64,000 nt of DNA from an uncultured Gammaproteobacteria bacterium (GTDB lineage: Bacteria > Patescibacteriota > Microgenomatia > CAYGWK01), in NCBI GenBank assembly GCA_964353785.1, contig CAYGWK010000004.1, positions 22,730 to 86,729 on the forward strand. The letters are read 5' to 3'. Made by a program: the position numbers and the translations under genes. Every line of letters begins with the position of its first letter. The first letter of the stretch is position 1. The notes below the pieces were generated by a model. It searched no databases and was not told where the DNA came from. It saw only the letters and a list, made by a program, of their open reading frames with translations. Shown piece by piece: positions 1 through 64,000 of this stretch.

Positions 1-11
1 TTTTTTAAAAA

Positions 12-929
12 ATGTTTGATATTATCTCTGTTGGTTCAGCGGTTTTGGATGTTTTTCTCCGATCCTCTAAATTTCCTTTGGATAAAACCATGGTGGGCCA
101 AAAAATTGAGCCAGAGGAGATGCTTGTTTCTTCTGGTGGAGGAGGAACAAATACGGCGGCTGGATTCTCTCGCCTAGGACTTCAATCTGCCTGTATTGCC
201 CGTTTTGGTGATGATTTGTTTGGTAAGTTTTTACTTTCTGATTTGGAAAAAGAGGTTTTCTCGAAAAAATATTTAATTGAGAAAAAGGGAGATAATACTG
301 ATTATTCAACTATTTTAGTAAATCCCGATGGCGGACGAATTATTTTAGTTTATCGGGGGAAAACAAGAATTGAAGAAGATATTTTTCCCTGGCAGGCGCT
401 TGAAGAGACAAAAAATATTTATCTTGCCTCAATTGAAGGAAACATTGACTTGCTAATAAAAGTGGTTGAGAAAGCCAAAGAAAAAGGAATCAATATTTTC
501 TTAAATCCAGGCTCTCGAGAATTAAAAGAAAAAGAAAAATTACTTTCGGTTTTTCCAAAGTTAAAAGCCCTGATTTTAAATAAAGAAGAAGCGGATAATT
601 TTGGTCTTTCGGAAAGACCAAAAGACGGACCAGGAGTTGTCATTATTACCAATGGTCGTCAGGGTGCTAAACTTTTTTCCGAAGAAAAAAAGTTTTTTGC
701 TGAAGCGTTTAGCGGAGAAGTAATTGACGAAACTGGAGCCGGGGATGCTTTTTCCGCCGGTTTTGTTTCCGGGATAATTAAAGGATTTTCTTTGGAAAAA
801 TCATTAAAACTTGGGATGGCAAACGGAAGGTCAGTCGTCACCAAACTTGGAGCAAAACCTGGACTTTTATACGAGAAGGAAATTGAAGACTGGTTGGGAC
901 GATCATCAAAAATTGAACAAATAAATTAA
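12..929 (+). CDS. PfkB-family carbohydrate/ribokinase-like kinase
   Basis: N-terminal VGSAVLD..GGGGTN (GG motif) and C-terminal DETGAGDAF anion-hole/ATP motif typical of the ribokinase/PfkB superfamily. Confidence 0.8.
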   Translation: MFDIISVGSAVLDVFLRSSKFPLDKTMVGQKIEPEEMLVSSGGGGTNTAAGFSRLGLQSACIARFGDDLFGKFLLSDLEKEVFSKKYLIEKKGDNTDYSTILVNPDGGRIILVYRGKTRIEEDIFPWQALEETKNIYLASIEGNIDLLIKVVEKAKEKGINIFLNPGSRELKEKEKLLSVFPKLKALILNKEEADNFGLSERPKDGPGVVIITNGRQGAKLFSEEKKFFAEAFSGEVIDETGAGDAFSAGFVSGIIKGFSLEKSLKLGMANGRSVVTKLGAKPGLLYEKEIEDWLGRSSKIEQIN

Positions 930-950
930 TCAGCAATAAGTCTTCTAAAT

Positions 951-1331
951 ATGCCCGAAGAAAAACCGAAAATTCACATCGATTCTTGCGGTTGGGGAAA
1001 TGTCGTTATAGATGGTCAAAAATTTGACCAAGTGATAATTTCTGGGGAGAAAATAATTCATCGAGAAATAGAAAAATTAGAAAAACTTTTTGGGACGACT
1101 CACCAAATTGGTGATTGGGAGATTGAGAAATTGCTTTCAGGAAACCCGGAAATTATTATTTTAAGTTCTGGCCAGGGAGGAGTAATGAAAATTGCTGATG
1201 AAGTTAAGGAAAAATTATTAAAATCTGGTGCCGAATTAAAAATTCTTTTAACGCCCCAAGCAGTTTCGGAATTTAATAAACTTTCATCAGAAGGAAAACG
1301 AGTTAATGCTTTAATTCACACTACTTGTTGA
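951..1331 (+). CDS. Mth938-like (DUF498) small conserved protein
   Basis: ~126 aa, central IIILSSGQGG motif and overall length and pattern recalled for the Mth938 domain family. Confidence 0.45.
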   Translation: MPEEKPKIHIDSCGWGNVVIDGQKFDQVIISGEKIIHREIEKLEKLFGTTHQIGDWEIEKLLSGNPEIIILSSGQGGVMKIADEVKEKLLKSGAELKILLTPQAVSEFNKLSSEGKRVNALIHTTC

Positions 1332-1385
1332 GGCGCCCTTGGCGCCAAAATCCTGCCGAAGCGGCAGCGAAGGAGGACTAAAAAA

Positions 1386-2357
1386 ATGGCAATTTTTAAG
1401 CAATCAGACCAATTTGTTCCTCGCAAGCTACCAGGAAAAATTTTAAAGCCAATACCAAAACCAAAAGGAGGAGGAAAATGGATTTTGACTCTTTTTGCCG
1501 GAAGCATAGTTCTAAGTTTAGGTTTATGGGCTTATGGCTCCTTAAAAACAGGAACAGGTATTCAAAAAATAATTAGCCCGCAGGTCGTTCCTACTCCGAC
1601 CCCGACCCCAACCCCCAAAAAAACTGCCGAGATAACCGATAAAGTTTCTGATTTAACCAAAAATTTAAAAGGAGAATATGGGATTTACGTTTTTAATTTA
1701 ACGACTAAGCAAGGATATGGAGTAAATGAAGATGAAATCTTTCCAGCTGCTTCTTTAATTAAACTGCCAGTATTTTTAACTTTATATCAAGAAGCAGAAG
1801 CTGGCAGAATTGATTTGGAGACAAAATATACTTTGAAAAATTCTGATAAACAGGCTGGGGCAGGAGGGATGCAATATAAGCCTGCGGGAACAGTTTTTAC
1901 TTATAGGCAGATGGCAGAATTGATGGGAAAACAATCAGATAATACCGCCGTTTTTGTTTTGCGAAAAATCCTAGGGGATCAAAAAATTCAATCTACTATT
2001 GATAATTTGGGGATGACAAAAACCTCTCTTTCAAAAAATGAAACTAGTCCTCAAGATTTAGGTTTATTTTTTAGAAAATTATATGCGGGTTCAATAGTCA
2101 GCCGAGAGCATCGGGATGAGATTTTGGGATATTTAACCGAAACTTTTGATGAATCAAGAATCCCGGCTGGCGTACCAGAAGGAACGAGAGTTTGCCATAA
2201 AGTCGGGACTGAAATAGGCATTATCTCCGATGCGGGAATCGTTTTTAGCCAAAAACCCTTTATTTTGGTAATAATGTCTGAGAATGTTAAAGAATTAGAA
2301 GCCAAAGAAGTTTTACCAAAAATCGCCAAGGAAGTTTGGGAATTTGAGAATAAATAA
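1386..2357 (+). CDS. class A beta-lactamase-like serine hydrolase, membrane-anchored with a PT-rich linker
   Basis: N-terminal TM helix, PTPTPTPTP linker, SxxK (ASLIK), SDN (QSDNTA) and KxG (HKVGTE) motifs in class A order. Confidence 0.7.
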   Translation: MAIFKQSDQFVPRKLPGKILKPIPKPKGGGKWILTLFAGSIVLSLGLWAYGSLKTGTGIQKIISPQVVPTPTPTPTPKKTAEITDKVSDLTKNLKGEYGIYVFNLTTKQGYGVNEDEIFPAASLIKLPVFLTLYQEAEAGRIDLETKYTLKNSDKQAGAGGMQYKPAGTVFTYRQMAELMGKQSDNTAVFVLRKILGDQKIQSTIDNLGMTKTSLSKNETSPQDLGLFFRKLYAGSIVSREHRDEILGYLTETFDESRIPAGVPEGTRVCHKVGTEIGIISDAGIVFSQKPFILVIMSENVKELEAKEVLPKIAKEVWEFENK

Positions 2358-2394
2358 ACTATTGACATTATGATAAATTTGTCATAAAATAATC

Positions 2395-2691
2395 ATGAAA
2401 GTTTTCTATCTGCCTGAAGTTGCCGATTTTGTAGAGAAATTAAGATATCAGGAACATACTCGATTAACCAGAGTACGAAAGCTCTTTGAAGAATATTCAT
2501 TTCAAATAGGTGCTAAATATATAAAGAAAATTACAGCCTCCGGAATATGGGAATTGAAGGCGGGCAGGATTAGATTGTTTTTATATGTCAAGGGAGATAA
2601 GGCGATAGGGGTTCATATAATTTGGAAAAAATCACAAAAATTGACTATTAGAGATATAAAATTAGCAGAAAGACGAAGCAAACAACTATGA
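2395..2691 (+). CDS. higB: type II toxin, HigB/Gp49-like (RelE/ParE superfamily)
   Basis: 98 aa; GIWELKAGRIRLFLY...WKKSQK motif characteristic of the Gp49/HigB family; 4-bp ATGA overlap with the downstream HTH gene. Confidence 0.7.
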   Translation: MKVFYLPEVADFVEKLRYQEHTRLTRVRKLFEEYSFQIGAKYIKKITASGIWELKAGRIRLFLYVKGDKAIGVHIIWKKSQKLTIRDIKLAERRSKQL

Positions 2692-2981
2692 AAAATAAAA
2701 GAACAAAACTTATTAGCGCTGAAGCATTGCATCGAAAATGGATGAAAGATCCAAAATATCGCCGTGAGTATGAAAAACTTGAGTCAGAATTTCAAATTGC
2801 TCGGCAAATTATTGGAGCAAGGATTAAAAGGAAAATGTCTCAGGAAGAGTTGGCGAAAAAAGCAGGAACTGGACAAGCAGTTATCTCCCGACTTGAGGGA
2901 ATGAACGGCAAACCTTCAATTTCTCTTCTTGAAAGAATCGCCCGCGCCTTGAATACAAAAATAAGGGTTACTATTCAATAA
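2688..2981 (+). CDS. higA: HigA-like antitoxin, XRE-family HTH
   Basis: 97 aa; HTH segment MSQEELAKKAGTGQAVISRLE; translationally coupled to the upstream toxin gene. Confidence 0.7.
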   Translation: MKNKRTKLISAEALHRKWMKDPKYRREYEKLESEFQIARQIIGARIKRKMSQEELAKKAGTGQAVISRLEGMNGKPSISLLERIARALNTKIRVTIQ

Positions 2982-3019
2982 ATTATCAGAGTAGTTTGGG
3001 AGTTTGAGACAAAGTAAAT

Positions 3020-3616
3020 ATGGTAATTATTAATTGGGATACGTTGTTAAAAATAGGCTCTTTAGCAGGATTAGCATCGTTTGTGTGGCTATTGATAAAG
3101 GATCTTGTTGGGTTTTACCGAAAACCAAAATTAGAAATTACATTTACAAAAAACAGAGATTTAAGGAATTTCTTCTTTGAGGATACGAAATGGGAAAGAA
3201 GGTTTGCCAATTTACATATTAAAAACAAGGGGAAAGATACCGCCAAAAGATGCGTTGCTATCTTGAGAGTTTTAACAAAACCACGAGAGGCTACAAATAT
3301 TGAAGAAGAATATGCTCTTCATTGGGCTGGAGTTGATTATTCTGCTCAAACAACCGGCGCAGAACCCGTTGATATAGGTCCCGAACCAAGAAGATTAGAT
3401 GTGGCGTTCACTCAGAATGGTCAGAATATAAATGGGAGTTGGATAGCGATGCCTCTTGCCTTATTGGGATCTTTAAGAAGAAATCAGGCGTATCTTCCAC
3501 CGGGTGAATACGAACTTAAAATTGAGGTTCAATGCGAGAACGGAAGTGGAGATAAAGCAAAATTTAAAATTATTTCTCCTCAGAATTGGGAGAATTTAGA
3601 TTTTGATAAGTTATAA
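3020..3616 (+). CDS. hypothetical protein with N-terminal TM anchor (cassette ORF)
   Basis: ORF with N-terminal hydrophobic helix; flanked on both sides by copies of the 3' end of the upstream hydrolase gene. Confidence 0.5.
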   Translation: MVIINWDTLLKIGSLAGLASFVWLLIKDLVGFYRKPKLEITFTKNRDLRNFFFEDTKWERRFANLHIKNKGKDTAKRCVAILRVLTKPREATNIEEEYALHWAGVDYSAQTTGAEPVDIGPEPRRLDVAFTQNGQNINGSWIAMPLALLGSLRRNQAYLPPGEYELKIEVQCENGSGDKAKFKIISPQNWENLDFDKL

Positions 3617-3807
3617 TATTTCTGGGACTTCTGCGGAAGAAGCTTTCCCGCCATTATCAAAATGGTTTGGGAGTTTGAGATAAAATAAATTTTCTTCTTA
3701 AAACACAAAAAGGCACCGCGAAAAGTAGTTTTGTTGCTCAACGCAACTCGTTACTTCTCTTTGGTGCCTCCTTGCACTATTCAGTTTCTGGAAGGATGTG
3801 TTGGGGG

Positions 3808-4302
3808 CTATTCCAGCGGTGATTCGAGAGACTCCTCGGCCTCTTTGATCTTTGGTTCCAAGACATCAGCAACATCACTTAGTCCCAGTGTGATGACGGC
3901 GGTGCCATCCTCTTCGGAAATCGTTGTTTCTTCTGAAAGAAGGCTAGATGTTTTGCTGGCTGACTTCCGAGTTTCATCAACGTGATGGGCCCTGATCAGG
4001 ATGTTGTCGGAATCTTGGGTTGTCCGGAGCGAGTTTATAACCTGTTCAGCTGCTCCTTCTCCGTTATCCCGATCGTAAAGCCAAGGATCGAGTGATTCAC
4101 CGCTTAGGTCCACCTTCATAACCCGACCCTTGAGATAGTCGAAGTCAGAGCAGCCGCGAGACAAAATCTCTTTGGCTTCTTCGACATCCATCGGTTTAGG
4201 GTCATAATGGAGGAACCCCATTCCTTGTGGTTTGGCCGCGTTGTATAGCGCTGCTAGAACAGCGGCTTTGTCCAATCCCTTCAGATCGATTAAATTAGAC
4301 AT
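3808..4302 (-). CDS. hypothetical acidic protein in a GC-rich foreign-looking segment
   Basis: ORF starting MSNLIDLKG with an AAGGAGA RBS 7 nt upstream; local GC clearly above the window average. Confidence 0.5.
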   Translation of the reverse strand: MSNLIDLKGLDKAAVLAALYNAAKPQGMGFLHYDPKPMDVEEAKEILSRGCSDFDYLKGRVMKVDLSGESLDPWLYDRDNGEGAAEQVINSLRTTQDSDNILIRAHHVDETRKSASKTSSLLSEETTISEEDGTAVITLGLSDVADVLEPKIKEAEESLESPLE

Positions 4303-4519
4303 AAATCTCTCCTTATTTAGTCTCACCTTAATAGGTGGCTTTCTGCCTACCTGGCAACAGATAAGCAAAGAGCCACCTACTCTGATGAGTAATCCTTCCG
4401 CAAACTGTAAAAGTGCAAGAATAAAAATTCAAACAAACAAAAAACAGGCAAGCAAATTAGCCTGAATTTGTTTGGCTTGATATGAGAATAATACCACAAA
4501 TAAACTCAAAAGTCAAATA

Positions 4520-6835
4520 TTATAGGTTCTTGTTCTTTCTCTCTTCCTCAATCTTTTTAATTTCTTCTTCTGTGCAGGAATTTTTTGGTTCGGTGCCAGG
4601 AAGGAAAATTTCTGTTTTTTTGCTTGGGCAGGCATCGCAGGACAAGGTTCCGGTAAGGGTGCAAATTTCAACCCTGACTAAGTTTTCTGGAAGAGAAAAT
4701 TTCTCATCAGGTTTGTCTTTTAAAAGTTCGGCCATGATATTGTGCCAAATTGGCGAGGCGCCGGTCACGCCCGAGGCAACGTAAGACATAGGTGTAGCAT
4801 CGTTGTTGCCGACCCAGGTAACGACCAAGAGATTTGGAGTATAACCGATGGTCCAGTTATCTTTTAAATTGTTGCTGGTGCCGGTTTTAACCGCCACCGA
4901 GGGATGTTCGGGGATATTTAAAAGTGAATTTGGACCAAAGGCTGGAGTTCGAGCTAAGTTGTCAGAAAGAATATCATCTAAAATATAGGCGATCTGCGGC
5001 GAAAGAGCCCTTTCGCCTTCAATTTCCAGCTTTTCCAGAACTTTTCCTTTATAATTTGAGCGTAGCGAAAATTTCAAGCTTTGCTTATAATCTTTAACCT
5101 CCAAAATTGGCTGTAAACCAACTTTCATTCCCAAATTTGCCAGGGTTCCATAAACTACGGCCATGTCAGTCATTTTGACTTCGCCTCCGCCTAAAGTTAG
5201 GGAAAGTCCGTATTGGGAGGGGTCGTTCCAGGTAGTGATGCCCATTTTTTGACCTTGTTCAATCATTCGAGAAACTCCTAAAGCAGAGAGAACTTTAACT
5301 GCCGGAACATTATAAGAAGAACCCAGGGCTATCCTTAGAGGGACATTGCCATGAAATCGGCCATCATAGTTTTTTGGCGAATAAGGAGGTTGTCCAGGAA
5401 CCTGATAAGTTATGGGCGTGTCGGGAATAATGGTGGCTGGCGTAAAACCCATTGAAAGAGCCACCGAATAATTAACTGGTTTAATTGAGGAGCCGGGCTG
5501 GCGGTTGGCGGTGGTGACGTTATAGTTTCCCTGGTTTTTTAAATCAAAATAATCTTTTGAACCTATCATCGCTAAAATTTCTCCGGTTTTAGGATTAGTT
5601 ACCAGGGCAGCTCCATTTGAAATTCGCAAAGATTTTAATTTTTCAACCTCACTTGAGACTTGCTTTTGGGCCAGGTTTTGAATATCCAAATCCAAGGAGG
5701 TTTTAACCTCAAGTCCACCTTCCTCAACCATTTTTTCTCCATATTTTTTAACCAGGAGTTCTTTAACATACATCACAAAATGGGGAGCGAAAATGTCAGT
5801 TTTTTTCAAAACCAGATGGATGTCCTGGGCCGATGCTTCGTCTGCCTGTTTTTGGGTGATAAATTTTTCCTCAACCATTCGGCGCAAAACAAGTTTCTGG
5901 CGCTCTTTGGCAATCTCTGGGTGGGCGCCGAAAGGAGAATAGGTAGTTGGTGAGGCTGGCAAGCCAGCTAAAAGAGCGGCTTCGGCCAAATTTATCTCTT
6001 TGACTGATTTGCCAAAATATAACTGTGAAGCCTCTTCAACCCCATAAGCCGCGCCCCCAAAACCAACCTCATTTAAATACATCTGAAGAATCTCGTCTTT
6101 TGAGAATTTTCTCTCAACCCATAAAGAGAGAATTATTTCTTTTATTTTTCTGCGAATGGTTCGTTCGGGGGAAAGGAGGGCATTTTTAACTAGTTGTTGG
6201 GTAATGGTTGAACCACCCTCGATTTTTCCAGTTTGGACAATTTTTCTGGCAGCCCGAAGAATTCCTTTTGCCGATAGTCCATGATGAGAATAAAATTCAG
6301 CATCTTCAATGGCGACCACCGCCTGGCGCAAAAAAAGGGGAGTTTCTGAAAGAGGAACTAGGGTTCGATTTTCGCTGCGATAAATTTTATAGAGAAGTTT
6401 GCCGTTTCGGTCGTAAATTTTGGTTGAGACAATCTGTTCTCTGGTGGTAAGTTTTTGGGGATTGGGGAGTTCGGAAAAAATAGTAAATAGAAAATAGGAA
6501 ATAGCAGATAGGAAAGAAACAGTTAAAAAGACAAGGAGAACAACCTTTCGAGAAATTTTGGGAAAGCGGATTTTTGGAATTCTGGGAAAACGAATTTTGG
6601 GAAATCTTAAACGAGAAACGTAAGACGCAAAACACGACAAGAGATTTATCAAGAAATGTCCAAGACGAGGAAAAAGGCTGGCAATCGCCAATAGGCAGTA
6701 GGCAATAAGAAGTATTGCCCAAAGGAACGGCTTTCCTAAAACCTCCAGAACTTTGCCAAAAAATTTCCAGGCAGAGAACCCTTTTTTGGGTTGAAGTTTT
6801 TTGGCGGAGTAGATGATTCCTGTCCTGACCGCCAT
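4520..6835 (-). CDS. class A penicillin-binding protein (PBP1a-type transglycosylase/transpeptidase)
   Basis: N-terminal TM; GT51 motif GGSTITQQLVKN; transpeptidase SSIKP (SxxK), SYN (SxN) and KTGTS (KTG) motifs. Confidence 0.9.
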   Translation of the reverse strand: MAVRTGIIYSAKKLQPKKGFSAWKFFGKVLEVLGKPFLWAILLIAYCLLAIASLFPRLGHFLINLLSCFASYVSRLRFPKIRFPRIPKIRFPKISRKVVLLVFLTVSFLSAISYFLFTIFSELPNPQKLTTREQIVSTKIYDRNGKLLYKIYRSENRTLVPLSETPLFLRQAVVAIEDAEFYSHHGLSAKGILRAARKIVQTGKIEGGSTITQQLVKNALLSPERTIRRKIKEIILSLWVERKFSKDEILQMYLNEVGFGGAAYGVEEASQLYFGKSVKEINLAEAALLAGLPASPTTYSPFGAHPEIAKERQKLVLRRMVEEKFITQKQADEASAQDIHLVLKKTDIFAPHFVMYVKELLVKKYGEKMVEEGGLEVKTSLDLDIQNLAQKQVSSEVEKLKSLRISNGAALVTNPKTGEILAMIGSKDYFDLKNQGNYNVTTANRQPGSSIKPVNYSVALSMGFTPATIIPDTPITYQVPGQPPYSPKNYDGRFHGNVPLRIALGSSYNVPAVKVLSALGVSRMIEQGQKMGITTWNDPSQYGLSLTLGGGEVKMTDMAVVYGTLANLGMKVGLQPILEVKDYKQSLKFSLRSNYKGKVLEKLEIEGERALSPQIAYILDDILSDNLARTPAFGPNSLLNIPEHPSVAVKTGTSNNLKDNWTIGYTPNLLVVTWVGNNDATPMSYVASGVTGASPIWHNIMAELLKDKPDEKFSLPENLVRVEICTLTGTLSCDACPSKKTEIFLPGTEPKNSCTEEEIKKIEEERKNKNL

Positions 6836-6866
6836 ACCAGGCTAATTATACCTCAAAACTCTTTTT

Positions 6867-9101
6867 TTAGGGAGTAGGAGATGGAGAGAGTAAATTTAGG
6901 GGGTTTATTTTGGCTGGGGCGGGTTTTTGCTCTGGAGGCAAGGGTGGACAATCAAGGCAAAAAATTGTTCCCAGGGGGTCCAAAATTACATTATGGTCTT
7001 GAGGTTCAACCCAATCAGGAAAAGGTTGGTCAGAGGAAATTTCTCCTGGCTGGACCGGAAGACCTGAAGTTTTATTTATCAAAACCGTTTTTCTTAAAGA
7101 TTCAGTCTCCTGAGGAACTGTTCCTTCCAAGAAATACTCAAACCGAGTTTGGCAGCCTGACTCTCCGAGAGCCATTCCGGAGACAGTACAAATACTTGCC
7201 CCAATTATACCTTCGGGCTTGATGGGCCAGTTTTGTTTCTGGCTTTTTAAAACAAAACTTATGATTTTATTCCAAATTGGTGAGGCGCCGGTCACCCCCG
7301 AAGCCACGGCGGACATTGGTTTGTTATCATTGTTGCCAACCCAAGTGGCAACTAAAAAGTCAGGGGTATAGCCGATTGTCCAGTTATCCTTTTTATCATT
7401 AGTGGTTCCGGTTTTGACGGAAACTTCAGGATGACCAGAAACCACCAAATATGAAGATGGTCCAAAGGCAAGGGAACGGGCATTATTATCAAGTAAGGTA
7501 TGAGAAATTAAATAGGCAACTTCCATGGGAATAATTCTTTCACCCTCTTGGATTTGGGTTTTTTCAAGTGTCTTTCCGGTATAATCAGAAACCTCTAAAA
7601 TTGAAACTAGCGGTTGTTTTATTCCTAAGTTGGCAAAAACCCCAAAAGCAGTGGCCATATCTGTCATCCGGACTTCGCCCCCACCCAAGGTTAGAGATAA
7701 ACCATATTGTTTTGGATCTTGGAGTGTCTCAAGCCCCATTTTTTGAGCAAAAGGAACAAAATTTTCTAAAGTATTTAAGGCTAAAACTTTAACCGCGACC
7801 ACATTAATTGAACTTCCTAGGGCAAATCTTGCTTGAAGCGGTCCATGGAAAGTATTGTCATAATTTGAGGGACAATAAAGTGGCTGACCAGTGACCTGGA
7901 AACAGGTTGGAGCATCGTTGAAGACTGTGGCTAAAGTTATTTTTTTATCCAAAAGTCCCAAAGCATAATTTAAGGGTTTGATGGCTGAACCAGGCTGGCG
8001 CAGGGCGGTTGAAACATTATAGTTTCCTTGAATATCTTTGGCAAAATAGTCTTTTGAACCAACCATGGCTAGAATCTCACCAGTTTTAGGGGCAGTTACC
8101 AAAGCGGCGCCATTTGAAACACGATAATTTTTAAGTTTGCCAACTTCAGTGGCCACTGCTCTTTCGGCAAACTCTTGAGTATCCAAATCTAAGGTAGTCT
8201 TAACCCGAAGCCCCCCTTGTTCAACTTGTCTTTGGCCATATTTTTCCACCAACTGTTCCTTAACGTACATGACAAAGTGGGGGGCTTTAATTCCAGTTTC
8301 ATGAGGGGCAAAACTAAGTTCCTGTTCTTTTGCTTTTTTGCTTTCTTCCTCGGTAATATGTTTGTCCTCAACCATTCTTCCCAAAACCCAAATTTGGCGC
8401 TGGAAAGCCAGTTCTGGATGGGCCCCAAAAGGAGAATATCTAGTAGGCGAGGCCGGCAGACCGGCCAAAAGAGTCGTTTCGGCTAAAGTCAAGTCGCGGG
8501 CGGACTTTCCAAAATAAAGTCTTGCCGCTGATTCTATTCCCCAGGCAGTTCCTCCGTAAGGAACTTGGTTTAAATACATCTCTAAAATTTTGTCTTTTGG
8601 GTAAATTACCTCAACTGCCAAGGTCAGAAAGAACTCGCGGATTTTTCTTCGGACTGTTCGCTCTGGTGTTAGGAGGGCATTTTTAACCAATTGTTGAGTA
8701 ATGGTTGAACCACCTTGAAGTTTTTGGTGAAAGATAATATTAAAGATGGCCCGGGCCATGCCTCGATAGGAAAAACCATGGTGGCGATAAAAATCTTTGT
8801 CTTCAGAGGAAATGGTTGCCCATTTGATATATTCTGGAACTTCCGAAAGTTTTATTGGAGTTCGGTTTTGGTCAGTATAAATTTCATATAATAATTTTCC
8901 ATTTCGATCAAAAATCTGGCTTGAAACAGGATAGGGCCAAGAGGTAAGTTTCCAGGGGGGAGGCATGTCCCAGAATAAATAAAGCAAACAGCAGACAGCA
9001 AACAGCAGACAGCAAACAGCAAGAAATTTTTGTTTAGTGGTTAATTTCTTAAATTTTTTACTGAACACTGGACGCTGAACGCTGGACACTGCTTTCTTCA
9101 T
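6867..9101 (-). CDS. class A penicillin-binding protein, second paralog (PBP1a-type)
   Basis: GGSTITQQLVKN GT51 motif, SAIKP, SIN, KTGTT motifs; start moved to internal Met (MKKAVSS) before the TM; Pro-rich C-terminal tail. Confidence 0.85.
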   Translation of the reverse strand: MKKAVSSVQRPVFSKKFKKLTTKQKFLAVCCLLFAVCCLLYLFWDMPPPWKLTSWPYPVSSQIFDRNGKLLYEIYTDQNRTPIKLSEVPEYIKWATISSEDKDFYRHHGFSYRGMARAIFNIIFHQKLQGGSTITQQLVKNALLTPERTVRRKIREFFLTLAVEVIYPKDKILEMYLNQVPYGGTAWGIESAARLYFGKSARDLTLAETTLLAGLPASPTRYSPFGAHPELAFQRQIWVLGRMVEDKHITEEESKKAKEQELSFAPHETGIKAPHFVMYVKEQLVEKYGQRQVEQGGLRVKTTLDLDTQEFAERAVATEVGKLKNYRVSNGAALVTAPKTGEILAMVGSKDYFAKDIQGNYNVSTALRQPGSAIKPLNYALGLLDKKITLATVFNDAPTCFQVTGQPLYCPSNYDNTFHGPLQARFALGSSINVVAVKVLALNTLENFVPFAQKMGLETLQDPKQYGLSLTLGGGEVRMTDMATAFGVFANLGIKQPLVSILEVSDYTGKTLEKTQIQEGERIIPMEVAYLISHTLLDNNARSLAFGPSSYLVVSGHPEVSVKTGTTNDKKDNWTIGYTPDFLVATWVGNNDNKPMSAVASGVTGASPIWNKIISFVLKSQKQNWPIKPEGIIGASICTVSGMALGESGCQTRFEYFLEGTVPQETESLRKTVLINKTSGLPVQPGEISSDQPFPDWVEPQDHNVILDPLGTIFCLDCPPLPPEQKPAPAKINPLNLLSPSPTP

Positions 9102-9209
9102 GCTTGTATTATAGCAGGCAAAGCCTTTATGGTATAAGCGAAGCTTGAAAACTTGTTTGAAAGCTGATGCTTTCAAAAGCCTTTGCCTTTTAGGCAAAGG
9201 AAGTTTATA

Positions 9210-9872
9210 ATGGTTTTTGTGAAAGAAAAAACCTTAAAATTAAAAAACGTAATTCAGCTTTATACTTTCATTTTTCTCATCTGGGGATTTTATCGATATT
9301 TATTTAGGCTTCCTGAAGAAATTGAAGAATTAGTTTTAAAACCTATCATTTGGCTTGGTCCAGTATTTTTTCTTCTTTTTAAAGAAAAAGCAAGTCTTTC
9401 CTCGCTCGGTTGGACAGGAAAAAATCTTTTTAAGAGTTTATATTTAGGAATAGGTTTGGGAATAATTTTTGCTATTGAAGGGTTATTTACTCATACCCTT
9501 AAATATGGCGGAATTTCTTTTGTTAAACTTGCCTATACCTCGCTTCCTGTTTTTTTAGTTGCCCTAGGCGTTTCTTTAGGAACAGCCATTTCTGAAGAAA
9601 CAGCCTTTCGCGGATATATTTTCTCAAGACTTTGGCAGATTTTAAAGAACGAATGGTTAGCAAATCTGGTCTCAAGCCTAGGTTGGGCCTTGGTTCACTT
9701 ACCCATTACCATTTTTGTTTTTCATTACAATCCGGTTCAGATTTTAGTTTTTCTCATTTTAACTTTTATTTTTGGGGCAGGCTCGGCTTTTGTTTTTGCC
9801 AGAACCGGAAATTTGGCTTCTTCAATTTTGCTTCACGTTTTCTGGGGCTGGCCAATAATATTATTTAGATAG
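9210..9872 (+). CDS. CPBP-family (CAAX/Abi) intramembrane glutamic protease
   Basis: Multi-TM; EETAFRGYIFSRL (EExxxR), later H and HxxxF-type motifs typical of the CPBP family; start chosen at MVFVKEK. Confidence 0.7.
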   Translation: MVFVKEKTLKLKNVIQLYTFIFLIWGFYRYLFRLPEEIEELVLKPIIWLGPVFFLLFKEKASLSSLGWTGKNLFKSLYLGIGLGIIFAIEGLFTHTLKYGGISFVKLAYTSLPVFLVALGVSLGTAISEETAFRGYIFSRLWQILKNEWLANLVSSLGWALVHLPITIFVFHYNPVQILVFLILTFIFGAGSAFVFARTGNLASSILLHVFWGWPIILFR

Positions 9873-9892
9873 ATTCTGCCTAAGGACAGGCT

Positions 9893-10336
9893 ATGAAAAA
9901 CATTGAAATTGATAAAGGCAGAGTTGTAGACACAAGGAAAAGTGGAGAACTTATCTGGCGTCGCCGCCAAATGCCTGATGGCACACGGTTTACCACTATA
10001 GAGAGGGTTGCATTATTTGTTTCTGACGAGAAAGGTGTAACAGAGGATTGGGACTTTGACAAATTGTATCATTCGATAGAAGAGGCATCATTTGGTAGAA
10101 TGACAGATGAACAGATTACAAAGATCATAAGTGAGTCTTTGCACCATTTTATATCGAAGAGAGATGGGTTGCAAAAAAGAGTGATATTTGCAAGAGATGT
10201 TGCAGAAACCGTATTTAGCGTATTAGAGAAAGTAGATATGGCCGCCGCTGTTTGTTATGGAGCAACTCATGGGGTTGGAATATTTAGTAGTGATAGCCTA
10301 GACCCGATTTCGGATTGGTTAGAAAAGAGAAAGTAA
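9893..10336 (+). CDS. hypothetical protein (cassette ORF)
   Basis: 147-aa ORF lying between two copies of the CPBP gene 3' end. Confidence 0.45.
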   Translation: MKNIEIDKGRVVDTRKSGELIWRRRQMPDGTRFTTIERVALFVSDEKGVTEDWDFDKLYHSIEEASFGRMTDEQITKIISESLHHFISKRDGLQKRVIFARDVAETVFSVLEKVDMAAAVCYGATHGVGIFSSDSLDPISDWLEKRK

Positions 10337-10442
10337 ATCAGATAAGCGTGATAGTCCGTAACACTTTAAGATGTCTTTTGGGGCTGGCCAATAATTCTGT
10401 TTAGGTAATTAGCTGATTAGTTGAACGGGGAATGGGGATAGT

Positions 10443-10769
10443 TTAGATCTTACCTATATCAAAATCAGATATCTTGTGCCGTTCAAGTTCCGCTTTAAGT
10501 CTGCGCTGCTCCCCTGGGGTTAATTGATTAAAAGTGACATTCAAAAGTCCTTCCACGACAGCCCTTATTGTTAAATTTATTAAATTTATATCCTTTTCAG
10601 ACAATTCGTCGCTTGGTTCAAAATCTTCAAAGATTTTCTTGAGTTGATCTTTTTGGAGTTGTAATAAAGAAGATTTATCAATTATTTCTAAGACATCAGA
10701 AAGAGGAATGAAGGCCTCTGGTTCTATTTCCGTTTCTGGAAGTTGAGGTTGATCTCTGCGTTCTGCCAT
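10443..10769 (-). CDS. hypothetical acidic protein
   Basis: 108-aa ORF, no recognisable motif. Confidence 0.4.
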   Translation of the reverse strand: MAERRDQPQLPETEIEPEAFIPLSDVLEIIDKSSLLQLQKDQLKKIFEDFEPSDELSEKDINLINLTIRAVVEGLLNVTFNQLTPGEQRRLKAELERHKISDFDIGKI

Positions 10770-10877
10770 TTATTTTAAAATAAATACTGCTCATTGAGCA
10801 GCTTTGAGAGATTTAAACATAAAAACACCCCCTTTGTCAAGATTTACTTTGGGAACTTATGTGTTATACTAAGGCTG

Positions 10878-11195
10878 ATGAGGAAGTGTCGTTATTGTGG
10901 GTTCCAAAATCCAGACACTGCCTCTGATTGTCTTCAATGCGGCAAAGATTTGCCTAAAACAACTCGAGAAGTCAAAGATGCCTTTGAAACTTTAGGGGCG
11001 GCCATGAAGGGGGATTGGGGAAAGGTTGGCCGAAAAACTGTTGAAGAGACAAAGCTTCACTTAAACCCTCTCTGGTGGCTTAAGGTAAAATTATTTCGTT
11101 TAAAACAAGCAGTCATCGGTTGTTTAATTATCTGGCTTATTATCATTGGTTTGGCTATTCTCGGCGGAATATTCTCTAAATTTCAAGGAAAATGA
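10878..11195 (+). CDS. zinc-ribbon protein with C-terminal TM helix
   Basis: CRYCGFQNPDTASDCLQCG zinc ribbon; C-terminal hydrophobic helix; 4-bp overlap with downstream HD gene. Confidence 0.55.
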   Translation: MRKCRYCGFQNPDTASDCLQCGKDLPKTTREVKDAFETLGAAMKGDWGKVGRKTVEETKLHLNPLWWLKVKLFRLKQAVIGCLIIWLIIIGLAILGGIFSKFQGK

Positions 11196-12130
11196 AAAAA
11201 AGAAAACCTGCTCTTCAAAAAATCTTAGTCGACGCCGGCGTTGAAATCGACCTTCCTCGGGCTTATGACGTTTTGGAGAAAAAATCAATTGAGACAGTTG
11301 AGGGAATTTTAAAAGATTATCCAAAAGCCCGGCAAATGTGGGAACTTTTGGTTTTTGATCCTGAAGTTCGAGCCGATTGGGACATGGCCGATTATATTGC
11401 CGTTACCAAATTAAATTTTAATGACCACGGAGAAATTCATGCCAAAATTGCCGCTGCTTCTTCTTTATCAATGCTTGACCTTTTAAGAAAAGCCGAAAAA
11501 AAATCTGATGTAATCTCTTCTGGGGCTGGAGATTGGGACGACGCCTTTTTAGTGGTGACCTGCGCCGCTCTTCTTCATGATATTGGCAACCAAGTCCACC
11601 GAGTTTCTCACGGAGACATTAGTCCCTATTTGGCTGTTCCTATTTTGGACAGACTCTTGCCTTTAATTTACTCGGAAATTGAGAAAAAAACCGAAATTCG
11701 GGGATTTATTCTTCATGCCATAAATACCCATGATGCCGAACCACCACCTCTAACGGTTGAGGCAGCTTTAGTTTGTATTTCTGATGCTTGTGATTTGACT
11801 AAAGGAAGAGGGAGATTAGCTTTTGATTTGGGAAATATTAATATTCATACGGTTTCCGCTCTTTCCATTGATAGTGTGGCGATTTTACCTGGAGAGCAAA
11901 AACCAATAAAAATTATCGTTACGATGAACAATTCAGCAGGAATTTTTCAGGTTGAGGAGGCTTTGGCTTCAAAAATTAACGCCGGACCGTTATCTGATTC
12001 AGTTGAAATGGTGGCGACCACCTATCCCAGAAAAGCAAAAACTGATAAAAGAATTATTTTTGAAATTGAAATGAAAGGAAGAAAATTTGAACCAAGAGGA
12101 GTTAAGAAAGGAGGTGAGAAGGAAAGTTGA
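11192..12130 (+). CDS. HD-domain phosphohydrolase
   Basis: H...LLHDIGN (HD motif) plus downstream His/Asp residues. Confidence 0.7.
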   Translation: MKKRKPALQKILVDAGVEIDLPRAYDVLEKKSIETVEGILKDYPKARQMWELLVFDPEVRADWDMADYIAVTKLNFNDHGEIHAKIAAASSLSMLDLLRKAEKKSDVISSGAGDWDDAFLVVTCAALLHDIGNQVHRVSHGDISPYLAVPILDRLLPLIYSEIEKKTEIRGFILHAINTHDAEPPPLTVEAALVCISDACDLTKGRGRLAFDLGNINIHTVSALSIDSVAILPGEQKPIKIIVTMNNSAGIFQVEEALASKINAGPLSDSVEMVATTYPRKAKTDKRIIFEIEMKGRKFEPRGVKKGGEKES

Positions 12131-12744
12131 AAAAAATTAAATATCTGGTTTTAGCATTAGCGGGATTAGTTTTTGCCATTGGAATTTTGAGCGCTTCGGT
12201 TTGGAGGATCCAGGCCCAAGTCTCAAGTCAAAATTTCAAGGTTCAAACAGTTCCTGAAACCTTAGGAGCAGAAATTACTCCGACTCCCTCGCCGATACCC
12301 ACAGTTGATTATTATCTTCCATACCCTGGGATTTTGCCTGATAACATTTTGTATCCTTTAAAGATGGTCCGAGATAAAATTTTACTAATCTTAACTTTTG
12401 ATTCGGTCAAAAAGGCAGAAAGACTTCTTCTTTTTGCTGACAAAAGGGCCAATGCCGCCAAAGCCTTAATTGAGGGAGGGAAGGTGGAATTGGGAATTTC
12501 CACCATAACTAAGGGAGAAAAATATTTAGAGCAGGCAATTGCCCAGGCTGAAAAAGCCAAACAGGCAGGTAAAGACACCACTGCTCTATATGAAAAACTC
12601 GCCCAAGCAACCCTGAAACACCAAGAGGTCTTAACTGGGGTTTTAGTTAAAGTTCCAGATACGGCAAAAGGGGCAATTCAGGACGCCCTTCGCTATTCTC
12701 GCCAGGGTTATGAGACCGTAAGTAGAGTGATTGAACAGAAGTGA
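12127..12744 (+). CDS. secreted/membrane-anchored hypothetical protein
   Basis: N-terminal signal/TM segment, helical alanine/lysine-rich C-terminal region. Confidence 0.5.
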   Translation: MKKIKYLVLALAGLVFAIGILSASVWRIQAQVSSQNFKVQTVPETLGAEITPTPSPIPTVDYYLPYPGILPDNILYPLKMVRDKILLILTFDSVKKAERLLLFADKRANAAKALIEGGKVELGISTITKGEKYLEQAIAQAEKAKQAGKDTTALYEKLAQATLKHQEVLTGVLVKVPDTAKGAIQDALRYSRQGYETVSRVIEQK

Positions 12745-12905
12745 GTGGTGTATTGGGCTCGGAAATGAATTTGTTGCTTGGATTTGAGATGGCTGCCCGC
12801 TTAGCGGGCACCAGCTCGCGACTGGGAAATTCGTAACTCAAGTTGTGTTCCGCTTGGGTCGCGGCTTGCCACATAAATCCTGCGCAAAAATTATTTCCTC
12901 GTCCT
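12745..12905. repeat. GC-rich noncoding repeat element, copy 1 (candidate structured RNA)
   Basis: Shares GAAYTTGTTGCTTGG, CRAGTTGTGTTYCG, GGCTTGCCA and AAYCCTGCGCAAAARTTAT blocks with copy 2 at 45340-45510. Confidence 0.5.
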
Positions 12906-13020
12906 GTTTGAAATCCTCACAAAAACCGATACAAAAATTACTCAAAATCTTCTCTTGGTTTTTCTTTAAAAATAGCCAAAATCTTCTTATTTTGATATAC
13001 TTTGATGGCTTTATTGCTAG

Positions 13021-13050
13021 TTGACATACTGGATGTAGGGCTTCTATATT
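13021..13050 (+). promoter_or_regulatory. sigma70-like promoter for nrdR-nrdJ
   Basis: TTGACA at 13021-13026, 18-bp spacer, TATATT at 13045-13050, ~40 nt upstream of the nrdR ATG. Confidence 0.45.
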
Positions 13051-13057
13051 GATAATT

Positions 13058-13072
13058 GCGCTATAAATAGCG
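13058..13072. promoter_or_regulatory. candidate NrdR box (near-perfect palindrome)
   Basis: GCGCTATAAATAGCG palindrome plus adjacent TTCTATATTGATAA half-site, between the promoter and nrdR. Confidence 0.4.
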
Positions 13073-13086
13073 TTTTTTCTTTCACT

Positions 13087-13530
13087 ATGCGGTGTCCATT
13101 TTGTGGTCATGACCAGACAGAGGTTTTAGAATCAAGGATTTCTGAAGACGGAAATTCTTTCCGAAGAAGAAGAGAATGCGCCAAATGCAAAAAGCGTTTT
13201 ACTACTTACGAGCGGGCTGAAAGAACCCTTTTGGTGACTAAAAAGGATGGCCGGAGGGAATCGTTTGACCGGGAGAAAATTAAAAAAGGAATTCTTTTGG
13301 CTTGTCATAAAAGGCCAGTTTCCCTGGATTTAATTGACGACATGGTTGGTGAGGTTGAGCAAGAGCTTTTGCGAAAGGATTCAGCCGAGATTTCTTCAAA
13401 GACAATTGGTAATGCAGTTTTGAAGAGATTAAAAAAAGTCGATAAAGTCGCTTGGCTTAGATTTGCCAGTGTTTATTTGGAATTCTCTGACCTTTCGGAT
13501 TTTGAGAAAGCAATTGAAAAGGTTTCTTAA
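13087..13530 (+). CDS. nrdR: transcriptional repressor NrdR (zinc ribbon + ATP-cone)
   Basis: MRCPFCGHDQTEVLESR...CAKCKKRFTTYER zinc ribbon followed by an ATP-cone domain; canonical size. Confidence 0.95.
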   Translation: MRCPFCGHDQTEVLESRISEDGNSFRRRRECAKCKKRFTTYERAERTLLVTKKDGRRESFDREKIKKGILLACHKRPVSLDLIDDMVGEVEQELLRKDSAEISSKTIGNAVLKRLKKVDKVAWLRFASVYLEFSDLSDFEKAIEKVS

Positions 13531-13532
13531 AA

Positions 13533-15950
13533 ATGTCTAGTAGGGCAGAGGTAAGACCTCAATATTATCAACACCGCTTTTCTCCAGACAACGGCGAATT
13601 TAGGCAAATGCCTGAGCCTCTTCCTGTCAATCCAGATGGTTCATTTATGGATAGAAGAGAATGGATAAAAGAACAAGCTCAAAAAATTCCCACAATTTCC
13701 GAAGACCTTCCTGATCCAGTCTTATCCGAAAATGGACTTGTAGTTTTAGAAAAAAGATACTTATCTCGAGATGAGAAAGAGAATTTAATAGAAACTCCGA
13801 AAGAAATGTTTTGGCGAGTTGCCTACAATGTTGCGATGGCGGATAAACTCTATAACGGACAAGAAGTTGAAAGGACAGCCAGAGAATTTTACGAAGTTAT
13901 GGCGAATTTAGAGTTCTTGCCAAATTCGCCAACCTTAATGAATGCGGGGAGGCGACTTCAACAACTTTCTGCCTGTTTTGTTTTGCCGGTTGAGGATTCG
14001 CTGGATTCGATAATGGATGCAGCTAAAGCAACTGCCTTGATTCATCAATCTGGAGGGGGTACTGGATTTTCGTTTTCTAGGTTACGACCAGAGGGGAGTC
14101 CAGTGAAATCAAGCGGAGGACAAGCTTCAGGACCTCTTTCTTTTATGAAAATTTTTGATCAGACGACAGAGCAGATTAAACAAGGAGGAAGAAGGCGGGG
14201 AGCAAATATGGGGATTTTGCGAGTTGACCACCCCGATATTGAAAAATTCGTTAATGCCAAGACCAAACCTGGGGTTTTTGAGAATTTTAATCTCTCGGTA
14301 GCGGTAACTGATGAATTCATGGAAGCGGTTAAAGGGGATGGAGAATATGATCTTGTTAATCCCCACACGGGAGAAAAGACCAAAACTAAAGCAGGAGAAA
14401 TTTTTAATCTGATTGTTGAATGTGCTTGGAGGAGTGGAGAACCGGGAGTAGTTTTTATTGATGAAATTAATCGGAAAAATCCTACTTCCCATCTTGGACC
14501 GATTGAATCCACTAATCCTTGTGGCGAGCAACCTCTTCATCCATATGAATCCTGTAATCTGGGTTCAATTAATCTTTCTAAAATGATAAAAGAAGGAAGG
14601 GTTGATTGGGAAAAATTAGAAAAAACAATTAAGGTTGCGGTTCATTTCCTTGACAACGTGATTGATGTGAATCGTTATCCGTTACCCGAAATTGAGAAAA
14701 TGACCTTAGGAAATCGGAAAATTGGCCTTGGGATAATGGGTTTTGCCGATATGCTGGTTCAATTGGGAATTAGTTACGACAGCCAACCAGGGCTAGAAAC
14801 TTCCGAGGCAGTAATGAAATTTATTCAAGAAAAGGGGTATGAAGCATCAGAAGTATTAGCTAAAATCCGAGGTGTTTTTCCCAATTGGGAAGAAAGCCTT
14901 CATCAAAAAGAGGGAAGAAAATTAAGAAATGCGACAATCACGACGATTGCTCCAACTGGGACTATTGGTATCATTGCTGGTTGTTCTCAAGGATGCGAAC
15001 CGTATTACGCTCTTTCGTTTGAAAGAAAGGGAATTCTTGATGGGAAGACAACAATTTTTGAATTAAATCCTTATGTCGAAGAAATTACCAAAGAGGAATG
15101 TTTAGAAGAGGCGGTGATAGAAAGAATTAAAAAGGAGGGAAGTTTAAGGCAAATCCCAGAGGTGCCAGATAGAATGAAGAAAATTTTTCCTACCGCTCTT
15201 GAGATTTCTCCAGAGTGGCACGTAAGGATACAGGCAGCATTTCAAAGACATATTGATAATGCAGTTTCAAAAACAATCAATTTCCCCCAAGAGGCTACCG
15301 CTGATGATATTCGTCAGGCTTATCTTTTAGCTTACAATGTTGGTTGCAAAGGTTTAACAATTTACCGAGATAAATCAAGAGAAAGACAAGTTCTTTATGC
15401 AGGCGAAAAGAGAGAAGAAGTTGGAGAGCGCAGACCACGGTCTCGCCCAGAAGTAACCAGAGGGGAAACAGAGAAAATTAGTCTCGGTTGTGGTCAAACT
15501 CTATATGTAACTATAAATGAAGATAAAGAAGGGCTTTGTGAGGTATTTTGTCAAATGGGTAAGTCGGGTGGTTGTATAACTTCTCATTCAGAAGTAGTGG
15601 GGCGGTTAATTTCGCTTAACCTACGTTCTGGAGTAATCCCTGAAGCAATCATCAAGCAACTACGGGGAATTCGCTGTCCTTCCCCAACGTGGAATAGCGG
15701 GCGTTCGATCCTTTCTTGCGCCGACGCAATCGGTCAGGTAATAGAGAGATATAAAAAAGGAAGAGAGGGTGCCTCTCAAGAATCGTTTTTATCAATAAAA
15801 ATGTCACCGGAGATTAAAAACGAAGGACAGCATGATTCTTCTGAAAATGCCTTAGGTTATTGTCCAGAGTGTCCAGAGTGTGGAGCGATGTTTCAATTTA
15901 GTGAGGGATGCGTCAGATGTCCTGCTTGTGGATATTCTCAATGTGGCTAA
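13533..15950 (+). CDS. nrdJ: class II (adenosylcobalamin-dependent) ribonucleotide reductase
   Basis: LSACFVL, TNPCGEQPL active-site region, C-terminal CPECPECG...CVRCPACG zinc finger typical of monomeric class II RNR. Confidence 0.9.
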   Translation: MSSRAEVRPQYYQHRFSPDNGEFRQMPEPLPVNPDGSFMDRREWIKEQAQKIPTISEDLPDPVLSENGLVVLEKRYLSRDEKENLIETPKEMFWRVAYNVAMADKLYNGQEVERTAREFYEVMANLEFLPNSPTLMNAGRRLQQLSACFVLPVEDSLDSIMDAAKATALIHQSGGGTGFSFSRLRPEGSPVKSSGGQASGPLSFMKIFDQTTEQIKQGGRRRGANMGILRVDHPDIEKFVNAKTKPGVFENFNLSVAVTDEFMEAVKGDGEYDLVNPHTGEKTKTKAGEIFNLIVECAWRSGEPGVVFIDEINRKNPTSHLGPIESTNPCGEQPLHPYESCNLGSINLSKMIKEGRVDWEKLEKTIKVAVHFLDNVIDVNRYPLPEIEKMTLGNRKIGLGIMGFADMLVQLGISYDSQPGLETSEAVMKFIQEKGYEASEVLAKIRGVFPNWEESLHQKEGRKLRNATITTIAPTGTIGIIAGCSQGCEPYYALSFERKGILDGKTTIFELNPYVEEITKEECLEEAVIERIKKEGSLRQIPEVPDRMKKIFPTALEISPEWHVRIQAAFQRHIDNAVSKTINFPQEATADDIRQAYLLAYNVGCKGLTIYRDKSRERQVLYAGEKREEVGERRPRSRPEVTRGETEKISLGCGQTLYVTINEDKEGLCEVFCQMGKSGGCITSHSEVVGRLISLNLRSGVIPEAIIKQLRGIRCPSPTWNSGRSILSCADAIGQVIERYKKGREGASQESFLSIKMSPEIKNEGQHDSSENALGYCPECPECGAMFQFSEGCVRCPACGYSQCG

Positions 15951-15994
15951 GATTTATTGTTCTTCCTGGTCATTTATAATATAATTACTTCAAT

Positions 15995-16324
15995 ATGCCG
16001 GAACTGCCCGAAAGAAAACCTCCTGAAGCCGAAAGAGGTTATGTAGTAGAAGTAAAAGAGCCGTACCCAGAAAAAGAAGGACTGGTGGAGAGAGTTTGGA
16101 AAGAGGATCTTGAACTGGAGAAACCAGTTACCTACAAACGCCAAGTTTTAGTGACTTCGGCCCGTGCTCAAAAACCAAGAATTGTTTTGCCCTTAACTCG
16201 CCAGGCCTACCTTAATCCTACCAACTGGCACAAGCCAATTGTCTATGCCATTCGTTGGCTTTTAACTTGGGCTCAAAGAATTATTAAAATGCAACCAAAA
16301 GAAGTTATTTTTGAAAAAACATGA
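15995..16324 (+). CDS. hypothetical protein
   Basis: 109-aa ORF, 4-bp overlap with downstream ATPase gene. Confidence 0.4.
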   Translation: MPELPERKPPEAERGYVVEVKEPYPEKEGLVERVWKEDLELEKPVTYKRQVLVTSARAQKPRIVLPLTRQAYLNPTNWHKPIVYAIRWLLTWAQRIIKMQPKEVIFEKT

Positions 16325-18654
16325 ATCCAACATTTGATATTTTTTCTATCCTTTCCTCCCTTTTTATTTTTTCGCTAGCGACTCTTTTTTTATCCGGGGC
16401 TCTAATTTTTTTGGGTTATGTATTTTTGACCTGGTGGCGCTATAAAGACCGGGAAAAACGCTCTCTTGAGTATGTTTTACTTCAAGTCGCCGTTCCCCAT
16501 GATAACGAGATAAAAATTGACGCGGCCGAGCAAATGTTTTCTTCCTTATATTCAGTCAAAATTGGCGGTTTTCTTTCTTTTCTCCGACCCCAGCCACATA
16601 TAACTTTGGAGATTGTTGCCTTACCTGAGGACATTCGTTTCTATGTTTCTGTTCCAAAAAAACTTCAAGATTTGGTGGAAAAACAAATAAATGGCGCCTA
16701 TCCTGACGCGGAAATAAAAGAGGTTCCCGAGTATAATATTTTTTCCGAAGAAGGAAGGGTGTCTTTTGCTTCTTTAGGATTTCGTAGTACGCCATTTTAT
16801 CCGGTAAAAATTTATAAAGACCTGCCAACTGACCCTCTATCTTTGCTGACTTCGGCTTTGGCAAAAATGCAAAAAGGGGAGGGAGCCGCCATTCAAATTT
16901 TAATTTCTCCAGCCTCAGGCAAATGGCGCTCTTCTGGAAAAAAATTTGTCGCTAAAACTAAAAGCCAGGAGGCAGATCCAGAGAAAGCCAAATTTGCAGT
17001 TGACGCCAAAACCTTAGAGGCAATTGAAAACAAATGCTCAAAGCCTGGATTTGAAACCCAAATCCGAATTGTTGTTTGTTCAACCTCTGAAGAGCAGGCA
17101 AAAGCCCATCTTTCAAATATAAAGAGCGCTTTTGAACAATTTTCTTCGGATTTAAACAGTTTTAAGGGAAAAAGAATTTTTGTAAAGGGCGCTTTTATGA
17201 ATGATTTTATTTATCGCTATCAACCAATGGTCCGTTTCGGCTTGACTACGATTTTAAATTCTGAAGAATTAGCCACGATTTTCCATTTTCCCAATAAGCA
17301 GGTTGAGACCCCTCATATTTTTTGGCTTTATGCTAAAAGAGCTCCGGCTCCAGAAAAAGTGCCAACCGAAGGCTTGTATCTCGGTAAATCAGTTTATCGG
17401 GGGCTTGAACGACCGGTTTATATTACTGAAAAAGACCGCAGACAACATATTTATATTATTGGTAAAACCGGAACCGGAAAGTCCCATCTTTTAAAGGATT
17501 TAATTTTACAAGATATTCGGGCTGGTAAGGGAGTTTGTTTTATTGACCCTCATGACACCATTGATTTAATTTTGCCCCTGATTCCTCCAGAGCGGGCCGA
17601 AGATGTCATTTATTTTGACCCTTGCGATTATGACCGACCGATGGGTTTAAATATGATTGAGGCCTACACCGAAGAACAGCAACATTTTATCGCTACCTCA
17701 ATTATTGGTTTGATGTATAAACTTTATGACCCCTATAAAACCGGAATCATCGGTCCGCGTTTTGAGCATGCCATCAGAAACGCGATGCTGACGGTCATGT
17801 CCGAGCCTGGCAATACTTTTGTTGAGGTTGTCAGATGTTTGACTGATTCTTCTTTTGTTCAAGAAATTTTACCAAAAGTTAAAGACCCGATAGTCCGGAG
17901 ATATTGGACTGACCAGATTGCCCAAACCGCTGATTTTCACAAATCCGAAGTTTTAGACTACATTGTTTCTAAATTTGGTCGGTTTGTTACCAACAAAATG
18001 ATGAGAAATATTATTGGTCAGTCAAAGTCTGCTTTTAATTTCCGGGAAGTGATGGACCAAGGAAAAATTTTATTTATTAATTTAGCCAAAGGGAAAATAG
18101 GGGAGGAGAATTCAAATTTCTTAGGACTAGTCTTGGTGCCAAAACTTTTGGTGGCGGCCATGAGTCGTCAAGATACACCTTTGGAGCAGAGAAAAGATTT
18201 TTATCTTTATGTTGATGAGTTTCAAAACTTTGCCACTCCTGATTTCGCCACCATGCTTTCTGAAGCCCGAAAATTTAGACTTAATATCGCCGTGGCCAAT
18301 CAATTTATTGGTCAAGTTGAAGAGGAGGTTAAAAACGCCATTTTTGGCAATATTGGAACTTTAGTTGCCTTTCGAGTCGGAGTTCAAGACGCCTCCTATC
18401 TTCAGCATGAATTCCAGCCAACTTTTTCCGAATCTGATTTAATTAATATTGACAGATTCCATGTTTATATGAAGACGATTGTTGATAATGAGCCAGTACC
18501 GCCATTCTCGGCTGATTTAACTAAAGATTTATCAGAAGAGGAAAAACTCAAAAATCCCAAAGTGGCTGAGATTATTAAAGAAATGTCCAGGCTTAAATAC
18601 GGACGGGATAAAGAGGAAGTGGAAGAAGAGACTGAAAGAAGGGCGAGATTGTAA
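16321..18654 (+). CDS. membrane-anchored P-loop ATPase of the FtsK/HerA/VirB4-VirD4 (DUF87-like) superfamily
   Basis: N-terminal TM helix, Walker A IIGKTGTGKSHLL, Walker B LYVDEFQNF, C-terminal acidic tail. Confidence 0.55.
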   Translation: MNPTFDIFSILSSLFIFSLATLFLSGALIFLGYVFLTWWRYKDREKRSLEYVLLQVAVPHDNEIKIDAAEQMFSSLYSVKIGGFLSFLRPQPHITLEIVALPEDIRFYVSVPKKLQDLVEKQINGAYPDAEIKEVPEYNIFSEEGRVSFASLGFRSTPFYPVKIYKDLPTDPLSLLTSALAKMQKGEGAAIQILISPASGKWRSSGKKFVAKTKSQEADPEKAKFAVDAKTLEAIENKCSKPGFETQIRIVVCSTSEEQAKAHLSNIKSAFEQFSSDLNSFKGKRIFVKGAFMNDFIYRYQPMVRFGLTTILNSEELATIFHFPNKQVETPHIFWLYAKRAPAPEKVPTEGLYLGKSVYRGLERPVYITEKDRRQHIYIIGKTGTGKSHLLKDLILQDIRAGKGVCFIDPHDTIDLILPLIPPERAEDVIYFDPCDYDRPMGLNMIEAYTEEQQHFIATSIIGLMYKLYDPYKTGIIGPRFEHAIRNAMLTVMSEPGNTFVEVVRCLTDSSFVQEILPKVKDPIVRRYWTDQIAQTADFHKSEVLDYIVSKFGRFVTNKMMRNIIGQSKSAFNFREVMDQGKILFINLAKGKIGEENSNFLGLVLVPKLLVAAMSRQDTPLEQRKDFYLYVDEFQNFATPDFATMLSEARKFRLNIAVANQFIGQVEEEVKNAIFGNIGTLVAFRVGVQDASYLQHEFQPTFSESDLINIDRFHVYMKTIVDNEPVPPFSADLTKDLSEEEKLKNPKVAEIIKEMSRLKYGRDKEEVEEETERRARL

Positions 18655-18684
18655 TTTTCTTCTAAATCTGCTAAAATCAGCCTC

Positions 18685-18758
18685 GGGCACGTAGCTCAGC
18701 TGGTTAGAGCGCGATTCTTATAAAATCGAGGTCCCTGGTTCGAGACCAGGCGTGCCCA
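18685..18758 (+). tRNA. tRNA-Ile with anticodon UAU (TAT)
   Basis: Manual cloverleaf: acceptor GGGCACG/CGTGCCC, D-arm TAGCTCAGCTGGTTAGAGC, anticodon stem CGATT/AATCG with loop CTTATAA, T-arm CCTGG-TTCGAGA-CCAGG; CCA not encoded. Confidence 0.8.
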
Positions 18759-18759
18759 C

Positions 18760-19632
18760 TTAAAGTTCCTCGAGTTTTACCTTTTCTGCCCCGGTTTTTT
18801 CTTTAACGAATTGAAGATATTTTTCGGTGGTTGAAAGTCTTTTGTGACCAGCCAGCTTTTGGAGTAAAACTACTGAGGCTCCGGAGGCTAAATGGTAAAC
18901 TAGCCAGGTATTTCTGAGATCATTAACCTTGGCATTCTCAATGCCGGCAATTCGAAAATAGCGGTCAATTGAGGTTCTAATGTTTCGGACCAATAAAGGT
19001 CTGCCGGTTTTGGTCACAAAAACGCTCTTGTTTTTGGTTTTTGGTCGCTCGGCTAAATACTGGTCTAAAGCAGCCTTGGCGACCTTGTTTAAAGGGATAG
19101 TTCTTTCGGATTGGGACTCGTAAGGTTTGATATAGATTTCACCCTCTTTGATATTAGAAAGTTCAAGTCTTGAAAGTTCCCCAATTCTTACTCCTGTTTG
19201 AAGCATCAGTTCTACCGCGGCGGCCATTCTCGCGTCTTGCCGGCAAGCATCCCGGAGAGCTCGATATTCCATTTTGGAAAGAATTCTTGGCGGTTTAACC
19301 TCGTATTTTGGATGAGAAACAGATGCGGCTGGGTCTTCGTCAACCAATCCTTGAGATTTCAAAAACCTAAAAAAGGTTTTAATTGAGTTGATTTTTCGGG
19401 AAATTGACTTTAAGGTATAGCCCTTTTTGGAAAAGTCTTCTTTGAACTGGTCAAGATGCTCACTTGTAATTGAGGTTACCTGGGTTATTTTTTTACCATC
19501 CAAAAAAGAAACCAGCTGCTCGATGTCTTTACCGTATGCTAAAATGGTAGAGATTGAACGCTTTTGGCTTTTTAAATATTCTACAAACTTTTCGTGAGCC
19601 AAAGTTAGAGAGGTTTGTTCGCCTGCCATAGT
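18760..19632 (-). CDS. tyrosine site-specific recombinase (XerC/XerD / phage integrase family)
   Basis: N-terminal SAM-like domain; C-terminal catalytic region with LAGH..R...Y (HxxR...Y) motif; stop codon 1 bp from the tRNA-Ile 3' end, convergent. Confidence 0.8.
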   Translation of the reverse strand, partial: TMAGEQTSLTLAHEKFVEYLKSQKRSISTILAYGKDIEQLVSFLDGKKITQVTSITSEHLDQFKEDFSKKGYTLKSISRKINSIKTFFRFLKSQGLVDEDPAASVSHPKYEVKPPRILSKMEYRALRDACRQDARMAAAVELMLQTGVRIGELSRLELSNIKEGEIYIKPYESQSERTIPLNKVAKAALDQYLAERPKTKNKSVFVTKTGRPLLVRNIRTSIDRYFRIAGIENAKVNDLRNTWLVYHLASGASVVLLQKLAGHKRLSTTEKYLQFVKEKTGAEKVKLEEL

Positions 19633-19672
19633 AAACGGCGCTATAATATCACTTGAGAGGATATCTGTCAAG

Positions 19673-20026
19673 ATGAGAAACAAACTAATTACTGGGATAC
19701 TCTTTCTTTTTGGTCTCTACCTCATAGTTTCTTTCTCTCGGGATATTTTGGATCTATATCAAAAAAGTAAAGAAATTGAAAAAGAACAGTTTAAACTTGA
19801 AGAACTTCAGGTTAAAAATGAAGAATTAAAAAAGCAACTTGAATATGTCAAAAGTCAGGAATTTTTGGAGAAAGAGGCGCGAGAAAAATTAGGGTTGGCT
19901 AAGGAAGGAGAGGCAGTCGTCATTCTGCCGGAAAATGTTGAGGAGTTAATCAGTGGTAATCAGCCTCAAATCAGCGCTAATCAGGAAGTTCCTAACTGGA
20001 AAAAGTGGCTCAAGCTTTTCTTTTGA
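19673..20026 (+). CDS. FtsB/DivIC-like septum formation initiator
   Basis: N-terminal TM, coiled-coil, AREKLGL motif typical of FtsB/DivIC. Confidence 0.65.
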   Translation: MRNKLITGILFLFGLYLIVSFSRDILDLYQKSKEIEKEQFKLEELQVKNEELKKQLEYVKSQEFLEKEAREKLGLAKEGEAVVILPENVEELISGNQPQISANQEVPNWKKWLKLFF

Positions 20027-20054
20027 AGCAGAATTTGGTATAATTCTTCTGTCA

Positions 20055-20127
20055 CGCGGGGTAGTGTAAAGTTGCACGGAAGGCTCATAATCTTCCAGCC
20101 TGGGCGCGATTCCCAGCCCCGCAACCA
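20055..20127 (+). tRNA. tRNA-like sequence with CAT anticodon and noncanonical T-loop (possible degenerate/unusual tRNA)
   Basis: Cloverleaf foldable by hand: acceptor CGCGGGG/CCCCGCA with C1:A72 mismatch, anticodon loop CTCATAA, T-loop CGCGATT lacks T54-T55-C56; encoded CCA; abuts the next tRNA with zero spacer. Confidence 0.35.
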
Positions 20128-20199
20128 GGCAGCGTAGCTCAGTGGTAGAGCGGTATCTTCATAAGATAATGGTCACAGGTTCAAATCCTGTCGCTGCCA
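20128..20199 (+). tRNA. tRNA with CAT anticodon (elongator Met or lysidine-type Ile2)
   Basis: Acceptor GGCAGCG/CGCTGCC, D-arm TAGCTCAGTGGTAGAGC, anticodon loop TTCATAA, T-arm ACAGG-TTCAAAT-CCTGT. Confidence 0.8.
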
Positions 20200-20202
20200 C
20201 TA

Positions 20203-20231
20203 ACTGCCTTTCATTTAGGGCAGTTTTTTTG
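20203..20231 (+). terminator. rho-independent terminator after tRNA
   Basis: Hairpin ACTGCC-N-GGCAGT followed by a T7 run. Confidence 0.6.
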
Positions 20232-20243
20232 TATCATAAACAT

Positions 20244-21230
20244 ATGGAAAAAAAGCGAGTTTTTTCAGGAACAAGACCAACTGGCAAACTTCACCTGGGT
20301 AATTATCTTGGTGGGGTAAAGGGTTATATTGCTTTACAAGAGAAGGGAGACCTTGATTGTATTTATGGAATTGTCGACCTCCACGCGATTACTTCTCCTT
20401 ATGAACCAAAAAAACTTCAACAAAATATCCGAGAGGTTGCCTTAGATTATCTTGGGGCTGGACTTGATCCTAAAAAATGCCACCTTGTGGTTCAATCCCA
20501 AGTTCCAGAACACCTGGAGCTTGCCTATCTTTTTGGAACAATTTATCCAGTTTCCCGAGTTGAGCAACTACCGACTTATAAAGAAAAAAAATTAGAACAA
20601 CCAAATTATATAAATGTTGGACTTTTTTACTATCCGATTTTAATGGCGGCTGATATTTTAATTTACAAAGCCGAGCTTGTACCGGTTGGGATTGACCAGG
20701 AGCCTCATTTGGAAATAACTCGAGAGATAGCCCGAAAGTTTAACCAGATGTTTGGAAAATTATTCCCCGAACCACAAAGATTTGCTACGCCCGGTGAGTC
20801 TGTTCCTTCTTTAAGTGGCCAGGGAAAAATGAGCAAAAGCATTCCCGGAAGTTATATTTTGTTGACTGATGATTTGGAAACGATTAAGAGCAGGCTGGCT
20901 GGAGCTCCAACTGATATTGGCAAAGGAGAAAAGGTTCCTAAAGAAGGAGGAGTGGTGAATTTACTGACTTTAGTTGAACTATTTCAAGGAAAAGAGGCAG
21001 GAGAAAAATACGAGAAACAATATTTGGGAACTGGGATAAAATATTCAGAACTTAAGGAAAAACTGGCCGAAGCGATTTATAAAGAATTAAAACCGATTCA
21101 AGAAAGACGAAAATATTTTGAGGAGCATCCGGAGGAAGTTGATAAAATTTTAGAGGAGGGCCGAGTTTATTGCTCAAAAATCGCCAAAGCCACCCTTCTT
21201 GAAGCCAAAAAGGCGACGGGATTGATTTAA
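20244..21230 (+). CDS. trpS: tryptophan--tRNA ligase
   Basis: TGKLHLGNY (HIGH-type) and KMSKS motifs; start moved to MEKKRVFSG because the ORF-track start lies inside the tRNA. Confidence 0.9.
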   Translation: MEKKRVFSGTRPTGKLHLGNYLGGVKGYIALQEKGDLDCIYGIVDLHAITSPYEPKKLQQNIREVALDYLGAGLDPKKCHLVVQSQVPEHLELAYLFGTIYPVSRVEQLPTYKEKKLEQPNYINVGLFYYPILMAADILIYKAELVPVGIDQEPHLEITREIARKFNQMFGKLFPEPQRFATPGESVPSLSGQGKMSKSIPGSYILLTDDLETIKSRLAGAPTDIGKGEKVPKEGGVVNLLTLVELFQGKEAGEKYEKQYLGTGIKYSELKEKLAEAIYKELKPIQERRKYFEEHPEEVDKILEEGRVYCSKIAKATLLEAKKATGLI

Positions 21231-21557
21231 ATGAATACACTTTCTTTTTCTGATTTTCAAAAAATAGACCTTCGGATTGGTAAAGTTTTGCAGGCGGAAA
21301 AAGTTTTAGAAAGTCGGCATTTAATAAGAATGAAGATTGATTTGGGAGAAGAAAAACCAAGAAATATTTTGGCAGGAATTGGCGAGTGGTATGAGCCTAA
21401 AGATTTAATTGGCAAAAATTTTATTTTTGTTACAAACCTCCAGTCTAAAAAAATGCTAGGCGAGGAATCAAACGGGATGATTTTATGTGCTGACTTGGAA
21501 GGAAAGGCTATTTTAGTTCCTGCTCCTGATGTTCCTCCAGGAACAATCGTCAGATAA
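21231..21557 (+). CDS. tRNA-binding domain protein (Trbp111/CsaA/MetG-C-like OB fold)
   Basis: DLRIGKV...A...KL.IDLGEE...I..GI motif pattern of the tRNA-binding OB domain. Confidence 0.7.
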   Translation: MNTLSFSDFQKIDLRIGKVLQAEKVLESRHLIRMKIDLGEEKPRNILAGIGEWYEPKDLIGKNFIFVTNLQSKKMLGEESNGMILCADLEGKAILVPAPDVPPGTIVR

Positions 21558-21602
21558 AACTCTTCCAAAAACTGGGTTTTTCTGGTATAATTTTAGTTTG
21601 AG

Positions 21603-23462
21603 ATGGCGAACAACAAAAAAATTACTCGGCGGTTTGAATTCCGGCTTAACCTTAACCCCAAAAATATAATTATCTGGACCTTGGTTTTTATTCTTGGTCT
21701 TTCTCTTTTTCTTTCATTTTTAACCAGCGGCCCTCAAACAGGGGAGGAGATTTCTTTATCGACGGCTTTAACTGATATTAAAGAGGGAAAGGTAAAAGAA
21801 ATTTTGGTTGAGGGAGACAAACTCGTTTTGACTTATAAAGAAAAAGATAAAATCTCTTTTACCCAGAAAGAGACCGGCGATAAAATTAGCGAGGTTTTAT
21901 CCTCGGCTGGAATTGACCCAACTTCTGTTGGGCTTAAAATTAAAGATCAATCTCTTTCCCGGATTTGGGTTGATATCCTGGGAACAATTTTACCTTTGGC
22001 CTTGATGGCAATTTTCTTCTTTTTTATTATCCGCCAAGCCAGAGGAGCTCAAGATTCAATTTTCTCTTTTGGTCAAAGTAAGGCTCGTCTTTTTGCCAAA
22101 GGCAGACAAAATATTACTTTTAAAGACGTCGCCGGTGTTGACGAGGCAAAAAAAGAACTTGAGGAAGTGGTTGATTTTCTAAAGCATCCGGTGAAATACC
22201 ACTCTTTGGGAGCAAGAACCCCAAAAGGTGTTCTTTTAGTTGGTCCCTCTGGGTGTGGGAAAACTCTTTTGGCCAAGGCCGTCGCTGGGGAAGCCGGCGT
22301 TTCCTTCTTCTCTATGGCCGGTTCAGAGTTTATGGAAATGCTTGTTGGCGTTGGCGCCGCTCGGGTAAGAGATTTGTTCAATAATGCTAAAAGAGCAGCC
22401 CCATCAATTATTTTTATAGATGAGATTGACGCTATTGGCCGAATGCGAGGTTTGGGGATTGCTGGTGGACATGATGAAAGAGAACAAACCCTAAATCAGA
22501 TTTTGGTTGAGATGGATGGCTTTACTCCAAACGATAATGTTATTGTTGTTGCCGCCACCAACAGAGGTGATTTGCTTGATCCGGCTTTGCTTCGACCGGG
22601 AAGATTTGACCGAACAGTTGTTTTAGATATGCCGGATATGGAGGCCCGACGAGCAATTTTAAAGATTCATGCGCGGGGAAAGCCTTTTACTCCTGGCGTT
22701 GACTGGGATAAAGTTGCCAAAAGAACGGTTGGATTTTCTGGGGCGGATATTGAAAATATGTTAAATGAAGCCGCCATTCTGGCGGCTAGGGAGGGCAAAA
22801 GAGCAATTGAAATGGCAGAAATCGATGAAGCCGCTATTAAGGTTAAATTGGGACCGGCGAAAAAAAGACTCCAAACCGAAGAAGATAAAAAAATGACTGC
22901 TTACCACGAGGCCGGACACGCTATCGTTACCTCAAATCTTCCTCATATGGATCCGGTTTCTCGAATCTCAATTGTGGCTCGAGGTGTTTCTTTAGGTCAT
23001 ACTTTAATTCCCCCAACCCAGGACCGAACCCATGAGACAAAATCGCACTTGATGGAACAAATAACTGCCCTTTTGGGAGGTCGGGCAGCCGAAGATATTG
23101 TTTTTGAGGAGATGACCACCGGAGCGGCCAATGATATTGAGCAAGCAACCAGGATTGCTCGAGGCATGGTTATAGATTTTGGCATGAGCGATTTGGGACC
23201 AGTGAATTTAGGACCTCAAGTTGAATATTCAGATATGGGTAGGGCCCTTTGGATGGAGCCTTCGCAACTTTCTCCGGAAATGGCGTCCAAAGTGGACCGA
23301 GAAGTTAAAAAGATTGTTGATTTCTCATACGGGCAGGCTTTGGCGATTTTAAAGAAATCTCGGAAAAAACTTGACCTGGTCGCCGGAAGTTTAATTAAAA
23401 AAGAAACCTTAGAGCAAGAGGAATTTGAGAAATTGATGGGCAAGAAGACGGTTAAGGCTTGA
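21603..23462 (+). CDS. ftsH: ATP-dependent zinc metalloprotease FtsH
   Basis: N-terminal TMs, Walker [12 protein letters not shown] region, HEAGHA zinc-binding motif. Confidence 0.95.
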
Positions 23463-23494
23463 CAAGAGATTAAAGAAAATGTTATAAGGTTTTC

Positions 23495-23518
23495 ACTGCC
23501 TGAAAAAGGCAGTTTTTT
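23495..23518 (+). terminator. rho-independent terminator after ftsH
   Basis: ACTGCC-TGAAAAA-GGCAGT hairpin followed by a T6 run; same stem family as the terminator at 20203. Confidence 0.6.
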
Positions 23519-23529
23519 GAAAGGAAAAG

Positions 23530-24075
23530 ATGGGACCAGAAATATTAAGTTTAGATTCACAACCAAGAGAAATTCCAAGAGCTCCGACTGAAAGTGTTCG
23601 AGCGCTTCTTGAGTCGGAAATAAATAAGGTTATTAATGGAGACCAAGAGGAGTACACAGTTTTAGTTGGTAGACGCGAATATCCTTCGGGTAGAGAGGTG
23701 ATCTTTCATCAGCTTCCTCGAAAAATAGAAATAGGTGGCGTAGAGAGAGTGGTTGACACCAAAGGAGTTGACGCTGCTTTTTGGCAAATTATTGGGGAGC
23801 GATTGGGAGTTGATTTCCCTCTGGTGATGGAATGTCTAGAAGACGAGTGGGATGAAAAGATAGATGAAGGTTATAATCACACCGTTTTTGAATGGCAATT
23901 TCCTACAACTATAGATAACATTTTAGTTGTCTTTAGGAAACACGTAGCTAGCATTGGAGAGATGGGTTGGGAATGGGCAGTAAGAAATACTCATCCTAAA
24001 GGACTTGGGACAAGAATTAAAGAAGGAGTTCGAAAAAGATTTGCTCGATTTCCAGTTATAATTTTTCCTTATTGA
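23530..24075 (+). CDS. hypothetical protein
   Basis: 181-aa ORF, no recognisable motifs. Confidence 0.45.
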   Translation: MGPEILSLDSQPREIPRAPTESVRALLESEINKVINGDQEEYTVLVGRREYPSGREVIFHQLPRKIEIGGVERVVDTKGVDAAFWQIIGERLGVDFPLVMECLEDEWDEKIDEGYNHTVFEWQFPTTIDNILVVFRKHVASIGEMGWEWAVRNTHPKGLGTRIKEGVRKRFARFPVIIFPY

Positions 24076-24088
24076 CCCGGAGACGAAT

Positions 24089-24553
24089 ATGGTAGAACAA
24101 GTAGCAGATAAAGAAAAAAGCCTAGAAGAAATTTTGGCTCTAACTTTGGAGACAATTCGGCCTGTATTGAGAGGAGATAAAAGAAAGACTAAGATTTTCA
24201 AAGATGGAGAAGATCCAGAATTTTATCCAGTTTCAGGTGTTGGACCAAAAACAGCCAGAGAGGTGGTTGAGAGATTGGCAAAAAAGTTAGGAGCTGATTT
24301 AACAACAGGAAAAGAGATCAGTTATGAACCGACCGACATCAGTGGTTCGATGGCAAGGGCTATTTATCATTATCCAACCAAGAGATTTACAAATATTTTC
24401 ATTACTGCGGAACTTATTAAACCCTGGGATGCTGGTTATTACCAGGTTGCAACCTGGGGAATTGAAAATCTTCATCCAAAAACGGAATTTCAGAAAATTA
24501 AAGAGAGAGTTCAAGAAATCTTTGGGGTAAGGGAACAGTATATTCAAGCCTAA
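24089..24553 (+). CDS. hypothetical protein
   Basis: 154-aa ORF, co-directional with the upstream ORF. Confidence 0.45.
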   Translation: MVEQVADKEKSLEEILALTLETIRPVLRGDKRKTKIFKDGEDPEFYPVSGVGPKTAREVVERLAKKLGADLTTGKEISYEPTDISGSMARAIYHYPTKRFTNIFITAELIKPWDAGYYQVATWGIENLHPKTEFQKIKERVQEIFGVREQYIQA

Positions 24554-24590
24554 AGTGATTCTTTTCTCCTAGTTGTGGTAAAATAGCCTC

Positions 24591-25532
24591 ATGAAGCGGT
24601 TTGTTTTAATTGACGGGCATGCAATCTTGCACCGCGCCTATCACGCTCTTCCTCCTTTAACTATTCGTTCTGGAGAATTGGTTAATGCCGTTTACGGATT
24701 TACAACCATGCTTCTTAAAGTGATTTCTGACTTGAAGCCTAAATATCTAGCCGTTGCTTTTGATAACCCAAAACCAACCTTTAGACAGATGGAATACGTG
24801 GGTTATCAGGCCCAAAGACCGGAGATGGAGGAGGAATTGAAAGGGCAAATTGAAAGAGTTTATGAAATGTTGACGGCGATGGGAATTCCTATATTTGAGA
24901 AAGAGGGCTTTGAGGCAGACGATGTTATTGGGACGCTGGCGGAAAAGGCGATAGGAGATAAGAGATATGCGATAAAAGAGGTAATCATTGTTACCGGCGA
25001 TCGGGACATGATGCAGCTGGTTGGACCAAAAATAAGAGTTTATGCGCCAATTAAAGGGCTTTCCGAAGCGCAATTTTTTGACGAAGAAAAGGTCGAGAGA
25101 GAAATTGGGGTTCGACCAGGACAGATTGTTGATTTTAAGGGTTTAACTGGCGATCCCTCGGATAATTATCCTGGGGTGCCGGGAATTGGACCAAAGACAG
25201 CCAGAGAACTTTTAGAAAAATTTAAGACTTTGGAAAAAATCTACAAAAGCTTGGATGAAGCCGGCAGATTTTTTAACCCAAGCGTGGTGGCAAAACTTGC
25301 CCAAGGAAAAGAATCAGCCCAGCTTTCTAAAAGGTTGGCGACGATTGTCACTGATGTTCCTTTAAAACTTGATTTGAAAAAATGTGAGTTTGAGTTTAGT
25401 GATAAAGAAAGAGAAAAGACTATTAAAAAACTTGAAGAATTAAGATTTAAAAGCCTGGTTGAAAGACTAAAAAAACCTGCAACTCAGAAAATACAGAGGA
25501 AGACAAGAGAGGGGCAATTAAAGCTGGTTTAG
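24591..25532 (+). CDS. stand-alone 5'-3' exonuclease (Pol I N-terminal / FEN-like PIN + H3TH)
   Basis: MKRFVLIDGHAILHRAYHALPPL start typical of the Pol I 5'-nuclease domain; acidic Asp clusters; H3TH segment GIGPKTA. Confidence 0.8.
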   Translation: MKRFVLIDGHAILHRAYHALPPLTIRSGELVNAVYGFTTMLLKVISDLKPKYLAVAFDNPKPTFRQMEYVGYQAQRPEMEEELKGQIERVYEMLTAMGIPIFEKEGFEADDVIGTLAEKAIGDKRYAIKEVIIVTGDRDMMQLVGPKIRVYAPIKGLSEAQFFDEEKVEREIGVRPGQIVDFKGLTGDPSDNYPGVPGIGPKTARELLEKFKTLEKIYKSLDEAGRFFNPSVVAKLAQGKESAQLSKRLATIVTDVPLKLDLKKCEFEFSDKEREKTIKKLEELRFKSLVERLKKPATQKIQRKTREGQLKLV

Positions 25533-25621
25533 CCATAAAAATGCTCCGCCTTGCGGCAGAGCATGATGGGGAAACCTTGCGGTCTCCCCGTGAGTGGTCT
25601 TGCCTTGCGGCAAGACCATAA
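25533..25621. repeat. cluster of four GC-rich hairpins sharing a CTTGCGG loop
   Basis: GCTCCGCC-TTGC-GGCAGAGC, GGGGAAACC-TTGC-GGTCTCCCC, GGTCTTGCC-TTGC-GGCAAGACC, CTTGAGTC-TTTC-GACTCAAG. Confidence 0.5.
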
Positions 25622-25696
25622 ATGCTTGAGTCTTTCGACTCAAGCAGGAGAAGTATAGCACAAAAAAAGAGGTTTGTCAAGTTTTTGAACGAAGAA

Positions 25697-26815
25697 ATGA
25701 AAAATTTAAAAGTGGTCCTGGTGCACGATTATCTTAAGGAATATGGGGGGGCGGAAAGAGTTCTCAAGGCCCTTCGCGAAATTTGGCCCGAGGCCCCAAT
25801 TTATACTGCTTTTTGTCTTAAGAATTCCGCCGCCGGAAGGGCTTTTGCTGATGCTAAAATAGTTGAATCCCGCTTTGCCCCTTTAATTAAATACAAAAAT
25901 CTTTATAGTCCTTTGCGTTTTTTAACTCCTTTAATTTGGAGAAGTTTTAATCTTTCGCAATATGATTTGGTTATTACTTCTGCGTCTTGGTATATCACCC
26001 GTGGATTTCGAGTTGGACCAAAAACTAAAGTGATTTGTTATTGTCATACACCACCAAGATATTTATATGGTTATCCAACCTCAATTGAGTGGCAAAGATA
26101 TTTACCGGTTAGGATTTATGGTAGCCTTATTGCTCATTTTTTAAGGCTTTATGATTATTCTTCAGCCCAAAAAGTAGATGAGTTTATCGTCAATTCTGAA
26201 AATGTTGCCGCCCGGGTAAAAAAATTCTATCGCCGTTCCTCAACGGTGATTTATCCCCCGGTTGAAGTTGAAAAAATTAAAAAAGCCACCGCTGGACTTA
26301 AACCCAAAGATTATTTCTTGGTTGCTTCTCGACTTGTTGGAGCAAAGGGAATTGAATTGGCGGCGGAGGTGGCTAAAAAAGCCAAAGCGAGAATAAAGAT
26401 CGTTGGCGAACCGGCCGGATTGCGCTGGTTTGGGGGAAAACTTAAAAAGTTGGAAAATCCCTATGTAGAATTTTTGGGTCGGATTCCCGATGGAGAACTT
26501 TATCGTTATTATGGCCAATGCAGAGCCTTTCTAGCTTTAGAAACAGATGCAGATTTTGGGATTACGCCAGTTGAAGCCATGGCCGCTGGTCGGCCAGTGA
26601 TTGCTTTTCGGGGTGGAGGATATTTAGAATCAGTAGTTGAAGGAAAAACCGGAGAGTTCTTCAATGAACCCACAGTAGAATCTTTAGTAGCTGTTTTGAA
26701 AGATTTTGACCCGCGAAAATACAAGAAAGACGACTGTATAGCCCAAGCCAAAAAGTTTTCTAAAGAGAGGTTTAAAAAAGAAATAAAGGAATTTGTGGAG
26801 AAAAATCATGCCTGA
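25697..26815 (+). CDS. glycosyltransferase family 4 (GT-B, group 1)
   Basis: N-terminal VLVHDYLKEYGGAERV and C-terminal E-x7-E region (FGITPVEAMAAGRPVIAF...E) typical of GT4. Confidence 0.75.
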   Translation: MKNLKVVLVHDYLKEYGGAERVLKALREIWPEAPIYTAFCLKNSAAGRAFADAKIVESRFAPLIKYKNLYSPLRFLTPLIWRSFNLSQYDLVITSASWYITRGFRVGPKTKVICYCHTPPRYLYGYPTSIEWQRYLPVRIYGSLIAHFLRLYDYSSAQKVDEFIVNSENVAARVKKFYRRSSTVIYPPVEVEKIKKATAGLKPKDYFLVASRLVGAKGIELAAEVAKKAKARIKIVGEPAGLRWFGGKLKKLENPYVEFLGRIPDGELYRYYGQCRAFLALETDADFGITPVEAMAAGRPVIAFRGGGYLESVVEGKTGEFFNEPTVESLVAVLKDFDPRKYKKDDCIAQAKKFSKERFKKEIKEFVEKNHA

Positions 26816-27656
26816 ATTGCCTGAAGTCGAAACTATCAGACGGAGTCTATCTGCCAGCATTGTTGGTAAGAAAATTACTGATATTCAGGTTTTGTTGGCA
26901 AAGCAATTCCAGGGTAAGAAAGAGGATGTTTTAGGGGCAAAAATAATTAGAATAGAAAGAAGAGGAAAGATTTTAAAGATTTCTCTTTCTAACGAAAAAA
27001 ATTTACTTATTCATTTTAAGTTGACTGGTCAATTAGTCTGGGTGCCAAAAGCCGGAGAAATCGTGACTTTGGGCCATCTAATTCCTTTTGCGGGCTCAGA
27101 GTTACCAGCCAAAACTACTCATGTAATTTTTGAAATTGATGGAGGACGGCTATTTTTTAATGATTTAAGGCAGTTCGGCTGGATTAAGGTGGTTGGAGAA
27201 TCAGATGAGCAGATAACTGAAAATCTGGGGGTAGAGCCTTTAACTAAGGAATTTACTGTTGAGAAACTGTCTTCTGTCCTCCAGTCATCTAGTCGTCCAG
27301 TTAAACTAGTGTTAATGGACCAAGAAAAGATTGCTGGAATAGGAAATATTTATGCTAATGAGGCTTTGTTTGAGGCAGGGATTTTGCCGACAAGGGAGGC
27401 AAAATCACTAAGAGACGAAGAAACTGAAAAACTGAGAAACTCGATCATTAAAGTTCTGGAAGACGGGTTAAAATACGGTGGGTCTTCAGCCGCGGACGAG
27501 GCTTATATAAAACCAACTGGTGAGGCTGGCGAATATCAAAAACACTTTCGGGTTTATCAGCGGCAAGGTCAGAAATGCCCTAAATGTGGAGGTGTAATCA
27601 AAAGAATTGAACTAGGCGGGAGGGGTACATTTTTCTGCCCAAGGTGCCAGAAATGA
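26808..27656 (+). CDS. mutM: formamidopyrimidine-DNA glycosylase (Fpg/Nei family)
   Basis: MPELPEVE N-terminus (catalytic Pro2, Glu3), H2TH region, C-terminal CPKCGG...CPRC zinc finger. Confidence 0.9.
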   Translation: MPELPEVETIRRSLSASIVGKKITDIQVLLAKQFQGKKEDVLGAKIIRIERRGKILKISLSNEKNLLIHFKLTGQLVWVPKAGEIVTLGHLIPFAGSELPAKTTHVIFEIDGGRLFFNDLRQFGWIKVVGESDEQITENLGVEPLTKEFTVEKLSSVLQSSSRPVKLVLMDQEKIAGIGNIYANEALFEAGILPTREAKSLRDEETEKLRNSIIKVLEDGLKYGGSSAADEAYIKPTGEAGEYQKHFRVYQRQGQKCPKCGGVIKRIELGGRGTFFCPRCQK

Positions 27657-28696
27657 TTTTAACAAAACTTCGGTTACAAAACTTCCGGAATTATAAGAAG
27701 CAAGAATTTGAGTTTTCAGACAAAACCACTCTCGTTGTTGGTCCAAACACTTCTGGCAAAACCAATTTGTTGGAGGGAATTTATCTTCTAGCCACTGGCA
27801 AATCTTTTCGAGCTGGTCTTGAACAGGAGATGATTGCCTATGACCAAGATTTATCAAGGGTTAAAGGCAGGATTTTAAACAAAGAAAGAACTGATTTGGA
27901 AATAATTTTAACCAGAGGCGAAGTTTTAGGTGAGAAAGTGGCTAAGAAAAAATATCAGGTCAACGGGGTCTCCAAGCGGGCAATAGATTTTGTCGGCAAG
28001 CTTTTGGCAGTTTATTTTGGACCAGAAGATTTAGATTTGGTGACAAACTCTCCTTCTTTGCGGAGAAAATATCTGGATTCGGTTTTATCCCAAGTTGACA
28101 GAGAATATAGCCGCTCGGCTCTTTCTTATGAGAAGGGTTTGCGTCAAAGAAATAAACTACTTGAGAGGATTCGGGAGGAAGGCGCCTCAAGAAGTCAACT
28201 TTTATTTTGGAATCAACTTCTGATTAAAAATGGAGAATATATCACCAGGAAAAGAGAAGAATTTATTGAATTTGTCAACAGCCAACGGTTTTCAGCATTC
28301 AGTTTTCAACTGGAATATGATAAAAGCATTATTTCGCCAGCAAGACTTGAGGATTATGCTGAGGAAGAGGTGGCGGCTGGAGCCACGCTGGTCGGTCCCC
28401 ATCGAGACGACTTTTCTTTTAAACTTCAGAAACGAAACTTAAGCGCTTTTGGTTCGCGGGGAGAACAAAGGCTGGCGATTTTATGGCTTAAACTTTGTGA
28501 GCTGGAATTCATTACTCAGGCAGTGGGCGAGCGACCAGTTTTACTTTTAGATGATATTTTTTCCGAACTTGACAAAAAACACCGAAAACTGGTTTTAGAG
28601 ATTATTCCCCAGCAGCAAACAATCATCACCACCGCCGAGCAAGAGATGGTTGAAAAAGAATATCTAAAAAAGATAGAAATGGTAAAATTGGGCTAA
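27644..28696 (+). CDS. recF: DNA replication and repair protein RecF
   Basis: LRLQNFRNY...GPNTSGKTNLLEGI Walker A N-terminus, SMC-like signature and Walker B LLLDDIFSELD. Confidence 0.85.
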   Translation: MPEMILTKLRLQNFRNYKKQEFEFSDKTTLVVGPNTSGKTNLLEGIYLLATGKSFRAGLEQEMIAYDQDLSRVKGRILNKERTDLEIILTRGEVLGEKVAKKKYQVNGVSKRAIDFVGKLLAVYFGPEDLDLVTNSPSLRRKYLDSVLSQVDREYSRSALSYEKGLRQRNKLLERIREEGASRSQLLFWNQLLIKNGEYITRKREEFIEFVNSQRFSAFSFQLEYDKSIISPARLEDYAEEEVAAGATLVGPHRDDFSFKLQKRNLSAFGSRGEQRLAILWLKLCELEFITQAVGERPVLLLDDIFSELDKKHRKLVLEIIPQQQTIITTAEQEMVEKEYLKKIEMVKLG

Positions 28697-29472
28697 TGAG
28701 AGAATTTAAAGAAGAAGAACTTAAAAAATTAAAAACAGAAGGACAGGTAACAATAATTGGGGGTTCCAGTCTTTTTCATGGAGCGCCGATTTTAGCCTTA
28801 AAAACAGCCTCTCGAATGGTTGAGATGGTCTTTTTTGCCTCACCTGAACCTTCGGTTGGTAAGGTGGCAGAAGAGTTAAAAAGCAAACTTTCCTCTTTTA
28901 TTTGGGTGCCCTGGGAAGAGGTAGGAAAATATATTAAAAAATCAAATGCAGTTCTCATCGGTCCTGGTTTTATGCGTCATCGTAGCGAGAGTAAGGAAAT
29001 AACCGAGAAATTTTTATCAAAATTTCCAGAAAAACAATGGGTGATTGATGCCGGTTCGCTCCAGGTGATGGAAACAAAATTTATTCCTAGAAATGCCATT
29101 TTGACACCAAACATAAAAGAATTTGGAATACTTTTTGGAGTTGAAGCCAGTGCAAAAATTATATCCTCGCTCGCTCAAAAACACTCTTGTGTTATTGTTT
29201 TTAAAGGTCCAGAGACAATTGTTTGTTCATCCAAAGAATGCGTTTCGGTTAAAGGCGGAAATAGGGGACTTGAGAAAGGTGGAACTGGAGATGTTTTAGC
29301 AGGATTAATCGTGGCTTTAGCCGCCAAAAATCCGCCATTTCTGGCCGCCTGCGTTGCTTCCTGGATTGTAAAGCGCACAGCTGACCAGTTATATAAAAAG
29401 GTAGGTTTTGCCTACAACGCCGACGATTTAGCCGAAAAAATTCCCGAAGTTTTGGGAGAATATCTTCGTTAA
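28696..29472 (+). CDS. nnrD: ADP-dependent NAD(P)H-hydrate dehydratase (YjeF C-terminal domain)
   Basis: GGS...G..I GPG, and GTGDVLAG signature of the YjeF-C carbohydrate-kinase-like family. Confidence 0.75.
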   Translation: MREFKEEELKKLKTEGQVTIIGGSSLFHGAPILALKTASRMVEMVFFASPEPSVGKVAEELKSKLSSFIWVPWEEVGKYIKKSNAVLIGPGFMRHRSESKEITEKFLSKFPEKQWVIDAGSLQVMETKFIPRNAILTPNIKEFGILFGVEASAKIISSLAQKHSCVIVFKGPETIVCSSKECVSVKGGNRGLEKGGTGDVLAGLIVALAAKNPPFLAACVASWIVKRTADQLYKKVGFAYNADDLAEKIPEVLGEYLR

Positions 29473-29517
29473 TCTTTCTTCATTGTTTTTTTCCGCAGAA
29501 TTTGCGATAATTAATTT

Positions 29518-30570
29518 GTGTACCAGCCAAAATATACTATTACCAACGAAATTTTGAAAAATATTGGCACTGTCGAAGCCTGTCGAGAAGTAATTGACAA
29601 TGCCCCCCTTGTTCCTGCTTGGGAGAAAAAGTTTCGGGAAGAGGCGATGGTGCGGACTGTTCACTATGGCACCCATCTTGAGGGAAATGAACTTTCTTTT
29701 TCTGAAGCAGAAAAAGTTTTGGAAGGACAAAAAATTGTTGCCAAAGACCGGGATATTCAAGAAGTAATAAATTATCGTAATGTTTTAAGATATATTGATA
29801 GTCTGGAGCAAAGGCAGTATACAGAAGAACAGATTAAGACAATTCATAAACTAACAGTTCATAAACTTATTCCTAAAAACCAGTCTGGAAAATTTCGCCA
29901 AACCCAGGTAGTTTTAAGAAACAGTCAGACCGGAGAAATTGCTTTCAGACCGCCACCTTTTGCCGAGATTCAGGTGCTTATTTCTGATTTTCTGGATTGG
30001 TTAAATAGCGAGGAACAAAAAGCAGTTCATCCGGTTATTCGGGCTGGGATTACCCATTACACCTTGGCGGCTATTCATCCTTTTGTTGAGGGAAATGGGA
30101 GAACTGCCCGAGCTTTTGCTACTTTAGTTTTGTTTTCCGAAGGCTATAATATTAAAAAATTTTTCTCTTTAGAGGAGTATTTTGACAAAGACGCTGCTTC
30201 TTATTATTCATCCTTAATGCAAGTTTCAAACCAAAATGAAAATCTAACTCAGCGAGATTTGACTTGCTGGATTGAATATTTCTCAAAAGCCTTAAGCGTT
30301 GAGTTGACCAGGATAAAAGAGAGAGTGAGAAAACTTTCGGTTGATTTAAAACTTAAAAAAAGAATCGGTCAGCAAATTGCTTTATCAGAACGGCAAATGA
30401 AGCTGGTTGAATACCTGGAGGAGTATAAAGAAATCACCGTGCCCCAGGCTCGCCAGATTCTTCAAATGGTTTCAGATGACACGATTTTGCGGGATTTGAA
30501 AGACCTTTTAAAAAAGGGTATAGTTAAAAAAGAGGGGCGGACAAAGGCCGCTCGGTATGTGATGAAATAA
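29518..30570 (+). CDS. Fic-family protein (AMPylation/Doc-like) with C-terminal winged-helix
   Basis: Canonical Fic motif HPFVEGNGRTARA. Confidence 0.85.
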   Translation: MYQPKYTITNEILKNIGTVEACREVIDNAPLVPAWEKKFREEAMVRTVHYGTHLEGNELSFSEAEKVLEGQKIVAKDRDIQEVINYRNVLRYIDSLEQRQYTEEQIKTIHKLTVHKLIPKNQSGKFRQTQVVLRNSQTGEIAFRPPPFAEIQVLISDFLDWLNSEEQKAVHPVIRAGITHYTLAAIHPFVEGNGRTARAFATLVLFSEGYNIKKFFSLEEYFDKDAASYYSSLMQVSNQNENLTQRDLTCWIEYFSKALSVELTRIKERVRKLSVDLKLKKRIGQQIALSERQMKLVEYLEEYKEITVPQARQILQMVSDDTILRDLKDLLKKGIVKKEGRTKAARYVMK

Positions 30571-30578
30571 GAAGCAAA

Positions 30579-30773
30579 ATGAGTCCAACTGACCCTCAGT
30601 TTTTATATATGATTTTGGTTCTGCCCACCCTTTTTGGGTTGACCTTGGTGGGTGAGGGATTAAATAAAATTTTGAAAAATGAAATGGCTGGTTGGCTTTC
30701 AATCGTTTTTGGAATTTTGTTTATTGGTGTGGTTATTTTTGCTTTCTTTTTCTTTTCTTCTGCCCTAAGGTAA
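30579..30773 (+). CDS. small hydrophobic membrane protein
   Basis: 64 aa, two predicted TM helices. Confidence 0.4.
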   Translation: MSPTDPQFLYMILVLPTLFGLTLVGEGLNKILKNEMAGWLSIVFGILFIGVVIFAFFFFSSALR

Positions 30774-30776
30774 TAT

Positions 30777-32546
30777 ATGGAATTTGCAAAACTCTCAGAG
30801 TTTCTTCAAAACCTTGAAGAGACTCCCTCAAGAAATAAAATGATTGAGATTCTAGCCGAACTCTTCAAGGTCTCGAGTAAAGATGAAGTTGACAAAATTT
30901 GCTATCTTTCTTTAGGTCAACTGGCGCCTTTATATGAGGGTATTGAGTTTAATCTAGCCGAGAAAATGATGATAAGAGCCTTGGCGCAGTCCTTTAATTT
31001 GAGTGAGAGCAAGATAAAGAAACATTCTAAAAAACTTGGTGATTTAGGCGATGTTGTCACCGAGCTAAAGCCCAAAACTCGCGCCTTAAAACTTTCGGTA
31101 CTCCAGGTTTATAAAAGGCTTTATGAGATTGCGATGGAACAAGGCGAGGGTTCAGTTGGGAGAAAAATCTCCAAAATGGCAACCCTTTTAGGCGAGCTGG
31201 ATTCTCTAAGCGCCAAATATGCAGTCAGAATTCCTCTTGGTAAGCTTCGTCTTGGTTTTTCGGAATTAACAATTATGGATGCTTTATCTTGGATGACTGC
31301 CGGGGATAAATCAAAAAGGAAGGAGATTGAAGAGGCTTACAACGTTAGGGCGGATATTGGCCAGATTGTAAGGCTTGTAAAAGAAAAAGATTTAAAGGGT
31401 TTGGCGCAAGTTAAAGTTTCTTTAGGAACGCCAATCATGCCTGCTTTATGTCAAAGACTGCCGACAGTTGAGGAGATGATTGAAAAAATGGCCTCTGGCC
31501 CGGAGGGGCGAGTGGCGGTTGAGCCAAAATATGATGGTACTCGGCTTCAGATTCATTTTGGTAAAAAAGATTTTATCCGGATTTTTACCCGAAATCTGGA
31601 AAATGTCACCCAGATGTTTCCTGACATAGTTAAATCTTTACCAGAAGAAATCAATGCTCGGGAGGTGATTTTGGATGGAGAGGCGATTGGTTTTGACCCC
31701 AAAACCGGCAGATTTTTACCCTTTCAAGAAACAATCAAAAGAAAAAGAAAATATGAAATTACCCAAAAAGCCAAAGAAATTCCTTTGAAGTTCTTTTGCT
31801 TTGATATTTTATTTTACGCCAGTAAAAGAACGACCGCAGGGAGTTCATATAAAGATGGTCAGGATCTTTTAAAAGTCCCTTTTAATAAAAGAAGGGAAGT
31901 TTTGGAGAAAACTCTTTCTTTAAAAAACAAAACCATTATCTTATCCCTGCAAATTGTAACCAGCGATCCAGAGGAACTTCGGAGATATCATGATGAGCAG
32001 ATTAAGAAAGGTTTGGAGGGCGTGGTAGTTAAGAAATGGGAGGCAGCTTATGATCCGGGTCGGCGGGGTTATACCTGGGTTAAATTTAAGCAGGAGAAAG
32101 GCAAAAAGGGCGGAGGACTGGCCGACACTTTGGATTGTGTAGTTATGGGTTATTATAAAGGTAGAGGCAAAAGAGCCGGATTTGGGATTGGCGGATTTTT
32201 GGTAGGCATAAGAGAAAAAGAGGGAAGCGACAGATTTTTAACCATCTCCAAAATTGGCACCGGACTAACTGACCAGCAGTGGCGAGAAATGAAAAAGCGT
32301 GGAGACAAAGTTGCCGTTAAAGAGCCTCCCAAACAATATCAAGTTGATAAAAATCTCATTCCTGATGTTTGGTGCAGTCCTTGGATTGTGGTTGAGGTTG
32401 AAGCAGATAATATTACCAAATCGCCAATCCATGCCGCCAAATACGCCCTTCGTTTTCCCCGCCTTGTTCGCTTCCGGGATGATAAGTCTCCCCAAGAAGC
32501 AACCACTTTAGCTGAAGCCGAGAAACTCTACAGGCTTCAAAAATAA
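30777..32546 (+). CDS. ATP-dependent DNA ligase
   Basis: Adenylation motif I EPKYDGTR (KxDG), subsequent nucleotidyltransferase motifs and OB-fold region; size 589 aa. Confidence 0.9.
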   Translation: MEFAKLSEFLQNLEETPSRNKMIEILAELFKVSSKDEVDKICYLSLGQLAPLYEGIEFNLAEKMMIRALAQSFNLSESKIKKHSKKLGDLGDVVTELKPKTRALKLSVLQVYKRLYEIAMEQGEGSVGRKISKMATLLGELDSLSAKYAVRIPLGKLRLGFSELTIMDALSWMTAGDKSKRKEIEEAYNVRADIGQIVRLVKEKDLKGLAQVKVSLGTPIMPALCQRLPTVEEMIEKMASGPEGRVAVEPKYDGTRLQIHFGKKDFIRIFTRNLENVTQMFPDIVKSLPEEINAREVILDGEAIGFDPKTGRFLPFQETIKRKRKYEITQKAKEIPLKFFCFDILFYASKRTTAGSSYKDGQDLLKVPFNKRREVLEKTLSLKNKTIILSLQIVTSDPEELRRYHDEQIKKGLEGVVVKKWEAAYDPGRRGYTWVKFKQEKGKKGGGLADTLDCVVMGYYKGRGKRAGFGIGGFLVGIREKEGSDRFLTISKIGTGLTDQQWREMKKRGDKVAVKEPPKQYQVDKNLIPDVWCSPWIVVEVEADNITKSPIHAAKYALRFPRLVRFRDDKSPQEATTLAEAEKLYRLQK

Positions 32547-32570
32547 TTTGTACTGGTGTAAAATAAAGAC

Positions 32571-33107
32571 ATGCGGAAGCATAAAAATTTGCTTCTCTTT
32601 ATTCTGGGTTTGGTAGTGGCTTATTTTCTTTCGCAAAATCAAGGGTTTGGCGATTTTTTGGTTAGGCTTGGAAATTACGGATATTTAAGCGCCATTTTAG
32701 CCGGTGCTTTATTTGTTTCAACTTTTACGATTGCCACCGGCGCTTTAATTTTAATGACCCTGGCTAGGACTCTTTCTCCAATTGAGCTGATTTTACTGGC
32801 AGGAATTGGAGCAGTTTTGGGTGATTTGCTTATATTTCTTTTTGTCAAAGACGATGTGGTGAAGGAGATTGAGCCGATTTACAACGAAATAACCGGCAGT
32901 CATTTAAAAAAAATCTTACATACAAGATATTTTGCTTGGACTCTACCTGTGGTGGGTGCTTTTATTATTATTTCACCTTTACCTGATGAGCTTGGAGTAA
33001 GCTTAATGAGCGTCTCGGAGATAAAAACTGGAAAATTCTTGATAATTTCCTGGGTTTCCCATACGGTGGGAATGTTTTTGCTAGTTTCTGCCTCTTTGAT
33101 AGTTTAG
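32571..33107 (+). CDS. multi-pass membrane protein, hypothetical
   Basis: Hydrophobic helices throughout. Confidence 0.45.
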   Translation: MRKHKNLLLFILGLVVAYFLSQNQGFGDFLVRLGNYGYLSAILAGALFVSTFTIATGALILMTLARTLSPIELILLAGIGAVLGDLLIFLFVKDDVVKEIEPIYNEITGSHLKKILHTRYFAWTLPVVGAFIIISPLPDELGVSLMSVSEIKTGKFLIISWVSHTVGMFLLVSASLIV

Positions 33108-33111
33108 TCTG

Positions 33112-34446
33112 ATGAAAATAATCGCCGACCTTCATTTTCATAGTAAATACTCCCGAGCCGTTTCTCAACAAATGGTTCTACCTGAGATTGGCCGCTGGGC
33201 TAGACTTAAGGGAATTGATTTGGTGACGACTTCTGATTTTACTCATCCTTTATGGCTTAGGGAGATTAAAGCGAATCTTGAGGAGACAGGAGAGGGGATT
33301 TATAGACTTAAAGGACAAGAAAAACCCCTGTTTTTGCTGACAACCGAAATCTCAAGCATTTATACCCAAAATGGAAAACTTCGGCGGATTCACAATCTTG
33401 TCTTTGCTCCAAGCCTTTTGGAAGCGGAAAAAATTGAAACTGAGTTGGCTCGGCGGGGAAATGTAATGAGTGACGGAAGACCCATTTTTGGTTTATCGGC
33501 CCGAGATTTAGCGGCTTTGATTTTGGATACTTCTCCCCAGGCTTTAATTGTTCCCGCCCATGCTTGGACTCCTCATTTTTCTTTATACGGTTCAGAATCA
33601 GGTTTTGACTCACTTTCCGAATGTTTTGGTGATATGGCGAAAAACATTTACGCTATCGAGACCGGACTGTCAAGCGACCCAGCCATGAATTGGAGAATAG
33701 AGGAGTTGGACAACCGGTCAATTATTTCCTGTTCCGATGCTCACTCGGGGGCAAAGTTAGGTAGGGAAGCCACGGTTTTTGAGATAGACGATATTAAGAA
33801 ATTAAGATACGAGGATATTAAAAAAGCAATTATCCAATCATCTAATCATCTAATCAACCAGTCACCTAATATAGCTTACACTATTGAATTCTATCCTGAG
33901 GAAGGGAAATATCATTATACTGGCCATCGAAATTGTGGGGTCAGGCAATCGCCGGAGGAAACGAGCCGACTAGGGGAGACTTGCCCTGTTTGCGGTAAAC
34001 ATCTGACTGTCGGAGTGATGCACAGGGTCGAACAACTTGCTAGTCGAAATGTAGAAGGGAAAATGGATAATTCGGAGTTGGGAATACGTTGGGTTAAACA
34101 TCCAGAAGACAGAAGACCACCATACGTCATGTCAGTCCCGCTTTTAGAGATTTTAGCCGAATCATTAGAAACGACAGTAGGTAGCCAAAAGGCAATTTCT
34201 GAGTATAAAAATTTAACATCGAATTTTGGGGGAGAATTTGGGGTTTTGCTAAATACTGAAATCCAAGAAATTGCTAAAATTTCCGGTCCAAGAGTGGCCG
34301 AAGGGATTAAAAAAGTTCGCTCTGGAGAAATTGTGGTTGAGCCAGGATATGATGGAGTTTTTGGGACAGTCAAAATTTGGCCAGAGGAATCCTCCTTCGC
34401 TAAAGCTACGGAGGACAAGGAAAAAGAACAACTAGCGCTTTTTTAA
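33112..34446 (+). CDS. PHP-domain metal-dependent nuclease, endonuclease Q-like (TIGR00375-like)
   Basis: N-terminal ADLHFHSKYSRA PHP His motif, internal H/D metal ligands, CPVCGKH zinc-finger insert. Confidence 0.5.
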   Translation: MKIIADLHFHSKYSRAVSQQMVLPEIGRWARLKGIDLVTTSDFTHPLWLREIKANLEETGEGIYRLKGQEKPLFLLTTEISSIYTQNGKLRRIHNLVFAPSLLEAEKIETELARRGNVMSDGRPIFGLSARDLAALILDTSPQALIVPAHAWTPHFSLYGSESGFDSLSECFGDMAKNIYAIETGLSSDPAMNWRIEELDNRSIISCSDAHSGAKLGREATVFEIDDIKKLRYEDIKKAIIQSSNHLINQSPNIAYTIEFYPEEGKYHYTGHRNCGVRQSPEETSRLGETCPVCGKHLTVGVMHRVEQLASRNVEGKMDNSELGIRWVKHPEDRRPPYVMSVPLLEILAESLETTVGSQKAISEYKNLTSNFGGEFGVLLNTEIQEIAKISGPRVAEGIKKVRSGEIVVEPGYDGVFGTVKIWPEESSFAKATEDKEKEQLALF

Positions 34447-36147
34447 ATGAAATTATCAAAACTTCAGTTAATTCTTCTGATTTTGGCTGCTGGCGCTCTA
34501 GTTTACTTCAACTCTCTTTTTAATGGCTTTGTTTGGGATGACGAGGAACAGATTGTTAAAAATACCTTGGTTCAAAATTTTTCTAACCTGCCTTTGATTT
34601 TTAGATACAGCACTTATTACGGTGGAGGAGGGGCGCCAACTGGTTGGTTCTATCGGCCGATGATGACTCTTTCTTATTTAATCAATTATTCTCTCTGGGG
34701 ACCAAATGCTTTTGGTTTCCACTTTTTTCAAGTAATTATCCATCTTTTGAATGCTGCCTTAATATTTTTGGTTTTTTCAGAGATTTTTTCTAGAGAGAAG
34801 TTGTCAAATTCGAAGATTGTCGGCTTCCTGACGGCTTTAGTTTTTGTGGTCCATCCAGCCAACGTTGAAGCCGTGGCTTACATCGCCGCCCTTCAGGAAA
34901 GTCTTTATACCCTTTTTGCCCTATCCATTTTTTTAGTTCTTCTTTGGTTTAAAAAAACCCAAGACTTTCGGTACTGGTTTTTACTGACTTTTTTGCTTTT
35001 ATTATCTTTACTTTCTAAAGAGTCAGCTCTCTTTATTATTCCTCTGATGTTTGTTTTTTTGTTTTTCTTTCAGAAAGAAAAAATTGTTGGTTGGGTTTTT
35101 TCTTCAATCTTTGCTTTTTTAGGTTATCTTTTTTTAAGATTGGTTGTAGCTCAAATTCCCCTTCTCTCTCCTGATATTGGTCCGGTGGCAGAGTCTTCCT
35201 TAAGCCAGAGATTAACGAGTCTACCTTACGAGACAGTTTCTTATTTGCGAATTATCTTTTTCCCAAAAGATTTATTTATTTCCCAACACACTCTAATTAC
35301 AGACCTCTCTGATTTTCGTTTTTGGGGTTTCCTGCTTTTGCTTTTACCCTGCGTTGCCTTTTTTACTTGGTTTGGAGCCAGGAAAAAATCAAAATTATTT
35401 TTCTTTTTTGCTTTTTGGTTTATCGGCTCGCTTAGCCTTGTTTTAAACATTATTCCTTTGGACATGATCGTAGCTGAGCGCTGGCTTTATTTTCCTTTAA
35501 TTGGTTTTTTAGGGATGATGGCAATGATTTTAGCCTGGTTTGATAGGTTTTCTCGAGTCTCTCGTTTGGTGGTTCCTTTGTTTTTGGCGGCGGTGGTTTT
35601 GCTGGGGGCGAGAACAGTGATAAGAAATACCAATTGGCACAATGGGTTGACTTTATATGGTCATGATATTCATCTTAATCCTGATGCTTTTGACCTTCAA
35701 AACAATTATGGAGTTGAGTTATTTAGAGCCGGGAAAATTGACGAAGCCAAAATCCATTTTGAGCGCTCAATTGAACTTTATCCTCGCTGGTGGTTTGCCT
35801 ACAACAATTTGGGAGCAGTTTATGGAAGAAAAGGAGATTTGGTCCAGGCAAGAAGACTCTACGAGCAGACACTTAAAATTTCTGATTATTATTCGGCTTA
35901 TGAGAATTTGGGTTTTAATCTTCTTAAAACAGCCAGTCCAGAGGAAGCGATTTCTTTTTTAGTAAGAGCAATTTTAAAGTTTCCCCAAAACTCAAGATTA
36001 AGAGTGGCTTTAGCCTTGGTTTATTATAAAGAAGGGAGACAAAAGGAGGCAGAAAAATTTGCCCAAGAAGCCTATTTTCTTGAACCATCAGCCCAAAACA
36101 GAGCCTTGCTTGAAACAATCATCTCTAAGGAAAAAATTGATTTTTAG
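34447..36147 (+). CDS. GT-C-type polytopic membrane protein (PMT/ArnT-like) with C-terminal TPR repeats
   Basis: ~10 TM helices with DDEEQIV-type acidic first loop; C-terminal TPR-like repeats (NLGAVYGRKGDLVQARRLYEQTLKI). Confidence 0.55.
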   Translation: MKLSKLQLILLILAAGALVYFNSLFNGFVWDDEEQIVKNTLVQNFSNLPLIFRYSTYYGGGGAPTGWFYRPMMTLSYLINYSLWGPNAFGFHFFQVIIHLLNAALIFLVFSEIFSREKLSNSKIVGFLTALVFVVHPANVEAVAYIAALQESLYTLFALSIFLVLLWFKKTQDFRYWFLLTFLLLLSLLSKESALFIIPLMFVFLFFFQKEKIVGWVFSSIFAFLGYLFLRLVVAQIPLLSPDIGPVAESSLSQRLTSLPYETVSYLRIIFFPKDLFISQHTLITDLSDFRFWGFLLLLLPCVAFFTWFGARKKSKLFFFFAFWFIGSLSLVLNIIPLDMIVAERWLYFPLIGFLGMMAMILAWFDRFSRVSRLVVPLFLAAVVLLGARTVIRNTNWHNGLTLYGHDIHLNPDAFDLQNNYGVELFRAGKIDEAKIHFERSIELYPRWWFAYNNLGAVYGRKGDLVQARRLYEQTLKISDYYSAYENLGFNLLKTASPEEAISFLVRAILKFPQNSRLRVALALVYYKEGRQKEAEKFAQEAYFLEPSAQNRALLETIISKEKIDF

Positions 36148-36211
36148 GCTATTGACAACGGTTGAGAATTTATGAGACGATTAAGACGGAGAAGGGAGGT
36201 GACATAAATAA

Positions 36212-36535
36212 ATGGCTGAAGGAAAAAGCGGGCTTGGATTGCCGACGAACACGGCGGCGGCCCTCTCCTATGTCTTGGGTTGGCTAACCGGAATAGTTTT
36301 TCTCTTAATTGAAAAAGACCCATTTGTTCGCTTCCACGCGATGCAGTCAATCATTACTTTTGGACTTTTGACTATTATTTCCTTTGTTCCCATAATTGGT
36401 TGGTTGCTTTCTCCATTGGCGATGATAGTCGGTTTTGTTCTTTGGTTAGTTTTAATCTTCAAGGCTTATCAGGGAGAGGAATTCAAACTGCCGGTGATTG
36501 GGGATTTTGCCAAGAAACAAGTAGGTAAAATTTAA
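36212..36535 (+). CDS. DUF4870-like small membrane protein
   Basis: AALSYVLGWLTGIVFLLIEKD...FHAMQS pattern recalled for DUF4870/TM2-like proteins. Confidence 0.55.
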   Translation: MAEGKSGLGLPTNTAAALSYVLGWLTGIVFLLIEKDPFVRFHAMQSIITFGLLTIISFVPIIGWLLSPLAMIVGFVLWLVLIFKAYQGEEFKLPVIGDFAKKQVGKI

Positions 36536-36611
36536 CCCATCCCAACCGTCTTCAGACCTTCATTTTTAAGGTTTGTTTGGGGTGGGTTTTTAGTGGTAAA
36601 ATCAAAAGGAA

Positions 36612-37250
36612 ATGTTTAAAAATCGAGAAGAGGCAGGAAAAAAATTGGCGGAGAAGATACTTAGAGACATAAAAACTGAAAAACTGAAAAACAAGATTGT
36701 GATTTTAGCCATTCCTCGGGGTGGGGTGGTGATTGGGAAAGAACTGGCAAAAGTACTTGGCGCTCCTTTGGATGTTTTAATCACCAGAAAAATTGGCGCT
36801 CCAGGAAATCCAGAGTTGGCTGTTGGGGCGGTTGGCCCTGAAGGAATAAGGATTATAGACTGGGAACTGGCGAAAAGACTTGGAGCGGACCAAGATTATT
36901 TAAAATTGCAAATTGAAAATTTAAAATTGGAGATTGCCGAGAGAGAGGAAAAGTTTAGGGGAGACAAAAAAGAATTGGAAGTTACTGGGAAAATTGTAAT
37001 TTTAACTGATGATGGAATTGCTACTGGCGCCACAACTGAAGCAGCCATTGCTTGGCTTAAGAGCAAAAAGGTAAAAAAAATAGTTTTGGCAGTGCCGGTC
37101 GCTCCGCCAGAGGTGGTGGAGAAATTAAAGCCTTTGGTTGATGAACTAATCTGCCTTGACCAGCCAGAATTTTTCGCCGCCGTGGGACAGTTTTATCAGG
37201 AATTTTCCCAAATATCAGATGAAGAAGTGGTAAAATTATTAGAAAAATGA
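36612..37250 (+). CDS. phosphoribosyltransferase-family protein
   Basis: PRPP-binding motif IVILTDDGIATGAT. Confidence 0.75.
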   Translation: MFKNREEAGKKLAEKILRDIKTEKLKNKIVILAIPRGGVVIGKELAKVLGAPLDVLITRKIGAPGNPELAVGAVGPEGIRIIDWELAKRLGADQDYLKLQIENLKLEIAEREEKFRGDKKELEVTGKIVILTDDGIATGATTEAAIAWLKSKKVKKIVLAVPVAPPEVVEKLKPLVDELICLDQPEFFAAVGQFYQEFSQISDEEVVKLLEK

Positions 37251-37876
37251 AACTAATTGTTGGTCTTGGAAATCCAGGGAAAAAGTACGAAAACAGTCGG
37301 CATAATGTTGGGTTTATGGTGGTGGATGAATTGGCCAGAAAATTTCAAATTTCAAATTTCAAATTTCAAATTGACAAAAAAGCAAACGCGGAGATTATCA
37401 AAACTAGTCATGGAGGAGAAGAGATTGTTTTGGCAAAACCCCAAGTCTTTATGAATGCTTCTGGCTTTGCGGTTGCCAAGTTATGTAGCCATTTAGCCAT
37501 TGAGCAATTTAGCAATCTCTGGGTAATTCATGATGATTTGGACCTGCCTTTGGGAAAAATAAAAATTGTCCAAGGTCGAGGTTCAGCCGGGCATCATGGA
37601 ATAGAGTCAATTATCAGGGAACTTGGCACGGCTGATTTTGTCAGATTTCGGCTCGGAGTAGGCCATCCTCTGAAAGGGGATGAGTGGTATGTTTCTCAAG
37701 GCGGACCAGTTGATAAAAATGTCAAACATAAAGAAGTAGAGGAGTATGTTTTAGAAGAATTTTCTGGAAAAGATAGGGTTGAAGCAGGAAAAATGATTAA
37801 AAAGGCAGCCGAGGCAATTGAAATTTCTCTTGAAAAAGGAATAGAACAGGCAGAAAATCAGTTGAATCTAAAATGA
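37247..37876 (+). CDS. pth: peptidyl-tRNA hydrolase
   Basis: MKLIVGLGNPGKKYENSRHNVGF N-terminus, catalytic His; contains an in-frame FQISNFKFQI insertion from an octamer tandem repeat. Confidence 0.85.
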   Translation: MKLIVGLGNPGKKYENSRHNVGFMVVDELARKFQISNFKFQIDKKANAEIIKTSHGGEEIVLAKPQVFMNASGFAVAKLCSHLAIEQFSNLWVIHDDLDLPLGKIKIVQGRGSAGHHGIESIIRELGTADFVRFRLGVGHPLKGDEWYVSQGGPVDKNVKHKEVEEYVLEEFSGKDRVEAGKMIKKAAEAIEISLEKGIEQAENQLNLK

Positions 37877-38175
37877 TTAACAAACCCCAGTTAGTTGGTG
37901 ATATTCTTAAAACTTTTGACCCCTTAAAAGATAAATATATTTCTCAAGAGTTTCAAAAATATGGTTATGATTTGGCAGTTGAATTAGGCGATTTAGAGCA
38001 TAAAGCTTTATACATAAAACTTGCCAAAGAAACTCCAAGGCAGATTTTGGAGCAAGCGAGAAATTTTGTTAAGGACGCGGGAAGAGTTAAAAGTAAGGCA
38101 AGGTTATTTATGTGGAAACTGGGAGAACTAAAAAATGAAAGAAAGCCTGTCTCAAAAAATCTACGCCGTTGTTAA
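37873..38175 (+). CDS. hypothetical protein
   Basis: 100-aa ORF overlapping neighbours by 4 and 41 bp. Confidence 0.4.
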   Translation: MINKPQLVGDILKTFDPLKDKYISQEFQKYGYDLAVELGDLEHKALYIKLAKETPRQILEQARNFVKDAGRVKSKARLFMWKLGELKNERKPVSKNLRRC

Positions 38176-38419
38176 ACAAATTCCTCCTGGAAAAGTAGCG
38201 ACTTATGGGAAGATTGCGGCTAAAATAGGAAATCCCCGAGCAGCCCGAGCCGTTGGCAATGCTCTTCACCGAAATCCTGACCCCAAAAACATTCCTTGCT
38301 ATCGAGTAGTAGATAGAAATGGTAGGCTGGCGCCGGGTTTTAGAGAACAGAAAAGAAAACTTTTGGCTGAAGGAGTAAAATTTAAAGATGGAAATCATGT
38401 ATGTCTAAAGTCTTTATAG
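38135..38419 (+). CDS. MGMT-family DNA-binding domain protein (Ogt/alkyltransferase-like)
   Basis: Active-site-like IPCYRVV (Ogt consensus PCHRV) within a ~90-aa winged-helix domain. Confidence 0.7.
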   Translation: MKESLSQKIYAVVKQIPPGKVATYGKIAAKIGNPRAARAVGNALHRNPDPKNIPCYRVVDRNGRLAPGFREQKRKLLAEGVKFKDGNHVCLKSL

Positions 38420-39153
38420 GAACTTCGGGTTTTATGTATTCTCACTGGAAGGGAGAATTTTACCCCAAAGATTTACCCCAAAGAGAGTGGTTTGAATATT
38501 ATTGTCAGCATTTTGACTCGGTTGAACTTAATGTTTCTTTTTATCGCCTGCCCAAAAAAGAAGTATTTGCTGGTTGGCGAAGAAAAGCAGGTAAAAACTT
38601 TGTTTTTTCCATTAAAGGTAGCCGATTTATTACCCACATTAAGAAATTAAAAGATTGCCAGGAAGCGGTGGAGAGATTTTTTGAAGCCGCAGATTCCTTA
38701 AGAGGTCGGACCTCTCAGGAGGTCCGACCTCACCAGGGAAGGAATATCATTCTTTGGCAGCTTCCGCCAGGCTTAAAAGTAAATTCAGAAAGACTGGAGT
38801 TGTTCTTAAAAATCCTGCCCAAAGATTTTCGTCATGCCTTTGAGTTTCGCAGTTCGACATGGCTCACTGTAAAGGTTTGTGAATTGCTTCGGAAATATAA
38901 TTCCGCAGTTGTTTTTCAAGATTATCCTGATTGGCCGATTACTCGGGAGGAAACCGCTGATTTCGTCTATATCAGATTCCACGGAAACCGCGACCTTTAT
39001 TCTTCTGAATACACTGATGAGGAATTAAGAGAATGGGCAAAAAGAATTAAAAAATATTTAAAAGAGGGAAGTGATATCTATGTATATTTCAACAACGATG
39101 CATTGGGCTATGCAATTTCTAACGCTTTGACTTTGAAAAAGTTACTAGGTTGA
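38401..39153 (+). CDS. DUF72-family protein
   Basis: GTSGF...W...FYP...L.YY...F..VE.N.SFYR pattern typical of DUF72 (UPF0759). Confidence 0.7.
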   Translation: MSKVFIGTSGFMYSHWKGEFYPKDLPQREWFEYYCQHFDSVELNVSFYRLPKKEVFAGWRRKAGKNFVFSIKGSRFITHIKKLKDCQEAVERFFEAADSLRGRTSQEVRPHQGRNIILWQLPPGLKVNSERLELFLKILPKDFRHAFEFRSSTWLTVKVCELLRKYNSAVVFQDYPDWPITREETADFVYIRFHGNRDLYSSEYTDEELREWAKRIKKYLKEGSDIYVYFNNDALGYAISNALTLKKLLG

Positions 39154-39210
39154 AGATGTTTATGCCTATTTCGAGAGAAGCGAGAAACAAGGTTCTGCGT
39201 AGCAGGTTCT

Positions 39211-39280
39211 TATTTTAATAACGATGCTTTAGGGTATGCGATTTCCAATGCCCAAAGATTGAAAAAACTGGTAGAATAAA
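39211..39280. repeat. diverged direct repeat of the last ~70 bp of the DUF72 gene
   Basis: TATTTTAATAACGATGCTTTAGGGTATGCGATTTCCAATGCC...GAAAAAACTGGTAGAATAA matches 39085-39153 (pseudo C-terminus YFNNDALGYAISNA...*). Confidence 0.75.
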
Positions 39281-39283
39281 GAC

Positions 39284-39820
39284 ATGAGAAAAGAGATTTT
39301 AAGCCACCTGGTGCCGACTTTAGTCTTTCTGGTTTTGGTAACTCTGGCCCATTGGCAACTTAATTTTTCTTTAATCTTTTTCTGGTTGGGAGGGCTTTTT
39401 GGCAGTCTTTTCTTGGATATAGACCATCTTTTTTATGCCTATCTTCAGGCTCCTCACGAATTTACCTCCCAGCGGGTTAAAAGACTTTTTGAACAAAAGC
39501 AGTTTAAGGTAGGGATGATTCTTTTGTTTGAGACCCAGGAAGAGCGGGGAAGGATGATATTTCATTCGGTTCTATTTCAGATTATTCTTCTGATAGTTTG
39601 CTTTTTTGTTCTAACCTCTTCCGCCAGTTTATTCGGCAAAGGCTTGGTTTTGGGGATGCTACTTCACAGTCTGACTGATCAGGGTTTTGAATTTATCAAA
39701 AATGGGGAGATTGAGAACTGGTTTTGGCAGTTTAAGGAAAAACCTGGGATTAATCTTCAGGCAATTTACCTGGCAGTGATTTTTATCGTCTTCGTTGTTT
39801 TCTCCCTTCTCTGGATTTAA
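39284..39820 (+). CDS. membrane protein, hypothetical
   Basis: 4-5 predicted TM helices. Confidence 0.45.
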   Translation: MRKEILSHLVPTLVFLVLVTLAHWQLNFSLIFFWLGGLFGSLFLDIDHLFYAYLQAPHEFTSQRVKRLFEQKQFKVGMILLFETQEERGRMIFHSVLFQIILLIVCFFVLTSSASLFGKGLVLGMLLHSLTDQGFEFIKNGEIENWFWQFKEKPGINLQAIYLAVIFIVFVVFSLLWI

Positions 39821-39865
39821 TTTCCCTCTTGACAAACCCTCCCCTAGAGGGTATGATTTTCCAAT

Positions 39866-40138
39866 ATGACAGATAAAAAGATTAGCAATCGGATGAATTA
39901 CCTAATTGGCCATCTTAAGGCTAATTTGAGGATGGTAAAGGAAGGCAGGTACTGTATTGATATTATCCGCCAAAATCAAGCGGTGATATCCGCCTTAAAA
40001 AAAGTTAATGAACTTATCTTGGAAAATCACCTAAATACTTGTGTAACTTCGGCGATTAAAGGCAAAAGCGAAAAAGCAAGAAAAAAAGTTTTAGAAGAAA
40101 TTGTTGAGATTTTTAAGGAAGAGGAAAATGGAAGATAA
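39866..40138 (+). CDS. CsoR/RcnR-family metal-sensing transcriptional repressor
   Basis: 90 aa; RYCIDII Cys, downstream H and C ligands (W-X-Y-Z pattern) typical of CsoR/FrmR. Confidence 0.75.
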   Translation: MTDKKISNRMNYLIGHLKANLRMVKEGRYCIDIIRQNQAVISALKKVNELILENHLNTCVTSAIKGKSEKARKKVLEEIVEIFKEEENGR

Positions 40139-40739
40139 GCCCGCTTGCTGCCAAGAAGAGAAAAAAACTTCCGGTTTTTGGCCAGGAGTTCTTTATGGAA
40201 TCCTGCCTCATAGCTTCTGCTTGGCTTTTATTGTTTTTTCTGTTTTGGGAGCCACTCTTTTAACTGGACTGATGCGTCAGGCTCTTCTTATTCCTTATTT
40301 TTTCCAAATTTTGCTTTTGATTTCTTTATTTTCAGCAACCATTTCGGCAGTGATTTATCTTAAAAGAAGCAATTTGTCACTAAGGAAGGGGATTAAGGAA
40401 AAGTGGGGATATCTTTTAACCCTCTACGGGACAACAATCGCGGTTAATTTACTTCTTTTTATGGTTATTTTTCCCTTGGTGGCAAATATGAAATCTTCCC
40501 AAAGCAGGGGAACCGTTCTTTCTCAAAGCACCCAATCAAAAATTTCTTTGGAGGTGGCAATTCCCTGTCCTGGGCATGCGCCCTTAATTATTGATGAATT
40601 AGGAAAGACTGAAGGCATAAGTTGGGTAGAATTTAAATTTCCCAATCTTTTTGAAGTTAACTTTGACTCAAGAAGGATTTCTCCTGAAGAAATCCTGAAT
40701 TTGGAGATTTTTAAGACCTTTAAGGCAAGAAGTCTGTGA
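40128..40739 (+). CDS. Cys-containing membrane protein, hypothetical (possible metal-handling)
   Basis: N-terminal ACCQEE Cys pair, 4 TM helices, C-terminal CPGH motif; immediately downstream of the CsoR-like gene. Confidence 0.4.
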   Translation: MEDKPACCQEEKKTSGFWPGVLYGILPHSFCLAFIVFSVLGATLLTGLMRQALLIPYFFQILLLISLFSATISAVIYLKRSNLSLRKGIKEKWGYLLTLYGTTIAVNLLLFMVIFPLVANMKSSQSRGTVLSQSTQSKISLEVAIPCPGHAPLIIDELGKTEGISWVEFKFPNLFEVNFDSRRISPEEILNLEIFKTFKARSL

Positions 40740-41746
40740 AAGAAGAAAATTCTTGTTGTCTTCACAAAAAGGTTTGGTATAAAGAGCCGCTTTTTATCAT
40801 TGTTGCCATAATTTTGGCAACATATCTTGTTCATCTGTTTCTTTCTTTTAAAGGAGTTTATATTCTGGCTCCGCTTTTTCAAAAGTTTTTTTCCTACCTC
40901 GGACTTTCCTGGTGGGCCATTGGCTTAGGGCTTTTAATTGGTTCCTTGATTGAAATCTTGGTGCCAGAAGAATTCATGGCCAGTGTGCTGGCCAGAGGAA
41001 GAAAAAGTATTTTTATAGCCGTGCTTCTTGGATTTCTCGCTTCGGCTTGTTCCCATGGAATTTTGGCAATTGCTGTTTCTTTGTATAAAAAGGGCGCCTC
41101 AACCGCCTCAACTTTGGCATTTCTTTTGGCTGCACCTTGGGCAAATCTGGCAATTACCATTCTTTTATTTTCTTTATTTGGGATAAAGGCTCTTTTTATT
41201 GTCGGCGGAGCAATTTTGGTGGCCACAGTTTCCGGTTTTATTTTTCAGATCTTAGAGGGGAAGGGAATAATAGAGGGAGGTATCAGAAGTATCAAAGGTA
41301 GCAAGAGTATCAAGGGTTGGTATTGGCCAGGCTGGGAAAAATTAGCTCGGGGAATAAAAGGAAGTGTTTGGTCTTTAACCAAGATGGTGGTTTGGTGGAT
41401 TTTACTTGGATTCTTCTTAGCTTCAATCTTGGGAACTTTTATTCCTGAAAGCTTCTTTCATCGCTTTTTTGGCCCAAGCATCCTTGGGGTATTGGCAACA
41501 TTGGCTTTGGCTTCGGTGATTGAGATTTGCTCCGAAGGTTCGGCCCCTTTGGCTTTTGAACTTTTTAAAAAAACCGGTGCCTTTGGCAATACTTTTGTTT
41601 TTCTTATGGCTGGAGTGGTGACTGATTTTACCGAGATCGGTATTATTTCAACTAACATTGGCAAAAGAACAGCCCTGGCTTTGATTTTAGTGACAGTTCC
41701 CCAGGTTTTGCTTCTTGGCTTCCTCTTTAACAATCTGGTAATATAG
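40736..41746 (+). CDS. COG0701/DUF318-type permease
   Basis: N-terminal SCCLHK Cys pair, two repeated multi-TM halves as in the YraQ/DUF318 permease family. Confidence 0.55.
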   Translation: MKEENSCCLHKKVWYKEPLFIIVAIILATYLVHLFLSFKGVYILAPLFQKFFSYLGLSWWAIGLGLLIGSLIEILVPEEFMASVLARGRKSIFIAVLLGFLASACSHGILAIAVSLYKKGASTASTLAFLLAAPWANLAITILLFSLFGIKALFIVGGAILVATVSGFIFQILEGKGIIEGGIRSIKGSKSIKGWYWPGWEKLARGIKGSVWSLTKMVVWWILLGFFLASILGTFIPESFFHRFFGPSILGVLATLALASVIEICSEGSAPLAFELFKKTGAFGNTFVFLMAGVVTDFTEIGIISTNIGKRTALALILVTVPQVLLLGFLFNNLVI

Positions 41747-41768
41747 AAAAAGAAAGGACGGTGAAAAA

Positions 41769-42527
41769 ATGTTTTCTTTAACGGGTAAAAAAGCCTTGGT
41801 GACTGGTGCCTCAAGGGGAATTGGTCGGGGAATTGCCCTGGCTTTGGCAAAACAGGGAGCGGATGTGGCCATAAATTATCGTTCAAATAGCGAGGAAGCG
41901 GAAAAAGTGGTTTCCGAAATCAAGGCCCAAGACAGAGACTCTTTTTCAGTCCAGGCAGATGTCTCCAATAAAGAATCAGTAGGAAAAATGTTTGCCGAAG
42001 TAAAAACAAAATGGGGAAAGTTGGATATCTTGGTTAATAATGCCGGGATTGTCCAATTTGCTCCTTTTGAGGAGCTAACAGAAGAGCAATGGGATGCAGT
42101 TTTGGACACGAATTTAAAAGGACAGTTTTTATGTAGTCAAGAGGCGGTTAAATTAATGGGATCAGGTTCAAAAATTATTAATATTGCCTCAATTGCCTCA
42201 GGCGGAGTTGGGGTTGGTTTCTCAAGAACTTCTCACTATACTGCTTCAAAAGGAGGGGTGGTCGCCTTAACCGAGAATATGGCTTTGGATTTGGCAAAAA
42301 AAGGAATTAATGTTTGCGCCATTGCTCCGGGGGTGATTGAAACGGATATGACTAAAGATATGCTTTCGGACGAGAAAGCCAAAGCAGGGATAATGGCGAG
42401 AATTCCCAAAGGGAGGTTGGGCAAACCAGAGGATATCGGAGCGGCGGCCGCCTTTTTGGCTTCAGATGAGGCAGATTATATTACTGGGTCAGTGATTTAT
42501 GTTGATGGAGGATGGCTGGCGGGGTGA
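41769..42527 (+). CDS. short-chain dehydrogenase/reductase, FabG-like
   Basis: TGASRGIGRGIA Rossmann motif, NNAG, catalytic S...Y...K (YTASKGG). Confidence 0.85.
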   Translation: MFSLTGKKALVTGASRGIGRGIALALAKQGADVAINYRSNSEEAEKVVSEIKAQDRDSFSVQADVSNKESVGKMFAEVKTKWGKLDILVNNAGIVQFAPFEELTEEQWDAVLDTNLKGQFLCSQEAVKLMGSGSKIINIASIASGGVGVGFSRTSHYTASKGGVVALTENMALDLAKKGINVCAIAPGVIETDMTKDMLSDEKAKAGIMARIPKGRLGKPEDIGAAAAFLASDEADYITGSVIYVDGGWLAG

Positions 42528-42838
42528 TAATTTTTAACGAACAAAACTTTGAGAAAGAGGTTTTAAAATCGGACTTGCCGGTTTTAGTTGATTTTTGGGC
42601 CAAGTGGTGCGGGCCGTGCCTTATGGCTGGACCGGTGATTGAGGAATTAGCCAAGGAATACGAAGGAAAGATTAAATTTGGCAAACTTAATGTTGACGAA
42701 AGCCCAAAAATAGCGGAAAAATATGGAATTTTAAGTATTCCGACAGTAATAATTTTTAAAGAAGGGAAAGAGATTAAAAGACAAGTCGGATTTCCTGGTA
42801 AGGAAATTTATAAAAAACTAATGGAGGGGATATTTTAA
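42512..42838 (+). CDS. trxA: thioredoxin
   Basis: WAKWCGPC active site. Confidence 0.9.
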   Translation: MAGGVIIFNEQNFEKEVLKSDLPVLVDFWAKWCGPCLMAGPVIEELAKEYEGKIKFGKLNVDESPKIAEKYGILSIPTVIIFKEGKEIKRQVGFPGKEIYKKLMEGIF

Positions 42839-42839
42839 A

Positions 42840-43805
42840 ATGTACGACTTAATAATCGTAGGCTCCGGACCTGCCGGAATGACGGCTTCAATTTATGCTT
42901 CTCGTTATCGCCTTAAGCATCTCGTGATTGGCAAAACCCATGGTGGTGAGATGGCGTTGGCGGGTAGAGTGGAAAATTTCCCAGGATTCAAAAGAATTTC
43001 AGGGGCGGAATTAGCCAAAAAAATGGTTGAGCACGCCCAAGATCAAGGAGGAGAGATTATTTCGGCAACGGTTATTGGGGTGAAGCAGTCAGGGGGAGAA
43101 TTTGAGGTTAGAGACGATAGTGGCAAGACTTACCAAACTAAAACCTTAATTATTGCCTCGGGCACCGAGAGGAAAAAATTAAATATTCCTGGTGAAGCGG
43201 ATTATGTTGGCAGGGGAGTTTCTTACTGCGCTATCTGCGACGGACCCTTATTTAAAGATAAAACCGTGGCCGTCATTGGCGGTGGTAATGCCGCTGTTGG
43301 TGGGGCAATTCAAATAGCAGATTATACTAAAAAAATTTATCTAATTTATCGCCGAGAAAAAGAAAAAATGCCAGCCGATCCGGCCTGGAAGGAAGAATTT
43401 GAGAAAAAATTAAAAGAGGGGAAAATTGTTGACATTTACCAGACTAATTTAACAGAAATTAAGGGCGATGGTCAAAAAGTAATAAGCATTATTTTGGATA
43501 AGCCTTATCAAGGAAGTAATGAGATTGAGGTTGACGGAGTTTTTATTGAGGTTGGTTCTGTTCCCGCGACCAATTTAGTCAAAAATCTTGGAGTAGAAAC
43601 GAGCGAGGCTGGCTATATTAAAGTTAATCCGGACCAATCAACTGGTTGTCCAGGAATTTTTGCCGCCGGGGACATTACCACCGGCTCTGGCGGGATGCAG
43701 CAAATTGTCACCGCCGCGGCTGAAGGAGCAATTGCCGCTGCCTCGGTTTATCAATTTCTTCACCAAGGAGAAACTCCCGCCCCATCCTGGGGCAGAAAGC
43801 CTTGA
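42840..43805 (+). CDS. trxB: thioredoxin-disulfide reductase
   Basis: GSGPAG FAD motif, redox-active CAICDG, GGGNAA NADPH motif. Confidence 0.9.
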   Translation: MYDLIIVGSGPAGMTASIYASRYRLKHLVIGKTHGGEMALAGRVENFPGFKRISGAELAKKMVEHAQDQGGEIISATVIGVKQSGGEFEVRDDSGKTYQTKTLIIASGTERKKLNIPGEADYVGRGVSYCAICDGPLFKDKTVAVIGGGNAAVGGAIQIADYTKKIYLIYRREKEKMPADPAWKEEFEKKLKEGKIVDIYQTNLTEIKGDGQKVISIILDKPYQGSNEIEVDGVFIEVGSVPATNLVKNLGVETSEAGYIKVNPDQSTGCPGIFAAGDITTGSGGMQQIVTAAAEGAIAAASVYQFLHQGETPAPSWGRKP

Positions 43806-43982
43806 CAGGGTCGTGACAGGGTTCGTCCCTGTCAGACCCGTTTGACAAAAGCCTATAAAATGGGTAAAATTCTGGCAAATCCTAAAAAATCTGTCCAAGA
43901 TACAGCATCTTGGGCTTTGCAGGTTTTTGTAGGAGATTGTTCTTTGAGAATTGAGGGTGGAGAATAAAAAGGAGGGAAGAGG

Positions 43983-44207
43983 ATGGCTGAAGCCATACGG
44001 GCATTTGGGACGCTCGGTGGAGGTGCTCAGATCTTGGTGGTAGTGATGGTGATAGCAGTGGCAGCGGTTGTGGAATCTGTTATGGGAAACTTCTTCAGAT
44101 TTCTCACAGAATGCTGCCGTACTTATCGCCATTATCGTCCGCCAGACAAACCACCAAAAGAAAAAAAGCCAGGCCGCTCTCGGGTGGCTGAAAAAGGCGC
44201 TCCTTGA
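43983..44207 (+). CDS. small TM protein in GC-rich islet
   Basis: 74 aa, strong RBS AAAGGAGGG, single hydrophobic helix, basic Pro/Lys tail. Confidence 0.4.
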   Translation: MAEAIRAFGTLGGGAQILVVVMVIAVAAVVESVMGNFFRFLTECCRTYRHYRPPDKPPKEKKPGRSRVAEKGAP

Positions 44208-44235
44208 GAGCTAGAAATCTAGAAGGAGGTAAGAA

Positions 44236-44400
44236 ATGTTGGATTTAGATGAGCGGGGTCAGGGCTCGATCAGACTGCTGGTTGGGGATTTGCTAACCCT
44301 CTTTCTCATTCTCTGTCTCGCCGCTGTCGTTATCGCCATGATATGGGTAGTCCTCGGACCTGACATCCAGAATGTCTGGGGTCGCCTGACAGCTCCTTAA
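44236..44400 (+). CDS. small TM protein in GC-rich islet
   Basis: 54 aa, strong RBS AGAAGGAGG 7 nt upstream, one long hydrophobic helix; not in the ORF track (below size cutoff). Confidence 0.35.
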   Translation: MLDLDERGQGSIRLLVGDLLTLFLILCLAAVVIAMIWVVLGPDIQNVWGRLTAP

Positions 44401-44414
44401 CGGAGACGCAAGAC

Positions 44415-44462
44415 GGGGCGGTAATATAGTCTTAAATAGTGGGTTTGAATCCCACCCGCCCC
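44415..44462 (+). other. tRNA-like minihelix (acceptor stem + T-arm only)
   Basis: GGGGCGG...GTGGG-TTTGAAT-CCCAC-CCGCCCC: a perfect 7-bp acceptor stem and canonical T-arm with only 17 nt between. Confidence 0.4.
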
Positions 44463-44533
44463 CTTCTTTTCTCCACCCTCTCTTTTTCTTAGGCTTGACA
44501 TTAGGAGAGTTTGGTGGTAGGATACCGAAAGTT

Positions 44534-44719
44534 ATGGCAAAGCTGCCTCAAGTTGATAAAGGAACTTGTATTGGGTGCGGAACCTGCACGGTTTTAGCCC
44601 CAAAGACATTTAAACTTGGAAAAGACGGAAAAGCAGAGGTAATCAACCCGCCAGGGGATGAAGAGGAAAAGATTAAAGAAGCGATTGATTCTTGCCCGGT
44701 AAACGCTATTAAATTATGA
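44534..44719 (+). CDS. small ferredoxin-like Fe-S protein
   Basis: CIGCGTC...CP cysteine pattern in a ~60-aa protein. Confidence 0.65.
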   Translation: MAKLPQVDKGTCIGCGTCTVLAPKTFKLGKDGKAEVINPPGDEEEKIKEAIDSCPVNAIKL

Positions 44720-45300
44720 ACGAAGAACGCAAAATTACTAATTTTACTGTCCCAATACTAGTTGTTTTGCTGGCCGTAGCCGCCTTTTTGGCTGGCAGTT
44801 TCTTTACCCGGATTCAATATCTTGAGAAAGGCAAAGCGGGAACTGCCCAAGTGACGCCAACGCCTCAGGTAGTTGGAGAACAAGAGTCCACAGAAGAATT
44901 GCCAACGACGATTGGGCAATTTTTAGTGACAAAAAACGAGGTTTGTAAAGAGGATGACAAACCCTTGGTTTATTTCTTCGGTTCCAGCACTTGCCCCCAT
45001 TGTACCTGGGAAAAACCGGTGATGCAAAGGGTGGTAAAAAAATTTACGGGCCTTATTTCTTATCACGAAAATTTTGATAGCAAAGCAGATCAAGATGTAC
45101 TTGAGAGATTTCAAGATATTAATCCAGGCTACGTGCCCTTTTTGGTTTTCGGATGCAAATATGCCAGACTAGGAAGCGGGGAGACAGACGGAGAAGCGGC
45201 AGAGGAGAAAAATTTAACCGCCTTGATTTGTAAATTAACAGAGGGTGAGCCAACCGAGGTGTGTAAGGAAGTTTCTGACTTGATTGAGCAAATAGAATAA
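44716..45300 (+). CDS. membrane-anchored thioredoxin-fold thiol:disulfide oxidoreductase (DsbA-like)
   Basis: N-terminal TM, FGSSTCPHCTWEKP CxxC active site. Confidence 0.65.
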   Translation: MNEERKITNFTVPILVVLLAVAAFLAGSFFTRIQYLEKGKAGTAQVTPTPQVVGEQESTEELPTTIGQFLVTKNEVCKEDDKPLVYFFGSSTCPHCTWEKPVMQRVVKKFTGLISYHENFDSKADQDVLERFQDINPGYVPFLVFGCKYARLGSGETDGEAAEEKNLTALICKLTEGEPTEVCKEVSDLIEQIE

Positions 45301-45339
45301 TTTTGCAGGAAAGTGGTTTTAAATTCCCGCCAAAGGCGG

Positions 45340-45510
45340 GATTTTTTTGTGTTTTGCGACTTAAAGAGTTCGGGTATGAACTTGTTGCTTGGTTTCGTCA
45401 TGGCATCCCCGCACCAATTCTGGTGCGGGGTCGCCCTCGGATTCTGAAATCCGAAAGTCGAGTTGTGTTTCGGAGTCCTCGGGCTTGCCAGGTGAAACCT
45501 GCGCAAAAGT
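45340..45510. repeat. GC-rich noncoding repeat element, copy 2 (candidate structured RNA)
   Basis: Conserved blocks shared with 12745-12905; internal hairpins GCACCAATTCTGGTGC and CGGATTCTGAAATCCG. Confidence 0.5.
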
Positions 45511-45588
45511 TATACCCTCACTCTTCGATCTGATAGTCTGATTCTCTGATCCTCTGAGTTTTCCGAGTTTTCTGATAGAATATTCTAG

Positions 45589-45861
45589 ATGGCTCATACC
45601 ATCGTCCATCACCTTTTTATTGCTTTTAGGGCGATTGTGCGGGGTTTGGTGCTTTTAGCAGTCTGGATTGCGGTTTCCTTAACTGGACTCTTTTTCTGGA
45701 GCCAATTTTCCTCACCAATAAATCTTATAATCGGCGGACCTTTGTTTTTAATTGGGGTGATGATGGGTTTGTCTACCTTATACGAGACAACTGTCGGGAT
45801 TATCTCCTGGCGGTGGGGGAAAACCCATTGTCCTTTTTGCCAGAATAAGGCTTCTTCTTGA
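45589..45861 (+). CDS. small membrane protein, hypothetical
   Basis: 90 aa, two TM helices, C-terminal CPFC. Confidence 0.4.
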   Translation: MAHTIVHHLFIAFRAIVRGLVLLAVWIAVSLTGLFFWSQFSSPINLIIGGPLFLIGVMMGLSTLYETTVGIISWRWGKTHCPFCQNKASS

Positions 45862-46415
45862 CATTTGCTCGGTTCTAGTGTAAATTGCCTCTAACTTCTG
45901 CCTTTTTTACCCGCCAAGAATTGCTCTTCGAGCCGCGCTACGAACAGTAGGTAAGGCGAGAAGCAAGATTCGGCGGGCCTGCTCCAAAATTCTCCTGTCC
46001 AGAAAGGCTTTTTTATGCTTTACTGGGGTCTTTTTACCTTTGGCTACTGCCTTGGAGCGATTTTTGCCACCGCTATATTTTCAAGAAACACGGAATAACA
46101 CGGAAATCGAACGTGTTTGGATAAATAAGTTATTCACTAAAATCGCTAGTTTTGTTTTTAACTGCCGGTTATTCCTCAGAGACATAGAATTACATGGAAA
46201 ATATCGAGGCTATAGTTTTAGTGGTAAGGCTAGTTTCCCTGATTGACTATCTGATAATAGAATACTATATTAAACAAATTTTCAGCGATAATATAAACCT
46301 ATAAAAAAATTTCTTCCTCATTTTAGTCTCAAAAATAGCATTTTTTGACGGTTTTTAATTTTTGGCTTTACGCTTGATAGTCAAAATTCTCCAAAATTGT
46401 CCTAACTCATAGCCA

Positions 46416-46449
46416 CTTGACAAGAGTACCCATGAAAGGTAACAATATT
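46416..46449 (+). promoter_or_regulatory. conserved promoter/operator-like motif upstream of HTH-GT2 gene A
   Basis: CTTGACAAG-N-TACCCA-N-GTAACAAT shared with 56459-56492 and 50990-51015. Confidence 0.45.
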
Positions 46450-46457
46450 AGTAGGTA

Positions 46458-49400
46458 ATGACTGCCCAAGAAAAATTAAAAATTCTTCATAAAGTTTTAA
46501 AAGAAGGTTCTTCGGTTTCTTCTGTGTGTCGCCAAAACAAAATTTCCCGAAAAACTTTTTATTTTTGGAAGAAAAAATATTTATCCGCTGGGCCGAGGAA
46601 TAAGACATCTTGTTTGGAGAAACGCCATTTAAGAGGCCTACAGCATCCCAGAGGCTTAAAGCTTCGCTTTAAAAAAGACATTTTGAGGCTAGCAACACTT
46701 CACCCAGAACTTGGGAGCCACTCTCTTAGCAAAATCTTAAAAGAAAAAGACAAATTTTTGTCAAATCACGGGGTCTATACCTTATTAAAAGAGTTAGGTC
46801 TTGAAACTAGAGAGAAAAGAAAAGAATTTGCAGGTTATTATCGTAGTCCGTTAAGGCTTTTACCAGAGACGAGGAAGCGATTGGTGGAGGAGGTTGTCCT
46901 GGTTGGCAGAGGAATAAGTGAGGCAGCCAGAGAATATAAAGTTAGCCGGAAAACGCTTTGGAAATGGGCAAAAAGGTATAAAAAAGCCCAGGAAGCGCAG
47001 ATTGAGCTTGTATTGGCTCTCAAGGACCAAAATCCAACTGGCTCGGCTCATCCTCGAGGAACACCGGAATGGCTGGAAAGGAAGATTTTGGAGCATGTGG
47101 TTCGAAATCCAGAATATTCAACTCATAAATTAGCCCAAATTATTCCTCAAATCGGCAATCATGGGATACAGAATGTTTTATTTCGAAATAGTTTGAACAC
47201 TTTTGATAGGAGACTGGAATATGCTCGAATTCATGCTCCTGTTTCCCTAGTGCAACCAATCACTGGCTGGTTGGATCGCTTGCGAAGCGTCTGGCAGACT
47301 TTTGTTCCGACTATCGCTCCCGCTCCTCCCCCCAAGCTAATCAAACCTTTTTTGCTCTCCCTAGGGTCTTCTTCAGCTTTAGCTCTTCTTTTTCTTCTCT
47401 GGCTTCAGATGTTTTCTGGACAATCACTTTCTAGTAAATTAGGTCTATTTTCTGCTTCAATTTCTTTATTTGTTGGCTCTCTCTTTTTCTTATATTCAAT
47501 GAAATATTACTTTACTTTGGCAATAGTGCTCTCCTTTTCAAGTCAAACAGGACCCTTCGACTCCGCTCAGGGTAAAGAATCAGGAGAACAGGGAATGAAA
47601 GGCTGGTTAGCCAGAATATTTGGGAGAAATGGAGAGTGGAGAATGGAGAATGGAGAAAAACTTATTGCTGGAGGACTTCAACCAAACCTGGAACATATAA
47701 AGCTCAAGCGTTATCCTTTTATCTCTGTCCACCTACCTTTTTATAATGAGAAGAAAGTGGCCGAGCGGATTTTATCTGCCTGTACTTCTTTTGATTACGA
47801 GAACTATGAAGTAGTGGTCATTGATGATTCAACTGATGAGACGACGACCATTGTTCAGCGGTTTGCTGATCAATGGAATAAACAAATAAATACCAATAAA
47901 CCAATGATTAGAGTCATTCACCGTCCAACTCGGCAAGGATTTAAGGGTGGAGCCCTTCGGGAAGCCTTAAAACACACTAATCCCAAAGCCGAATTTATCG
48001 TTGTCTTTGATGCTGATTTTATACCGTACCCGGATACGCTGGAATTATTTATTAAGTATTTCAAAGTAAATAACAATGGTTCAGAAGACTACATTAAAAA
48101 CAATGTTGCCGCTGTTGCCGGATACCAGTGGCATGTTTTGAATAAATCAGAGAATTGGATAACCAGGGGAGTGAGAACAGAATATTCAGGCAGTTATGTC
48201 ATTGAAAGACCTGGACAGGAGATTTTAGGGGCAATGAAACTTATTCATGGTTCAGTTTACGCCATAAGAAGCGATCTTTTAAAAAAGATTGGTTGGGGAA
48301 CTTCAATTACCGAAGATTTTGAATTAACCCTTCGACTATACGCTCAGGGCTACAAAGTCATTTACACTCCTTATATTCAAGGACCGGCAGAGTGCGTCTC
48401 AACTATCAAGCGTTTAATCCGCCAAAGAATGCGTTGGAGCGAAGGACACTCACATTGTGTAAAGAAGATGTTTTTAAGGCTCCTTAGCACTCCTCGCATG
48501 AATTTGCCAGAAAAACTGGAATTCTTATACATCTCTCCCTACTATCTTCAGGCTTTTTTCTTTTTAGTGGGAACTTTTTCCTGGCTTTTAGCGGAAACTG
48601 TTTTTCGCGCCCGACTGCCTTTCTGGACCTCTTTATGGGGCTGGAGTTTGGTTTTAACCAATTTCTTTGCCCTACCTTTAATGAATGCCGTTGGTTTATT
48701 TTTGGAGGAAGCCGAGGAGAAAGACTATTTAGGTCTTTTGTCTTTTGTTGCCCTTTCCTATATTTTAGTTCCTTTTCAAGCCTATGCTTCAGTTAAAGGC
48801 TTTTTGGAAAAACAAGAAGGACCTTGGTTTCGGACTCCAAAAACAGGCTTAATTACTGATATCTTCACCCGAGGAAAGTTTTATCGCTGGATTTCGGGGA
48901 TTATTCCCGGGCGCATAGCGCCCGCGATGAGCACAGATATCAGTGCTAATCCCTATCTCGCTTTGGCGACGGCCAATAATCAGTTTAATCAATTTAAAAT
49001 CAGGCGCCGGCATTTAAAATGGGTGGGAAATTTAAGCGTGGTTGGAGTTAGCTTGATGAGTATTATTTTACTGATGATGGCCCCTCTTATTCCCCTTGCT
49101 TCTGCTCCAGCCTCGGCTCAAACAGGCGGTTTTAGAAGTCTTAAAAATGCTGTTCCTTCTTCCCAGGTAAAATTGGCGAAGGAGGTAATCGAAAGCCCGG
49201 TCAATGTCAGTTATGAACTGGGTGAGGGCAGTTTGGAATATATTTTTCATCCTGAACCAAGGGTGAGAGTCAAACTAGGCAATAAAGAAATAGAAACCAG
49301 GGTGGCTAAATCTGACGGCGGGGGCAATCCGCTTCCAGAAAAGGCTTACAAGGAGGGAATCATTTATACTTATCGGGAAATTTTTGAAGGTGTTGATCTC

Positions 49401-50954
49401 CGTTATATAGCTGATATCGAAAAGCTAAAAGAGGAATTTATTCTTAATGAAGATAGAGAATTTGAATCAGTTGAGATGGAAGTTAGATTAACCGGTTTGG
49501 TTTTAGCCCAGGTTGGAGAAGAGATTCAAGTTGCTCCAGCAGAAGGAGGCGAGTCTTTGTTTTATTTCCAAAAACCCTATCTTTATGAAGAGAAAAATCC
49601 GGAAAATAAAAGCCAGGGAATTAAATACGAGATGGAAAAAAGTCAATTTGGCTGGAGGATAAAGAAGGTTTTAACTGATGAGGGAAAAAACTGGCTATCA
49701 GATCCTGCCCGAGATTTTCCGGTGGTTCTTGACCCGACTTTGGTTAAATCAAATGTAGAAGCTTCAGGGATGACAGATGTTGAAACAAGATATCCGGGCA
49801 TTAACCGAAAGATTGCCTATGTTTCCGGTACCGTCGATGGAGCCGCTTGGTACGTAGTGCACGCCAACGGTAACCAAATAATTTATAGGCGTTGTTTGGT
49901 AAGCTCCGGCTGTAATGAAGACGGTGACTGGTCGGCCGCTCAGGATATTGACGATGATGCTTCTGCCAACCATGTTGCCCCCACTCTTTATTATAAATCA
50001 GCAGATAGGCTTTGGGTCGGGTGGACAGATAATTCCGGTGCTGATCCTGATGACACTCTCCATCTTCGTTACATTGATACCACGAGCTCCTTTCCGCACA
50101 GTTTGGGAACGCATTGCGAAACGCTTGATTTAGGGACTATTGGCGGAAACTTCAATACGATTTTTGCTGTTGGCGATAACAGCCATGCGGTTATCGGGAC
50201 CCAGTGTCTTGAAGGAACAGGGACGACATCTTATCTTGTTGATATGAATACTTCGGATTGTACTTATGTATCTATTTTGGCCGGCAGCGGAATGGAAAGC
50301 GGAGTGACAGATTTAGCTGCTTCTGCCGTTGCCCTGGGAAACAATATTAGTATTATCTATGAAGACAACGGACCTACGCCCGATGATTTACGCCATAGTG
50401 TTTATGATGTTTCTACGGGCGTGTGGGACAGTATTGATAACGATGTTGACGGCGCGGACAATATCGACGAAGCGGAGGATTTTTCTGTGACAACCGATGG
50501 AACCAGCATTTGGGTTTTGGCGGTTGATGGGACAACGGATACTGATTTTTTCCGCTGCAGCAGCTGTTTGGACACCGCTCCTTCCTGGACGCAGTCTGAT
50601 GAGATTCCTTGGAGCGGGCAATCAAACGTGACTGAAGCTTCCTTGACTTATATTTCAGGAACAAGCAGTCTGGCTGCTTTTGTGATGAAGGATACCACCA
50701 ACGAGCAAGTTTATACAAAGAGTACTCTTATCGGTACAATTTCCTGGGGGACGGAGTATTCGCTCAGTTATACTGCTGGTACCAATGGCAATCTTTCTTC
50801 GGTGATGAGTGTTGCCAGCGAAGATGATATTGGTGTGGTGATTCTTGAAGGAGTAGCCTTGCGTTTTTCTACCATTCCGGAAAATAGTTTGATTTTTCTA
50901 ATTCTTGCCCCATTTTTGCCTGGAGTAATTAGGAAATTGAGAAGGTATAATTAA
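46458..50954 (+). CDS. giant fusion protein: duplicated transposase-like HTH N-terminus + processive GT2 (cellulose-synthase-like) + large extracellular C-terminal domain
   Basis: Two N-terminal HTH modules (ISRKTFYFWKKKY; VSRKTLWKWAKRY) each followed by a GNHGIQNVL-type segment; GT2 motifs HLPFYNE..., DADF (DxD), TED (TEDFELTLR), QRMRW (QxxRW); ~600-aa S/T/D/G-rich ectodomain; C-terminal IPEN-TM-RKLRR tail. Confidence 0.75.
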   Translation: MTAQEKLKILHKVLKEGSSVSSVCRQNKISRKTFYFWKKKYLSAGPRNKTSCLEKRHLRGLQHPRGLKLRFKKDILRLATLHPELGSHSLSKILKEKDKFLSNHGVYTLLKELGLETREKRKEFAGYYRSPLRLLPETRKRLVEEVVLVGRGISEAAREYKVSRKTLWKWAKRYKKAQEAQIELVLALKDQNPTGSAHPRGTPEWLERKILEHVVRNPEYSTHKLAQIIPQIGNHGIQNVLFRNSLNTFDRRLEYARIHAPVSLVQPITGWLDRLRSVWQTFVPTIAPAPPPKLIKPFLLSLGSSSALALLFLLWLQMFSGQSLSSKLGLFSASISLFVGSLFFLYSMKYYFTLAIVLSFSSQTGPFDSAQGKESGEQGMKGWLARIFGRNGEWRMENGEKLIAGGLQPNLEHIKLKRYPFISVHLPFYNEKKVAERILSACTSFDYENYEVVVIDDSTDETTTIVQRFADQWNKQINTNKPMIRVIHRPTRQGFKGGALREALKHTNPKAEFIVVFDADFIPYPDTLELFIKYFKVNNNGSEDYIKNNVAAVAGYQWHVLNKSENWITRGVRTEYSGSYVIERPGQEILGAMKLIHGSVYAIRSDLLKKIGWGTSITEDFELTLRLYAQGYKVIYTPYIQGPAECVSTIKRLIRQRMRWSEGHSHCVKKMFLRLLSTPRMNLPEKLEFLYISPYYLQAFFFLVGTFSWLLAETVFRARLPFWTSLWGWSLVLTNFFALPLMNAVGLFLEEAEEKDYLGLLSFVALSYILVPFQAYASVKGFLEKQEGPWFRTPKTGLITDIFTRGKFYRWISGIIPGRIAPAMSTDISANPYLALATANNQFNQFKIRRRHLKWVGNLSVVGVSLMSIILLMMAPLIPLASAPASAQTGGFRSLKNAVPSSQVKLAKEVIESPVNVSYELGEGSLEYIFHPEPRVRVKLGNKEIETRVAKSDGGGNPLPEKAYKEGIIYTYREIFEGVDLRYIADIEKLKEEFILNEDREFESVEMEVRLTGLVLAQVGEEIQVAPAEGGESLFYFQKPYLYEEKNPENKSQGIKYEMEKSQFGWRIKKVLTDEGKNWLSDPARDFPVVLDPTLVKSNVEASGMTDVETRYPGINRKIAYVSGTVDGAAWYVVHANGNQIIYRRCLVSSGCNEDGDWSAAQDIDDDASANHVAPTLYYKSADRLWVGWTDNSGADPDDTLHLRYIDTTSSFPHSLGTHCETLDLGTIGGNFNTIFAVGDNSHAVIGTQCLEGTGTTSYLVDMNTSDCTYVSILAGSGMESGVTDLAASAVALGNNISIIYEDNGPTPDDLRHSVYDVSTGVWDSIDNDVDGADNIDEAEDFSVTTDGTSIWVLAVDGTTDTDFFRCSSCLDTAPSWTQSDEIPWSGQSNVTEASLTYISGTSSLAAFVMKDTTNEQVYTKSTLIGTISWGTEYSLSYTAGTNGNLSSVMSVASEDDIGVVILEGVALRFSTIPENSLIFLILAPFLPGVIRKLRRYN

Positions 50955-50989
50955 GATATGTTTCCACGCGGCAAGATTTTTTGCCCCCC

Positions 50990-51053
50990 CTTGTTACCCA
51001 ATAGGTGTTTACATTAAATTTTGAGGCAGATAGTATCCATTAAGTCTTAACAA
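50990..51053 (+). promoter_or_regulatory. conserved upstream motifs (CTTG-TACCCA-GTTTACATT plus AGTATCCATTAAGTCTTAACAA) before the 51079 gene
   Basis: Second motif is near-identical (21/22) to 56518-56539. Confidence 0.45.
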
Positions 51054-51078
51054 ATGAAGAAATGGTATAATAAGTTGT

Positions 51079-52701
51079 ATGTTTGGCTACCCAACCCAAA
51101 TTTCTCTTATTCCTACCACTGTCGCTCTGGTTAGATTTATCGAGGAACACGGTTTTGTCTCCTGGTATCCTTATTGGTATCTAGGAAACCCATTACATTA
51201 TCTTACTGGTCCAATTTTGCCAGTAATTTGCCTAGTGTTGCATAGGATATTTCCAGCCCTTAATTTCTTTGATATTGTCTACATTTTAATTTTTTTCTCT
51301 TTCATTTTAGGTCCTTTAGGTCTTTTTTTCTTCGTCCGCAAACTTTCCGGCAACTTTTTCTTGTCTCTTGTCTCTTTTCTCTTCTTTCTTTTTCTGCCTT
51401 GGCACTATTTTTCTGGCCTGGTTTTAGATAATGGCAGTCATATTTTAGCCCTAATGGTTCTCCCTTGGGTCCTTTGGTTAAGTCTTTTTGCTTTGGAAAA
51501 GTGGCATAAAGCCTGGGTTATCCTCGCCACGCTCGCGATGGCTTTTGTTATATTAATAGATAGTTTGATAGGGGTTCCTCTGGTGGTGGGACTAGTTCTT
51601 TTTGTATCACTTAAGATACTGAAATCAACTGAAGGCATTGAGATAAAGATTGCTAAAGCACTTTTTTTATTAGTCTTAGGTTGGCTTTTGACCTTCTGGT
51701 GGTTTAGTCCGGGGTACTGGCTGACAATTCTTCAGGCTCCATCCTTAGCCGGGAAGGGGCTTTTAAGTGTTGTAGTTTGGTTAGGAAGACTGCTTTTAAA
51801 CCTAGTTCCCCTGGTTCTGGCGGTTTTTTCCGTTTCTCGATTCAAAAAAATTAAAGATAGAACCTTAATTTTTACTTTAGGTTGGCTTGGGTTTTTTGGT
51901 TTTCTGACTTTGATGAGATTTCTGTCTGACCCGGATTTCTGGCAGGACTGGTCAAGTTACGGAGTAGAGTTGGAGTTAGGGATAGCGATGGCGCTGGGGT
52001 TAATTTTGAACAGATGGAAGTTTTCAGTGTTTCAGAAAATATTCAGCGTTTCTGTGATTCTGGGCTTGGCGGCAGTTTGGGGCTATGCCTTTAGGTGGAC
52101 GCCACTTCTGATTCCCAGGAAAAATATAGAAAACACCGTTGAGTACCGGATTGGCAAACAGCTATCCGAGATTGCTAAGCCCCTTTCGGCAAGCTCAGGG
52201 CAAGCTGGCGAACGAGTTTTTCTTTCAGGCTCAACTGCTTTTTGGTTAAATGCCTTTTTTGACATTCCCCAGGTTCGGGGTGGGAAAGATGAGACTTCGG
52301 TTGAGCCTTTATGGAGACAAGCGGCTTGGGAAATACGAGAGGGCCCTTCGACAAGCTCAGGGCAGGAAAACACGGAAAAATGGCTGAAAACACTGAATGT
52401 TTCTTATTTAGTGGTTCACACCCAAGATTCTGAAGAATATTACCATGATTTTTCCCACCCGGAAAAATTTGAGTCTGCCAAATCGCTTAAAAAGGTTTTT
52501 TCGGATAAAGGGGATGTTGTTTATCGGGTTGAAGGAGTGGTTCCGTCGCTAAAAGAAGAAGAATATAAAGACTGGACAAAACCAATTGGTTGGGGGATAA
52601 GTCTTTTAGCGGTTCTAGTTCTTTTTCTTTTTCCAAAATCTTGGGAATTATTGTCCGCCAAAATGCCTAAATTGGATTTGGGTGGAGAAGAGAATTATTA
52701 A
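51079..52701 (+). CDS. polytopic membrane protein, possible GT-C-type glycosyltransferase
   Basis: ~12 TM helices in the N-terminal 350 aa, soluble C-terminal domain, final TM. Confidence 0.45.
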   Translation: MFGYPTQISLIPTTVALVRFIEEHGFVSWYPYWYLGNPLHYLTGPILPVICLVLHRIFPALNFFDIVYILIFFSFILGPLGLFFFVRKLSGNFFLSLVSFLFFLFLPWHYFSGLVLDNGSHILALMVLPWVLWLSLFALEKWHKAWVILATLAMAFVILIDSLIGVPLVVGLVLFVSLKILKSTEGIEIKIAKALFLLVLGWLLTFWWFSPGYWLTILQAPSLAGKGLLSVVVWLGRLLLNLVPLVLAVFSVSRFKKIKDRTLIFTLGWLGFFGFLTLMRFLSDPDFWQDWSSYGVELELGIAMALGLILNRWKFSVFQKIFSVSVILGLAAVWGYAFRWTPLLIPRKNIENTVEYRIGKQLSEIAKPLSASSGQAGERVFLSGSTAFWLNAFFDIPQVRGGKDETSVEPLWRQAAWEIREGPSTSSGQENTEKWLKTLNVSYLVVHTQDSEEYYHDFSHPEKFESAKSLKKVFSDKGDVVYRVEGVVPSLKEEEYKDWTKPIGWGISLLAVLVLFLFPKSWELLSAKMPKLDLGGEENY

Positions 52702-52831
52702 AAAACCACCAAGGGAGAAATTTTTCGCCCTCTTAAATCCAGGACTATCCTGGAACGGGCACCATAATTGTGGTATAATCCAATTCCGAATTTTGGCTCT
52801 TTGAAATTTTAACCCTTAAAGGAGGCTTAAG

Positions 52832-53677
52832 GTGTTTAAGAAACAAGAGTTAGTTCCACTCAAATACGGAGGCTCGCGGATAAAACTGGCAGTTGAGGTT
52901 GCTCTCTTTGCCGTTTCGGCAATTATTTACACAGCGCTCATGGGAATCCTGGGAGCGATGGCACTCTTAGCGTTCATCTTGATCCATGAAGGCGGTCATG
53001 TTTGGGCCATGGAAAAAGTAGGAGTTCGACTTAAAGGGATTTATTTCCTTCCCCTTCTAGGAGCAGCCGTAATTCCAGAAGGAAACTTTCGTTCCTATAA
53101 AGCCGAATTCTATACCGCCATCATGGGTCCAACAATGGATTTGACATTCGCCTTGATTGCCCTAGTCAGCTACTGGTATACCAGGAGCGTTGTCTTCCCA
53201 ACAATTGCCGCTATGTTTGCCTTCATGGACCTTCTTAACCTTTTGCCAGTTTTACCTCTAGATGGAGGGTTGATGTTCAAGTCAATTACTTTTTCCCTTT
53301 CGCCTAAAATCAAACTCCTCCTCATCGCCCTTGGATTTCTGGCTGTCTTGCTGGTGGTCACCGCGATATTTGTTCTACCCAGCGCTTTCATTCTTCTTCT
53401 CGCCACTGTTACGGGTAGAATCCCTGACTCATGCTTCTCAATTGGTCTAGCCCTATTTGCTGCTTTCCTAATTGGTTGGGCTCTTTTGCAAAGTAAAGCG
53501 CTGGCTCAAGAAGAGAAGATGGTCAAAGAAAGAATGACAAAAGTGGAAACCGCGGTTCATTCGCTTTTGTATACGATGTTAGCGGGAACTCTGCTTTTAG
53601 TCATCACCGCCAGTTTAGTGCTAATCATAGCCAATCCAGAAGGGCTACTAGATTTTGCGAGCCTCCGAATTCCCTAA
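52832..53677 (+). CDS. site-2 protease family (peptidase M50) membrane metalloprotease
   Basis: HExxH (ILIHEGGHVWAM) in a TM helix and LPVLPLDGG (LDG) motif. Confidence 0.75.
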   Translation: MFKKQELVPLKYGGSRIKLAVEVALFAVSAIIYTALMGILGAMALLAFILIHEGGHVWAMEKVGVRLKGIYFLPLLGAAVIPEGNFRSYKAEFYTAIMGPTMDLTFALIALVSYWYTRSVVFPTIAAMFAFMDLLNLLPVLPLDGGLMFKSITFSLSPKIKLLLIALGFLAVLLVVTAIFVLPSAFILLLATVTGRIPDSCFSIGLALFAAFLIGWALLQSKALAQEEKMVKERMTKVETAVHSLLYTMLAGTLLLVITASLVLIIANPEGLLDFASLRIP

Positions 53678-53824
53678 GTGGCCACCTGAGTGGTTTCTAA
53701 ATTTCCAAACCACAAAATGGTGGCCTCTTTCTTTTTTTACCAAATTCAGGAAGTTTATTTGGGAGCAAATAAGTGTTGTGCGGGGGAGCGGAGATTCAAC
53801 ACCCGGTGTTGGTTTCTTGATTTC

Positions 53825-53971
53825 TCATTCCATTTCTTCAATTTTGCTTTCTAACTCATCTACCCTATCTTTTAAGTCTTGAATTGTTCTGTTATTTTCC
53901 AACGGACAGAGATTACTTCCTGCATTAGCGCAGGTTGTACACATTGACCAATCAAAATTGCAATTTGCCAT
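53825..53971 (-). CDS. small Cys-rich peptide (48 aa), hypothetical
   Basis: MANCNFDWSMCTTCANAGSNLCPLENN... with GGTGAG RBS 5 nt upstream; four Cys in the N-terminal half, coiled-coil-like acidic C-terminus; below the ORF-track size cutoff. Confidence 0.3.
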   Translation of the reverse strand: MANCNFDWSMCTTCANAGSNLCPLENNRTIQDLKDRVDELESKIEEME

Positions 53972-54009
53972 TTTTACTCACCGCTTTTTCAAGAGCACAA
54001 AAAAACTCT

Positions 54010-54789
54010 CTATATTTTTTCCACCAAAACATCTTTTATTAAGGCCCTTTCGGTTCCCGAATTTCTGAAACCAACAGTGCCATACTCAAGATTGATAGGG
54101 AAAGGGATCTTGACCACGCGTCCTTCCGGTTCTTCCTTAAATTCAAACATGACTGCTCCATGGGGAATTAACCATTCTCGATTAAAGACACAGTTTTTAT
54201 CTTCATAAAGCTTTATTCCTATAGAATTTTTTTCGCAAGATAGAATAACCCTATACCATTTATCTAAGGCTAATTTTTTAGCAAATTTCAAATTTGTCTC
54301 TTCCGCCTCCCAAGCTCTCCAACCTCCGTTAATTCTTATATGGGGACGGATTCCATTTTCTCCAACTTGTAGCATCACATAGTTAGAAAGATTTATCGCT
54401 CTTGCTACTACACCCAAGCAAGAATTTACGATTTTAAATTCTAAGCTCAGATTATAGTCACTCCAGCTTAGACACTTTGAATAAATGAATCCTGGTTCGG
54501 AATCTGTAATGACAAAACACTTTTGGGGCCTAAGGTACTCAAATTTGCCCTTCCCAAGCCAATCATCCCTATCCTCTCTTTTGGTCAATGGAATAAAATA
54601 GAAGTCCTTGTCTCTAACTCGGAGAAGAATAACCACAAAGAGAGAGGTGGCAGTAATCATTACAGATAAAAAGAGAAGGGTTCTTGGGTCCGCAGCATAC
54701 CTGAAAGCCAAAAAGTATGAAATAAGTGCGGAGATAGCAGTCAAAAGGTCGAATTTATAATTTTTTGTAAAATAAAGTATTCTTTTCAT
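54010..54789 (-). CDS. membrane-anchored protein with C-terminal beta-sandwich (DUF1080/LamG-like) domain
   Basis: Two N-terminal TM helices; C-terminal SLEFKIVNS...NGG...W.RV.L.C..N.I.I.L...NCVF pattern recalled for DUF1080/concanavalin-like folds. Confidence 0.4.
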   Translation of the reverse strand: MKRILYFTKNYKFDLLTAISALISYFLAFRYAADPRTLLFLSVMITATSLFVVILLRVRDKDFYFIPLTKREDRDDWLGKGKFEYLRPQKCFVITDSEPGFIYSKCLSWSDYNLSLEFKIVNSCLGVVARAINLSNYVMLQVGENGIRPHIRINGGWRAWEAEETNLKFAKKLALDKWYRVILSCEKNSIGIKLYEDKNCVFNREWLIPHGAVMFEFKEEPEGRVVKIPFPINLEYGTVGFRNSGTERALIKDVLVEKI

Positions 54790-55346
54790 TTTTTCTCAAT
54801 TTTATGCCTTGATTTCAAGAACTCAGCGGTAAGCGTGGCCACAATCTCATGGGGTTTTTCATCTGCTTTATCTGAACGTAACTGTTCATTGTCTAAATCA
54901 ATAAAATTCTGCGACTTAACATTTCTACTTTTATCACCTATGTAAACGACTGCTATTTTACGCCCATCATTTGTATAACCAAGTTTTGCTTCTACCCAAT
55001 GCTGTTCATCTTCACTTCTATCTTTAATTGGTTGTATTGGGCTATCGAGAGAAATGGTTTTTAATTTATTATCTAATTTCGCTTGGTATGCGATGTGAGC
55101 AAGTCGCCTCAATTCAATTACGTTTCTCTCTAGCTCATGCCTTCTCTTACATATGGGACAAATCCCAAGTTTATAGTTCTCTTCTCTGAACTCTAGAACG
55201 GCTCCACATTCCAAACACATCGGCCCAGTGATTTCGTAAATTTCTTTAACATTTATATCATTCTCACTCACTCTAAAAACAGGTTTCCAAAAAGCGTTGC
55301 GAAACCTAAACCTCTCCTCTTCTAATGGATAGAACCCTTTCTTCAT
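54786..55346 (-). CDS. zinc-ribbon protein, hypothetical
   Basis: CLECG...CPICKRRH zinc ribbon; 4-bp overlap with the downstream gene. Confidence 0.45.
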   Translation of the reverse strand: MKKGFYPLEEERFRFRNAFWKPVFRVSENDINVKEIYEITGPMCLECGAVLEFREENYKLGICPICKRRHELERNVIELRRLAHIAYQAKLDNKLKTISLDSPIQPIKDRSEDEQHWVEAKLGYTNDGRKIAVVYIGDKSRNVKSQNFIDLDNEQLRSDKADEKPHEIVATLTAEFLKSRHKIEKK

Positions 55347-55464
55347 AATACAAAGTAATTTAACTCAATTTTTCTCAACTTCCAGCCAAAGTTTTGCAAC
55401 CCTGGTTAATTGTCAGACTAGCACACGGAGTGCTAAAAATCAATAGCTGGCTTTTTTTGGTTTT

Positions 55465-55473
55465 AGTGATATA
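55465..55473 (+). promoter_or_regulatory. extended -10 promoter element (TGATATAAT)
   Basis: TGnTATAAT 10 nt upstream of the 55483 ATG. Confidence 0.4.
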
Positions 55474-55482
55474 ATTTTTGGC

Positions 55483-56001
55483 ATGAATGAAAGATTATCA
55501 TCTACCGAGTTTTACGATGCGGTTATCGCTATCGTTGGAAAAACTGACGATAGGAAGGGATACATCCAAGAAACACTCATTCCAAAAATGGATGAGCACA
55601 GAGGAAGAGTTCGACCGCAGACTAGAGAGGAGATTGTTAAAAAGTTATTTTCTGCTGACATGACTAAACCAGGGGAGGCAGTAGAGATTATTGAAGAGGC
55701 AGTTAGGGCTAAAAGAAAGTTAACTCCAGAACTTGCTTTAGAGGTGGCGGATGTAATCTATTATACGCTCCAGCCAAACTGTCCAGATTTTGCAAATAAC
55801 CCGGAGCCATTTATAACAGGTTTAGGGATCGATATGGAGACTGCCTACACCCTCTGTATAGTAAAATATGAAGCCAGACTTCTTTGTGATAGTCTTTCAA
55901 ATTTTAAAGAAATAGAAAAGGAAATAATGACTAGATTTTTAGAAAAAGGAAGAGGATTATTGACCGGCTCGCAAGAGAAGAAAGGCAAGAAAGATCATTA
56001 A
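55483..56001 (+). CDS. hypothetical protein
   Basis: 172-aa ORF. Confidence 0.45.
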   Translation: MNERLSSTEFYDAVIAIVGKTDDRKGYIQETLIPKMDEHRGRVRPQTREEIVKKLFSADMTKPGEAVEIIEEAVRAKRKLTPELALEVADVIYYTLQPNCPDFANNPEPFITGLGIDMETAYTLCIVKYEARLLCDSLSNFKEIEKEIMTRFLEKGRGLLTGSQEKKGKKDH

Positions 56002-56295
56002 GATGATATAGACAGTGAGAAGAGCAGTAGTAAACAGGGGAAGCTGACTTTGTTTTTGGGTAGGTGGCGGTGCGCCTGATTCCGGTTTTGCCTCAGAGAT
56101 CTTTTCCTCTATCTCGGGCTTTTTAGCGAAGATATAGTTTAATTCTTCCTTTTTATAATATCTTCGGTTGGTTGGTGAGCGGTGGGCTTTGATGATACCC
56201 CTTTTTTCCCAGCGCCTTAAGGTATCTTTTGAGATTCTTAAAAGTTTGGCAGCTTCACCGATTGAAAGCCAGTCTTGTTGAGTAAGTTCATTCAT
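55957..56295 (-). CDS. excisionase/MerR-type HTH protein with C-terminal TM helix
   Basis: LSIGEAAKLLRISKDTLRRWEKRGII HTH of the excisionase/MerR family, Pro-rich linker, C-terminal hydrophobic helix. Confidence 0.6.
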   Translation of the reverse strand: MNELTQQDWLSIGEAAKLLRISKDTLRRWEKRGIIKAHRSPTNRRYYKKEELNYIFAKKPEIEEKISEAKPESGAPPPTQKQSQLPLFTTALLTVYIILMIFLAFLLLRAGQ

Positions 56296-56458
56296 TTTTG
56301 ATATAGTTCCTCAGGTAATTCTTATTATTACTAAGTATTGCCTAGTATGGTGAGTTTAGACCAATTTGCCAGGTGATACGATATTATACTGTTATTTTTC
56401 CCTTGTCAACTGGAAAAATTTTGTCTCCAAAACCTTAAATTAATCATTATAAATGGCT

Positions 56459-56539
56459 CTTGACAAGCGATACCCACTTGATGTTAACATTTACTCGGGA
56501 GGCTGTTTTTACCCCTTAGTATCCATTAAATCTTAACAA
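56459..56539 (+). promoter_or_regulatory. conserved promoter/operator-like motifs upstream of HTH-GT2 gene B
   Basis: CTTGACAAGCGATACCCACTTGATGTTAACATT and AGTATCCATTAAATCTTAACAA, ending 6 nt before the ATG. Confidence 0.45.
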
Positions 56540-56545
56540 CTGCCA

Positions 56546-59500
56546 ATGTCGCCTAAATACACTGCTCAAGAAAGATTAAAGCTAATTGAAAGAGTAATCC
56601 TTGGTGGCGAGAAGGCAGCAGAAGTCTGTCGCAAAGCAGGAATCTCTCGAGTTTTGTTCTATAGTTGGCTTAAGAAATACCGTGAGGCTGGTCAACAAAT
56701 AGAGGCTTTAGTTCCTGGAAAGAAGAAAATCTCAATTTCTCCAAGAAAAGTCACTCCCCAGAAAGAAAAACAAATCCTCGCCATAGTTAAAGAGCATCCC
56801 CAGTGGTCAACTAAAAAAATAAGCGCCGCTTTGCCCAAAGAACCCTCGGGAAAGCCAATTGTCGGCAATCATGGGGTCCAGAATGTCCTTCAAAGACTTA
56901 ATCTTTCAACCCGAGAGGAAAGAACTGCTTATATAAAGGCAGTTAGCAGACCAAAAGAGGAAGTGCTAACTGGAGTTCAGCTTACGCCTGAACAGAAACT
57001 AGAGATGCTTGAAAAGGTAGTCATTGGTAAAGAAAAGGTAAGCAAAGTTTGTCAGGAATATGGGATTTCCAGAACCCTTTTCTACAGACTTAAAAGACGT
57101 TATGAAGAGGCGGCTTTGGAAGAAAAACTGCGGGCGGTTGCCCCAGCGGTTCGCCATATAGAAAGGTATTGGCGGCAAACTCCGGAGAGGTATGAAAGAG
57201 CAGTTTTGGATCTGGTGGGAAAGCACCCAGAATATTCAGTTCGTAAACTGGTTGCCCATTTGCCAGAAGTGGCTGGCGTTCCCATTGTTGGTCATCATGG
57301 AGTCCAAAATATCCTGCACCGATATAATCTTTCTTTATATGAGCAAAGACAAGCTTTCGCTTCGGCCCAAGTGACGCCAATTACCCGGTTTGTTGGCGCT
57401 TTCGAACAAGCCTTTGCTAGACTTTTTGTCTTTCCAGTTGAGACAAGAGCGGCCGTGGTCAGATTTTTGGGGATTGCTGCCGCAAGCACTTTTGCTACTG
57501 TTGTGGTTTTAGGTAGTTTGGGATATTTTGCTACAGTTTTCAAGGGAGTTGCTCCAATTTACCGACCCGGATTAGCCTTTGCCTCAATCGCTCTTTCAGT
57601 TGGTTCTATTTTTTTCCTCTATTCAATGAAGTACTACTTTACTTTGGCCATAGTTTTGTCTTTCTCCCGCCAGCCAGGAGAACCAGCAGTTTTGGGACTA
57701 AATGGAGAATTTAAGAAAAATGGCAACGGGGGATGGCTTTCAAGGATTTTTGGCCTCCGGCCCAACGGGCCGATAGGCCCGGAGGGTTTGGGCAAAGGCA
57801 AAGAACGGCGAGTGGTTGGGCTTGAGCCAAATCTTGAATCAGTTAAACTTGAAAAACATCCTTTTGTCTCTGTTCACCTACCTTTTTATAATGAGAAAAA
57901 AGTGGCGGAGCGAATTTTATCTGCCTGTACCTCTTTTGACTATCCAAACTATGAGGTAATTGTGGTTGATGATTCCACTGATGAAACAGTTGAGATTTTA
58001 AAAGGTTGGCAGAATCATCCAAAAGTCAAAATTGTCCACCGCCAAACTCGAGAGGGATTTAAAGGAGGAGCCCTTCGGGAAGCCCTAAAACACACGGATC
58101 CCAAAGCCGAGTTTGTCGTTGTCTTTGATGCTGACTTTATTCCTTATCCTGATACTTTGGAATTATTTTTGAAATACTTTAAAACCTACAATCAGGATTC
58201 AGAGGATTTCTCTAAATCAAATATTGCCTGCGTTCAAGGATATCAATGGCATGTTTTAAACAAGTCTGAAAATTGGATTACTCGGGGAATAAGAAGCGAA
58301 TATGCTGGCTCGTATGTTATTGAGCGTTCTGGCACTGAAGTCTTAGGAGCGCTAAAACAAATTGCCGGTTCAGTCTACATGGTTCGGGCAGACCTCCTTA
58401 AGAAATTTGGTTGGGGGACTTCAATTACCGAAGATTTTGAGCTAACCTTGAGGCTTTATGAACAAGGCTACAAAGTGGTTTACACTCCCTATGTTCAAGG
58501 TCCGGCAGAGTGCGTCTCTACCATCAAGCGTTTAATTCGCCAAAGAATGAGATGGGCAGAAGGACATAGCCATAATGTTCGGAAAATGTTTTTAAGGCTT
58601 CTTGGGTCGCCTAGGATGACTTTAACCGAGAAAATGGAGTTCCTCTACCTTTCTCCCTATTATCTTCAGGCTTTCTTTTTCTTGGTGGGCACTTTTTCCT
58701 GGCTTATGGCGGAGACTGTCTTTAGGGCTCGCCTTCCTTTCTGGACTTCTCTTTGGGGCTGGTCGCTTGTTTTAACTAACTTTTTCTCTTTGCCTTTAAT
58801 GAATGCGGTTGGTTTGTTTTTGGAAGAAGGGGAAAATAAAGATTATTTAGGAATCTTATCTTTTATTGCTTTATCTTACCTTCTGGTTCCCTTCCAAGCC
58901 TATGCTTCAGTAAAAGGGTTTTTAGAGAGAGAAGAAGGACCTTGGTTTAGGACGCCTAAAACTGGTCTTATTACCGACATCTTTACCCGAGGAAAATTCT
59001 ATCGCTGGATTTCGGGGATTATTCCTGGAAGACGGCCAGCGGTTGTCCCTGCCCCTGGAGGAGTTTTGGGGAACAAACCAGCCTGGGCAACCAATCCTTA
59101 TCTCGCTTTGGCGACGGCGAATAATCGGTTTGAGGATTTTCAGATTAAAAGAAAAAGACTGCCTTGGGTGGCTAGGGCGGCCTTGGCGATCCTCTTAATT
59201 TTTACCACCACCTTTTTTCAACTGTCCCAGAATATAAAAGTGGTCCAGGCCACCGGGATGGTAAGTCCTTTAAAACTTTCTCAAGGGCAAGTCGGTGATG
59301 GGACATGGCCTGCCTGGGGGAATTATATGACGAATAACAGTAATGGCTATGGCACGGGAACCTTATTTAGGTTTAATAGAAGGAACGCTAATTCCAGTGG
59401 TAATAATTATACCTGGTATACCAATCTTTTACCAGTATCCGATGGGGGGGATGCGGCGAGTGTTCCCGCTGGCCAGTATTTTGTCCAGCTAGCCAAATCC

Positions 59501-59998
59501 GGCTATAGCGCCGCCGGCAACTACATTAATTTTGGTTTACAGCTTCTTTTAACCAATAATAATGGGACTACCAGGACACAGATTTTATGGGGCATCCAAC
59601 AAATAAACACCAGTGATCTCAATAATACTATCTTTCAATATTATGTTGGTAATAAATCAGCGGCCAATACGATCACCTACGCGGCTAGGAACCGGTTTGC
59701 TTTGAGGGTTCTCTATATCAATGCCAACACCACCTCAGCCACGGTTAATTGGTTAATTAACAATAGTACTGTTCCCGCCAGGCTCTTTTTGCCCGGAAAC
59801 TTAATCATCCCGGAGATTCCTCTACCAATGGTCATGGCAATGATGCTGGCGATCATGCCGGTGCTGCCGACACTCGTTTCCGGTCGGTTGCGGAAACCAG
59901 GGCAAAACATTTTTGAGGAATTCTTCTTAGCTTGGAAAGATTTGATGAGGCAATTAACAGGGAAAGGGGAGGAGGCGTTGGACGAATTGCCGGTATAG
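56546..59998 (+). CDS. giant fusion protein paralog: duplicated transposase-like HTH N-terminus + processive GT2 + Asn-rich extracellular C-terminal domain
   Basis: HTH modules (AGISRVLFYSWLKKY; YGISRTLFYRLKRRY) plus GNHGVQNVL/GHHGVQNIL segments; GT2 motifs HLPFYNE, DADF, TEDFELTLR, QRMRW nearly identical to 46458 gene; C-terminal IPEIP-TM-RLRK tail. Confidence 0.75.
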   Translation: MSPKYTAQERLKLIERVILGGEKAAEVCRKAGISRVLFYSWLKKYREAGQQIEALVPGKKKISISPRKVTPQKEKQILAIVKEHPQWSTKKISAALPKEPSGKPIVGNHGVQNVLQRLNLSTREERTAYIKAVSRPKEEVLTGVQLTPEQKLEMLEKVVIGKEKVSKVCQEYGISRTLFYRLKRRYEEAALEEKLRAVAPAVRHIERYWRQTPERYERAVLDLVGKHPEYSVRKLVAHLPEVAGVPIVGHHGVQNILHRYNLSLYEQRQAFASAQVTPITRFVGAFEQAFARLFVFPVETRAAVVRFLGIAAASTFATVVVLGSLGYFATVFKGVAPIYRPGLAFASIALSVGSIFFLYSMKYYFTLAIVLSFSRQPGEPAVLGLNGEFKKNGNGGWLSRIFGLRPNGPIGPEGLGKGKERRVVGLEPNLESVKLEKHPFVSVHLPFYNEKKVAERILSACTSFDYPNYEVIVVDDSTDETVEILKGWQNHPKVKIVHRQTREGFKGGALREALKHTDPKAEFVVVFDADFIPYPDTLELFLKYFKTYNQDSEDFSKSNIACVQGYQWHVLNKSENWITRGIRSEYAGSYVIERSGTEVLGALKQIAGSVYMVRADLLKKFGWGTSITEDFELTLRLYEQGYKVVYTPYVQGPAECVSTIKRLIRQRMRWAEGHSHNVRKMFLRLLGSPRMTLTEKMEFLYLSPYYLQAFFFLVGTFSWLMAETVFRARLPFWTSLWGWSLVLTNFFSLPLMNAVGLFLEEGENKDYLGILSFIALSYLLVPFQAYASVKGFLEREEGPWFRTPKTGLITDIFTRGKFYRWISGIIPGRRPAVVPAPGGVLGNKPAWATNPYLALATANNRFEDFQIKRKRLPWVARAALAILLIFTTTFFQLSQNIKVVQATGMVSPLKLSQGQVGDGTWPAWGNYMTNNSNGYGTGTLFRFNRRNANSSGNNYTWYTNLLPVSDGGDAASVPAGQYFVQLAKSGYSAAGNYINFGLQLLLTNNNGTTRTQILWGIQQINTSDLNNTIFQYYVGNKSAANTITYAARNRFALRVLYINANTTSATVNWLINNSTVPARLFLPGNLIIPEIPLPMVMAMMLAIMPVLPTLVSGRLRKPGQNIFEEFFLAWKDLMRQLTGKGEEALDELPV

Positions 59999-60030
59999 AA
60001 AAGCGTCTAGCGTCTAGCGTTTAGCGTCTA
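59999..60030. repeat. heptamer tandem repeat (CGTCTAG x4, one variant)
   Basis: AGCGTCTAGCGTCTAGCGTTTAGCGTCTAGG immediately upstream of the 60038 ATG. Confidence 0.7.
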
Positions 60031-60037
60031 GGGGATA

Positions 60038-61891
60038 GTGATGGAAGAGAAGATTTTAAAACAAAGAATTATTTTTCGAAGATTAATTCAAGCTTTTATT
60101 ATCTTGTCAGTCTTGGTGATGGCGGTGGCCGAAATTAATCAGGAAAACGACCTTTTCTGGCAGATAAAGATGGGAGAGCAAATCTGGGAAACCCATACTT
60201 TTCCCACCACTGACCCTTATAACTTCAGCAATCCTGGAGCGGTCTGGACATTAGAGGAATGGTTGCCCGCGGTGTCGTTTTATTTGATTTACAGCCGTTT
60301 TGGTCCAGCAGGACTGATTCTTTACAAAGCCGTGGTCATTGCTTTGATCTTCTGGCTGTTTATGATTCTTTTTAATCGCTTAAAAGTAAACCTCTATTTA
60401 TCTTCAGGAGTCTTGCTTTTGGCAGCGATGGTCAATAGTCGAGGAATTTGGACGGTTTTTCCCTCGATTTTTGAATATCTTTTTATCGTCTTAACCATTC
60501 TCATGCTCGAATTTTATCGAGACAAGAAATTCCGCCTGATACCGTTTTTTTTAATTTTCCTTTCCTTGCTTTGGGTTCAGTCTCATGCTTCTTTTTTTCT
60601 GCTTTCGGGGATAATCGCGGCTTATCTTTTTGGGGATTGGCTGGTGTCTTTTTTAAAGAGAAGATGGGCTGGTTATCAGCCTCAAGGTTCTGCGTTTGAG
60701 AAAAGACAACAAAAATCACTTCTAGTGGTTTTCCTGTTGTCTCTGGTGATGCCGCTCATAAGCCCGAATGGCTATTGGCTGCCTCTTTATCCTTTCAGAA
60801 TTACTTTTGGTCGATTCACTCCCTATGTTTCTGAATACCAAAGATTTTGGCATGTTTGGAATTGGAATTGGGTTGATTTTATTCATGGCTTCACCTTGAT
60901 TTTAATTATCTTAATGGTTTTCTTTTTTATCATCTCGATGAAGAAATTGCACCCGACTGATTTATTTCTGGGAATTTTCTTCACCATCTTGGCTTTAACC
61001 GCGGTGCGGCACGTGGCTATTTTTGCTTTAGTAGCGCTTTTTTTAATTAGCCGTTACCTAACGGTTTGGTTCGGAGAGTACCGGGGCTTTTTTAAAAGGT
61101 CGCTCCTCAAAGACACGATTCTGGTGCTGCTGATTTTCGTTTTTGTTATCTTTTACAAAACTCAGCTGGTTCCCTTTGGGTTTGGGTGGTCCGAGAAAGG
61201 TTATCCTAGGGAAGCAGCAGAGCTTATAAATAAAAGTGATCTTTCGGGAAATATGTTTAATCATTATAACTATGGCGGCTACCTTATCTGGAAGATGCCA
61301 AAATATAAGGTTTTTATTGACGGCAGACTGGAAATGTATCAAGGACAGGCAGGCCGGGATTATCTCAAGATAATCTCCGCCGAAAAAGGCTATCTCGACC
61401 TGCTAAAAAAATACCAGATTAATTTTTTTATCAGTTATCTAAGAGACCCAATCATTAGTGCTCTGATTGATGATCCCAACTGGGTCTGTGTTTATTATGA
61501 TGACAATTACATCGTTTTGGTTAAGAATAATGCGGCTAATCAAGCCTTTCTGGCTTCCTATTCGGCCAAAGGGTTTGAAGAAGAGTTTAAAAAAAAGTAT
61601 AAGTCATCGGTGGCTCAAGCAAGGGCGGAAGAATTCCACAACCGGGGCTTAGAGGAAATCAAAAAGAAAAATTATGAGGCAGCCTTGTATTTTTTCCAAC
61701 AGGCTGTCCTAGAAAACCCTAAATTTATTGTCGCTCATCTTAATTTAGCCCAAGCCTATCTTGATGTGGGTTTGTACAGTCAAGCGGCCTACGAATATCA
61801 GGCAGTCCTGGAAAATGAGCCGGGCAATGAAGTGGCGCGCAAAAATCTGGAAAGACTGGAAAAATTAAATGAAGAGTTTAAGATTTTCTGA
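60038..61891 (+). CDS. polytopic membrane protein (GT-C-like) with C-terminal TPR repeats
   Basis: ~12 TM helices then TPR-like repeats (EAALYFFQQAVLENPKF..., AHLNLAQAYLDVGLY...). Confidence 0.5.
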   Translation: MMEEKILKQRIIFRRLIQAFIILSVLVMAVAEINQENDLFWQIKMGEQIWETHTFPTTDPYNFSNPGAVWTLEEWLPAVSFYLIYSRFGPAGLILYKAVVIALIFWLFMILFNRLKVNLYLSSGVLLLAAMVNSRGIWTVFPSIFEYLFIVLTILMLEFYRDKKFRLIPFFLIFLSLLWVQSHASFFLLSGIIAAYLFGDWLVSFLKRRWAGYQPQGSAFEKRQQKSLLVVFLLSLVMPLISPNGYWLPLYPFRITFGRFTPYVSEYQRFWHVWNWNWVDFIHGFTLILIILMVFFFIISMKKLHPTDLFLGIFFTILALTAVRHVAIFALVALFLISRYLTVWFGEYRGFFKRSLLKDTILVLLIFVFVIFYKTQLVPFGFGWSEKGYPREAAELINKSDLSGNMFNHYNYGGYLIWKMPKYKVFIDGRLEMYQGQAGRDYLKIISAEKGYLDLLKKYQINFFISYLRDPIISALIDDPNWVCVYYDDNYIVLVKNNAANQAFLASYSAKGFEEEFKKKYKSSVAQARAEEFHNRGLEEIKKKNYEAALYFFQQAVLENPKFIVAHLNLAQAYLDVGLYSQAAYEYQAVLENEPGNEVARKNLERLEKLNEEFKIF

Positions 61892-63344
61892 GATGCTAAA
61901 AAATAGCCGACCAATCTTTAAGTTAACCTTTCTCTTTTTTATTGCCAGTCTTCCTTTATTCTTGAGTTCAAGCATTTTCTTTTTAAAAGACCCGCCGGTT
62001 TGGCCAGATGAGGCCTTTATTTTGGATACGGCAGAAACCTTTAACCAAACAGGAGAGTTAGCGACGGATATTTTTGGGGCGGCCGGCATGGGTCTGGAAA
62101 AACAAGCCCTTTGGTATCCACCGCTTTATTTTTATACTTTAGCGGCCTGGATTAAAGTTTTTGGGTCAACCATCGAATCAACCAGGTTTTTATCACTTTT
62201 ATTGGCCTTCTTTGCCCTCGCCCTCGTTTTCTTCCTGATAAGAAAAATGTTTAAAGAAAACTTTTTGGCGGTTTTGGGGACGGCTTTGGTGGCTTTTGAT
62301 ATCAGTTTTGCCAGCTCGGCCCGGATGGCCCGGATGGAAATGCTGTGCTTTTTTTTCCAAATGGTTTCTCTGGTCATCTTTTATCTTATTGAACAAAGGA
62401 AAGAGAAACGATATTTTGCCTATCTTTTCGTGGGCGTGTTTTCGAGTTTGGGGATACTGACTCATCCTTTGGGATTAATCTTGCCGGCAGTCATTTTCGT
62501 TTACCTTCTGTTCGTTGGCGGTACGCTTAAAGAAAGAGTCTTAAAAGGTTTTTTGATTGCCTTGCCCATGGTTTTATTCATCGGGAGTTGGCTTTTGAGC
62601 ATCAGAGACTGGTGGGATTTATTTCTTCTCCAAAACAAACTTCAGTTAGCGAGAAAAACCTTATTCCAACCTTATATCTGGGTTCTTTTCTCAAATATTC
62701 TTTCTTGGCGATTGTTGTTTGTGCTTAATGGAGCGGTTTTTTATGGTTTGGTGAGGTTAGTCGTTAAGTATAGAAAAAAACCTGATATTTTGTTGTTTTT
62801 AGGACTAATTATTTCCACCGCTGTTCTTATTTGGGGAAAAGAAAGTTGGTATACGTTATATTTTCAACCCTTTATTGCTTTAGCTATCCTGACCATATTG
62901 AAGAGAGCAAAAGAGGATAAAGAATGGTTAATTTTTAAAAGCACGGTCTTCATTATCATTTTATTATTTTTAATTAATGGGTGGTTATATTGGGAGACAT
63001 GGCAAAAAAGAGGGAGAGGTAATTATGATTACCATGATTTAACACAAAGAGTGGCCAGGGTTTTACCCAAACAGGGCAAAGTCTTTTTAGCGGCCATCCC
63101 TGATCCTTATTATGACCTTAAAAGAGAGAGCCAATTAGAGTTTTTTGAATTTTCAACAGTTCCCGTATCTGATGAAGTCTTCCAAAGAGTCTTAGACTCT
63201 TCTGACTACATTGTTTTCTGGATTTTAGATAAGAGGATTATTGAATATGTTGATCGTAATGCGGAGACGGAAACAGCGATTCAACAGCCAAAAGGGTATA
63301 AGGTGCTCGTGATTAAGCTTGTCCCACAAGATAAAAGGCGATAA
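61869..63344 (+). CDS. GT-C-family glycosyltransferase, PMT/ArnT (GT39/GT83)-like
   Basis: First periplasmic loop with WPDEAF (DE motif), ~11 TM helices, soluble C-terminal domain. Confidence 0.55.
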   Translation: MKSLRFSEMLKNSRPIFKLTFLFFIASLPLFLSSSIFFLKDPPVWPDEAFILDTAETFNQTGELATDIFGAAGMGLEKQALWYPPLYFYTLAAWIKVFGSTIESTRFLSLLLAFFALALVFFLIRKMFKENFLAVLGTALVAFDISFASSARMARMEMLCFFFQMVSLVIFYLIEQRKEKRYFAYLFVGVFSSLGILTHPLGLILPAVIFVYLLFVGGTLKERVLKGFLIALPMVLFIGSWLLSIRDWWDLFLLQNKLQLARKTLFQPYIWVLFSNILSWRLLFVLNGAVFYGLVRLVVKYRKKPDILLFLGLIISTAVLIWGKESWYTLYFQPFIALAILTILKRAKEDKEWLIFKSTVFIIILLFLINGWLYWETWQKRGRGNYDYHDLTQRVARVLPKQGKVFLAAIPDPYYDLKRESQLEFFEFSTVPVSDEVFQRVLDSSDYIVFWILDKRIIEYVDRNAETETAIQQPKGYKVLVIKLVPQDKRR

Positions 63345-63352
63345 AGGAGAGA

Positions 63353-64000
63353 ATGAACAAAAAACAAATTGTTTTTTTTGATGTTGATCATACTCTGATT
63401 CCGAGAACATCGGCTGAGGCGCTTTTTGGCCGCTGGTTACTGCTTCGTGGGTTAATTCCCCTTGGCAATTTTTTTGAGGGAGCGAAATTCTTTTTCTTAA
63501 ATTTTAGGAAGCTGGGGATAGCGGCAATAAAAGCTGACAAGATGTATCTTCGGGGGTTTGAAAGAGGGGAACTGGAACTCTTGGCAAAGCAAGCAACAGT
63601 AGAGTTGATTGGTCGGCATATCTCAAAGAAAGGGGTGAGGACGATTAAAAATCTGCAAGAAGAGGGAAAGGAAGTCGTCCTTCTTTCCGGCTCACCGGAC
63701 GTGATTATCAAAGAAATAAAAGATTTAGTCGGAGCCGAAGAGATGATTGCGGCTGAATTGGAGTGGAGGAATGGTAGGGCGACGGGCTTGGTTAAAGGCA
63801 TCTGGCCTTATGGCCAGGGAAAGCTTCTGGCCGCTTCTCGATACGCTCAAAAAGAGGAGATTAAGTTAGCTGATTGTACTGCCTATGCCAACGCTTTGGC
63901 TGATTTGCCCTTACTAAGAGCGGTTGGCAGGCCGGTAGTGATTAATGCGGATTGGCGTTTGCTTTGGTGGGCCAAAAAGCAGGGATGGCCTCTTGATTAT
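63353..64000 (+). CDS. HAD-superfamily hydrolase (subfamily IB-like), 3'-truncated by window end
   Basis: Motif I FFDVDHTL (DxDxT), motif II LSGSP, later K and D motifs; RBS AAAGGAGA; no stop before the window edge. Confidence 0.65.
   Translation, partial: MNKKQIVFFDVDHTLIPRTSAEALFGRWLLLRGLIPLGNFFEGAKFFFLNFRKLGIAAIKADKMYLRGFERGELELLAKQATVELIGRHISKKGVRTIKNLQEEGKEVVLLSGSPDVIIKEIKDLVGAEEMIAAELEWRNGRATGLVKGIWPYGQGKLLAASRYAQKEEIKLADCTAYANALADLPLLRAVGRPVVINADWRLLWWAKKQGWPLDY

Follow-up and report, generated by a model that had tools for sequence, protein, structure and literature searches.

The window, i.e. the whole 64-kb stretch of DNA that was analysed, belongs to an uncultured member of the Patescibacteria (CPR) and carries a serine hydrolase gene and a convergent penicillin-binding protein gene with several accessory genes between them. 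The features of this locus, together with a recombinase gene located further downstream, are as follows.

1386-2357, plus strand: membrane-anchored class-A beta-lactamase-like serine hydrolase (PF13354, 9e-55), the last ~15 codons of which are the putative landing pad
2322-2359, plus strand: copy 1 of the repeat, the functional gene terminus (core GTTTGGGAATTTGAGA at 2334-2349, stop codon at 2355-2357)
2362-2390, plus strand: predicted higBA promoter TTGACA-17-TAAAAT with the palindrome TGACA..TGTCA (consensus match 11/12)
2395-2691, plus strand: higB-like toxin of the Gp49/DUF891 family (PF05973, 1.2e-8)
2688-2981, plus strand: higA-like HTH antitoxin (PF01381, 3.7e-12), overlapping higB by 4 nt (2688-2691)
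2982-3019, plus strand: copy 2, a relic terminus (IIRVVWEFETK-stop) and the right boundary of the higBA unit (C-terminus HMM, E 0.004)
3020-3616, plus strand: ORF198, an accessory gene encoding an N-terminal transmembrane helix and a beta-sandwich domain (104 homologues)
3641-3690, plus strand: copy 3, a relic terminus (SFPAIIKMVWEFEIK-stop), homologous together with the following hairpin to the intact hydrolase end and flank of the loci L019/L020
3711-3769, plus strand: long hairpin AGGCACC...GGTGCCT, a structure of the native type that follows a hydrolase terminus (RNA fold -31.6 kcal/mol, z -3.5)
3808-4368, minus strand: ORF186, the third inserted gene (probable ATG start at 4302; GC content 48% vs 36-37% in its neighbours)
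4520-6835, minus strand: PBP1A-type penicillin-binding protein, the conserved convergent right flank (called from translation and length)
18760-19683, minus strand: Xer-like tyrosine recombinase (PF00589 and PF02899)

The hydrolase scored 99 bits with the bla_class_A model, which is under the cut-off of 200 bits. It has 687 homologues, and the end ..LPxIxKxVWEFE.. was conserved in 120/120 among the matches listed. Its convergent orientation with PBP1A recurs in about 60 loci. PfkB, DUF498 and Beta-lactamase2 were assigned by Pfam to the genes flanking the array, and the two PBP genes downstream of it were identified from their translations only. The PF05973 domain of the higB-like toxin was found in all 19 homologues. 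Gene order, overlap and a predicted promoter of its own agree with those of a type II HigBA toxin-antitoxin (TA) pair, as which higB and higA are classified here by prediction. The same promoter is also situated 3' of the hydrolase in L054, L112, L108, L021, L107, L047 and L049.

ORF198 had been regarded as an orphan in a preliminary description of the locus, but its 104 homologues are spread across phyla and include Nitrospirae, Desulfatiglandales and Promethearchaeota bins, with surroundings that are often rich in defence genes or transposases. Its AlphaFold2 model (pLDDT 92) had weak matches in the PDB (TM about 0.4, archaellin-like topology). ORF186 had no match in Pfam, NCBIfam and PADLOC, and among the other loci only those of the same strain share it. 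A permissive Rfam scan of positions 1-8000 gave a single chance-level match (Bacteroides-1, E 0.9).

The 3' end of the hydrolase gene recurs twice downstream, as had been claimed beforehand. A repeat search in the 64-kb window detected three direct 38-nt copies at 2322-2359, 2982-3019 and 3653-3690 with spacings of 660 and 671 nt. Copies 2 and 3 are identical at 33/38 positions, and copy 1 agrees with each of them at 27/38. With 0.00 matches expected from 100 shuffles, two matches to the consensus of copies 2 and 3 (26 nt) occur in the window, and the further upstream match ATTATCA.A..T.G that the preliminary description had reported for these two copies is real as well. Their position at unit boundaries was also confirmed: copy 2 starts with the base directly after the higA stop codon (2979-2981) and its gene end closes 2 nt before the ATG of ORF198 (3020), and the homology of copy 3 begins 25-37 nt past the ORF198 stop codon (3614-3616).

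Translated in frame, all three copies yield the hydrolase C-terminus (..VWEFExK-stop), namely ..LPKIAKEVWEFENK-stop for copy 1, IIRVVWEFETK-stop for copy 2 (stop codon at 3015-3017) and SFPAIIKMVWEFEIK-stop for copy 3 (stop codon at 3686-3688). Because every copy reads in frame as this C-terminus, copies 2 and 3 are relic gene ends and not palindromic sites, and the identity of the relics as hydrolase termini is established. The in-frame coding of the copies was a point absent from the preliminary description. Copies 2 and 3 are closer to each other than to any native terminus (at most 31/38) and have an Ile-Ile that is absent from 66/66 native termini. Concerning copy 1, its 25-nt terminus is nucleotide-identical in L005, L054 and L020. 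The hydrolases of the lineages with this identical terminus are 49-86% identical, as expected if termini were swapped along with inserts. Synonymous-codon entropy at the VWEFE codons, determined as a test of nucleotide-level constraint on the terminus, was ordinary. Both Glu codons of VWEFE prefer GAG.

The mere existence of repeats would be compatible with a local tandem duplication of the hydrolase followed by decay, the gaps having been filled later by unrelated genes, or with chance similarity. This has a next to negligible probability: no match is expected by chance, the relics comprise just 11-15 codons without further hydrolase remnants, the higBA unit and its flanking copies are common to a distant genome, and relics recur in independent loci with different cargo (see below).

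The array had previously been likened to dif modules or IMEX and to integrons. In the first case, elements similar to IMEX or pdif modules would be integrated by the host Xer system at a dif-like site overlapping the gene end. This would be in line with the site between convergent genes, with TA modules as typical cargo of pdif modules and with the one Xer-like recombinase encoded in the window. However, the best palindromy with 11-N5-8-11 spacing amounted to 6-8/11 and was equalled by 28-100% of 500 shuffles, so that the proposed 11-6-11 site, which in chromosomal dif is a 28-bp imperfect palindrome of the terminus region, was no better than shuffled sequence. The copies are direct repeats, and coding accounts for their conservation. 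The GC skew is positive over the whole 64 kb and the cumulative skew rises monotonically without a switch at 2-4 kb. The Xer-like gene is 15 kb distant from the array. Integration of this kind is very unlikely. The presence of the recombinase gene had been described correctly, but not its end at 19632, as it runs from 18760 to 19683 on the minus strand. Its best family matches are XerD/XerC, under the curated cut-offs (XerD 152 bits vs 330 bits), and an orthologue was found in L048 only, about 8.6 kb from the hydrolase. The gene looks like a housekeeping gene, and nothing links it with the repeats.

If the array were of the integron type, the hydrolase terminus would correspond to attI and the relics to attC. 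The layout is formally the same: every unit ends, on its 3' side, in a related site, and the newest unit is beside the fixed site. The mutual likeness of copies 2 and 3 with their non-native Ile-Ile and the TA pair among the cargo fit as well. Against this, no IntI is present, and the sole tyrosine recombinase in the 64 kb reached 42 bits with the integron integrase model (TIGR02249, cut-off 265 bits). There is no inverse-core/core pair, no RYYYAAC/GTTRRRY box and no imperfect palindrome, and GTTTGGG misfits GTTRRRY. Single-stranded folds of both strands of each copy gave z-scores of -2.0 to +1.3 and no common hairpin as in attC, and the sites are in-frame pieces of coding sequence. Taken as a genuine integron, the array is extremely improbable.

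The claim that the units are variably present in relatives was borne out by a comparison of 85 loci. In the closest genome, L001, the site is empty with 26 bp from the hydrolase stop to the convergent PBP1A stop, and the same interval has 2.16 kb in the window. Altogether, 27 loci were empty (-47 to +26 bp), eight had intervals of 75-170 bp and 29 of 0.35-3.3 kb. The hydrolase and PBP1A genes overlap by 38-47 nt in some lineages. TA, restriction-modification, MazG and similar genes were found in the filled intervals, and the content in L005 and L016/17 differs from that of the window. As judged from these sequences, the hydrolase/PBP1A interval is an insertion hot spot and a recurrent landing pad in genomes of the Patescibacteria/Microgenomates type. 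L109-L111 represent the same strain as the window (99.9-100% identical, same arrangement), and neither an empty site nor a circular form or population polymorphism was seen among them.

L054 carries the higBA unit bounded by both copies, and its hydrolase is only 49% identical to that of the window. The nucleotide profile between the two showed 68-70% identity for the hydrolase, 97% for the promoter, 92% for higB, 93.5% for higA and 92% for the relic, followed by 34% downstream; overall, identity is 92-100% across the unit, and the DNA beyond it is unrelated. Core and tail of copy 1 agree at 26/26 positions, the arm of copy 2 at 11/12 and its core and tail at 25/27. The higA-stop|ATTATCAGAG junction is identical in both, and the shared identity stops exactly at the end of the relic. 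In a three-way comparison with L112, tail 1 was identical in all three genomes (16/16) and so was core 2 (9/9). The L112 relic starts at the same Ile codon as copy 2 of the window. In L112, tail 2 and the downstream DNA differ, whereas in L054 the downstream DNA alone differs and tail 2 agrees at 16/18 positions with the window. In each of the three genomes, the higBA unit would fit an exchange in (G/A)TTTGGGAR or at the stop codon. The higBA unit was clearly transferred with its flanking copies between distant genomes, and the earlier proposal of independently acquired units delimited by the copies holds.

The ENK tail beside higBA is also native in L005 and L020, two genomes without higBA, and because of this it is ambiguous whether the tail travelled with the cassette. 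Relatives of higBA at 70% identity were located either behind a Lactamase_B_3 gene or with SNase and NusA on their two sides. At the Lactamase_B_3 loci checked (L097, L098), a duplication of the upstream gene end was absent. Gene-end mimicry is not necessarily a general property of this TA family.

Relics were searched with the C-terminus HMM over six-frame fragments downstream of intact hydrolases. This search detected relics in L026, L051, L054, L067 and L094. With L096 and L112, in which relics are present too, seven other loci have relic hydrolase ends, and two of the seven have one cargo in common. In L026, a perfect 33-bp direct repeat flanks an insert of 1.1 kb, and the sequences on the inner sides are unrelated. 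The relics of L051, L067 and L094 overlap with the 3' end of PBP1A and correspond to the native terminus of the empty relatives L069, L070 and L095; in these three loci, the old terminus became the relic, and the gene now works with a different, new one. No relics of the PBP1A 3' end were found in the 24 filled loci searched, i.e. the duplication is one-sided. In L096, a relic is present together with ORF198, but no relic follows past ORF198. Relatives of ORF198 at 78% identity (L006-8) have the ORF alone in common and no relics. The majority of the filled sites have no detectable relic. By coordinates, relics were in frame with the upstream cargo ORF in 4/6 cases, which is not significant, and a constant frame was rejected.

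The left boundaries of the relics range from 2 to 10 codons upstream of VW. The exchange point of L094 is further upstream, within NEVLPKIS, and L051 also needs an upstream exchange. Given the variable boundaries and the exchange point in L094, a single fixed core is not apparent. In most loci, the identity tracts between gene end and relic are only 8-16 bp, which is short for RecA.

Concerning enzymes of mobility, none of the best 25 of 46 Pfam families matched by 63 cargo ORFs was an integrase, resolvase or transposase. Individual scans of 20 larger ORFs, ten from PBP1A-bounded intervals and ten from downstream of the hydrolase on contigs without PBP1A, gave the same result. With the Xer-like protein as query, tblastn over all loci detected nothing near any hot spot, and no autonomous element or recombinase using the same att site was present in the 85 hydrolase loci. 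Viral contigs, searched with two DNA patterns and HigB, as well as plasmids and phages, searched by blastn with positions 2322-3690, gave no matches.

Considering all this, the array probably arose by serial Campbell-type insertion of recombinase-less cassettes into the hydrolase terminus, each of them supplying a replacement terminus. Successive Campbell-type integration at an attachment site mimicking the gene terminus, as put forward in the preliminary description, is still the best description. As with attL and attR, the insert lies between direct repeats of the gene 3' end, and a terminus borne on the element preserves the gene. Small units with a TA pair, single accessory ORFs or HTH genes as cargo would recombine within the last ~10-15 codons of the hydrolase. 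The incoming DNA would bring its own short copy of the hydrolase terminus, by which the gene is kept intact while one copy is left downstream of the cargo, resulting in the topology attL-cargo-attR.

In the window, at least two insertion events would have taken place. Copy 3 and the hairpin match the intact terminus and downstream hairpin/terminator of L019/L020, another lineage. The hairpin is 76-80% identical to the sequence past the L019 hydrolase stop, and a covariance model of it matched L019/L020 and no other locus. The original end would accordingly correspond to copy 3 with the native hairpin, the ORF198 unit would have entered next and the higBA unit, which is nearest to the gene, last; this order is inferred. 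A circular intermediate may have been involved, for which the predicted circle junction is higA stop-ATTATCAGAGTA-GTTTGGGA-ATTTGAGAATAAATAAAC-TATTGACA. The crossover may have occurred at the stop codon or within the core (G/A)TTTGGGAR..TTTGA, which is short and conserved. As no recombinase is encoded in or near any cassette of the loci examined, the driver would be either short homology or an enzyme acting in trans.

Homology-facilitated illegitimate recombination (HFIR) of linear DNA, e.g. after natural transformation, is a possible though doubtful alternative. A donor consisting of the 3' part of a hydrolase and the gene downstream of it would be anchored by homologous exchange in the hydrolase, and its other end would be joined at a microhomology in the resident terminus before the end of the essential PBP1A gene. 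The truncated resident terminus would then be the relic, and no cassette, circle or att site would be needed. The variable left boundaries, the exchange points upstream of the core in L094 and L051, the many filled sites without relic and the lack of a recombinase in the cassettes and near the hot spot in the loci examined are all in agreement with HFIR. In the lineages with a gene overlap of 38-47 nt, a viable junction would have to fall within the final ~60 nt of the hydrolase, in keeping with the relic lengths observed, and AAATT/AGATT is a possible microhomology at the higA/relic joints on reading of the sequences. In competent bacteria, the mechanism is an established one (PMC3240628). 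However, illegitimate joints should be unique per event, while the window and L054 share one and the same higA-stop|ATTATCAGAG junction despite unrelated downstream neighbours and the L112 relic begins at the same Ile codon. The perfect repeat of L026 with its unrelated inner sides is also an att-like pattern.

In a more far-reaching reading, the hydrolase terminus would be the fixed site of an integron-like gene capture without IntI and attC. Mini-cassettes of 0.6-1.3 kb with TA or accessory genes and non-palindromic mimics of 30-45 bp would be excised and inserted by a recombinase in trans, possibly the single host Xer-like enzyme, and would have spread between Patescibacteria with target genes of ~50% identity. 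This is rather improbable.

Patescibacteria (CPR) have tiny genomes, and their gain of accessory and defence genes is poorly documented. No description of a recurrent integration site in these bacteria was found in the literature searched. In the present locus, the end of a cell-wall hydrolase gene beside PBP1A is a conserved and recurrent landing pad that gathers TA, restriction-modification and other selfish or defence genes. Its relic gene ends are a readable record of earlier insertions, and one or more TA cassettes have passed between distant lineages across the locus. If a trans-acting enzyme is responsible, this would be a compact integron-like capture without known integron parts; a process driven by homology alone would make it a clean natural case of cassette spread via a conserved stretch of about 40 bp. 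Either way, the defined 38-mer and its junctions offer a testable handle on gene flow in uncultured bacteria.

Like integron cassettes and dif/pdif modules, the units are small, mostly contain single genes arranged head to tail with a related end site and include TA cargo. The attC palindrome, the 11-6-11 dif site and IntI, by which those systems are defined, were looked for here and are absent, and action of XerCD at the terminus is improbable. In pdif modules, the XerC/D and XerD/C sites are inverse, whereas the flanking copies described here are direct, in the same orientation and non-palindromic.

Further similar cases are the minimal mobile elements of Neisseria and gene-turnover 'spots' between core genes. 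In the latter, TA systems cluster alone or with transposases and integrases (PMC13617665). Both resemble the present locus in their fixed interval with strain-specific whole-gene cassettes (TA, restriction-modification) and no mobility genes. They differ from it in that their cassettes are swapped through homologous recombination in the two neighbouring genes without any duplication of gene ends; here the hydrolase terminus alone is duplicated.

Genomic islands accumulate at the 3' ends of tRNA and tmRNA genes, including tycheposons (bioRxiv 10.1101/2020.12.28.424599). As in the array, attP mimics the 3' end of the target, partial copies mark successive borders and integrase-less cargo remnants accumulate. 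The differences are the protein-coding terminus, the tiny cargo units and the lack of an integrase-bearing member among those found here.

In staphylococci, SCC and pseudo-SCC islands use the 3' end of rlmH (orfX), a site of ~15-18 bp that is cut by the serine recombinases CcrAB/CcrC, and the elements range from kilobases to tens of kilobases. In the present case, there was no sign of a Ccr-like gene. Apart from this, a gene terminus is the integration site in both, the tandem array is bounded by direct repeats of the gene end and some elements are recombinase-less.

CIMEs (cis-mobilizable elements) derive from ICEs by deletion, and a known ICE integrase acting on the same att site mobilises them. 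Their site-specific accretion at the fda 3' end of Streptococcus thermophilus is mentioned in PMC7563491. In contrast to CIMEs, the units described here have 0.6-1.3 kb, their exchange points appear to vary, and the searches revealed neither a cognate integrase nor an autonomous element. What the locus has in common with CIMEs, and likewise with pseudo-SCC elements, is that two stacked recombinase-less units are flanked by att-like direct copies of the 3'-terminal part of a conserved protein gene, beside which they have accreted in tandem.

The hydrolase gene and the PBP1A-type gene that converges on it enclose the repeats and the inserted units. The host is of the Patescibacteria/Microgenomates type and its closest genome is the MAG Betzabe_MAG191. 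The following features are referred to here:

1386-2357, plus strand: membrane-anchored class-A beta-lactamase-like serine hydrolase (PF13354 at 9e-55)
2362-2390, plus strand: higBA promoter, near-consensus TTGACA-17-TAAAAT (by consensus comparison)
2395-2691 and 2688-2981, plus strand: HigB(Gp49)/HigA(HTH_3) pair with a 4-nt overlap (Pfam families)
3020-3616, plus strand: ORF198, N-terminal transmembrane helix and beta-sandwich (predicted structure, pLDDT 92)
3711-3769: long hairpin directly 3' of a hydrolase terminus (RNA fold z -3.5); in the hydrolase locus L019 at ~11037-11100
3808-4368, minus strand: ORF186, GC 48%, without family assignment in family scans
4520-6835, minus strand: PBP1A-type gene, convergent on the hydrolase, named from its translation alone
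18760-19683, minus strand: Xer-like gene, best family matches XerD/XerC

The hydrolase scores below the NCBIfam cut-off for true beta-lactamase. The PBP1A-type gene is followed by a tandem paralogue (6867-9197, also minus strand), and the same pair is present in the related loci L001 and L017.

A repeat search of the window recovered one direct-repeat family with three members, namely copy 1 (2322-2359), copy 2 (2982-3019) and copy 3 (3653-3690), so that the copies noted in the preliminary description are real. Chance low-complexity matches do not account for them, as the 26-nt consensus of copies 2 and 3 had 2 matches in the window compared to 0.00 expected in shuffles. Over 38 nt, copies 2 and 3 are identical at 33 positions and copy 1 matches either of them at 27. 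The copies also bound the units as described: copy 2 follows the higA stop immediately and ends 2 nt short of the ORF198 start, and copy 3 lies 25-37 nt beyond the ORF198 stop. Translated in frame down to the TAA stop, all three yield the hydrolase C-terminus (..LPKIAKEVWEFENK in copy 1, IIRVVWEFETK in copy 2 and SFPAIIKMVWEFEIK in copy 3), and its motif ..LPxIxKxVWEFE.. is conserved in the best 120 of 687 hydrolase homologues. Thus, copies 2 and 3 are relic gene termini, and since coding explains the conservation of their sequence, a special DNA site is unnecessary as an explanation.

Copies 2 and 3 are closer to each other than either is to any native terminus and have an Ile-Ile in common that is absent from 66/66 native termini. 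This likeness keeps alive, at low probability, a functional reading in which both belong to one integron-like family of cassette-borne sites. The integron-like array proposed earlier was rejected, as neither IntI nor a core/inverse-core pair nor an attC-like fold was found. An IMEX/dif-module-like array was discarded as well: the 11-6-11 palindromy of the copies, checked for a XerC/XerD site, was no better than chance, the repeats are direct, and the GC skew has no switch in the window. The Xer-like tyrosine recombinase gene is present and has an orthologue at a similar distance from the hydrolase in L048, but nothing connects it to the repeats. A tRNA-Ile(tat) gene (18685-18759) on the opposite strand abuts it, ending at the base adjacent to its stop, and at 20055-20200 two tRNA-Met genes follow each other head to tail without a spacer. 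A palindrome scan additionally detected a TTTCAAA tandem run and a perfect 11-6-11 palindrome (AGGTCGGACCT CTCAGG AGGTCCGACCT) at 37343-37370 and 38703-38730.

The hydrolase/PBP1A interval was compared among 85 loci from a metagenome scan with the hydrolase alignment and from added genomes, and the convergent pair is widely kept among them. Variable occupancy was confirmed in close relatives. The interval measures 2,162 bp in the window. In L001 (hydrolase 82% identical) the site is empty, the stops being 26 bp apart, and in L005 (86%) and L016/17 (83-87%) it holds other short content. Altogether, the site is empty in 27/85 loci, where the two stops are -47 to +26 bp apart and many of the 3' ends overlap by 38-47 nt, while the interval is 75-170 bp in 8/85 and 0.35-3.3 kb in 29/85. 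Among the cargo are MazG, N6/N4 DNA methylases with BsaWI or MjaI endonucleases, HigB/Gp49, Phd/YefM with ParE/YafQ, HTH regulators, and NYN and HD proteins. A Pfam summary of 63 cargo ORFs (top 25 of 46 matched families) and individual inspection of 20 larger ORFs revealed no integrase or transposase. A related N6/N4 DNA methylase lies on the minus strand downstream of the hydrolase in L034, L036, L040, L045, L052, L054 and L088, in L045 beside a BsaWI-type endonuclease. As it recurs in several lineages, the R-M module is a second frequent occupant of the hot spot.

ORF198 had been taken for an orphan, which does not hold given its 104 homologues, including ones in Nitrospirae, Desulfatiglandales and Promethearchaeota bins. 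The homologues are ~42-90% identical at near-full coverage, come from bins that include three other phyla, one archaeal, and are often found beside type IIG R-M, TIR, AbiE (AbiEii), nSTAND or transposase genes. Fold matches to the predicted structure are weak and archaellin-like. The family may represent an uncharacterised defence or surface gene.

Window positions 3665-3773, comprising the core of copy 3, its tail and the long hairpin, align at 76-80% identity with the intact hydrolase end and hairpin of L019/L020. Copy 3 is thus, as judged from this alignment, a displaced native-type hydrolase end. The hairpin has no Rfam match, was found by a covariance model only in L019/L020, and could act as a terminator or as a small structured RNA. 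The 25-mer GTTTGGGAATTTGAGAATAAATAAA is shared without any nucleotide difference by the window (2334-2358), L005 (4270-4294), L054 (1276-1300) and L020 (~10988-11012) and matches at 24/25 positions in L083 (hydrolase protein 48%), while synonymous differences occur in the 18 nt 5' of it and protein identity is 49-86%. This suggests horizontal exchange of gene termini or constraint at the DNA level. The terminal VWEFE Glu codons 319 and 321 (window 2340-2342 and 2346-2348) are GAG in 65-72% of 81 loci compared to ~70% GAA elsewhere in those genes (Fisher p 2e-9 to 3e-17, uncorrected for phylogeny).

An HMM of the last 24 hydrolase residues was run over all six-frame fragments and detected relics 3' of an intact hydrolase in L026, L051, L054, L067 and L094; targeted look-ups added L096 and L112. 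In L026, a 1.1-kb insert lies between perfect 33-bp direct repeats (TCCTGAAATCACCAAGATTGTTTGGGAGTTTGA) with unrelated inner sides. In L051, L067 and L094, the relic and the 3' end of PBP1A overlap. There, the relic matches the native terminus of the empty relatives L069, L070 and L095 (..LVWGWESSxxSL before the stop), while the working terminus differs (..IIWDFERI or ..IIWDFETD), from which it follows that the replacement terminus came with the insert. L096, whose ORF198 is 90% identical, has the relic directly 5' of the ORF198 ATG as in the window and a different small ORF between hydrolase and relic. Relics of the PBP1A 3' end were not found in 24 filled loci.

The higBA unit has moved between genomes. 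The L054 hydrolase is only 49% identical to that of the window in protein and 68-70% in DNA, yet both loci are 92-100% identical over the segment that begins at GTTTGGGAATTTGAGAATAAATAAAC, spans the promoter and higBA and stops with copy 2. Beyond it, identity falls to 34%, with a methylase on the other strand in L054 versus ORF198 in the window. In the recipient gene of L054 (286-1299), an in-frame stop separates ..TIDK from GMRK.. and a GC-rich insertion adds ~24 residues, so that the gene is either a pseudogene or misassembled. The layout recurs in a third genome, L112. All three agree at 16/16 positions of tail 1 (TTTGAGAATAAATAAA) and at 9/9 of core 2 (GTTTGGGAG), and higBA is 89-93% identical. 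In L112, tail 2 and everything beyond differ from the window, while tail 2 of L054 matches at 16/18 positions and only the DNA past it differs. In total, eight lineages have this promoter 3' of the hydrolase. In L107 (1364-1420), L047 (~1731) and L049 (1090-1175), its -35 box TTGACA contains the hydrolase stop TGA, a fused 'resident' arrangement, and no relic is present at the higA 3' flank in L107 and L049, the two with that flank on the contig.

The order of gene-left, terminus, cargo, terminus copy and old downstream DNA corresponds to a Campbell-type topology at a gene-3'-end mimic, as deduced from the one-sided duplication, the intact gene, the stacked units and the re-use of one unit across genomes. 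The successive integrations initially proposed fit this topology. The newest unit would be placed beside the hydrolase: a gene ending in copy 3 and followed by its hairpin would have received first the ORF198 unit and last the higBA unit, an order in which ORF186 has no assigned position. The higBA comparisons are compatible with exchange in (G/A)TTTGGGAR..TTTGA and equally with exchange at the stop codon, because genomes lacking higBA also have the ENK tail as their native end; L094 and L051 require a point further upstream. The main rival, homology-facilitated illegitimate recombination of linear donor DNA, accounts for variable relic boundaries and for the many filled sites without relics, but hardly for the higA/relic junction that is the same in the window and L054, the L112 relic beginning at the same codon or the perfect repeat of L026. 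For Campbell-type integration, two candidate routes are open, short-homology recombination on the ~40-bp conserved terminus or a recombinase in trans. Pfam scans of the cargo and tblastn of the Xer-like protein over all loci found no recombinase in or near any cassette. Variable boundaries and the lack of symmetry in the site make us slightly favour homology-driven exchange.

Of known systems, the locus most resembles the CIMEs and ICE accretion found at the 3' end of fda, the SCC and pseudo-SCC arrays at the 3' end of rlmH, and tRNA-island accretion including tycheposons. As a hot spot, it comes closest to Neisseria minimal mobile elements and to TA 'spots' (PMC13617665). The locus has the gene-end mimic, tandem stacking and non-autonomous units in common with the closest systems. 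It differs in that no cognate recombinase or autonomous element was found in the 85 hydrolase loci and in plasmid, phage and viral collections, in its non-fixed exchange points, in its very small units and in its target, the terminus of a protein gene in a CPR lineage.

Follow-up and report, generated by a model that had tools for sequence, protein, structure and literature searches.

A displaced copy of a CPBP protease gene end borders a small gene cassette in a Microgenomates genome

In this study, we describe a gene for a CPBP intramembrane protease whose 3' end recurs beyond a small cassette in a 64-kb window, the whole stretch of DNA that was analysed and to which all coordinates refer. 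The host belongs to the Patescibacteria (Microgenomates), and L-numbers denote related loci used for comparison. The repeated gene end has diverged in a way that preserves its coding sense, related loci with an empty site give the polarity of the insertion, the cassette and the displaced copy recur together elsewhere, and no integrase lies adjacent. We favour, with modest confidence, the reading that the module at 9873-10408 entered by Campbell-type recombination at the CPBP gene end and that repetition of such events builds arrays. Events of this kind are known; the present scar is unusually small and has no neighbouring integrase. The features of both loci are listed in Table 1.

Table 1. 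Positions of the genes, gene-end copies and cassettes in the 64-kb window.
Feature	Position	Strand	Remarks
Class-A beta-lactamase-like serine hydrolase gene (PF13354)	1386..2357	+	Target gene of companion array
Companion E1, IAKEVWEFENK + TAA	2322-2357	+	Working hydrolase gene end, repeated unit
Cassette A	2358..2981	+	HigB/Gp49-like toxin 2395..2691 and HTH antitoxin 2688..2981 (Pfam)
Companion E2, IIRVVWEFETK + TAA	2982..3017	+	
Cassette B, 198-aa ORF, no family match	3020..3616	+	N-terminus hydrophobic-looking by eye
Companion E3, FPAIIKMVWEFEIK + TAA	3644..3688	+	
186-aa ORF, no family match	3808..4368	-	Absent, with cassettes A and B, from L001, L090, L091, L092
CPBP (Rce1-like, PF02517) intramembrane protease gene	9210..9872	+	Pfam E=4e-16; target of 3'-end duplication
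Diverged patch just 5' of E1	9803..9830	+	13 mismatches to L003 in ~30 nt, 5 aa changes
E1, working CPBP end, VFWGWPIILFR + TAG	9837..9872	+	Final 11 codons and stop
Inserted cassette	9873..10372	+	20-nt leader with AAGGA ribosome-binding site, ORF 9893..10336, 36-nt trailer
Cargo ORF, NrdR homologue (putative ATP-cone), 147 aa	9893..10336	+	PDB 7p37, TIGR00244
E2, displaced CPBP-end copy, VFWGWPIILFR + TAA	10373..10408	+	Stop codon precedes; outside any long ORF
14-nt flank TTAGCTGATTAGTT	10409..10422	+	Conserved with L086 (TTAGTCGATCAG); global alignment of window and L086
108-aa ORF, no family match	10443..10769	-	Absent from L003; separate accessory insertion 3' of E2
Zinc-ribbon (105 aa) and HD-domain (312 aa) genes	10878..12130	+	Accessory genes of the window's lineage
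DUF5667 gene	12127..12744	+	Conserved right neighbour of CPBP in relatives; end of variable region
Xer-like tyrosine recombinase, sole XerD match	18760..19683	-	8 kb away; beside tRNA-Ile and FtsB-like gene

The CPBP gene end and its displaced copy

The CPBP gene, whose product has 220 aa in Logan gene calls, stands in a gene order (PBP(-)/CPBP/DUF5667/NrdR) that is kept in ~80 loci. A previous reading from the sequence alone had reported that its end recurs downstream; the coordinates proved right within 1 nt, and the pairwise alignment, run here ungapped, gave 29/36 identical positions between E1 and E2 with a perfect 17-nt core, TGGGGCTGGCCAATAAT. Translated in frame, E2 reads (stop)DVFWGWPIILFR(stop), the peptide of the CPBP gene end. 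All differences between the two copies (7/7, the change from TAG to TAA included) are synonymous. Random sets of seven substitutions never kept the peptide (0/200,000), and a drift model with copy 2 neutral and copy 1 selected gave p = 3e-4 to 1e-3 for the pattern. The peptide is conserved family-wide and synonymous variation is free. Since every difference is synonymous, we take E2 to be the end of a CPBP gene that once worked in a diverged lineage and was displaced recently; judged by this pattern, E1 and E2 are the ends of two diverged but functional CPBP genes.

The recurrence exceeds what controls produce. A downstream copy of the last 30 nt was found for 2/67 window genes, namely CPBP (25/30) and the hydrolase gene at 1386..2357 (23/30), against maxima of 19-22 in Markov shuffles. 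Among 742 genes of the window and the related loci, four reach at least 23/30, and the reversed-sequence control never rose above 21. A scan at the peptide level (~780 genes) again singled out the CPBP and hydrolase loci, and pattern searches returned exactly two (CPBP) and three (hydrolase) copies versus 0.0 and 0.1 expected. The arrangement at the CPBP locus is identical in three independent Logan assemblies and therefore not an assembly artefact. The repeat holds against shuffled and reversed sequence; the implication of the sequence-only reading that such duplications are common genome-wide does not, as they are rare in the window and almost missing from the 80+ related loci. A supposed third, decayed CPBP-end copy at 10770-10862, taken from the alignment with L003, was rejected because its score is at shuffle level (76-90% of shuffles reach it).

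No inverted-repeat core and no terminal inverted repeats were found in the copies, their folding is no better than that of shuffles (z = +1.2, +0.4, -1.95), and Rfam detected no RNA gene in or near the repeats, the only three tRNAs being far away. A AATAATATTATT palindrome is present in E1 and missing from E2.

The patch just 5' of E1 is set off sharply from its surroundings, as the 80 nt preceding it carry 0-1 mismatch to L003, one of the closest relatives (95% aa). The window encodes GNLASSILL here and L003 GTVVASVLL; GT..AS is found in all relatives at 63-95% identity, and the state of the window is that of more distant lineages. The patch is probably an imported recombination tract, which points to recombination with a diverged CPBP allele at the CPBP locus. 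With regard to the donor, the 36-nt copies are uninformative, E1 and E2 being about equally distant from the gene end of every relative. P0170 and P0156, which have a window-like C-terminal patch, were considered as donor lineages and dropped, as both have empty sites.

Cassettes, empty sites and arrays in related loci

In L003, L002, L004, L095 and L096 the CPBP gene is followed directly by the DUF5667 gene and the cassette is absent (blastn/tblastn synteny, sequence). Thus, the segment in the window is an insertion, and the absence of the cargo ORF from close relatives agrees with the capture proposed earlier. The zinc-ribbon and HD genes further right are missing from the other relatives, and of the zinc-ribbon ORF L003 retains no more than the ~15 initial codons. 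About half of the related loci have less than ~115 nt between CPBP and DUF5667, and the others have 0.14-3.9 kb; on synteny, this junction is an insertion hotspot. Exact-protein look-ups with CPBP, the cargo and the 108-aa ORF for population variants of the site returned the same occupied arrangement only. All three assemblies of the organism have the occupied site, and no circle or excision junction was seen in them.

The cargo was formerly described as an unrelated orphan ORF with the repeat directly after it. E2 begins 36 nt past the ORF stop, behind a trailer that ends ...GTAACACTTTAAGAT, and the ORF is a diverged NrdR homologue according to PDB 7p37 (NrdR; E=3e-8, residues 9-125 aligned) and TIGR00244 (E=4e-5). 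Its Pfam matches to PF22811 and PF03477 are sub-threshold (ATP-cone 19.4 bits vs a curated cut-off of 25.8). With the canonical NrdR at 13087..13530 it shares 25-26% identity, and it has lost all four zinc-ribbon cysteines (the first CxxC is missing and CPDC is now MPDG); therefore, it is a homologue of NrdR and not a canonical NrdR. A search of 5.8 billion proteins yielded a single further homologue. The annotation is thus corrected from orphan to a zinc-ribbon-less NrdR paralogue near the resident nrdR-ribonucleotide reductase operon, and it is tempting to speculate that this protein, devoid of the DNA-binding zinc ribbon, may modulate the resident NrdR and the operon, 3 kb downstream. The GC content of the cassette is host-like, and annotation of the cargo for defence and phage functions (PADLOC, PHROGs) gave nothing beyond generic HTH and RelE matches.

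A related array was found in another metagenome. In L086, a 71% aa-identical cassette comes after the CPBP end; beyond it lie a second copy, which has decayed, a toxin-antitoxin cassette of RelE type and then the third copy. Cargo, E2 and the 14-nt flank are common to the window and L086 and the DNA beyond differs; the point at which homology stops, after the flank, gives the right boundary of the module. This comparison shows that cassette and E2 travel as a unit in the two genomes. L086 begins and finishes in the same sequence with a 27-nt overlap, which is the output of a k=31 assembler at an exact 33-nt repeat, so that E1 and E3 of L086 are taken as identical and its E2 as decayed. The homologous E2 is intact in the window and would thus have been renewed in the window lineage or spared by chance. 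In a simpler case, L026, a 142-nt spacer separates E1 from a decayed E2. All six displaced copies in four genomes are ~33-50 nt long and have kept the stop codon. In L072 and L040, the CPBP junction holds cassette arrays with hairpin sites, devoid of canonical integron boxes and of an IntI gene; the hairpin motif of L072 has no match in the window at <=3 mismatches. A likeness of the L072 hairpin site to E2 (AATAATT...AATTAGC) is very short and we claim no link.

The architecture had been matched with that at 2334-3690. Gene end, cargo and copy indeed occur at both places, but the companion hydrolase locus has three copies (ends 2357, 3017 and 3688) and two cassettes. The repeats of the two loci differ in sequence, as had been noted; each locus repeats the 3' end of its own gene. 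Companion E2 and E3 are identical at 31/36 positions, and either matches companion E1 at only 26/36. The family-wide C-terminus of the hydrolase is LP[KE]I[TA]K.VWEFE.., and each hydrolase cassette ends in an in-frame gene-end copy that resembles the C-termini of diverged orthologues. Cassette A has its own promoter, TTGACA-17-TAAAAT, overlapping a TGACA...TGTCA palindrome. Empty sites in L001, L090, L091 and L092 have the hydrolase stop abutting the PBP gene. A phage or viral carrier of the gene-end mimic was sought with patterns in IMG/VR, where nothing relevant appeared; the two matches are unrelated phage proteins ending VWEFELK.

How the module may have entered

A search with XerD (phmmer) of the ORFs of the window and of a set of related loci detected no integrase within +-6 kb of CPBP in any of these loci, and none was found in or beside the arrays at either locus of the window. 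The possibility that the single Xer-like gene marks a tRNA-Ile island was rejected; on inspection its neighbour resembles FtsB, and cargo is lacking, which gives the recombinase a housekeeping look. Pfam scans of the cargo gave no serine recombinases, and no transposase families were found among it by Pfam, PADLOC or PHROGs.

In the favoured reading, incoming DNA would have borne a homologous gene end, once the working CPBP terminus in another Microgenomates lineage, and a reciprocal crossover would have taken place within the last ~36-50 nt of the resident CPBP. E1 would then complete the CPBP frame and E2 would be left as an untranslated relic beyond the cargo. The reciprocal nature of the crossover and a circular or repeat-flanked intermediate are inferred. 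Precise excision (or an empty allele) would join the CPBP body, one gene-end copy and TTAGCTGATTAG, and a circle junction would join the cassette trailer, one gene-end copy and ATTCTGCC. Repeated events, or the movement of composite units, would lead to short arrays by tandem accretion, as at the hydrolase locus and in L086.

Homology-driven capture is in agreement with the lack of an adjacent integrase, with repeats that vary over ~33-50 nt and have no hairpin core, and with the imported-looking patch. Against it stand the perfect core of only 17 nt, the shortness of all relics and the arrays, which are typical of site-specific accretion. Efficient RecA-dependent exchange usually needs roughly 25-30 nt, and the core falls below this. 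The order of decay in L086, where the middle copy is decayed and the outer ones are identical, fits poorly with simple one-at-a-time insertion at the working gene end; it requires that composite units moved or that one copy converted another. The lack of any observed circle or excision junction, the intact E2 of the window against the decayed one of L086, and the rarity of such repeats in related loci likewise weigh against the favoured reading. The sequence-only reading had offered Campbell-like capture or elements whose attP copies the gene end; the synonymous-only differences fit either. We lean slightly towards homology-dependent recombination of DNA taken up from relatives, with whole arrays then passed on by homologous recombination within the flanking genes; the alternative would be a recombinase acting in trans.

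That alternative, in which decayed or minimal site-specific elements (CIME-like) were integrated in trans by a dedicated tyrosine or serine recombinase, encoded at another place in the genome or by a helper element, the attP of each cassette family mimicking the 3' end of the target gene, is possible and the most serious rival. At 33-50 nt the repeats have the size of att sites, and accretion typically yields tandem arrays (PMC5704250), as in the ssrA islands (PMC3146451). Over 33 nt no difference separates the outer copies of L086, toxin-antitoxin pairs are a usual cargo of mobile elements, and the hairpin-site arrays of L072 and L040 indicate that some dedicated cassette machinery exists in the Patescibacteria group. 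However, there is no integrase in or within 6 kb of the arrays, the sole one in 64 kb being the housekeeping-looking Xer homologue, and two unrelated site sequences within 8 kb would need two specificities. Moreover, the copies are without an inverted-repeat core or secondary structure, their lengths vary between events, and the diverged patch is found on the left side of the repeat, although host sequence is expected there after a site-specific exchange.

An unlikely route is homology-facilitated illegitimate recombination, by which the 3' part of a foreign CPBP gene together with its neighbour gene would replace the resident DNA in situ. The homologous join would lie inside CPBP, the illegitimate one just upstream of the resident gene end, and this resident end would be the relic. 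Natural competence is known in Patescibacteria, the imported-looking patch reaches beyond the repeat, no integrase is present and the composition of the cassette is host-like, all of which would suit such an event. Random joins, however, predict relics of any length, and the six relics are all ~33-50 nt with a stop; arrays of two or three copies would need similar accidents to be repeated, and cassette and E2 travel as a module in two genomes with differing downstream DNA.

Two further origins of the second copy are highly improbable. Staggered cuts ~36 nt apart by a transposase or casposase-like enzyme, with copies that diverged in place, would explain a direct repeat flanking the insertion and the identical outer copies of L086. 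In that case an untranslated copy should gain mostly non-synonymous changes, in conflict with the 7/7 synonymous differences (p = 3e-4 to 1e-3), and there are no terminal inverted repeats, no transposase and no constant duplication length between events. To a remnant of a tandem CPBP (or hydrolase) duplicate, mostly deleted or overwritten by cargo, we give just as little credence. The copy keeps its frame and stop codon as such a remnant would, but a second CPBP gene is found in none of ~90 related loci, the hydrolase locus would need a triplication, and the synonymous divergence of E1 and E2 is as deep as between genera, which argues for a foreign origin of the copy. Chance similarity or an assembly chimera, to which only the shortness of the repeat lends itself, is practically dismissed by controls that never reach the observed scores, by three independent identical assemblies and by an exact 17-nt core too short to mislead a k=31 assembler.

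Relation to known systems and wider meaning

The genomes of Patescibacteria are very small, and how these bacteria acquire accessory genes is poorly known; our search of the literature on integrons and gene cassettes in this group found only resistome surveys. The loci described here show a concrete, repeatable route, in which conserved genes receive single-gene or toxin-antitoxin cassettes at their 3' ends, stay intact and leave the displaced ends as datable scars. Such scars can be searched for in any genome as a gene-end copy with an in-frame stop, and divergence that preserves coding marks imports from other lineages. If no dedicated integrase is needed, cassette platforms extend beyond integrons; if a trans-acting recombinase is found, these would be a new family of minimal integrative modules. 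Speculatively, and with low probability, Microgenomates may use a gene-end 'address tag' for the capture of small accessory cassettes: each cassette would bear ~35-50 nt resembling the final codons of a conserved host gene, and this tag would suffice to direct insertion with no linked integrase. Insertion would be Campbell-type and the host gene would stay whole; RecA, following DNA uptake, or a housekeeping recombinase could catalyse the step, and ordinary genes would anchor arrays that grow in the manner of an integron. Potentially, the hairpin-site arrays of L072 and L040 would then represent this platform in another, more specialised form.

The concepts of tandem accretion and of cis-mobilizable elements that lack an integrase are established (PMC5704250). 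In CIMEs and tandem accretion (the ICESt1 family at fda; IMEs at tRNA and protein genes; PMC5704250), the working copy restores the target gene, arrays arise from successive or composite integrations and some modules have no integrase of their own, as in the window. Here as well, the insert lies between direct repeats containing the target gene's 3' end, and relatives have unoccupied sites; the search with XerD found no integrase belonging to the element, to a tandem partner or to linked DNA. The window modules are 0.5-0.7 kb and hold one gene or one toxin-antitoxin pair, whereas CIMEs are several kb; the window repeats differ by many synonymous changes, whereas those of CIMEs share a long identical core. 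Further differences are the use of two protein-gene ends within 8 kb, arrays with no integrase in or beside them and the Patescibacteria host.

The ssrA islands of Dehalococcoides reportedly follow one another in tandem, with a copy of the ssrA 3' end at the border of each. These ssrA-specific islands are about 12 kb long, with an integration module in 16/31, and as in the window one conserved gene is used repeatedly, much of the strain-level variation in gene content lying there (PMC3146451). Their target is an RNA gene and the repeat is free of coding constraint, in contrast to the coding repeats of the window.

Xer-dependent modules, such as IMEX and the pdif modules of Acinetobacter plasmids, are small, integrase-less and often of toxin-antitoxin type, and use short repeated sites and a housekeeping recombinase. 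An Xer-like gene is present in the window, but its repeats are coding sequence in direct orientation and do not alternate. No dif-like symmetry (~28 nt, two ~11-nt arms, 6-8-nt centre) is conserved among the E1, E2, L086 and L003 ends. Orphan C-terminal modules of rhs and cdiA are another comparison, as displaced 3' fragments accumulate downstream via a conserved segment. There a variable toxin domain and an immunity gene come after the repeat; in the window it consists of the invariant last 11-15 codons and the stop, and the cargo is unrelated.

Integrons and CALINs share with the window small, mostly single-gene cassettes, toxin-antitoxin pairs among them, with a repeat after each, and CALINs also share the lack of an adjacent integrase. 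Neither an IntI integrase nor attI was found beside the array. Unlike attC sites, the window repeats are gene ends with no hairpin potential and, by inspection, no RYYYAAC/GTTRRRY boxes. The hairpin-site arrays of L072 and L040 are closer to integrons than the window repeats are.

Gene-end repeats at the CPBP and hydrolase genes

The last 36 nt of the CPBP protease gene (E1, the working gene end) recur 36 nt past the stop of the following ORF as a displaced copy, E2. An ungapped alignment gives 29/36 identical positions with a perfect core of 17 nt, which bears out the repeat proposed by the sequence-only reading. A stop codon lies in front of E2, whose in-frame translation is the peptide of E1. 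In a scan of the 67 window genes for downstream copies of their last 30 nt, shuffled controls reached maxima of 19-22; only CPBP (25/30) and the serine hydrolase gene (23/30) exceeded them, so both duplications stand clear of shuffled sequence. Several controls place the E1/E2 repeat beyond chance. At least 23/30 was reached by 4 of 742 genes from the window and related loci (reversed-sequence control maximum, 21), a peptide-level scan of ~780 genes singled out the same two window loci, and 2 and 3 pattern matches were counted where 0.0 and 0.1 were expected. The sequence is identical in three independent Logan assemblies, and the exact core shared by E1 and E2 is too short to mislead an assembler.

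Features of the CPBP locus, the companion hydrolase locus and their surroundings
Feature	Position	Strand	Remarks
Class-A beta-lactamase-like serine hydrolase gene	1386..2357		PF13354; terminus IAKEVWEFENK-TAA
Second hydrolase gene-end copy	2982-3017		in frame, IIRVVWEFETK-TAA
Third hydrolase gene-end copy	3644-3688		in frame, FPAIIKMVWEFEIK-TAA
PBP gene	6867..9197	-	
CPBP (Rce1-like) protease gene	9210..9872	+	terminus ...LLHVFWGWPIILFR-TAG
Cargo ORF	9893..10336		
Displaced CPBP gene end (E2)	10373-10408		in frame, VFWGWPIILFR-TAA
Canonical NrdR gene	13087..13530		head of ribonucleotide reductase operon, 3 kb downstream of cargo
Tyrosine recombinase gene	18760..19683	-	Xer-type domains

At the companion locus, the hydrolase gene-end copies flank two cassettes, a HigB/HTH toxin-antitoxin pair and a 198-aa ORF without a family match. 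The architecture is the same and the repeat sequences of the two loci are unrelated, in agreement with the sequence-only reading. Both displaced copies resemble the C-termini of diverged orthologues (the family terminus LP[KE]I[TA]K.VWEFE.. is conserved) and match each other at 31/36 positions versus 26/36 with the working end. The HigBA cassette has its own near-consensus promoter at 2358-2394 (TTGACA, 17 nt, TAAAAT); a TGACA...TGTCA palindrome made up of its spacer and -35 box is likely the antitoxin operator.

Insertions between conserved neighbours

Going by the names on near-identical proteins, the window organism is near Candidatus Shapirobacteria (Microgenomates). The gene order PBP(-), CPBP, DUF5667, NrdR is kept in ~80 related loci. 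In the closest relative (L003; CPBP 95% identical in amino acids, ~89% in nucleotides), the CPBP stop is followed by 18 nt, the remnant start of a zinc-ribbon ORF and then DUF5667; window positions 9873 to ~10850, including the cargo region, have no counterpart there, and in L002, L004, L095 and L096 CPBP leads directly to DUF5667. This comparison shows an insertion downstream of the window CPBP gene. About half of the related loci have a CPBP-DUF5667 gap below ~115 nt; in the others it measures 0.14-3.9 kb, and the junction is therefore an insertion hotspot. Likewise, the hydrolase stop abuts a convergent PBP gene in L001, L090, L091 and L092, so window 2358 to ~4520 was inserted. Gene-end arrays are rare even among close relatives. 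A further indel in the same 15-kb neighbourhood is L003:1805-3747, ~1.9 kb between two convergently conserved PBP genes that is absent from the window and contains two minus-strand ORFs (342 and 269 aa; a Pro/Thr-rich tail in one). Two close-relative contigs (L001:6649-6784, L089:4294-4356) stop 60-140 nt past the CPBP or hydrolase stop; variation of the downstream DNA within the population may have interrupted assembly at these points.

The inserted unit was found again in an unrelated sample, on the 1252-nt contig L086. The contig starts within a CPBP end (WGWPIILFR-TAA), followed by the same leader as in the window (ATTCTGCC), an NrdR-like gene that shares 71% identity with its window counterpart, and a decayed copy of the gene end that lacks 2 nt. 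After this copy comes the same 14-nt flank as in the window (TTAGTCGATCAG), then unrelated DNA encoding a RelE/YafQ-type toxin and putative antitoxin; the contig closes with a third copy of the gene end. Global alignment shows homology to the window through E1, cargo and E2 to ~14 nt past the E2 stop and none beyond; cassette and E2 therefore form a discrete module. The first and last 30 nt of L086 overlap by 27 nt, the de Bruijn result at an exact 33-nt repeat for k = 31, which we take to be the Logan setting. Thus, the outer copies are identical and only the middle one is decayed. In a distant relative (L026, 54% amino-acid identity), a 142-nt spacer without ORF separates E1 from a decayed E2 (34/38 with indels); the gene end is duplicated here but no cargo remains (L026:3640-3890). 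The spacer is low-complexity and rich in CGGATA/CAGAGA, and the decayed copy has an 8-nt internal duplication.

The cargo ORF, previously read as an orphan, turned out to have relatives: it aligns with the solved NrdR repressor 7p37 (residues 9-125, E=3e-8) and weakly matches TIGR00244, PF22811 and PF03477. It has none of the four zinc-ribbon cysteines (0/4), is 25-26% identical to the canonical NrdR, and had a single other homologue, at 71% identity, in a collection of 5.8 billion proteins. It is plausible that the cargo modulates the resident NrdR via mixed oligomers. Next to this locus, the reductase class differs from that of L003: a class I/II-type enzyme (PF02867 + TSCPD, 805 aa) lies at 13533-15950, downstream of nrdR, where the 89%-identical relative has an anaerobic class III NrdD and radical-SAM activase (L003:8144-10685).

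Origin of the gene-end copies

All seven E1/E2 differences are synonymous (six at third positions, one at the first base of a TTA/CTG leucine codon, with TAG/TAA at the stop). In 200,000 random draws of seven substitutions, peptide and stop were never both kept. If the copies had started identical, with the first under selection and the second drifting (P(synonymous)=0.31 per difference), the pattern would have p = 3e-4 to 1e-3, which rules out target-site duplication followed by drift. The motif LLHV[FL]W.WPIILFR is conserved family-wide (47-95% identity) while synonymous sites vary freely. E1 and E2 are therefore the termini of two diverged, functional CPBP genes, and E2 has been out of service too short a time for decay. 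The substitution pattern points to recombination with foreign DNA bearing its own CPBP terminus.

The arrays show the anatomy of Campbell-type integration with tandem accretion: direct repeats of the target-gene end, a working copy through which the gene stays intact, unoccupied sites in related loci, and modular cassettes in arrays. Incoming DNA would carry its own CPBP terminus and recombine with the resident gene end. We consider this general model somewhat more probable than its competitors combined, and within it lean slightly to homologous recombination as the activity involved. Homology-driven exchange is favoured because the gene-end copies have neither inverted-repeat core nor folding, vary in length between events (~33-50 nt) and are unrelated in sequence at the two loci. 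It is further supported by a patch that extends past the repeat: relative to L003, the 30 nt immediately before E1 (9803-9830) show 13 mismatches and five amino acid changes after 80 nt of near identity. Every relative of 63-95% identity is in the L003 state here, and the window is in that of more distant lineages. Probably, a diverged CPBP allele recombined into the window gene, and the exchanged tract exceeded the repeat in length. Arguing the other way, the perfect core is only 17 nt, every relic is short, and the order of decay in L086 needs composite-unit movement or conversion between copies.

A dedicated recombinase acting in trans is a less likely alternative. When XerD was compared by phmmer with every ORF of the window and of the related loci collected by that stage, one tyrosine recombinase was found; it lies 8 kb away, next to tRNA-Ile and an FtsB-like gene. 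It is probably a housekeeping Xer; its tRNA position is island-like, but it has no cargo. In this region (18685-20200), tRNA-Ile(TAT) abuts the recombinase stop; next come an FtsB/DivIC-like gene and two tRNA-Met genes. Still lower in probability are homology-facilitated illegitimate recombination, target-site duplication, the remains of a duplicated gene and an artefact.

Known systems and other arrays

Campbell-type integration with tandem accretion is known from integrative elements and from cis-mobilizable elements that have no integrase (PMC5704250), and ssrA of Dehalococcoides is a related case of a repeatedly used integration site (PMC3146451). The CPBP and hydrolase arrays, a clean and well-supported case, resemble tandem accretion at gene 3' ends in their working. 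Unlike those elements, the cassettes here are 0.5-0.7 kb, with no linked integrase in the XerD search and no apparent defined core. They are similar to integron/CALIN arrays in cassette size and content, but their repeats are not attC-like, nor are they dif-like. No description of such arrays in Patescibacteria was found in the limited literature searched, which is weak evidence of novelty.

Two distant relatives have cassette arrays exactly at the CPBP-DUF5667 junction (L072:6643-9990, six sites/cassettes; L040:688-2220, three). The separator is a 24-45-nt imperfect palindrome, AATAATTTGTC[0-18 nt]TTCAAATTAGC, first occurring 1-3 nt past the CPBP stop; its copies form hairpins whose length varies (z = -5.8 and -4.0). 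The cassettes carry two NUDIX genes, GNAT, acyltransferase, HigBA, CopG-like and a 318-aa ORF. The sites had no canonical attC boxes, Rfam match or match in viral contigs, and no integrase lies within 6 kb. These arrays look like an integron-like platform with non-canonical sites.

In the window, the PBP gene contains a tandem 15-nt repeat (CAGCAAACAGCAGACAG-type) at its 5' end (8983-9026), which translates into a repeated LLFAVCC segment of the membrane anchor and is variant in L003. Window 45368-45519, which overlaps an 83-aa minus-strand ORF without Pfam match, is 83% identical over 152 nt to L003:7378-7528 in the DUF5667-nrdR spacer; this could be a fragment that has moved or a small dispersed repeat.

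Follow-up and report, generated by a model that had tools for sequence, protein, structure and literature searches.

The GC-rich intergenic segment located between the DUF5667 and nrdR genes of the window (the whole 64,000-nucleotide stretch of DNA that was analysed) is a copy of a previously undescribed non-coding interspersed repeat of about 150 bp. A covariance model together with pattern scans identified 17 distinct copies of this family across Shapirobacteria-like Patescibacteria, and their alignment strongly supports a fold of the single strand that is conserved and rich in compensatory changes. The explanation that we favour, with about even confidence, is a non-autonomous repeat, mobile or recombining, on whose folded single strand an enzyme encoded in trans would act. 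The first-pass annotation of this DNA had described a two-copy family and offered structured RNA and miniature mobile element as candidates. Two is the exact number of copies in the window, as determined by a filter-off covariance-model search, and not that of the family. As to its nature, both the fold and the signals of mobility and repetition were found. A miniature transposable element in its strict sense agrees with the data only in part, as inverted arms are present and a target-site duplication is not, and a free-standing RNA gene is not supported.

An exact-pattern scan of 185,579 species genomes gave four true matches, all of them in Betzabe_MAG191 (Patescibacteria; hereafter MAG191), and the nine remaining hits were unrelated chance matches. 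The covariance model, which was built from six copies, revealed three more copies within the 32 kb fetched from MAG191, giving a total of at least seven in this genome. A degenerate three-block pattern yielded ten metagenome loci, six of which were distinct, and further copies in relatives came from loci fetched via proteins homologous to those encoded in the flanks. Among named relatives, Candidatus Shapirobacteria is the closest. The copies are distributed into subtypes A, B and C plus a more distant form (L025:2615), and there appear to be tens of them per genome, not hundreds. Phage records, plasmid records and IMG/VR contigs were without similar sequences. Two short contigs (L001 and L038) stop inside the element, as is usual for repeats. 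Words similar to the 3' arm that were found inside ORFs (window 29147-29168; L013 3515-3530) were judged to be ordinary coding sequence on inspection. Full-text literature searches turned up no descriptions of this element or of interspersed structured repeats in Patescibacteria, and such repeats are apparently new to the literature on these bacteria.

In the common fold, a long closing rod (P1-P3) leads to a three-way junction, from which a GC hairpin that varies (P4) and an arm that is conserved (P5-P6) branch off. Two complementary arms of about 22 nt, TGGCTCGGGAACGAATTTGTTGC and GCAAAAATTGTTCCCTCGCCA, delimit the unit and form helix 1. P1 extends over approximately 22 bp and is interrupted by a 2x2 internal loop of pyrimidines and by a bulged G that is conserved, and P5 carries a bulged U. 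Over the 17 distinct sequences, 93.4% of the cells of the whole fold are paired vs about 47% when the partners are slid, a control that is somewhat generous since the structure was derived from those same sequences. Compensatory changes, for which a covariation analysis had been proposed, are common in the family alignment: 28 of the 53 pairs are doubly changed, and none of 500 shuffles reached the values of the fold. Helix 1 (18 pairs) is 98% paired in the 17 copies, with double changes in seven pairs; in helices 2 and 3 the pairing reaches 100% and double changes are seen in six of 11 pairs, and in helix 4 they affect five of six. Pairing is 94–100% in P1-P4 and 80–85% in P5 and P6, the register of which is less certain. 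The double changes between subtypes are unambiguous, P2 being GGAUUU/AAAUCC, GGUUUC/GAAACC, GAGUUU/AAACUC or GCAUCA/UGAUGC. The most conserved sequence is held by the apical P5-P6, as CUCAAGUUGUGUUCCG in subtypes A and B and as the variant GGUGGCRYUGUUUYCGG in subtype C.

Both window copies (Table 1) are intergenic and GC-rich (0.52 and 0.54 for copies 1 and 2, respectively, vs about 0.40 for the window), and the four collinear blocks that had been reported in them are all exact and in the same order. Matches with no mismatch to CRAGTTGTGTTYCG and the other long blocks occur in the window at these two copies only. The extents first given, 12745-12905 and 45340-45510, were correct in location and their ends have been refined to those of Table 1. 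Both folds are far more stable than those of shuffled sequence, with z = −3.9 for copy 1 and −7.4 for copy 2. One of the two hairpins noticed in the variable segments, GCACCAATTCTGGTGC, corresponds to P4 and covaries throughout the family, whereas the other, CGGATTCTGAAATCCG, has a competing pairing, GGAUUC/GAGUCC, which is kept in subtype B.

Table 1. Position of the two window copies of the repeat, their structural parts and an adjacent probable remnant.
Feature	Position	Strand	Remarks
Copy 1, complete element, subtype A, 150 nt	12755-12904	+	Model R1, 163.6 bits, E = 2.6e-36
Copy 1, P1 5' arm	12756-12777	+	Partner 12884-12903
Copy 1, P2 and P3 5' strands	12780-12793	+	Partner 12868-12880 (GGCTTGCCA block)
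Copy 1, variable GC-rich hairpin P4	12795-12809	+	Length and loop vary among copies
Copy 1, P5-P6 arm	12813-12866	+	Conserved CAAGTTGTGTTCCG loop region at 12839-12852; register less certain
Copy 1, P1 3' arm, includes the GCGCAAAAATTAT block	12884-12903	+	
GAAATCCTCACAAAAA, likely 3' remnant (P2/P1 strands) of an older subtype-B copy	12910-12925	+	Immediately 3' of copy 1
Copy 2, complete element, subtype B, 158 nt	45366-45523	+	Model R1, 131.3 bits, E = 9.7e-29
Copy 2, P1 5' arm	45367-45388	+	Partner 45503-45522
Copy 2, P4 hairpin (CCCCGCACCAATTCTGGTGCGGGG)	45406-45429	+	
Copy 2, P5-P6 arm	45433-45485	+	Conserved CGAGTTGTGTTTCG at 45459-45472
Copy 2, P1 3' arm	45503-45522	+	

Copy 1 starts 10 nt past the stop codon of the DUF5667 gene (12127-12744) and its end is 182 nt from the start of nrdR (13087-13530), very close to the approximately 180 nt upstream of the nrdR-nrdJ operon estimated by the annotation. 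The gap between nrdR and nrdJ is of 2 nt, the RNR being of class II, and a good match to a promoter for nrdR (TTGACA-18-TATATT) is placed downstream of copy 1, at 13021-13050. Copy 2 had been located between a DsbA-like gene and a gene for a small membrane protein. We found there a thioredoxin/DsbA-like gene with its own terminator (45325-45341) upstream and, 65 nt after the end of the element, an ORF of 90 aa. Both window copies are therefore upstream of a gene and co-oriented with it and, in addition, P1 closes the structure as in an aptamer; these features would suit a riboswitch-like or cis-regulatory leader for the downstream gene (nrdR-nrdJ or the small membrane protein). Nevertheless, the gene contexts of the family effectively refute this possibility, to which we give hardly any credit. 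Copy 1 is upstream of the nrdR promoter and so outside its leader, the genes downstream of the copies are unrelated (nrdR, nrdD, comEC, LOG-like, femAB-like and others), antisense copies and copies placed between two convergent genes exist, and no expression platform is present.

With Rfam 15 at the gathering threshold, the only hits in the entire window were three tRNAs, and when the two copies and three loci with subtypes A, B and C were scanned by E-value, only noise was returned, far below gathering. ARAGORN detected neither a tRNA nor a tmRNA at the element. No family matches, and the annotation was right in not recognizing RNase P, SRP, tmRNA or 6S RNA in the conserved blocks. A hammerhead-type junction was discarded on reading the strands, which are without the CUGANGA/GAAA core. 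A conserved peptide was also rejected: the overlapping ORFs are spurious, and no ORF is conserved because the differences in length between copies are not multiples of three. Conservation does not extend past the P1 arms, and neither a promoter nor a terminator was found to be conserved with the repeated unit; the flanks are unrelated between loci and, as a consequence, such signals are not part of the unit. A promoter candidate within copy 1 (TTGCCA-17-AATTAT) reached only 9/12 and is absent from the other subtypes, copy 2 gave no promoter-like match, and no terminator was found after either copy. A free-standing RNA gene is not supported by these results.

Whether the folded strand is RNA or single-stranded DNA was considered from several features of the alignment. 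The two strands fold almost equally (−69.9 vs −67.2 kcal/mol; consensus, −44.9 vs −47.4 kcal/mol), so that folding energy favours neither strand. On the modelled strand, the wobbles of the well-supported helices 1-4 are all G-U/G-T (eight cells, about five events, with no A-C). In P6, most copies have an A-C mismatch on the modelled strand and G-U on the other. Hairpins of mobile DNA such as REPINs frequently show compensatory changes too (PMC3116915) and hence covariation alone cannot separate RNA from DNA. The data could be accounted for by paralogous genes for a structured small RNA, trans-acting or protein-binding and expressed or processed, with a selected fold and a secondary turnover. 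Strong covariation in all the helices, invariant unpaired blocks such as AGUUGUGUU and GGCUUGCC, G-U without A-C wobbles in helices 1-4 on the modelled strand, the location of the copies on the G-rich strand like most genes, and the lack of a conserved ORF are all on its side. Even so, we consider these genes an unlikely explanation, if one to be taken seriously. The unit ends exactly at the P1 arms and neither promoter nor terminator travels along with it; several copies are wedged 3–14 nt between genes; and the changes of subtype at orthologous sites, the remnants, the chimera and the element-free near relative described below are unusual for a functional RNA. Besides, the distribution is very narrow, with one of the 185,579 species representatives matching the pattern, and the A-C mismatch of P6 is on the modelled strand in most copies.

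The multiple copies, the exchange of subtypes and the presence or absence at a site indicate that the element behaves like small mobile DNA and not like a housekeeping RNA gene. Copies of the same subtype at unrelated loci are 85–95% identical, as illustrated by L004-2 and L014, which are both in MAG191 (95%), and by window copy 2 and L017 (92%). Copies at orthologous sites are of differing subtypes and only 65–67% identical, while their flanks are more than 90% identical. At the DUF5667|nrdR site, whose flanks, including the nrdR promoter region, show more than 90% identity across genomes, the window has subtype A followed by the 3' remnant, MAG191 (L004) has a 5' remnant together with subtype C, and L025-L030 have subtype B. 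The same site in Shapirobacteria CG10 (L031) is occupied by a chimera with an A 5' arm, a B 3' arm and an unrelated interior, and in L032/L033, from a relative of 68% identity, the element is absent. Similarly, the thioredoxin-like site has subtype B in the window and subtype A in L024, L038 and L039-L041. Arm remnants of older copies were found beside complete copies in L004-1, L013, L017, L020, L015 and the window. In L013 these remnants correspond to the ends of the L025:2615 form, and the one in the window is likely to derive from a subtype-B copy, judging from its resemblance to GAAACCTTCACAAAAA, which is part of the subtype-B copy occupying the orthologous site in L025.

Only MAG191 has a copy inserted between nrdR and the RNR gene, from which it is separated by 5 and 12 nt, the corresponding window genes being 2 nt apart. 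The fetched loci did not provide a filled and an empty site with identical flanks from which the insertion ends and the target could be defined; nrdR|RNR and beta-lactamase|PBP vary beyond the element, the former in having different RNR genes and the latter in a 2.2-kb insert of the window. That insert occupies the 2357-4520 spacer and contains ORFs at 3020-3616 (+) and 3808-4368 (−), with no Pfam match. In relatives, the beta-lactamase-like|PBP spacer carries a diverged copy of the element (L025 2602-2773), which makes it one more intergenic site of variable content. The replacement of one subtype by another could also proceed via ectopic gene conversion or recombination between strains, without transposition.

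Two other arrangements were observed at individual sites. At L006 7682-7944, a direct repeat of 27 nt, TTTTGTCTGGGTTGTAAAATTGTTTTC, is found at either side of copy L006-2 and corresponds to the last codons of a comEC-like ORF, and a third copy of TTTTGTCTGGGTTGTAAAATTGTTTTC follows 9 nt after the second. This looks like an insertion, or an unequal recombination, that recreated the end of the gene. On the other hand, the thioredoxin-like proteins encoded at window 44716-45640 and L039 1271-2200 are only 69% identical, and identity between both sequences exceeds 90% in the terminator, in the spacer that follows and at the beginning of the next ORF. This suggests mosaic recombination around the copy 2 element at that site.

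Of the hallmarks of a miniature transposable element, for which a check had been advised, the terminal inverted arms are present, as shown by the pairing of helix 1, and the target-site duplication is not: the longest direct repeat at the boundaries had a mean length of 2.06 nt vs 2.27 nt in a control with mismatched flanks. This is as expected for Y1 single-strand transposition, which leaves no target-site duplication. No fixed target word was found in the 5' flanks, which are merely AT-rich (TTT/ATT/AAA). Neither an autonomous partner with the same arms nor solitary or distant pairs of arms were found in approximately 0.4 Mb of fetched DNA. In the 64-kb window we detected no catalytic transposase, HUH protein or reverse transcriptase, and no enzyme could be linked to the element among the fetched loci and the window. 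The sole recombination enzyme of the window is an Xer-like tyrosine recombinase (18760-19683), whose gene is syntenic and of housekeeping type in all the relatives, including the one lacking the element.

The only Y1_Tnp gene seen (IS200/RAYT-like, 237 aa) is present within L034 1210-2010, downstream of a thioredoxin-like gene. It shares with copy 2 the upstream neighbour gene and differs in the downstream one. This protein was rejected as the cognate enzyme of the element: its gene has at each side the hairpin CCACCTTAGAGGTGG, which is absent from the element and from the window. The CCACCTTAGAGGTGG 15-mer is also found inside the leuS ORF of MAG191 (L006 3953-3967), where it encodes HLRGG and may represent an in-frame insertion of the repeat.

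At about ten of the 13 independent sites, the element is co-oriented with the flanking genes, and at L013 and L015/L016 it is antisense to both neighbours. When the element was masked in the GC skew calculation, the modelled strand was the G-rich strand at all of the approximately 13 independent sites, and random orientation was rejected by a sign test (p ~2–5e-4). At L013 and L015/L016, the neighbour genes have a negative skew on their own coding strand, which means that the skew is regional and not an effect of the coding strand. These sites contradict an orientation imposed by local transcription. About 86% of the window genes are also on the G-rich strand and, with this baseline, the p-value of 13/13 becomes ~0.14; an ordinary leading-strand RNA gene remains compatible with it.

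The G-rich strand is conventionally the leading strand and, as such, the template of the lagging strand in the parental duplex. From this general knowledge we infer that the modelled strand is the lagging-strand template in the genomes studied here. In the window, the cumulative GC skew climbs monotonically from 1 to 64000 and about 86% of the ORFs are on the + strand. This monotonic skew would place the 64 kb on a single replichore arm, or would reflect a strand disparity of the whole chromosome as in some Microgenomates, which show an atypical whole-chromosome GC skew with no simple replication signal (PMC7143001). The active strand of IS200/IS605-type elements is also on the lagging-strand template (PMC5027513).

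The prevalent co-orientation bears as well on the possibility of a cis-acting passenger of operon mRNAs which, in the manner of REP, ERIC and BOX, would provide a stable 3' or intercistronic hairpin protecting the upstream mRNA from 3' exonucleases or giving an RNase III site, with selection acting on the hairpin as RNA. The start of the element 3–13 nt past the stop codon at the roughly 10/13 co-oriented sites and the very high stability of the fold (−56 to −86 kcal/mol) agree with it. No U-tract is found behind the element, so it need not terminate transcription. We find this role quite improbable, however, as L013 and L015/L016 are antisense to both neighbours with an unchanged GC-skew polarity, simple protection needs neither a conserved three-way junction nor invariant loops, and copy 2 sits past a canonical terminator.

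Another alternative is a folded-DNA site for a tyrosine recombinase, in the manner of the attC of integrons or of the CTX phage attP used by XerCD, at which adjacent DNA would be exchanged. In such sites structure is kept and sequence is variable, as occurs here with the bulged G in P1, the bulged U in P5, the internal loops and the variable branched tip; copies are directly 3' of ORFs, the L031 chimera combines A and B arms, and the RNR genes beside nrdR vary among relatives, with a MAG191 copy at the junction. The Xer-like gene of the window could provide the recombinase, but it is conserved and syntenic even where the element is absent. Furthermore, GTTRRRY/RYYYAAC cores, an integron integrase and a cassette array are all missing, and the copies are dispersed, those of the window being 32 kb apart. 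We give the recombination site a small probability.

Our preferred explanation, the substrate repeat acted upon in trans, can be worded as a mechanism. The folded strand would most likely be the G-rich one, exposed as the lagging-strand template, and the enzyme would most likely be a single-strand transposase of Y1/HUH type, with a tyrosine recombinase as a second candidate. Short intergenic spacers would receive the new copies, often 3–13 nt past a stop codon, landing preferentially in or beside older copies. Insertion would leave no target-site duplication, and the resident copy would be overwritten or displaced. When the host operon is transcribed, the element would ride in the mRNA as a very stable hairpin, with whatever effect this may have on the message. 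A more specific version, which is doubtful in our opinion, is that of a new class of mobile element of the CPR defined by its structure, whose three-way junction of about 150 nt, as single-stranded DNA on the lagging-strand template or as an RNA intermediate, would home into its own copies and replace them in a cassette-like style. An enzyme that had so far no link with substrates of this kind, for example the housekeeping Xer-type recombinase, a domesticated Y1 protein or a reverse transcriptase, would then act on it, and the conserved P5-P6 loop would serve for recognition or as a guide.

The element joins, as a new member, the bacterial structured interspersed repeats REP/REPIN, ERIC, Correia and PATE, from which it is set apart by a full-length covarying three-way junction, the cassette-like replacement at orthologous sites and the strict polarity. 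IS200/IS605 derivatives normally have subterminal hairpins and a specific 4–5-nt target, not long complementary termini. With the REPINs and REP-BIMEs mobilised by RAYT/TnpA-REP, the element has in common that it is short, non-coding, intergenic and multi-copy, that it forms a single-strand hairpin and that compensatory changes are present (PMC3116915). In addition, neither leaves a target-site duplication, and a Y1_Tnp gene exists in the lineage of the element. However, it has no REP doublet, its arms are non-palindromic, its interior contains a three-way junction, no cognate RAYT was found and its copies appear to be tens per genome instead of hundreds. The PATEs, which are IS200/IS605 derivatives, share with it the absence of target-site duplication, a strict polarity with respect to the replication strand (PMC5027513) and the recognition of structure, which is putative for the element. 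They nevertheless carry separate subterminal hairpins and insert 3' of a 4–5-nt word, whereas in the element one end pairs with the other along about 22 nt and no target word is visibly conserved.

Correia/NEMIS, ERIC/IRU, RUP and BOX repeats also resemble the element in being of 100–160 bp, with terminal inverted arms, intergenic, tolerated within operons and divided into subfamilies. In contrast to them, the element produces no duplication of TA or any other sequence, its orientation is non-random, it covaries along its whole length, and no parent IS was found. Finally, the attC sites of integrons are likewise defined by structure over sequence, contain bulges, internal loops and a variable, sometimes branched tip, and are located 3' of ORFs, but the element lacks R/L cores on either strand, intI and arrays, and its length is at or above the upper range of attC.

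Patescibacteria have tiny, gene-dense genomes that are generally thought to be poor in mobile DNA. In these genomes the family flags hot spots where intergenic DNA is turned over and genes may be replaced, as in the swap of RNR class beside nrdR. The element breaks metagenome assemblies and can be mistaken for a non-coding RNA gene, since it covaries as strongly as a real RNA family does. Through its strict polarity it offers a marker of replication direction for uncultured genomes, and it also provides a route to finding an active single-strand DNA enzyme in these bacteria.

Some observations on neighbouring genes were also made. The RNR beside the conserved nrdR varies among close relatives: it is a class II NrdJ of 805 aa in the window and an 879-aa form in L032, and in L025-L031 it is a class III NrdD accompanied by NrdG, as is apparently the case in MAG191 (nrdR-RNR regions: window 13087-15950, L004 1957-5404, L025 11003-13984 and L032 10945-14039). 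Two large paralogous ORFs of the window, 46458-50954 (1498 aa) and 56546-59998 (1150 aa), display an odd domain fusion in which N-terminal HTH domains of transposase type (HTH_Tnp_1, HTH_28, HTH_32 and HTH_23) are joined to a family-2 glycosyltransferase domain; copy 2 precedes the first of these ORFs by about 0.9 kb. At 18685-18759 a tRNA-Ile is encoded whose anticodon, UAU, is an uncommon bacterial way to read AUA, and a tandem pair of tRNA-Met(CAU) with no spacer is located at 20055-20200.
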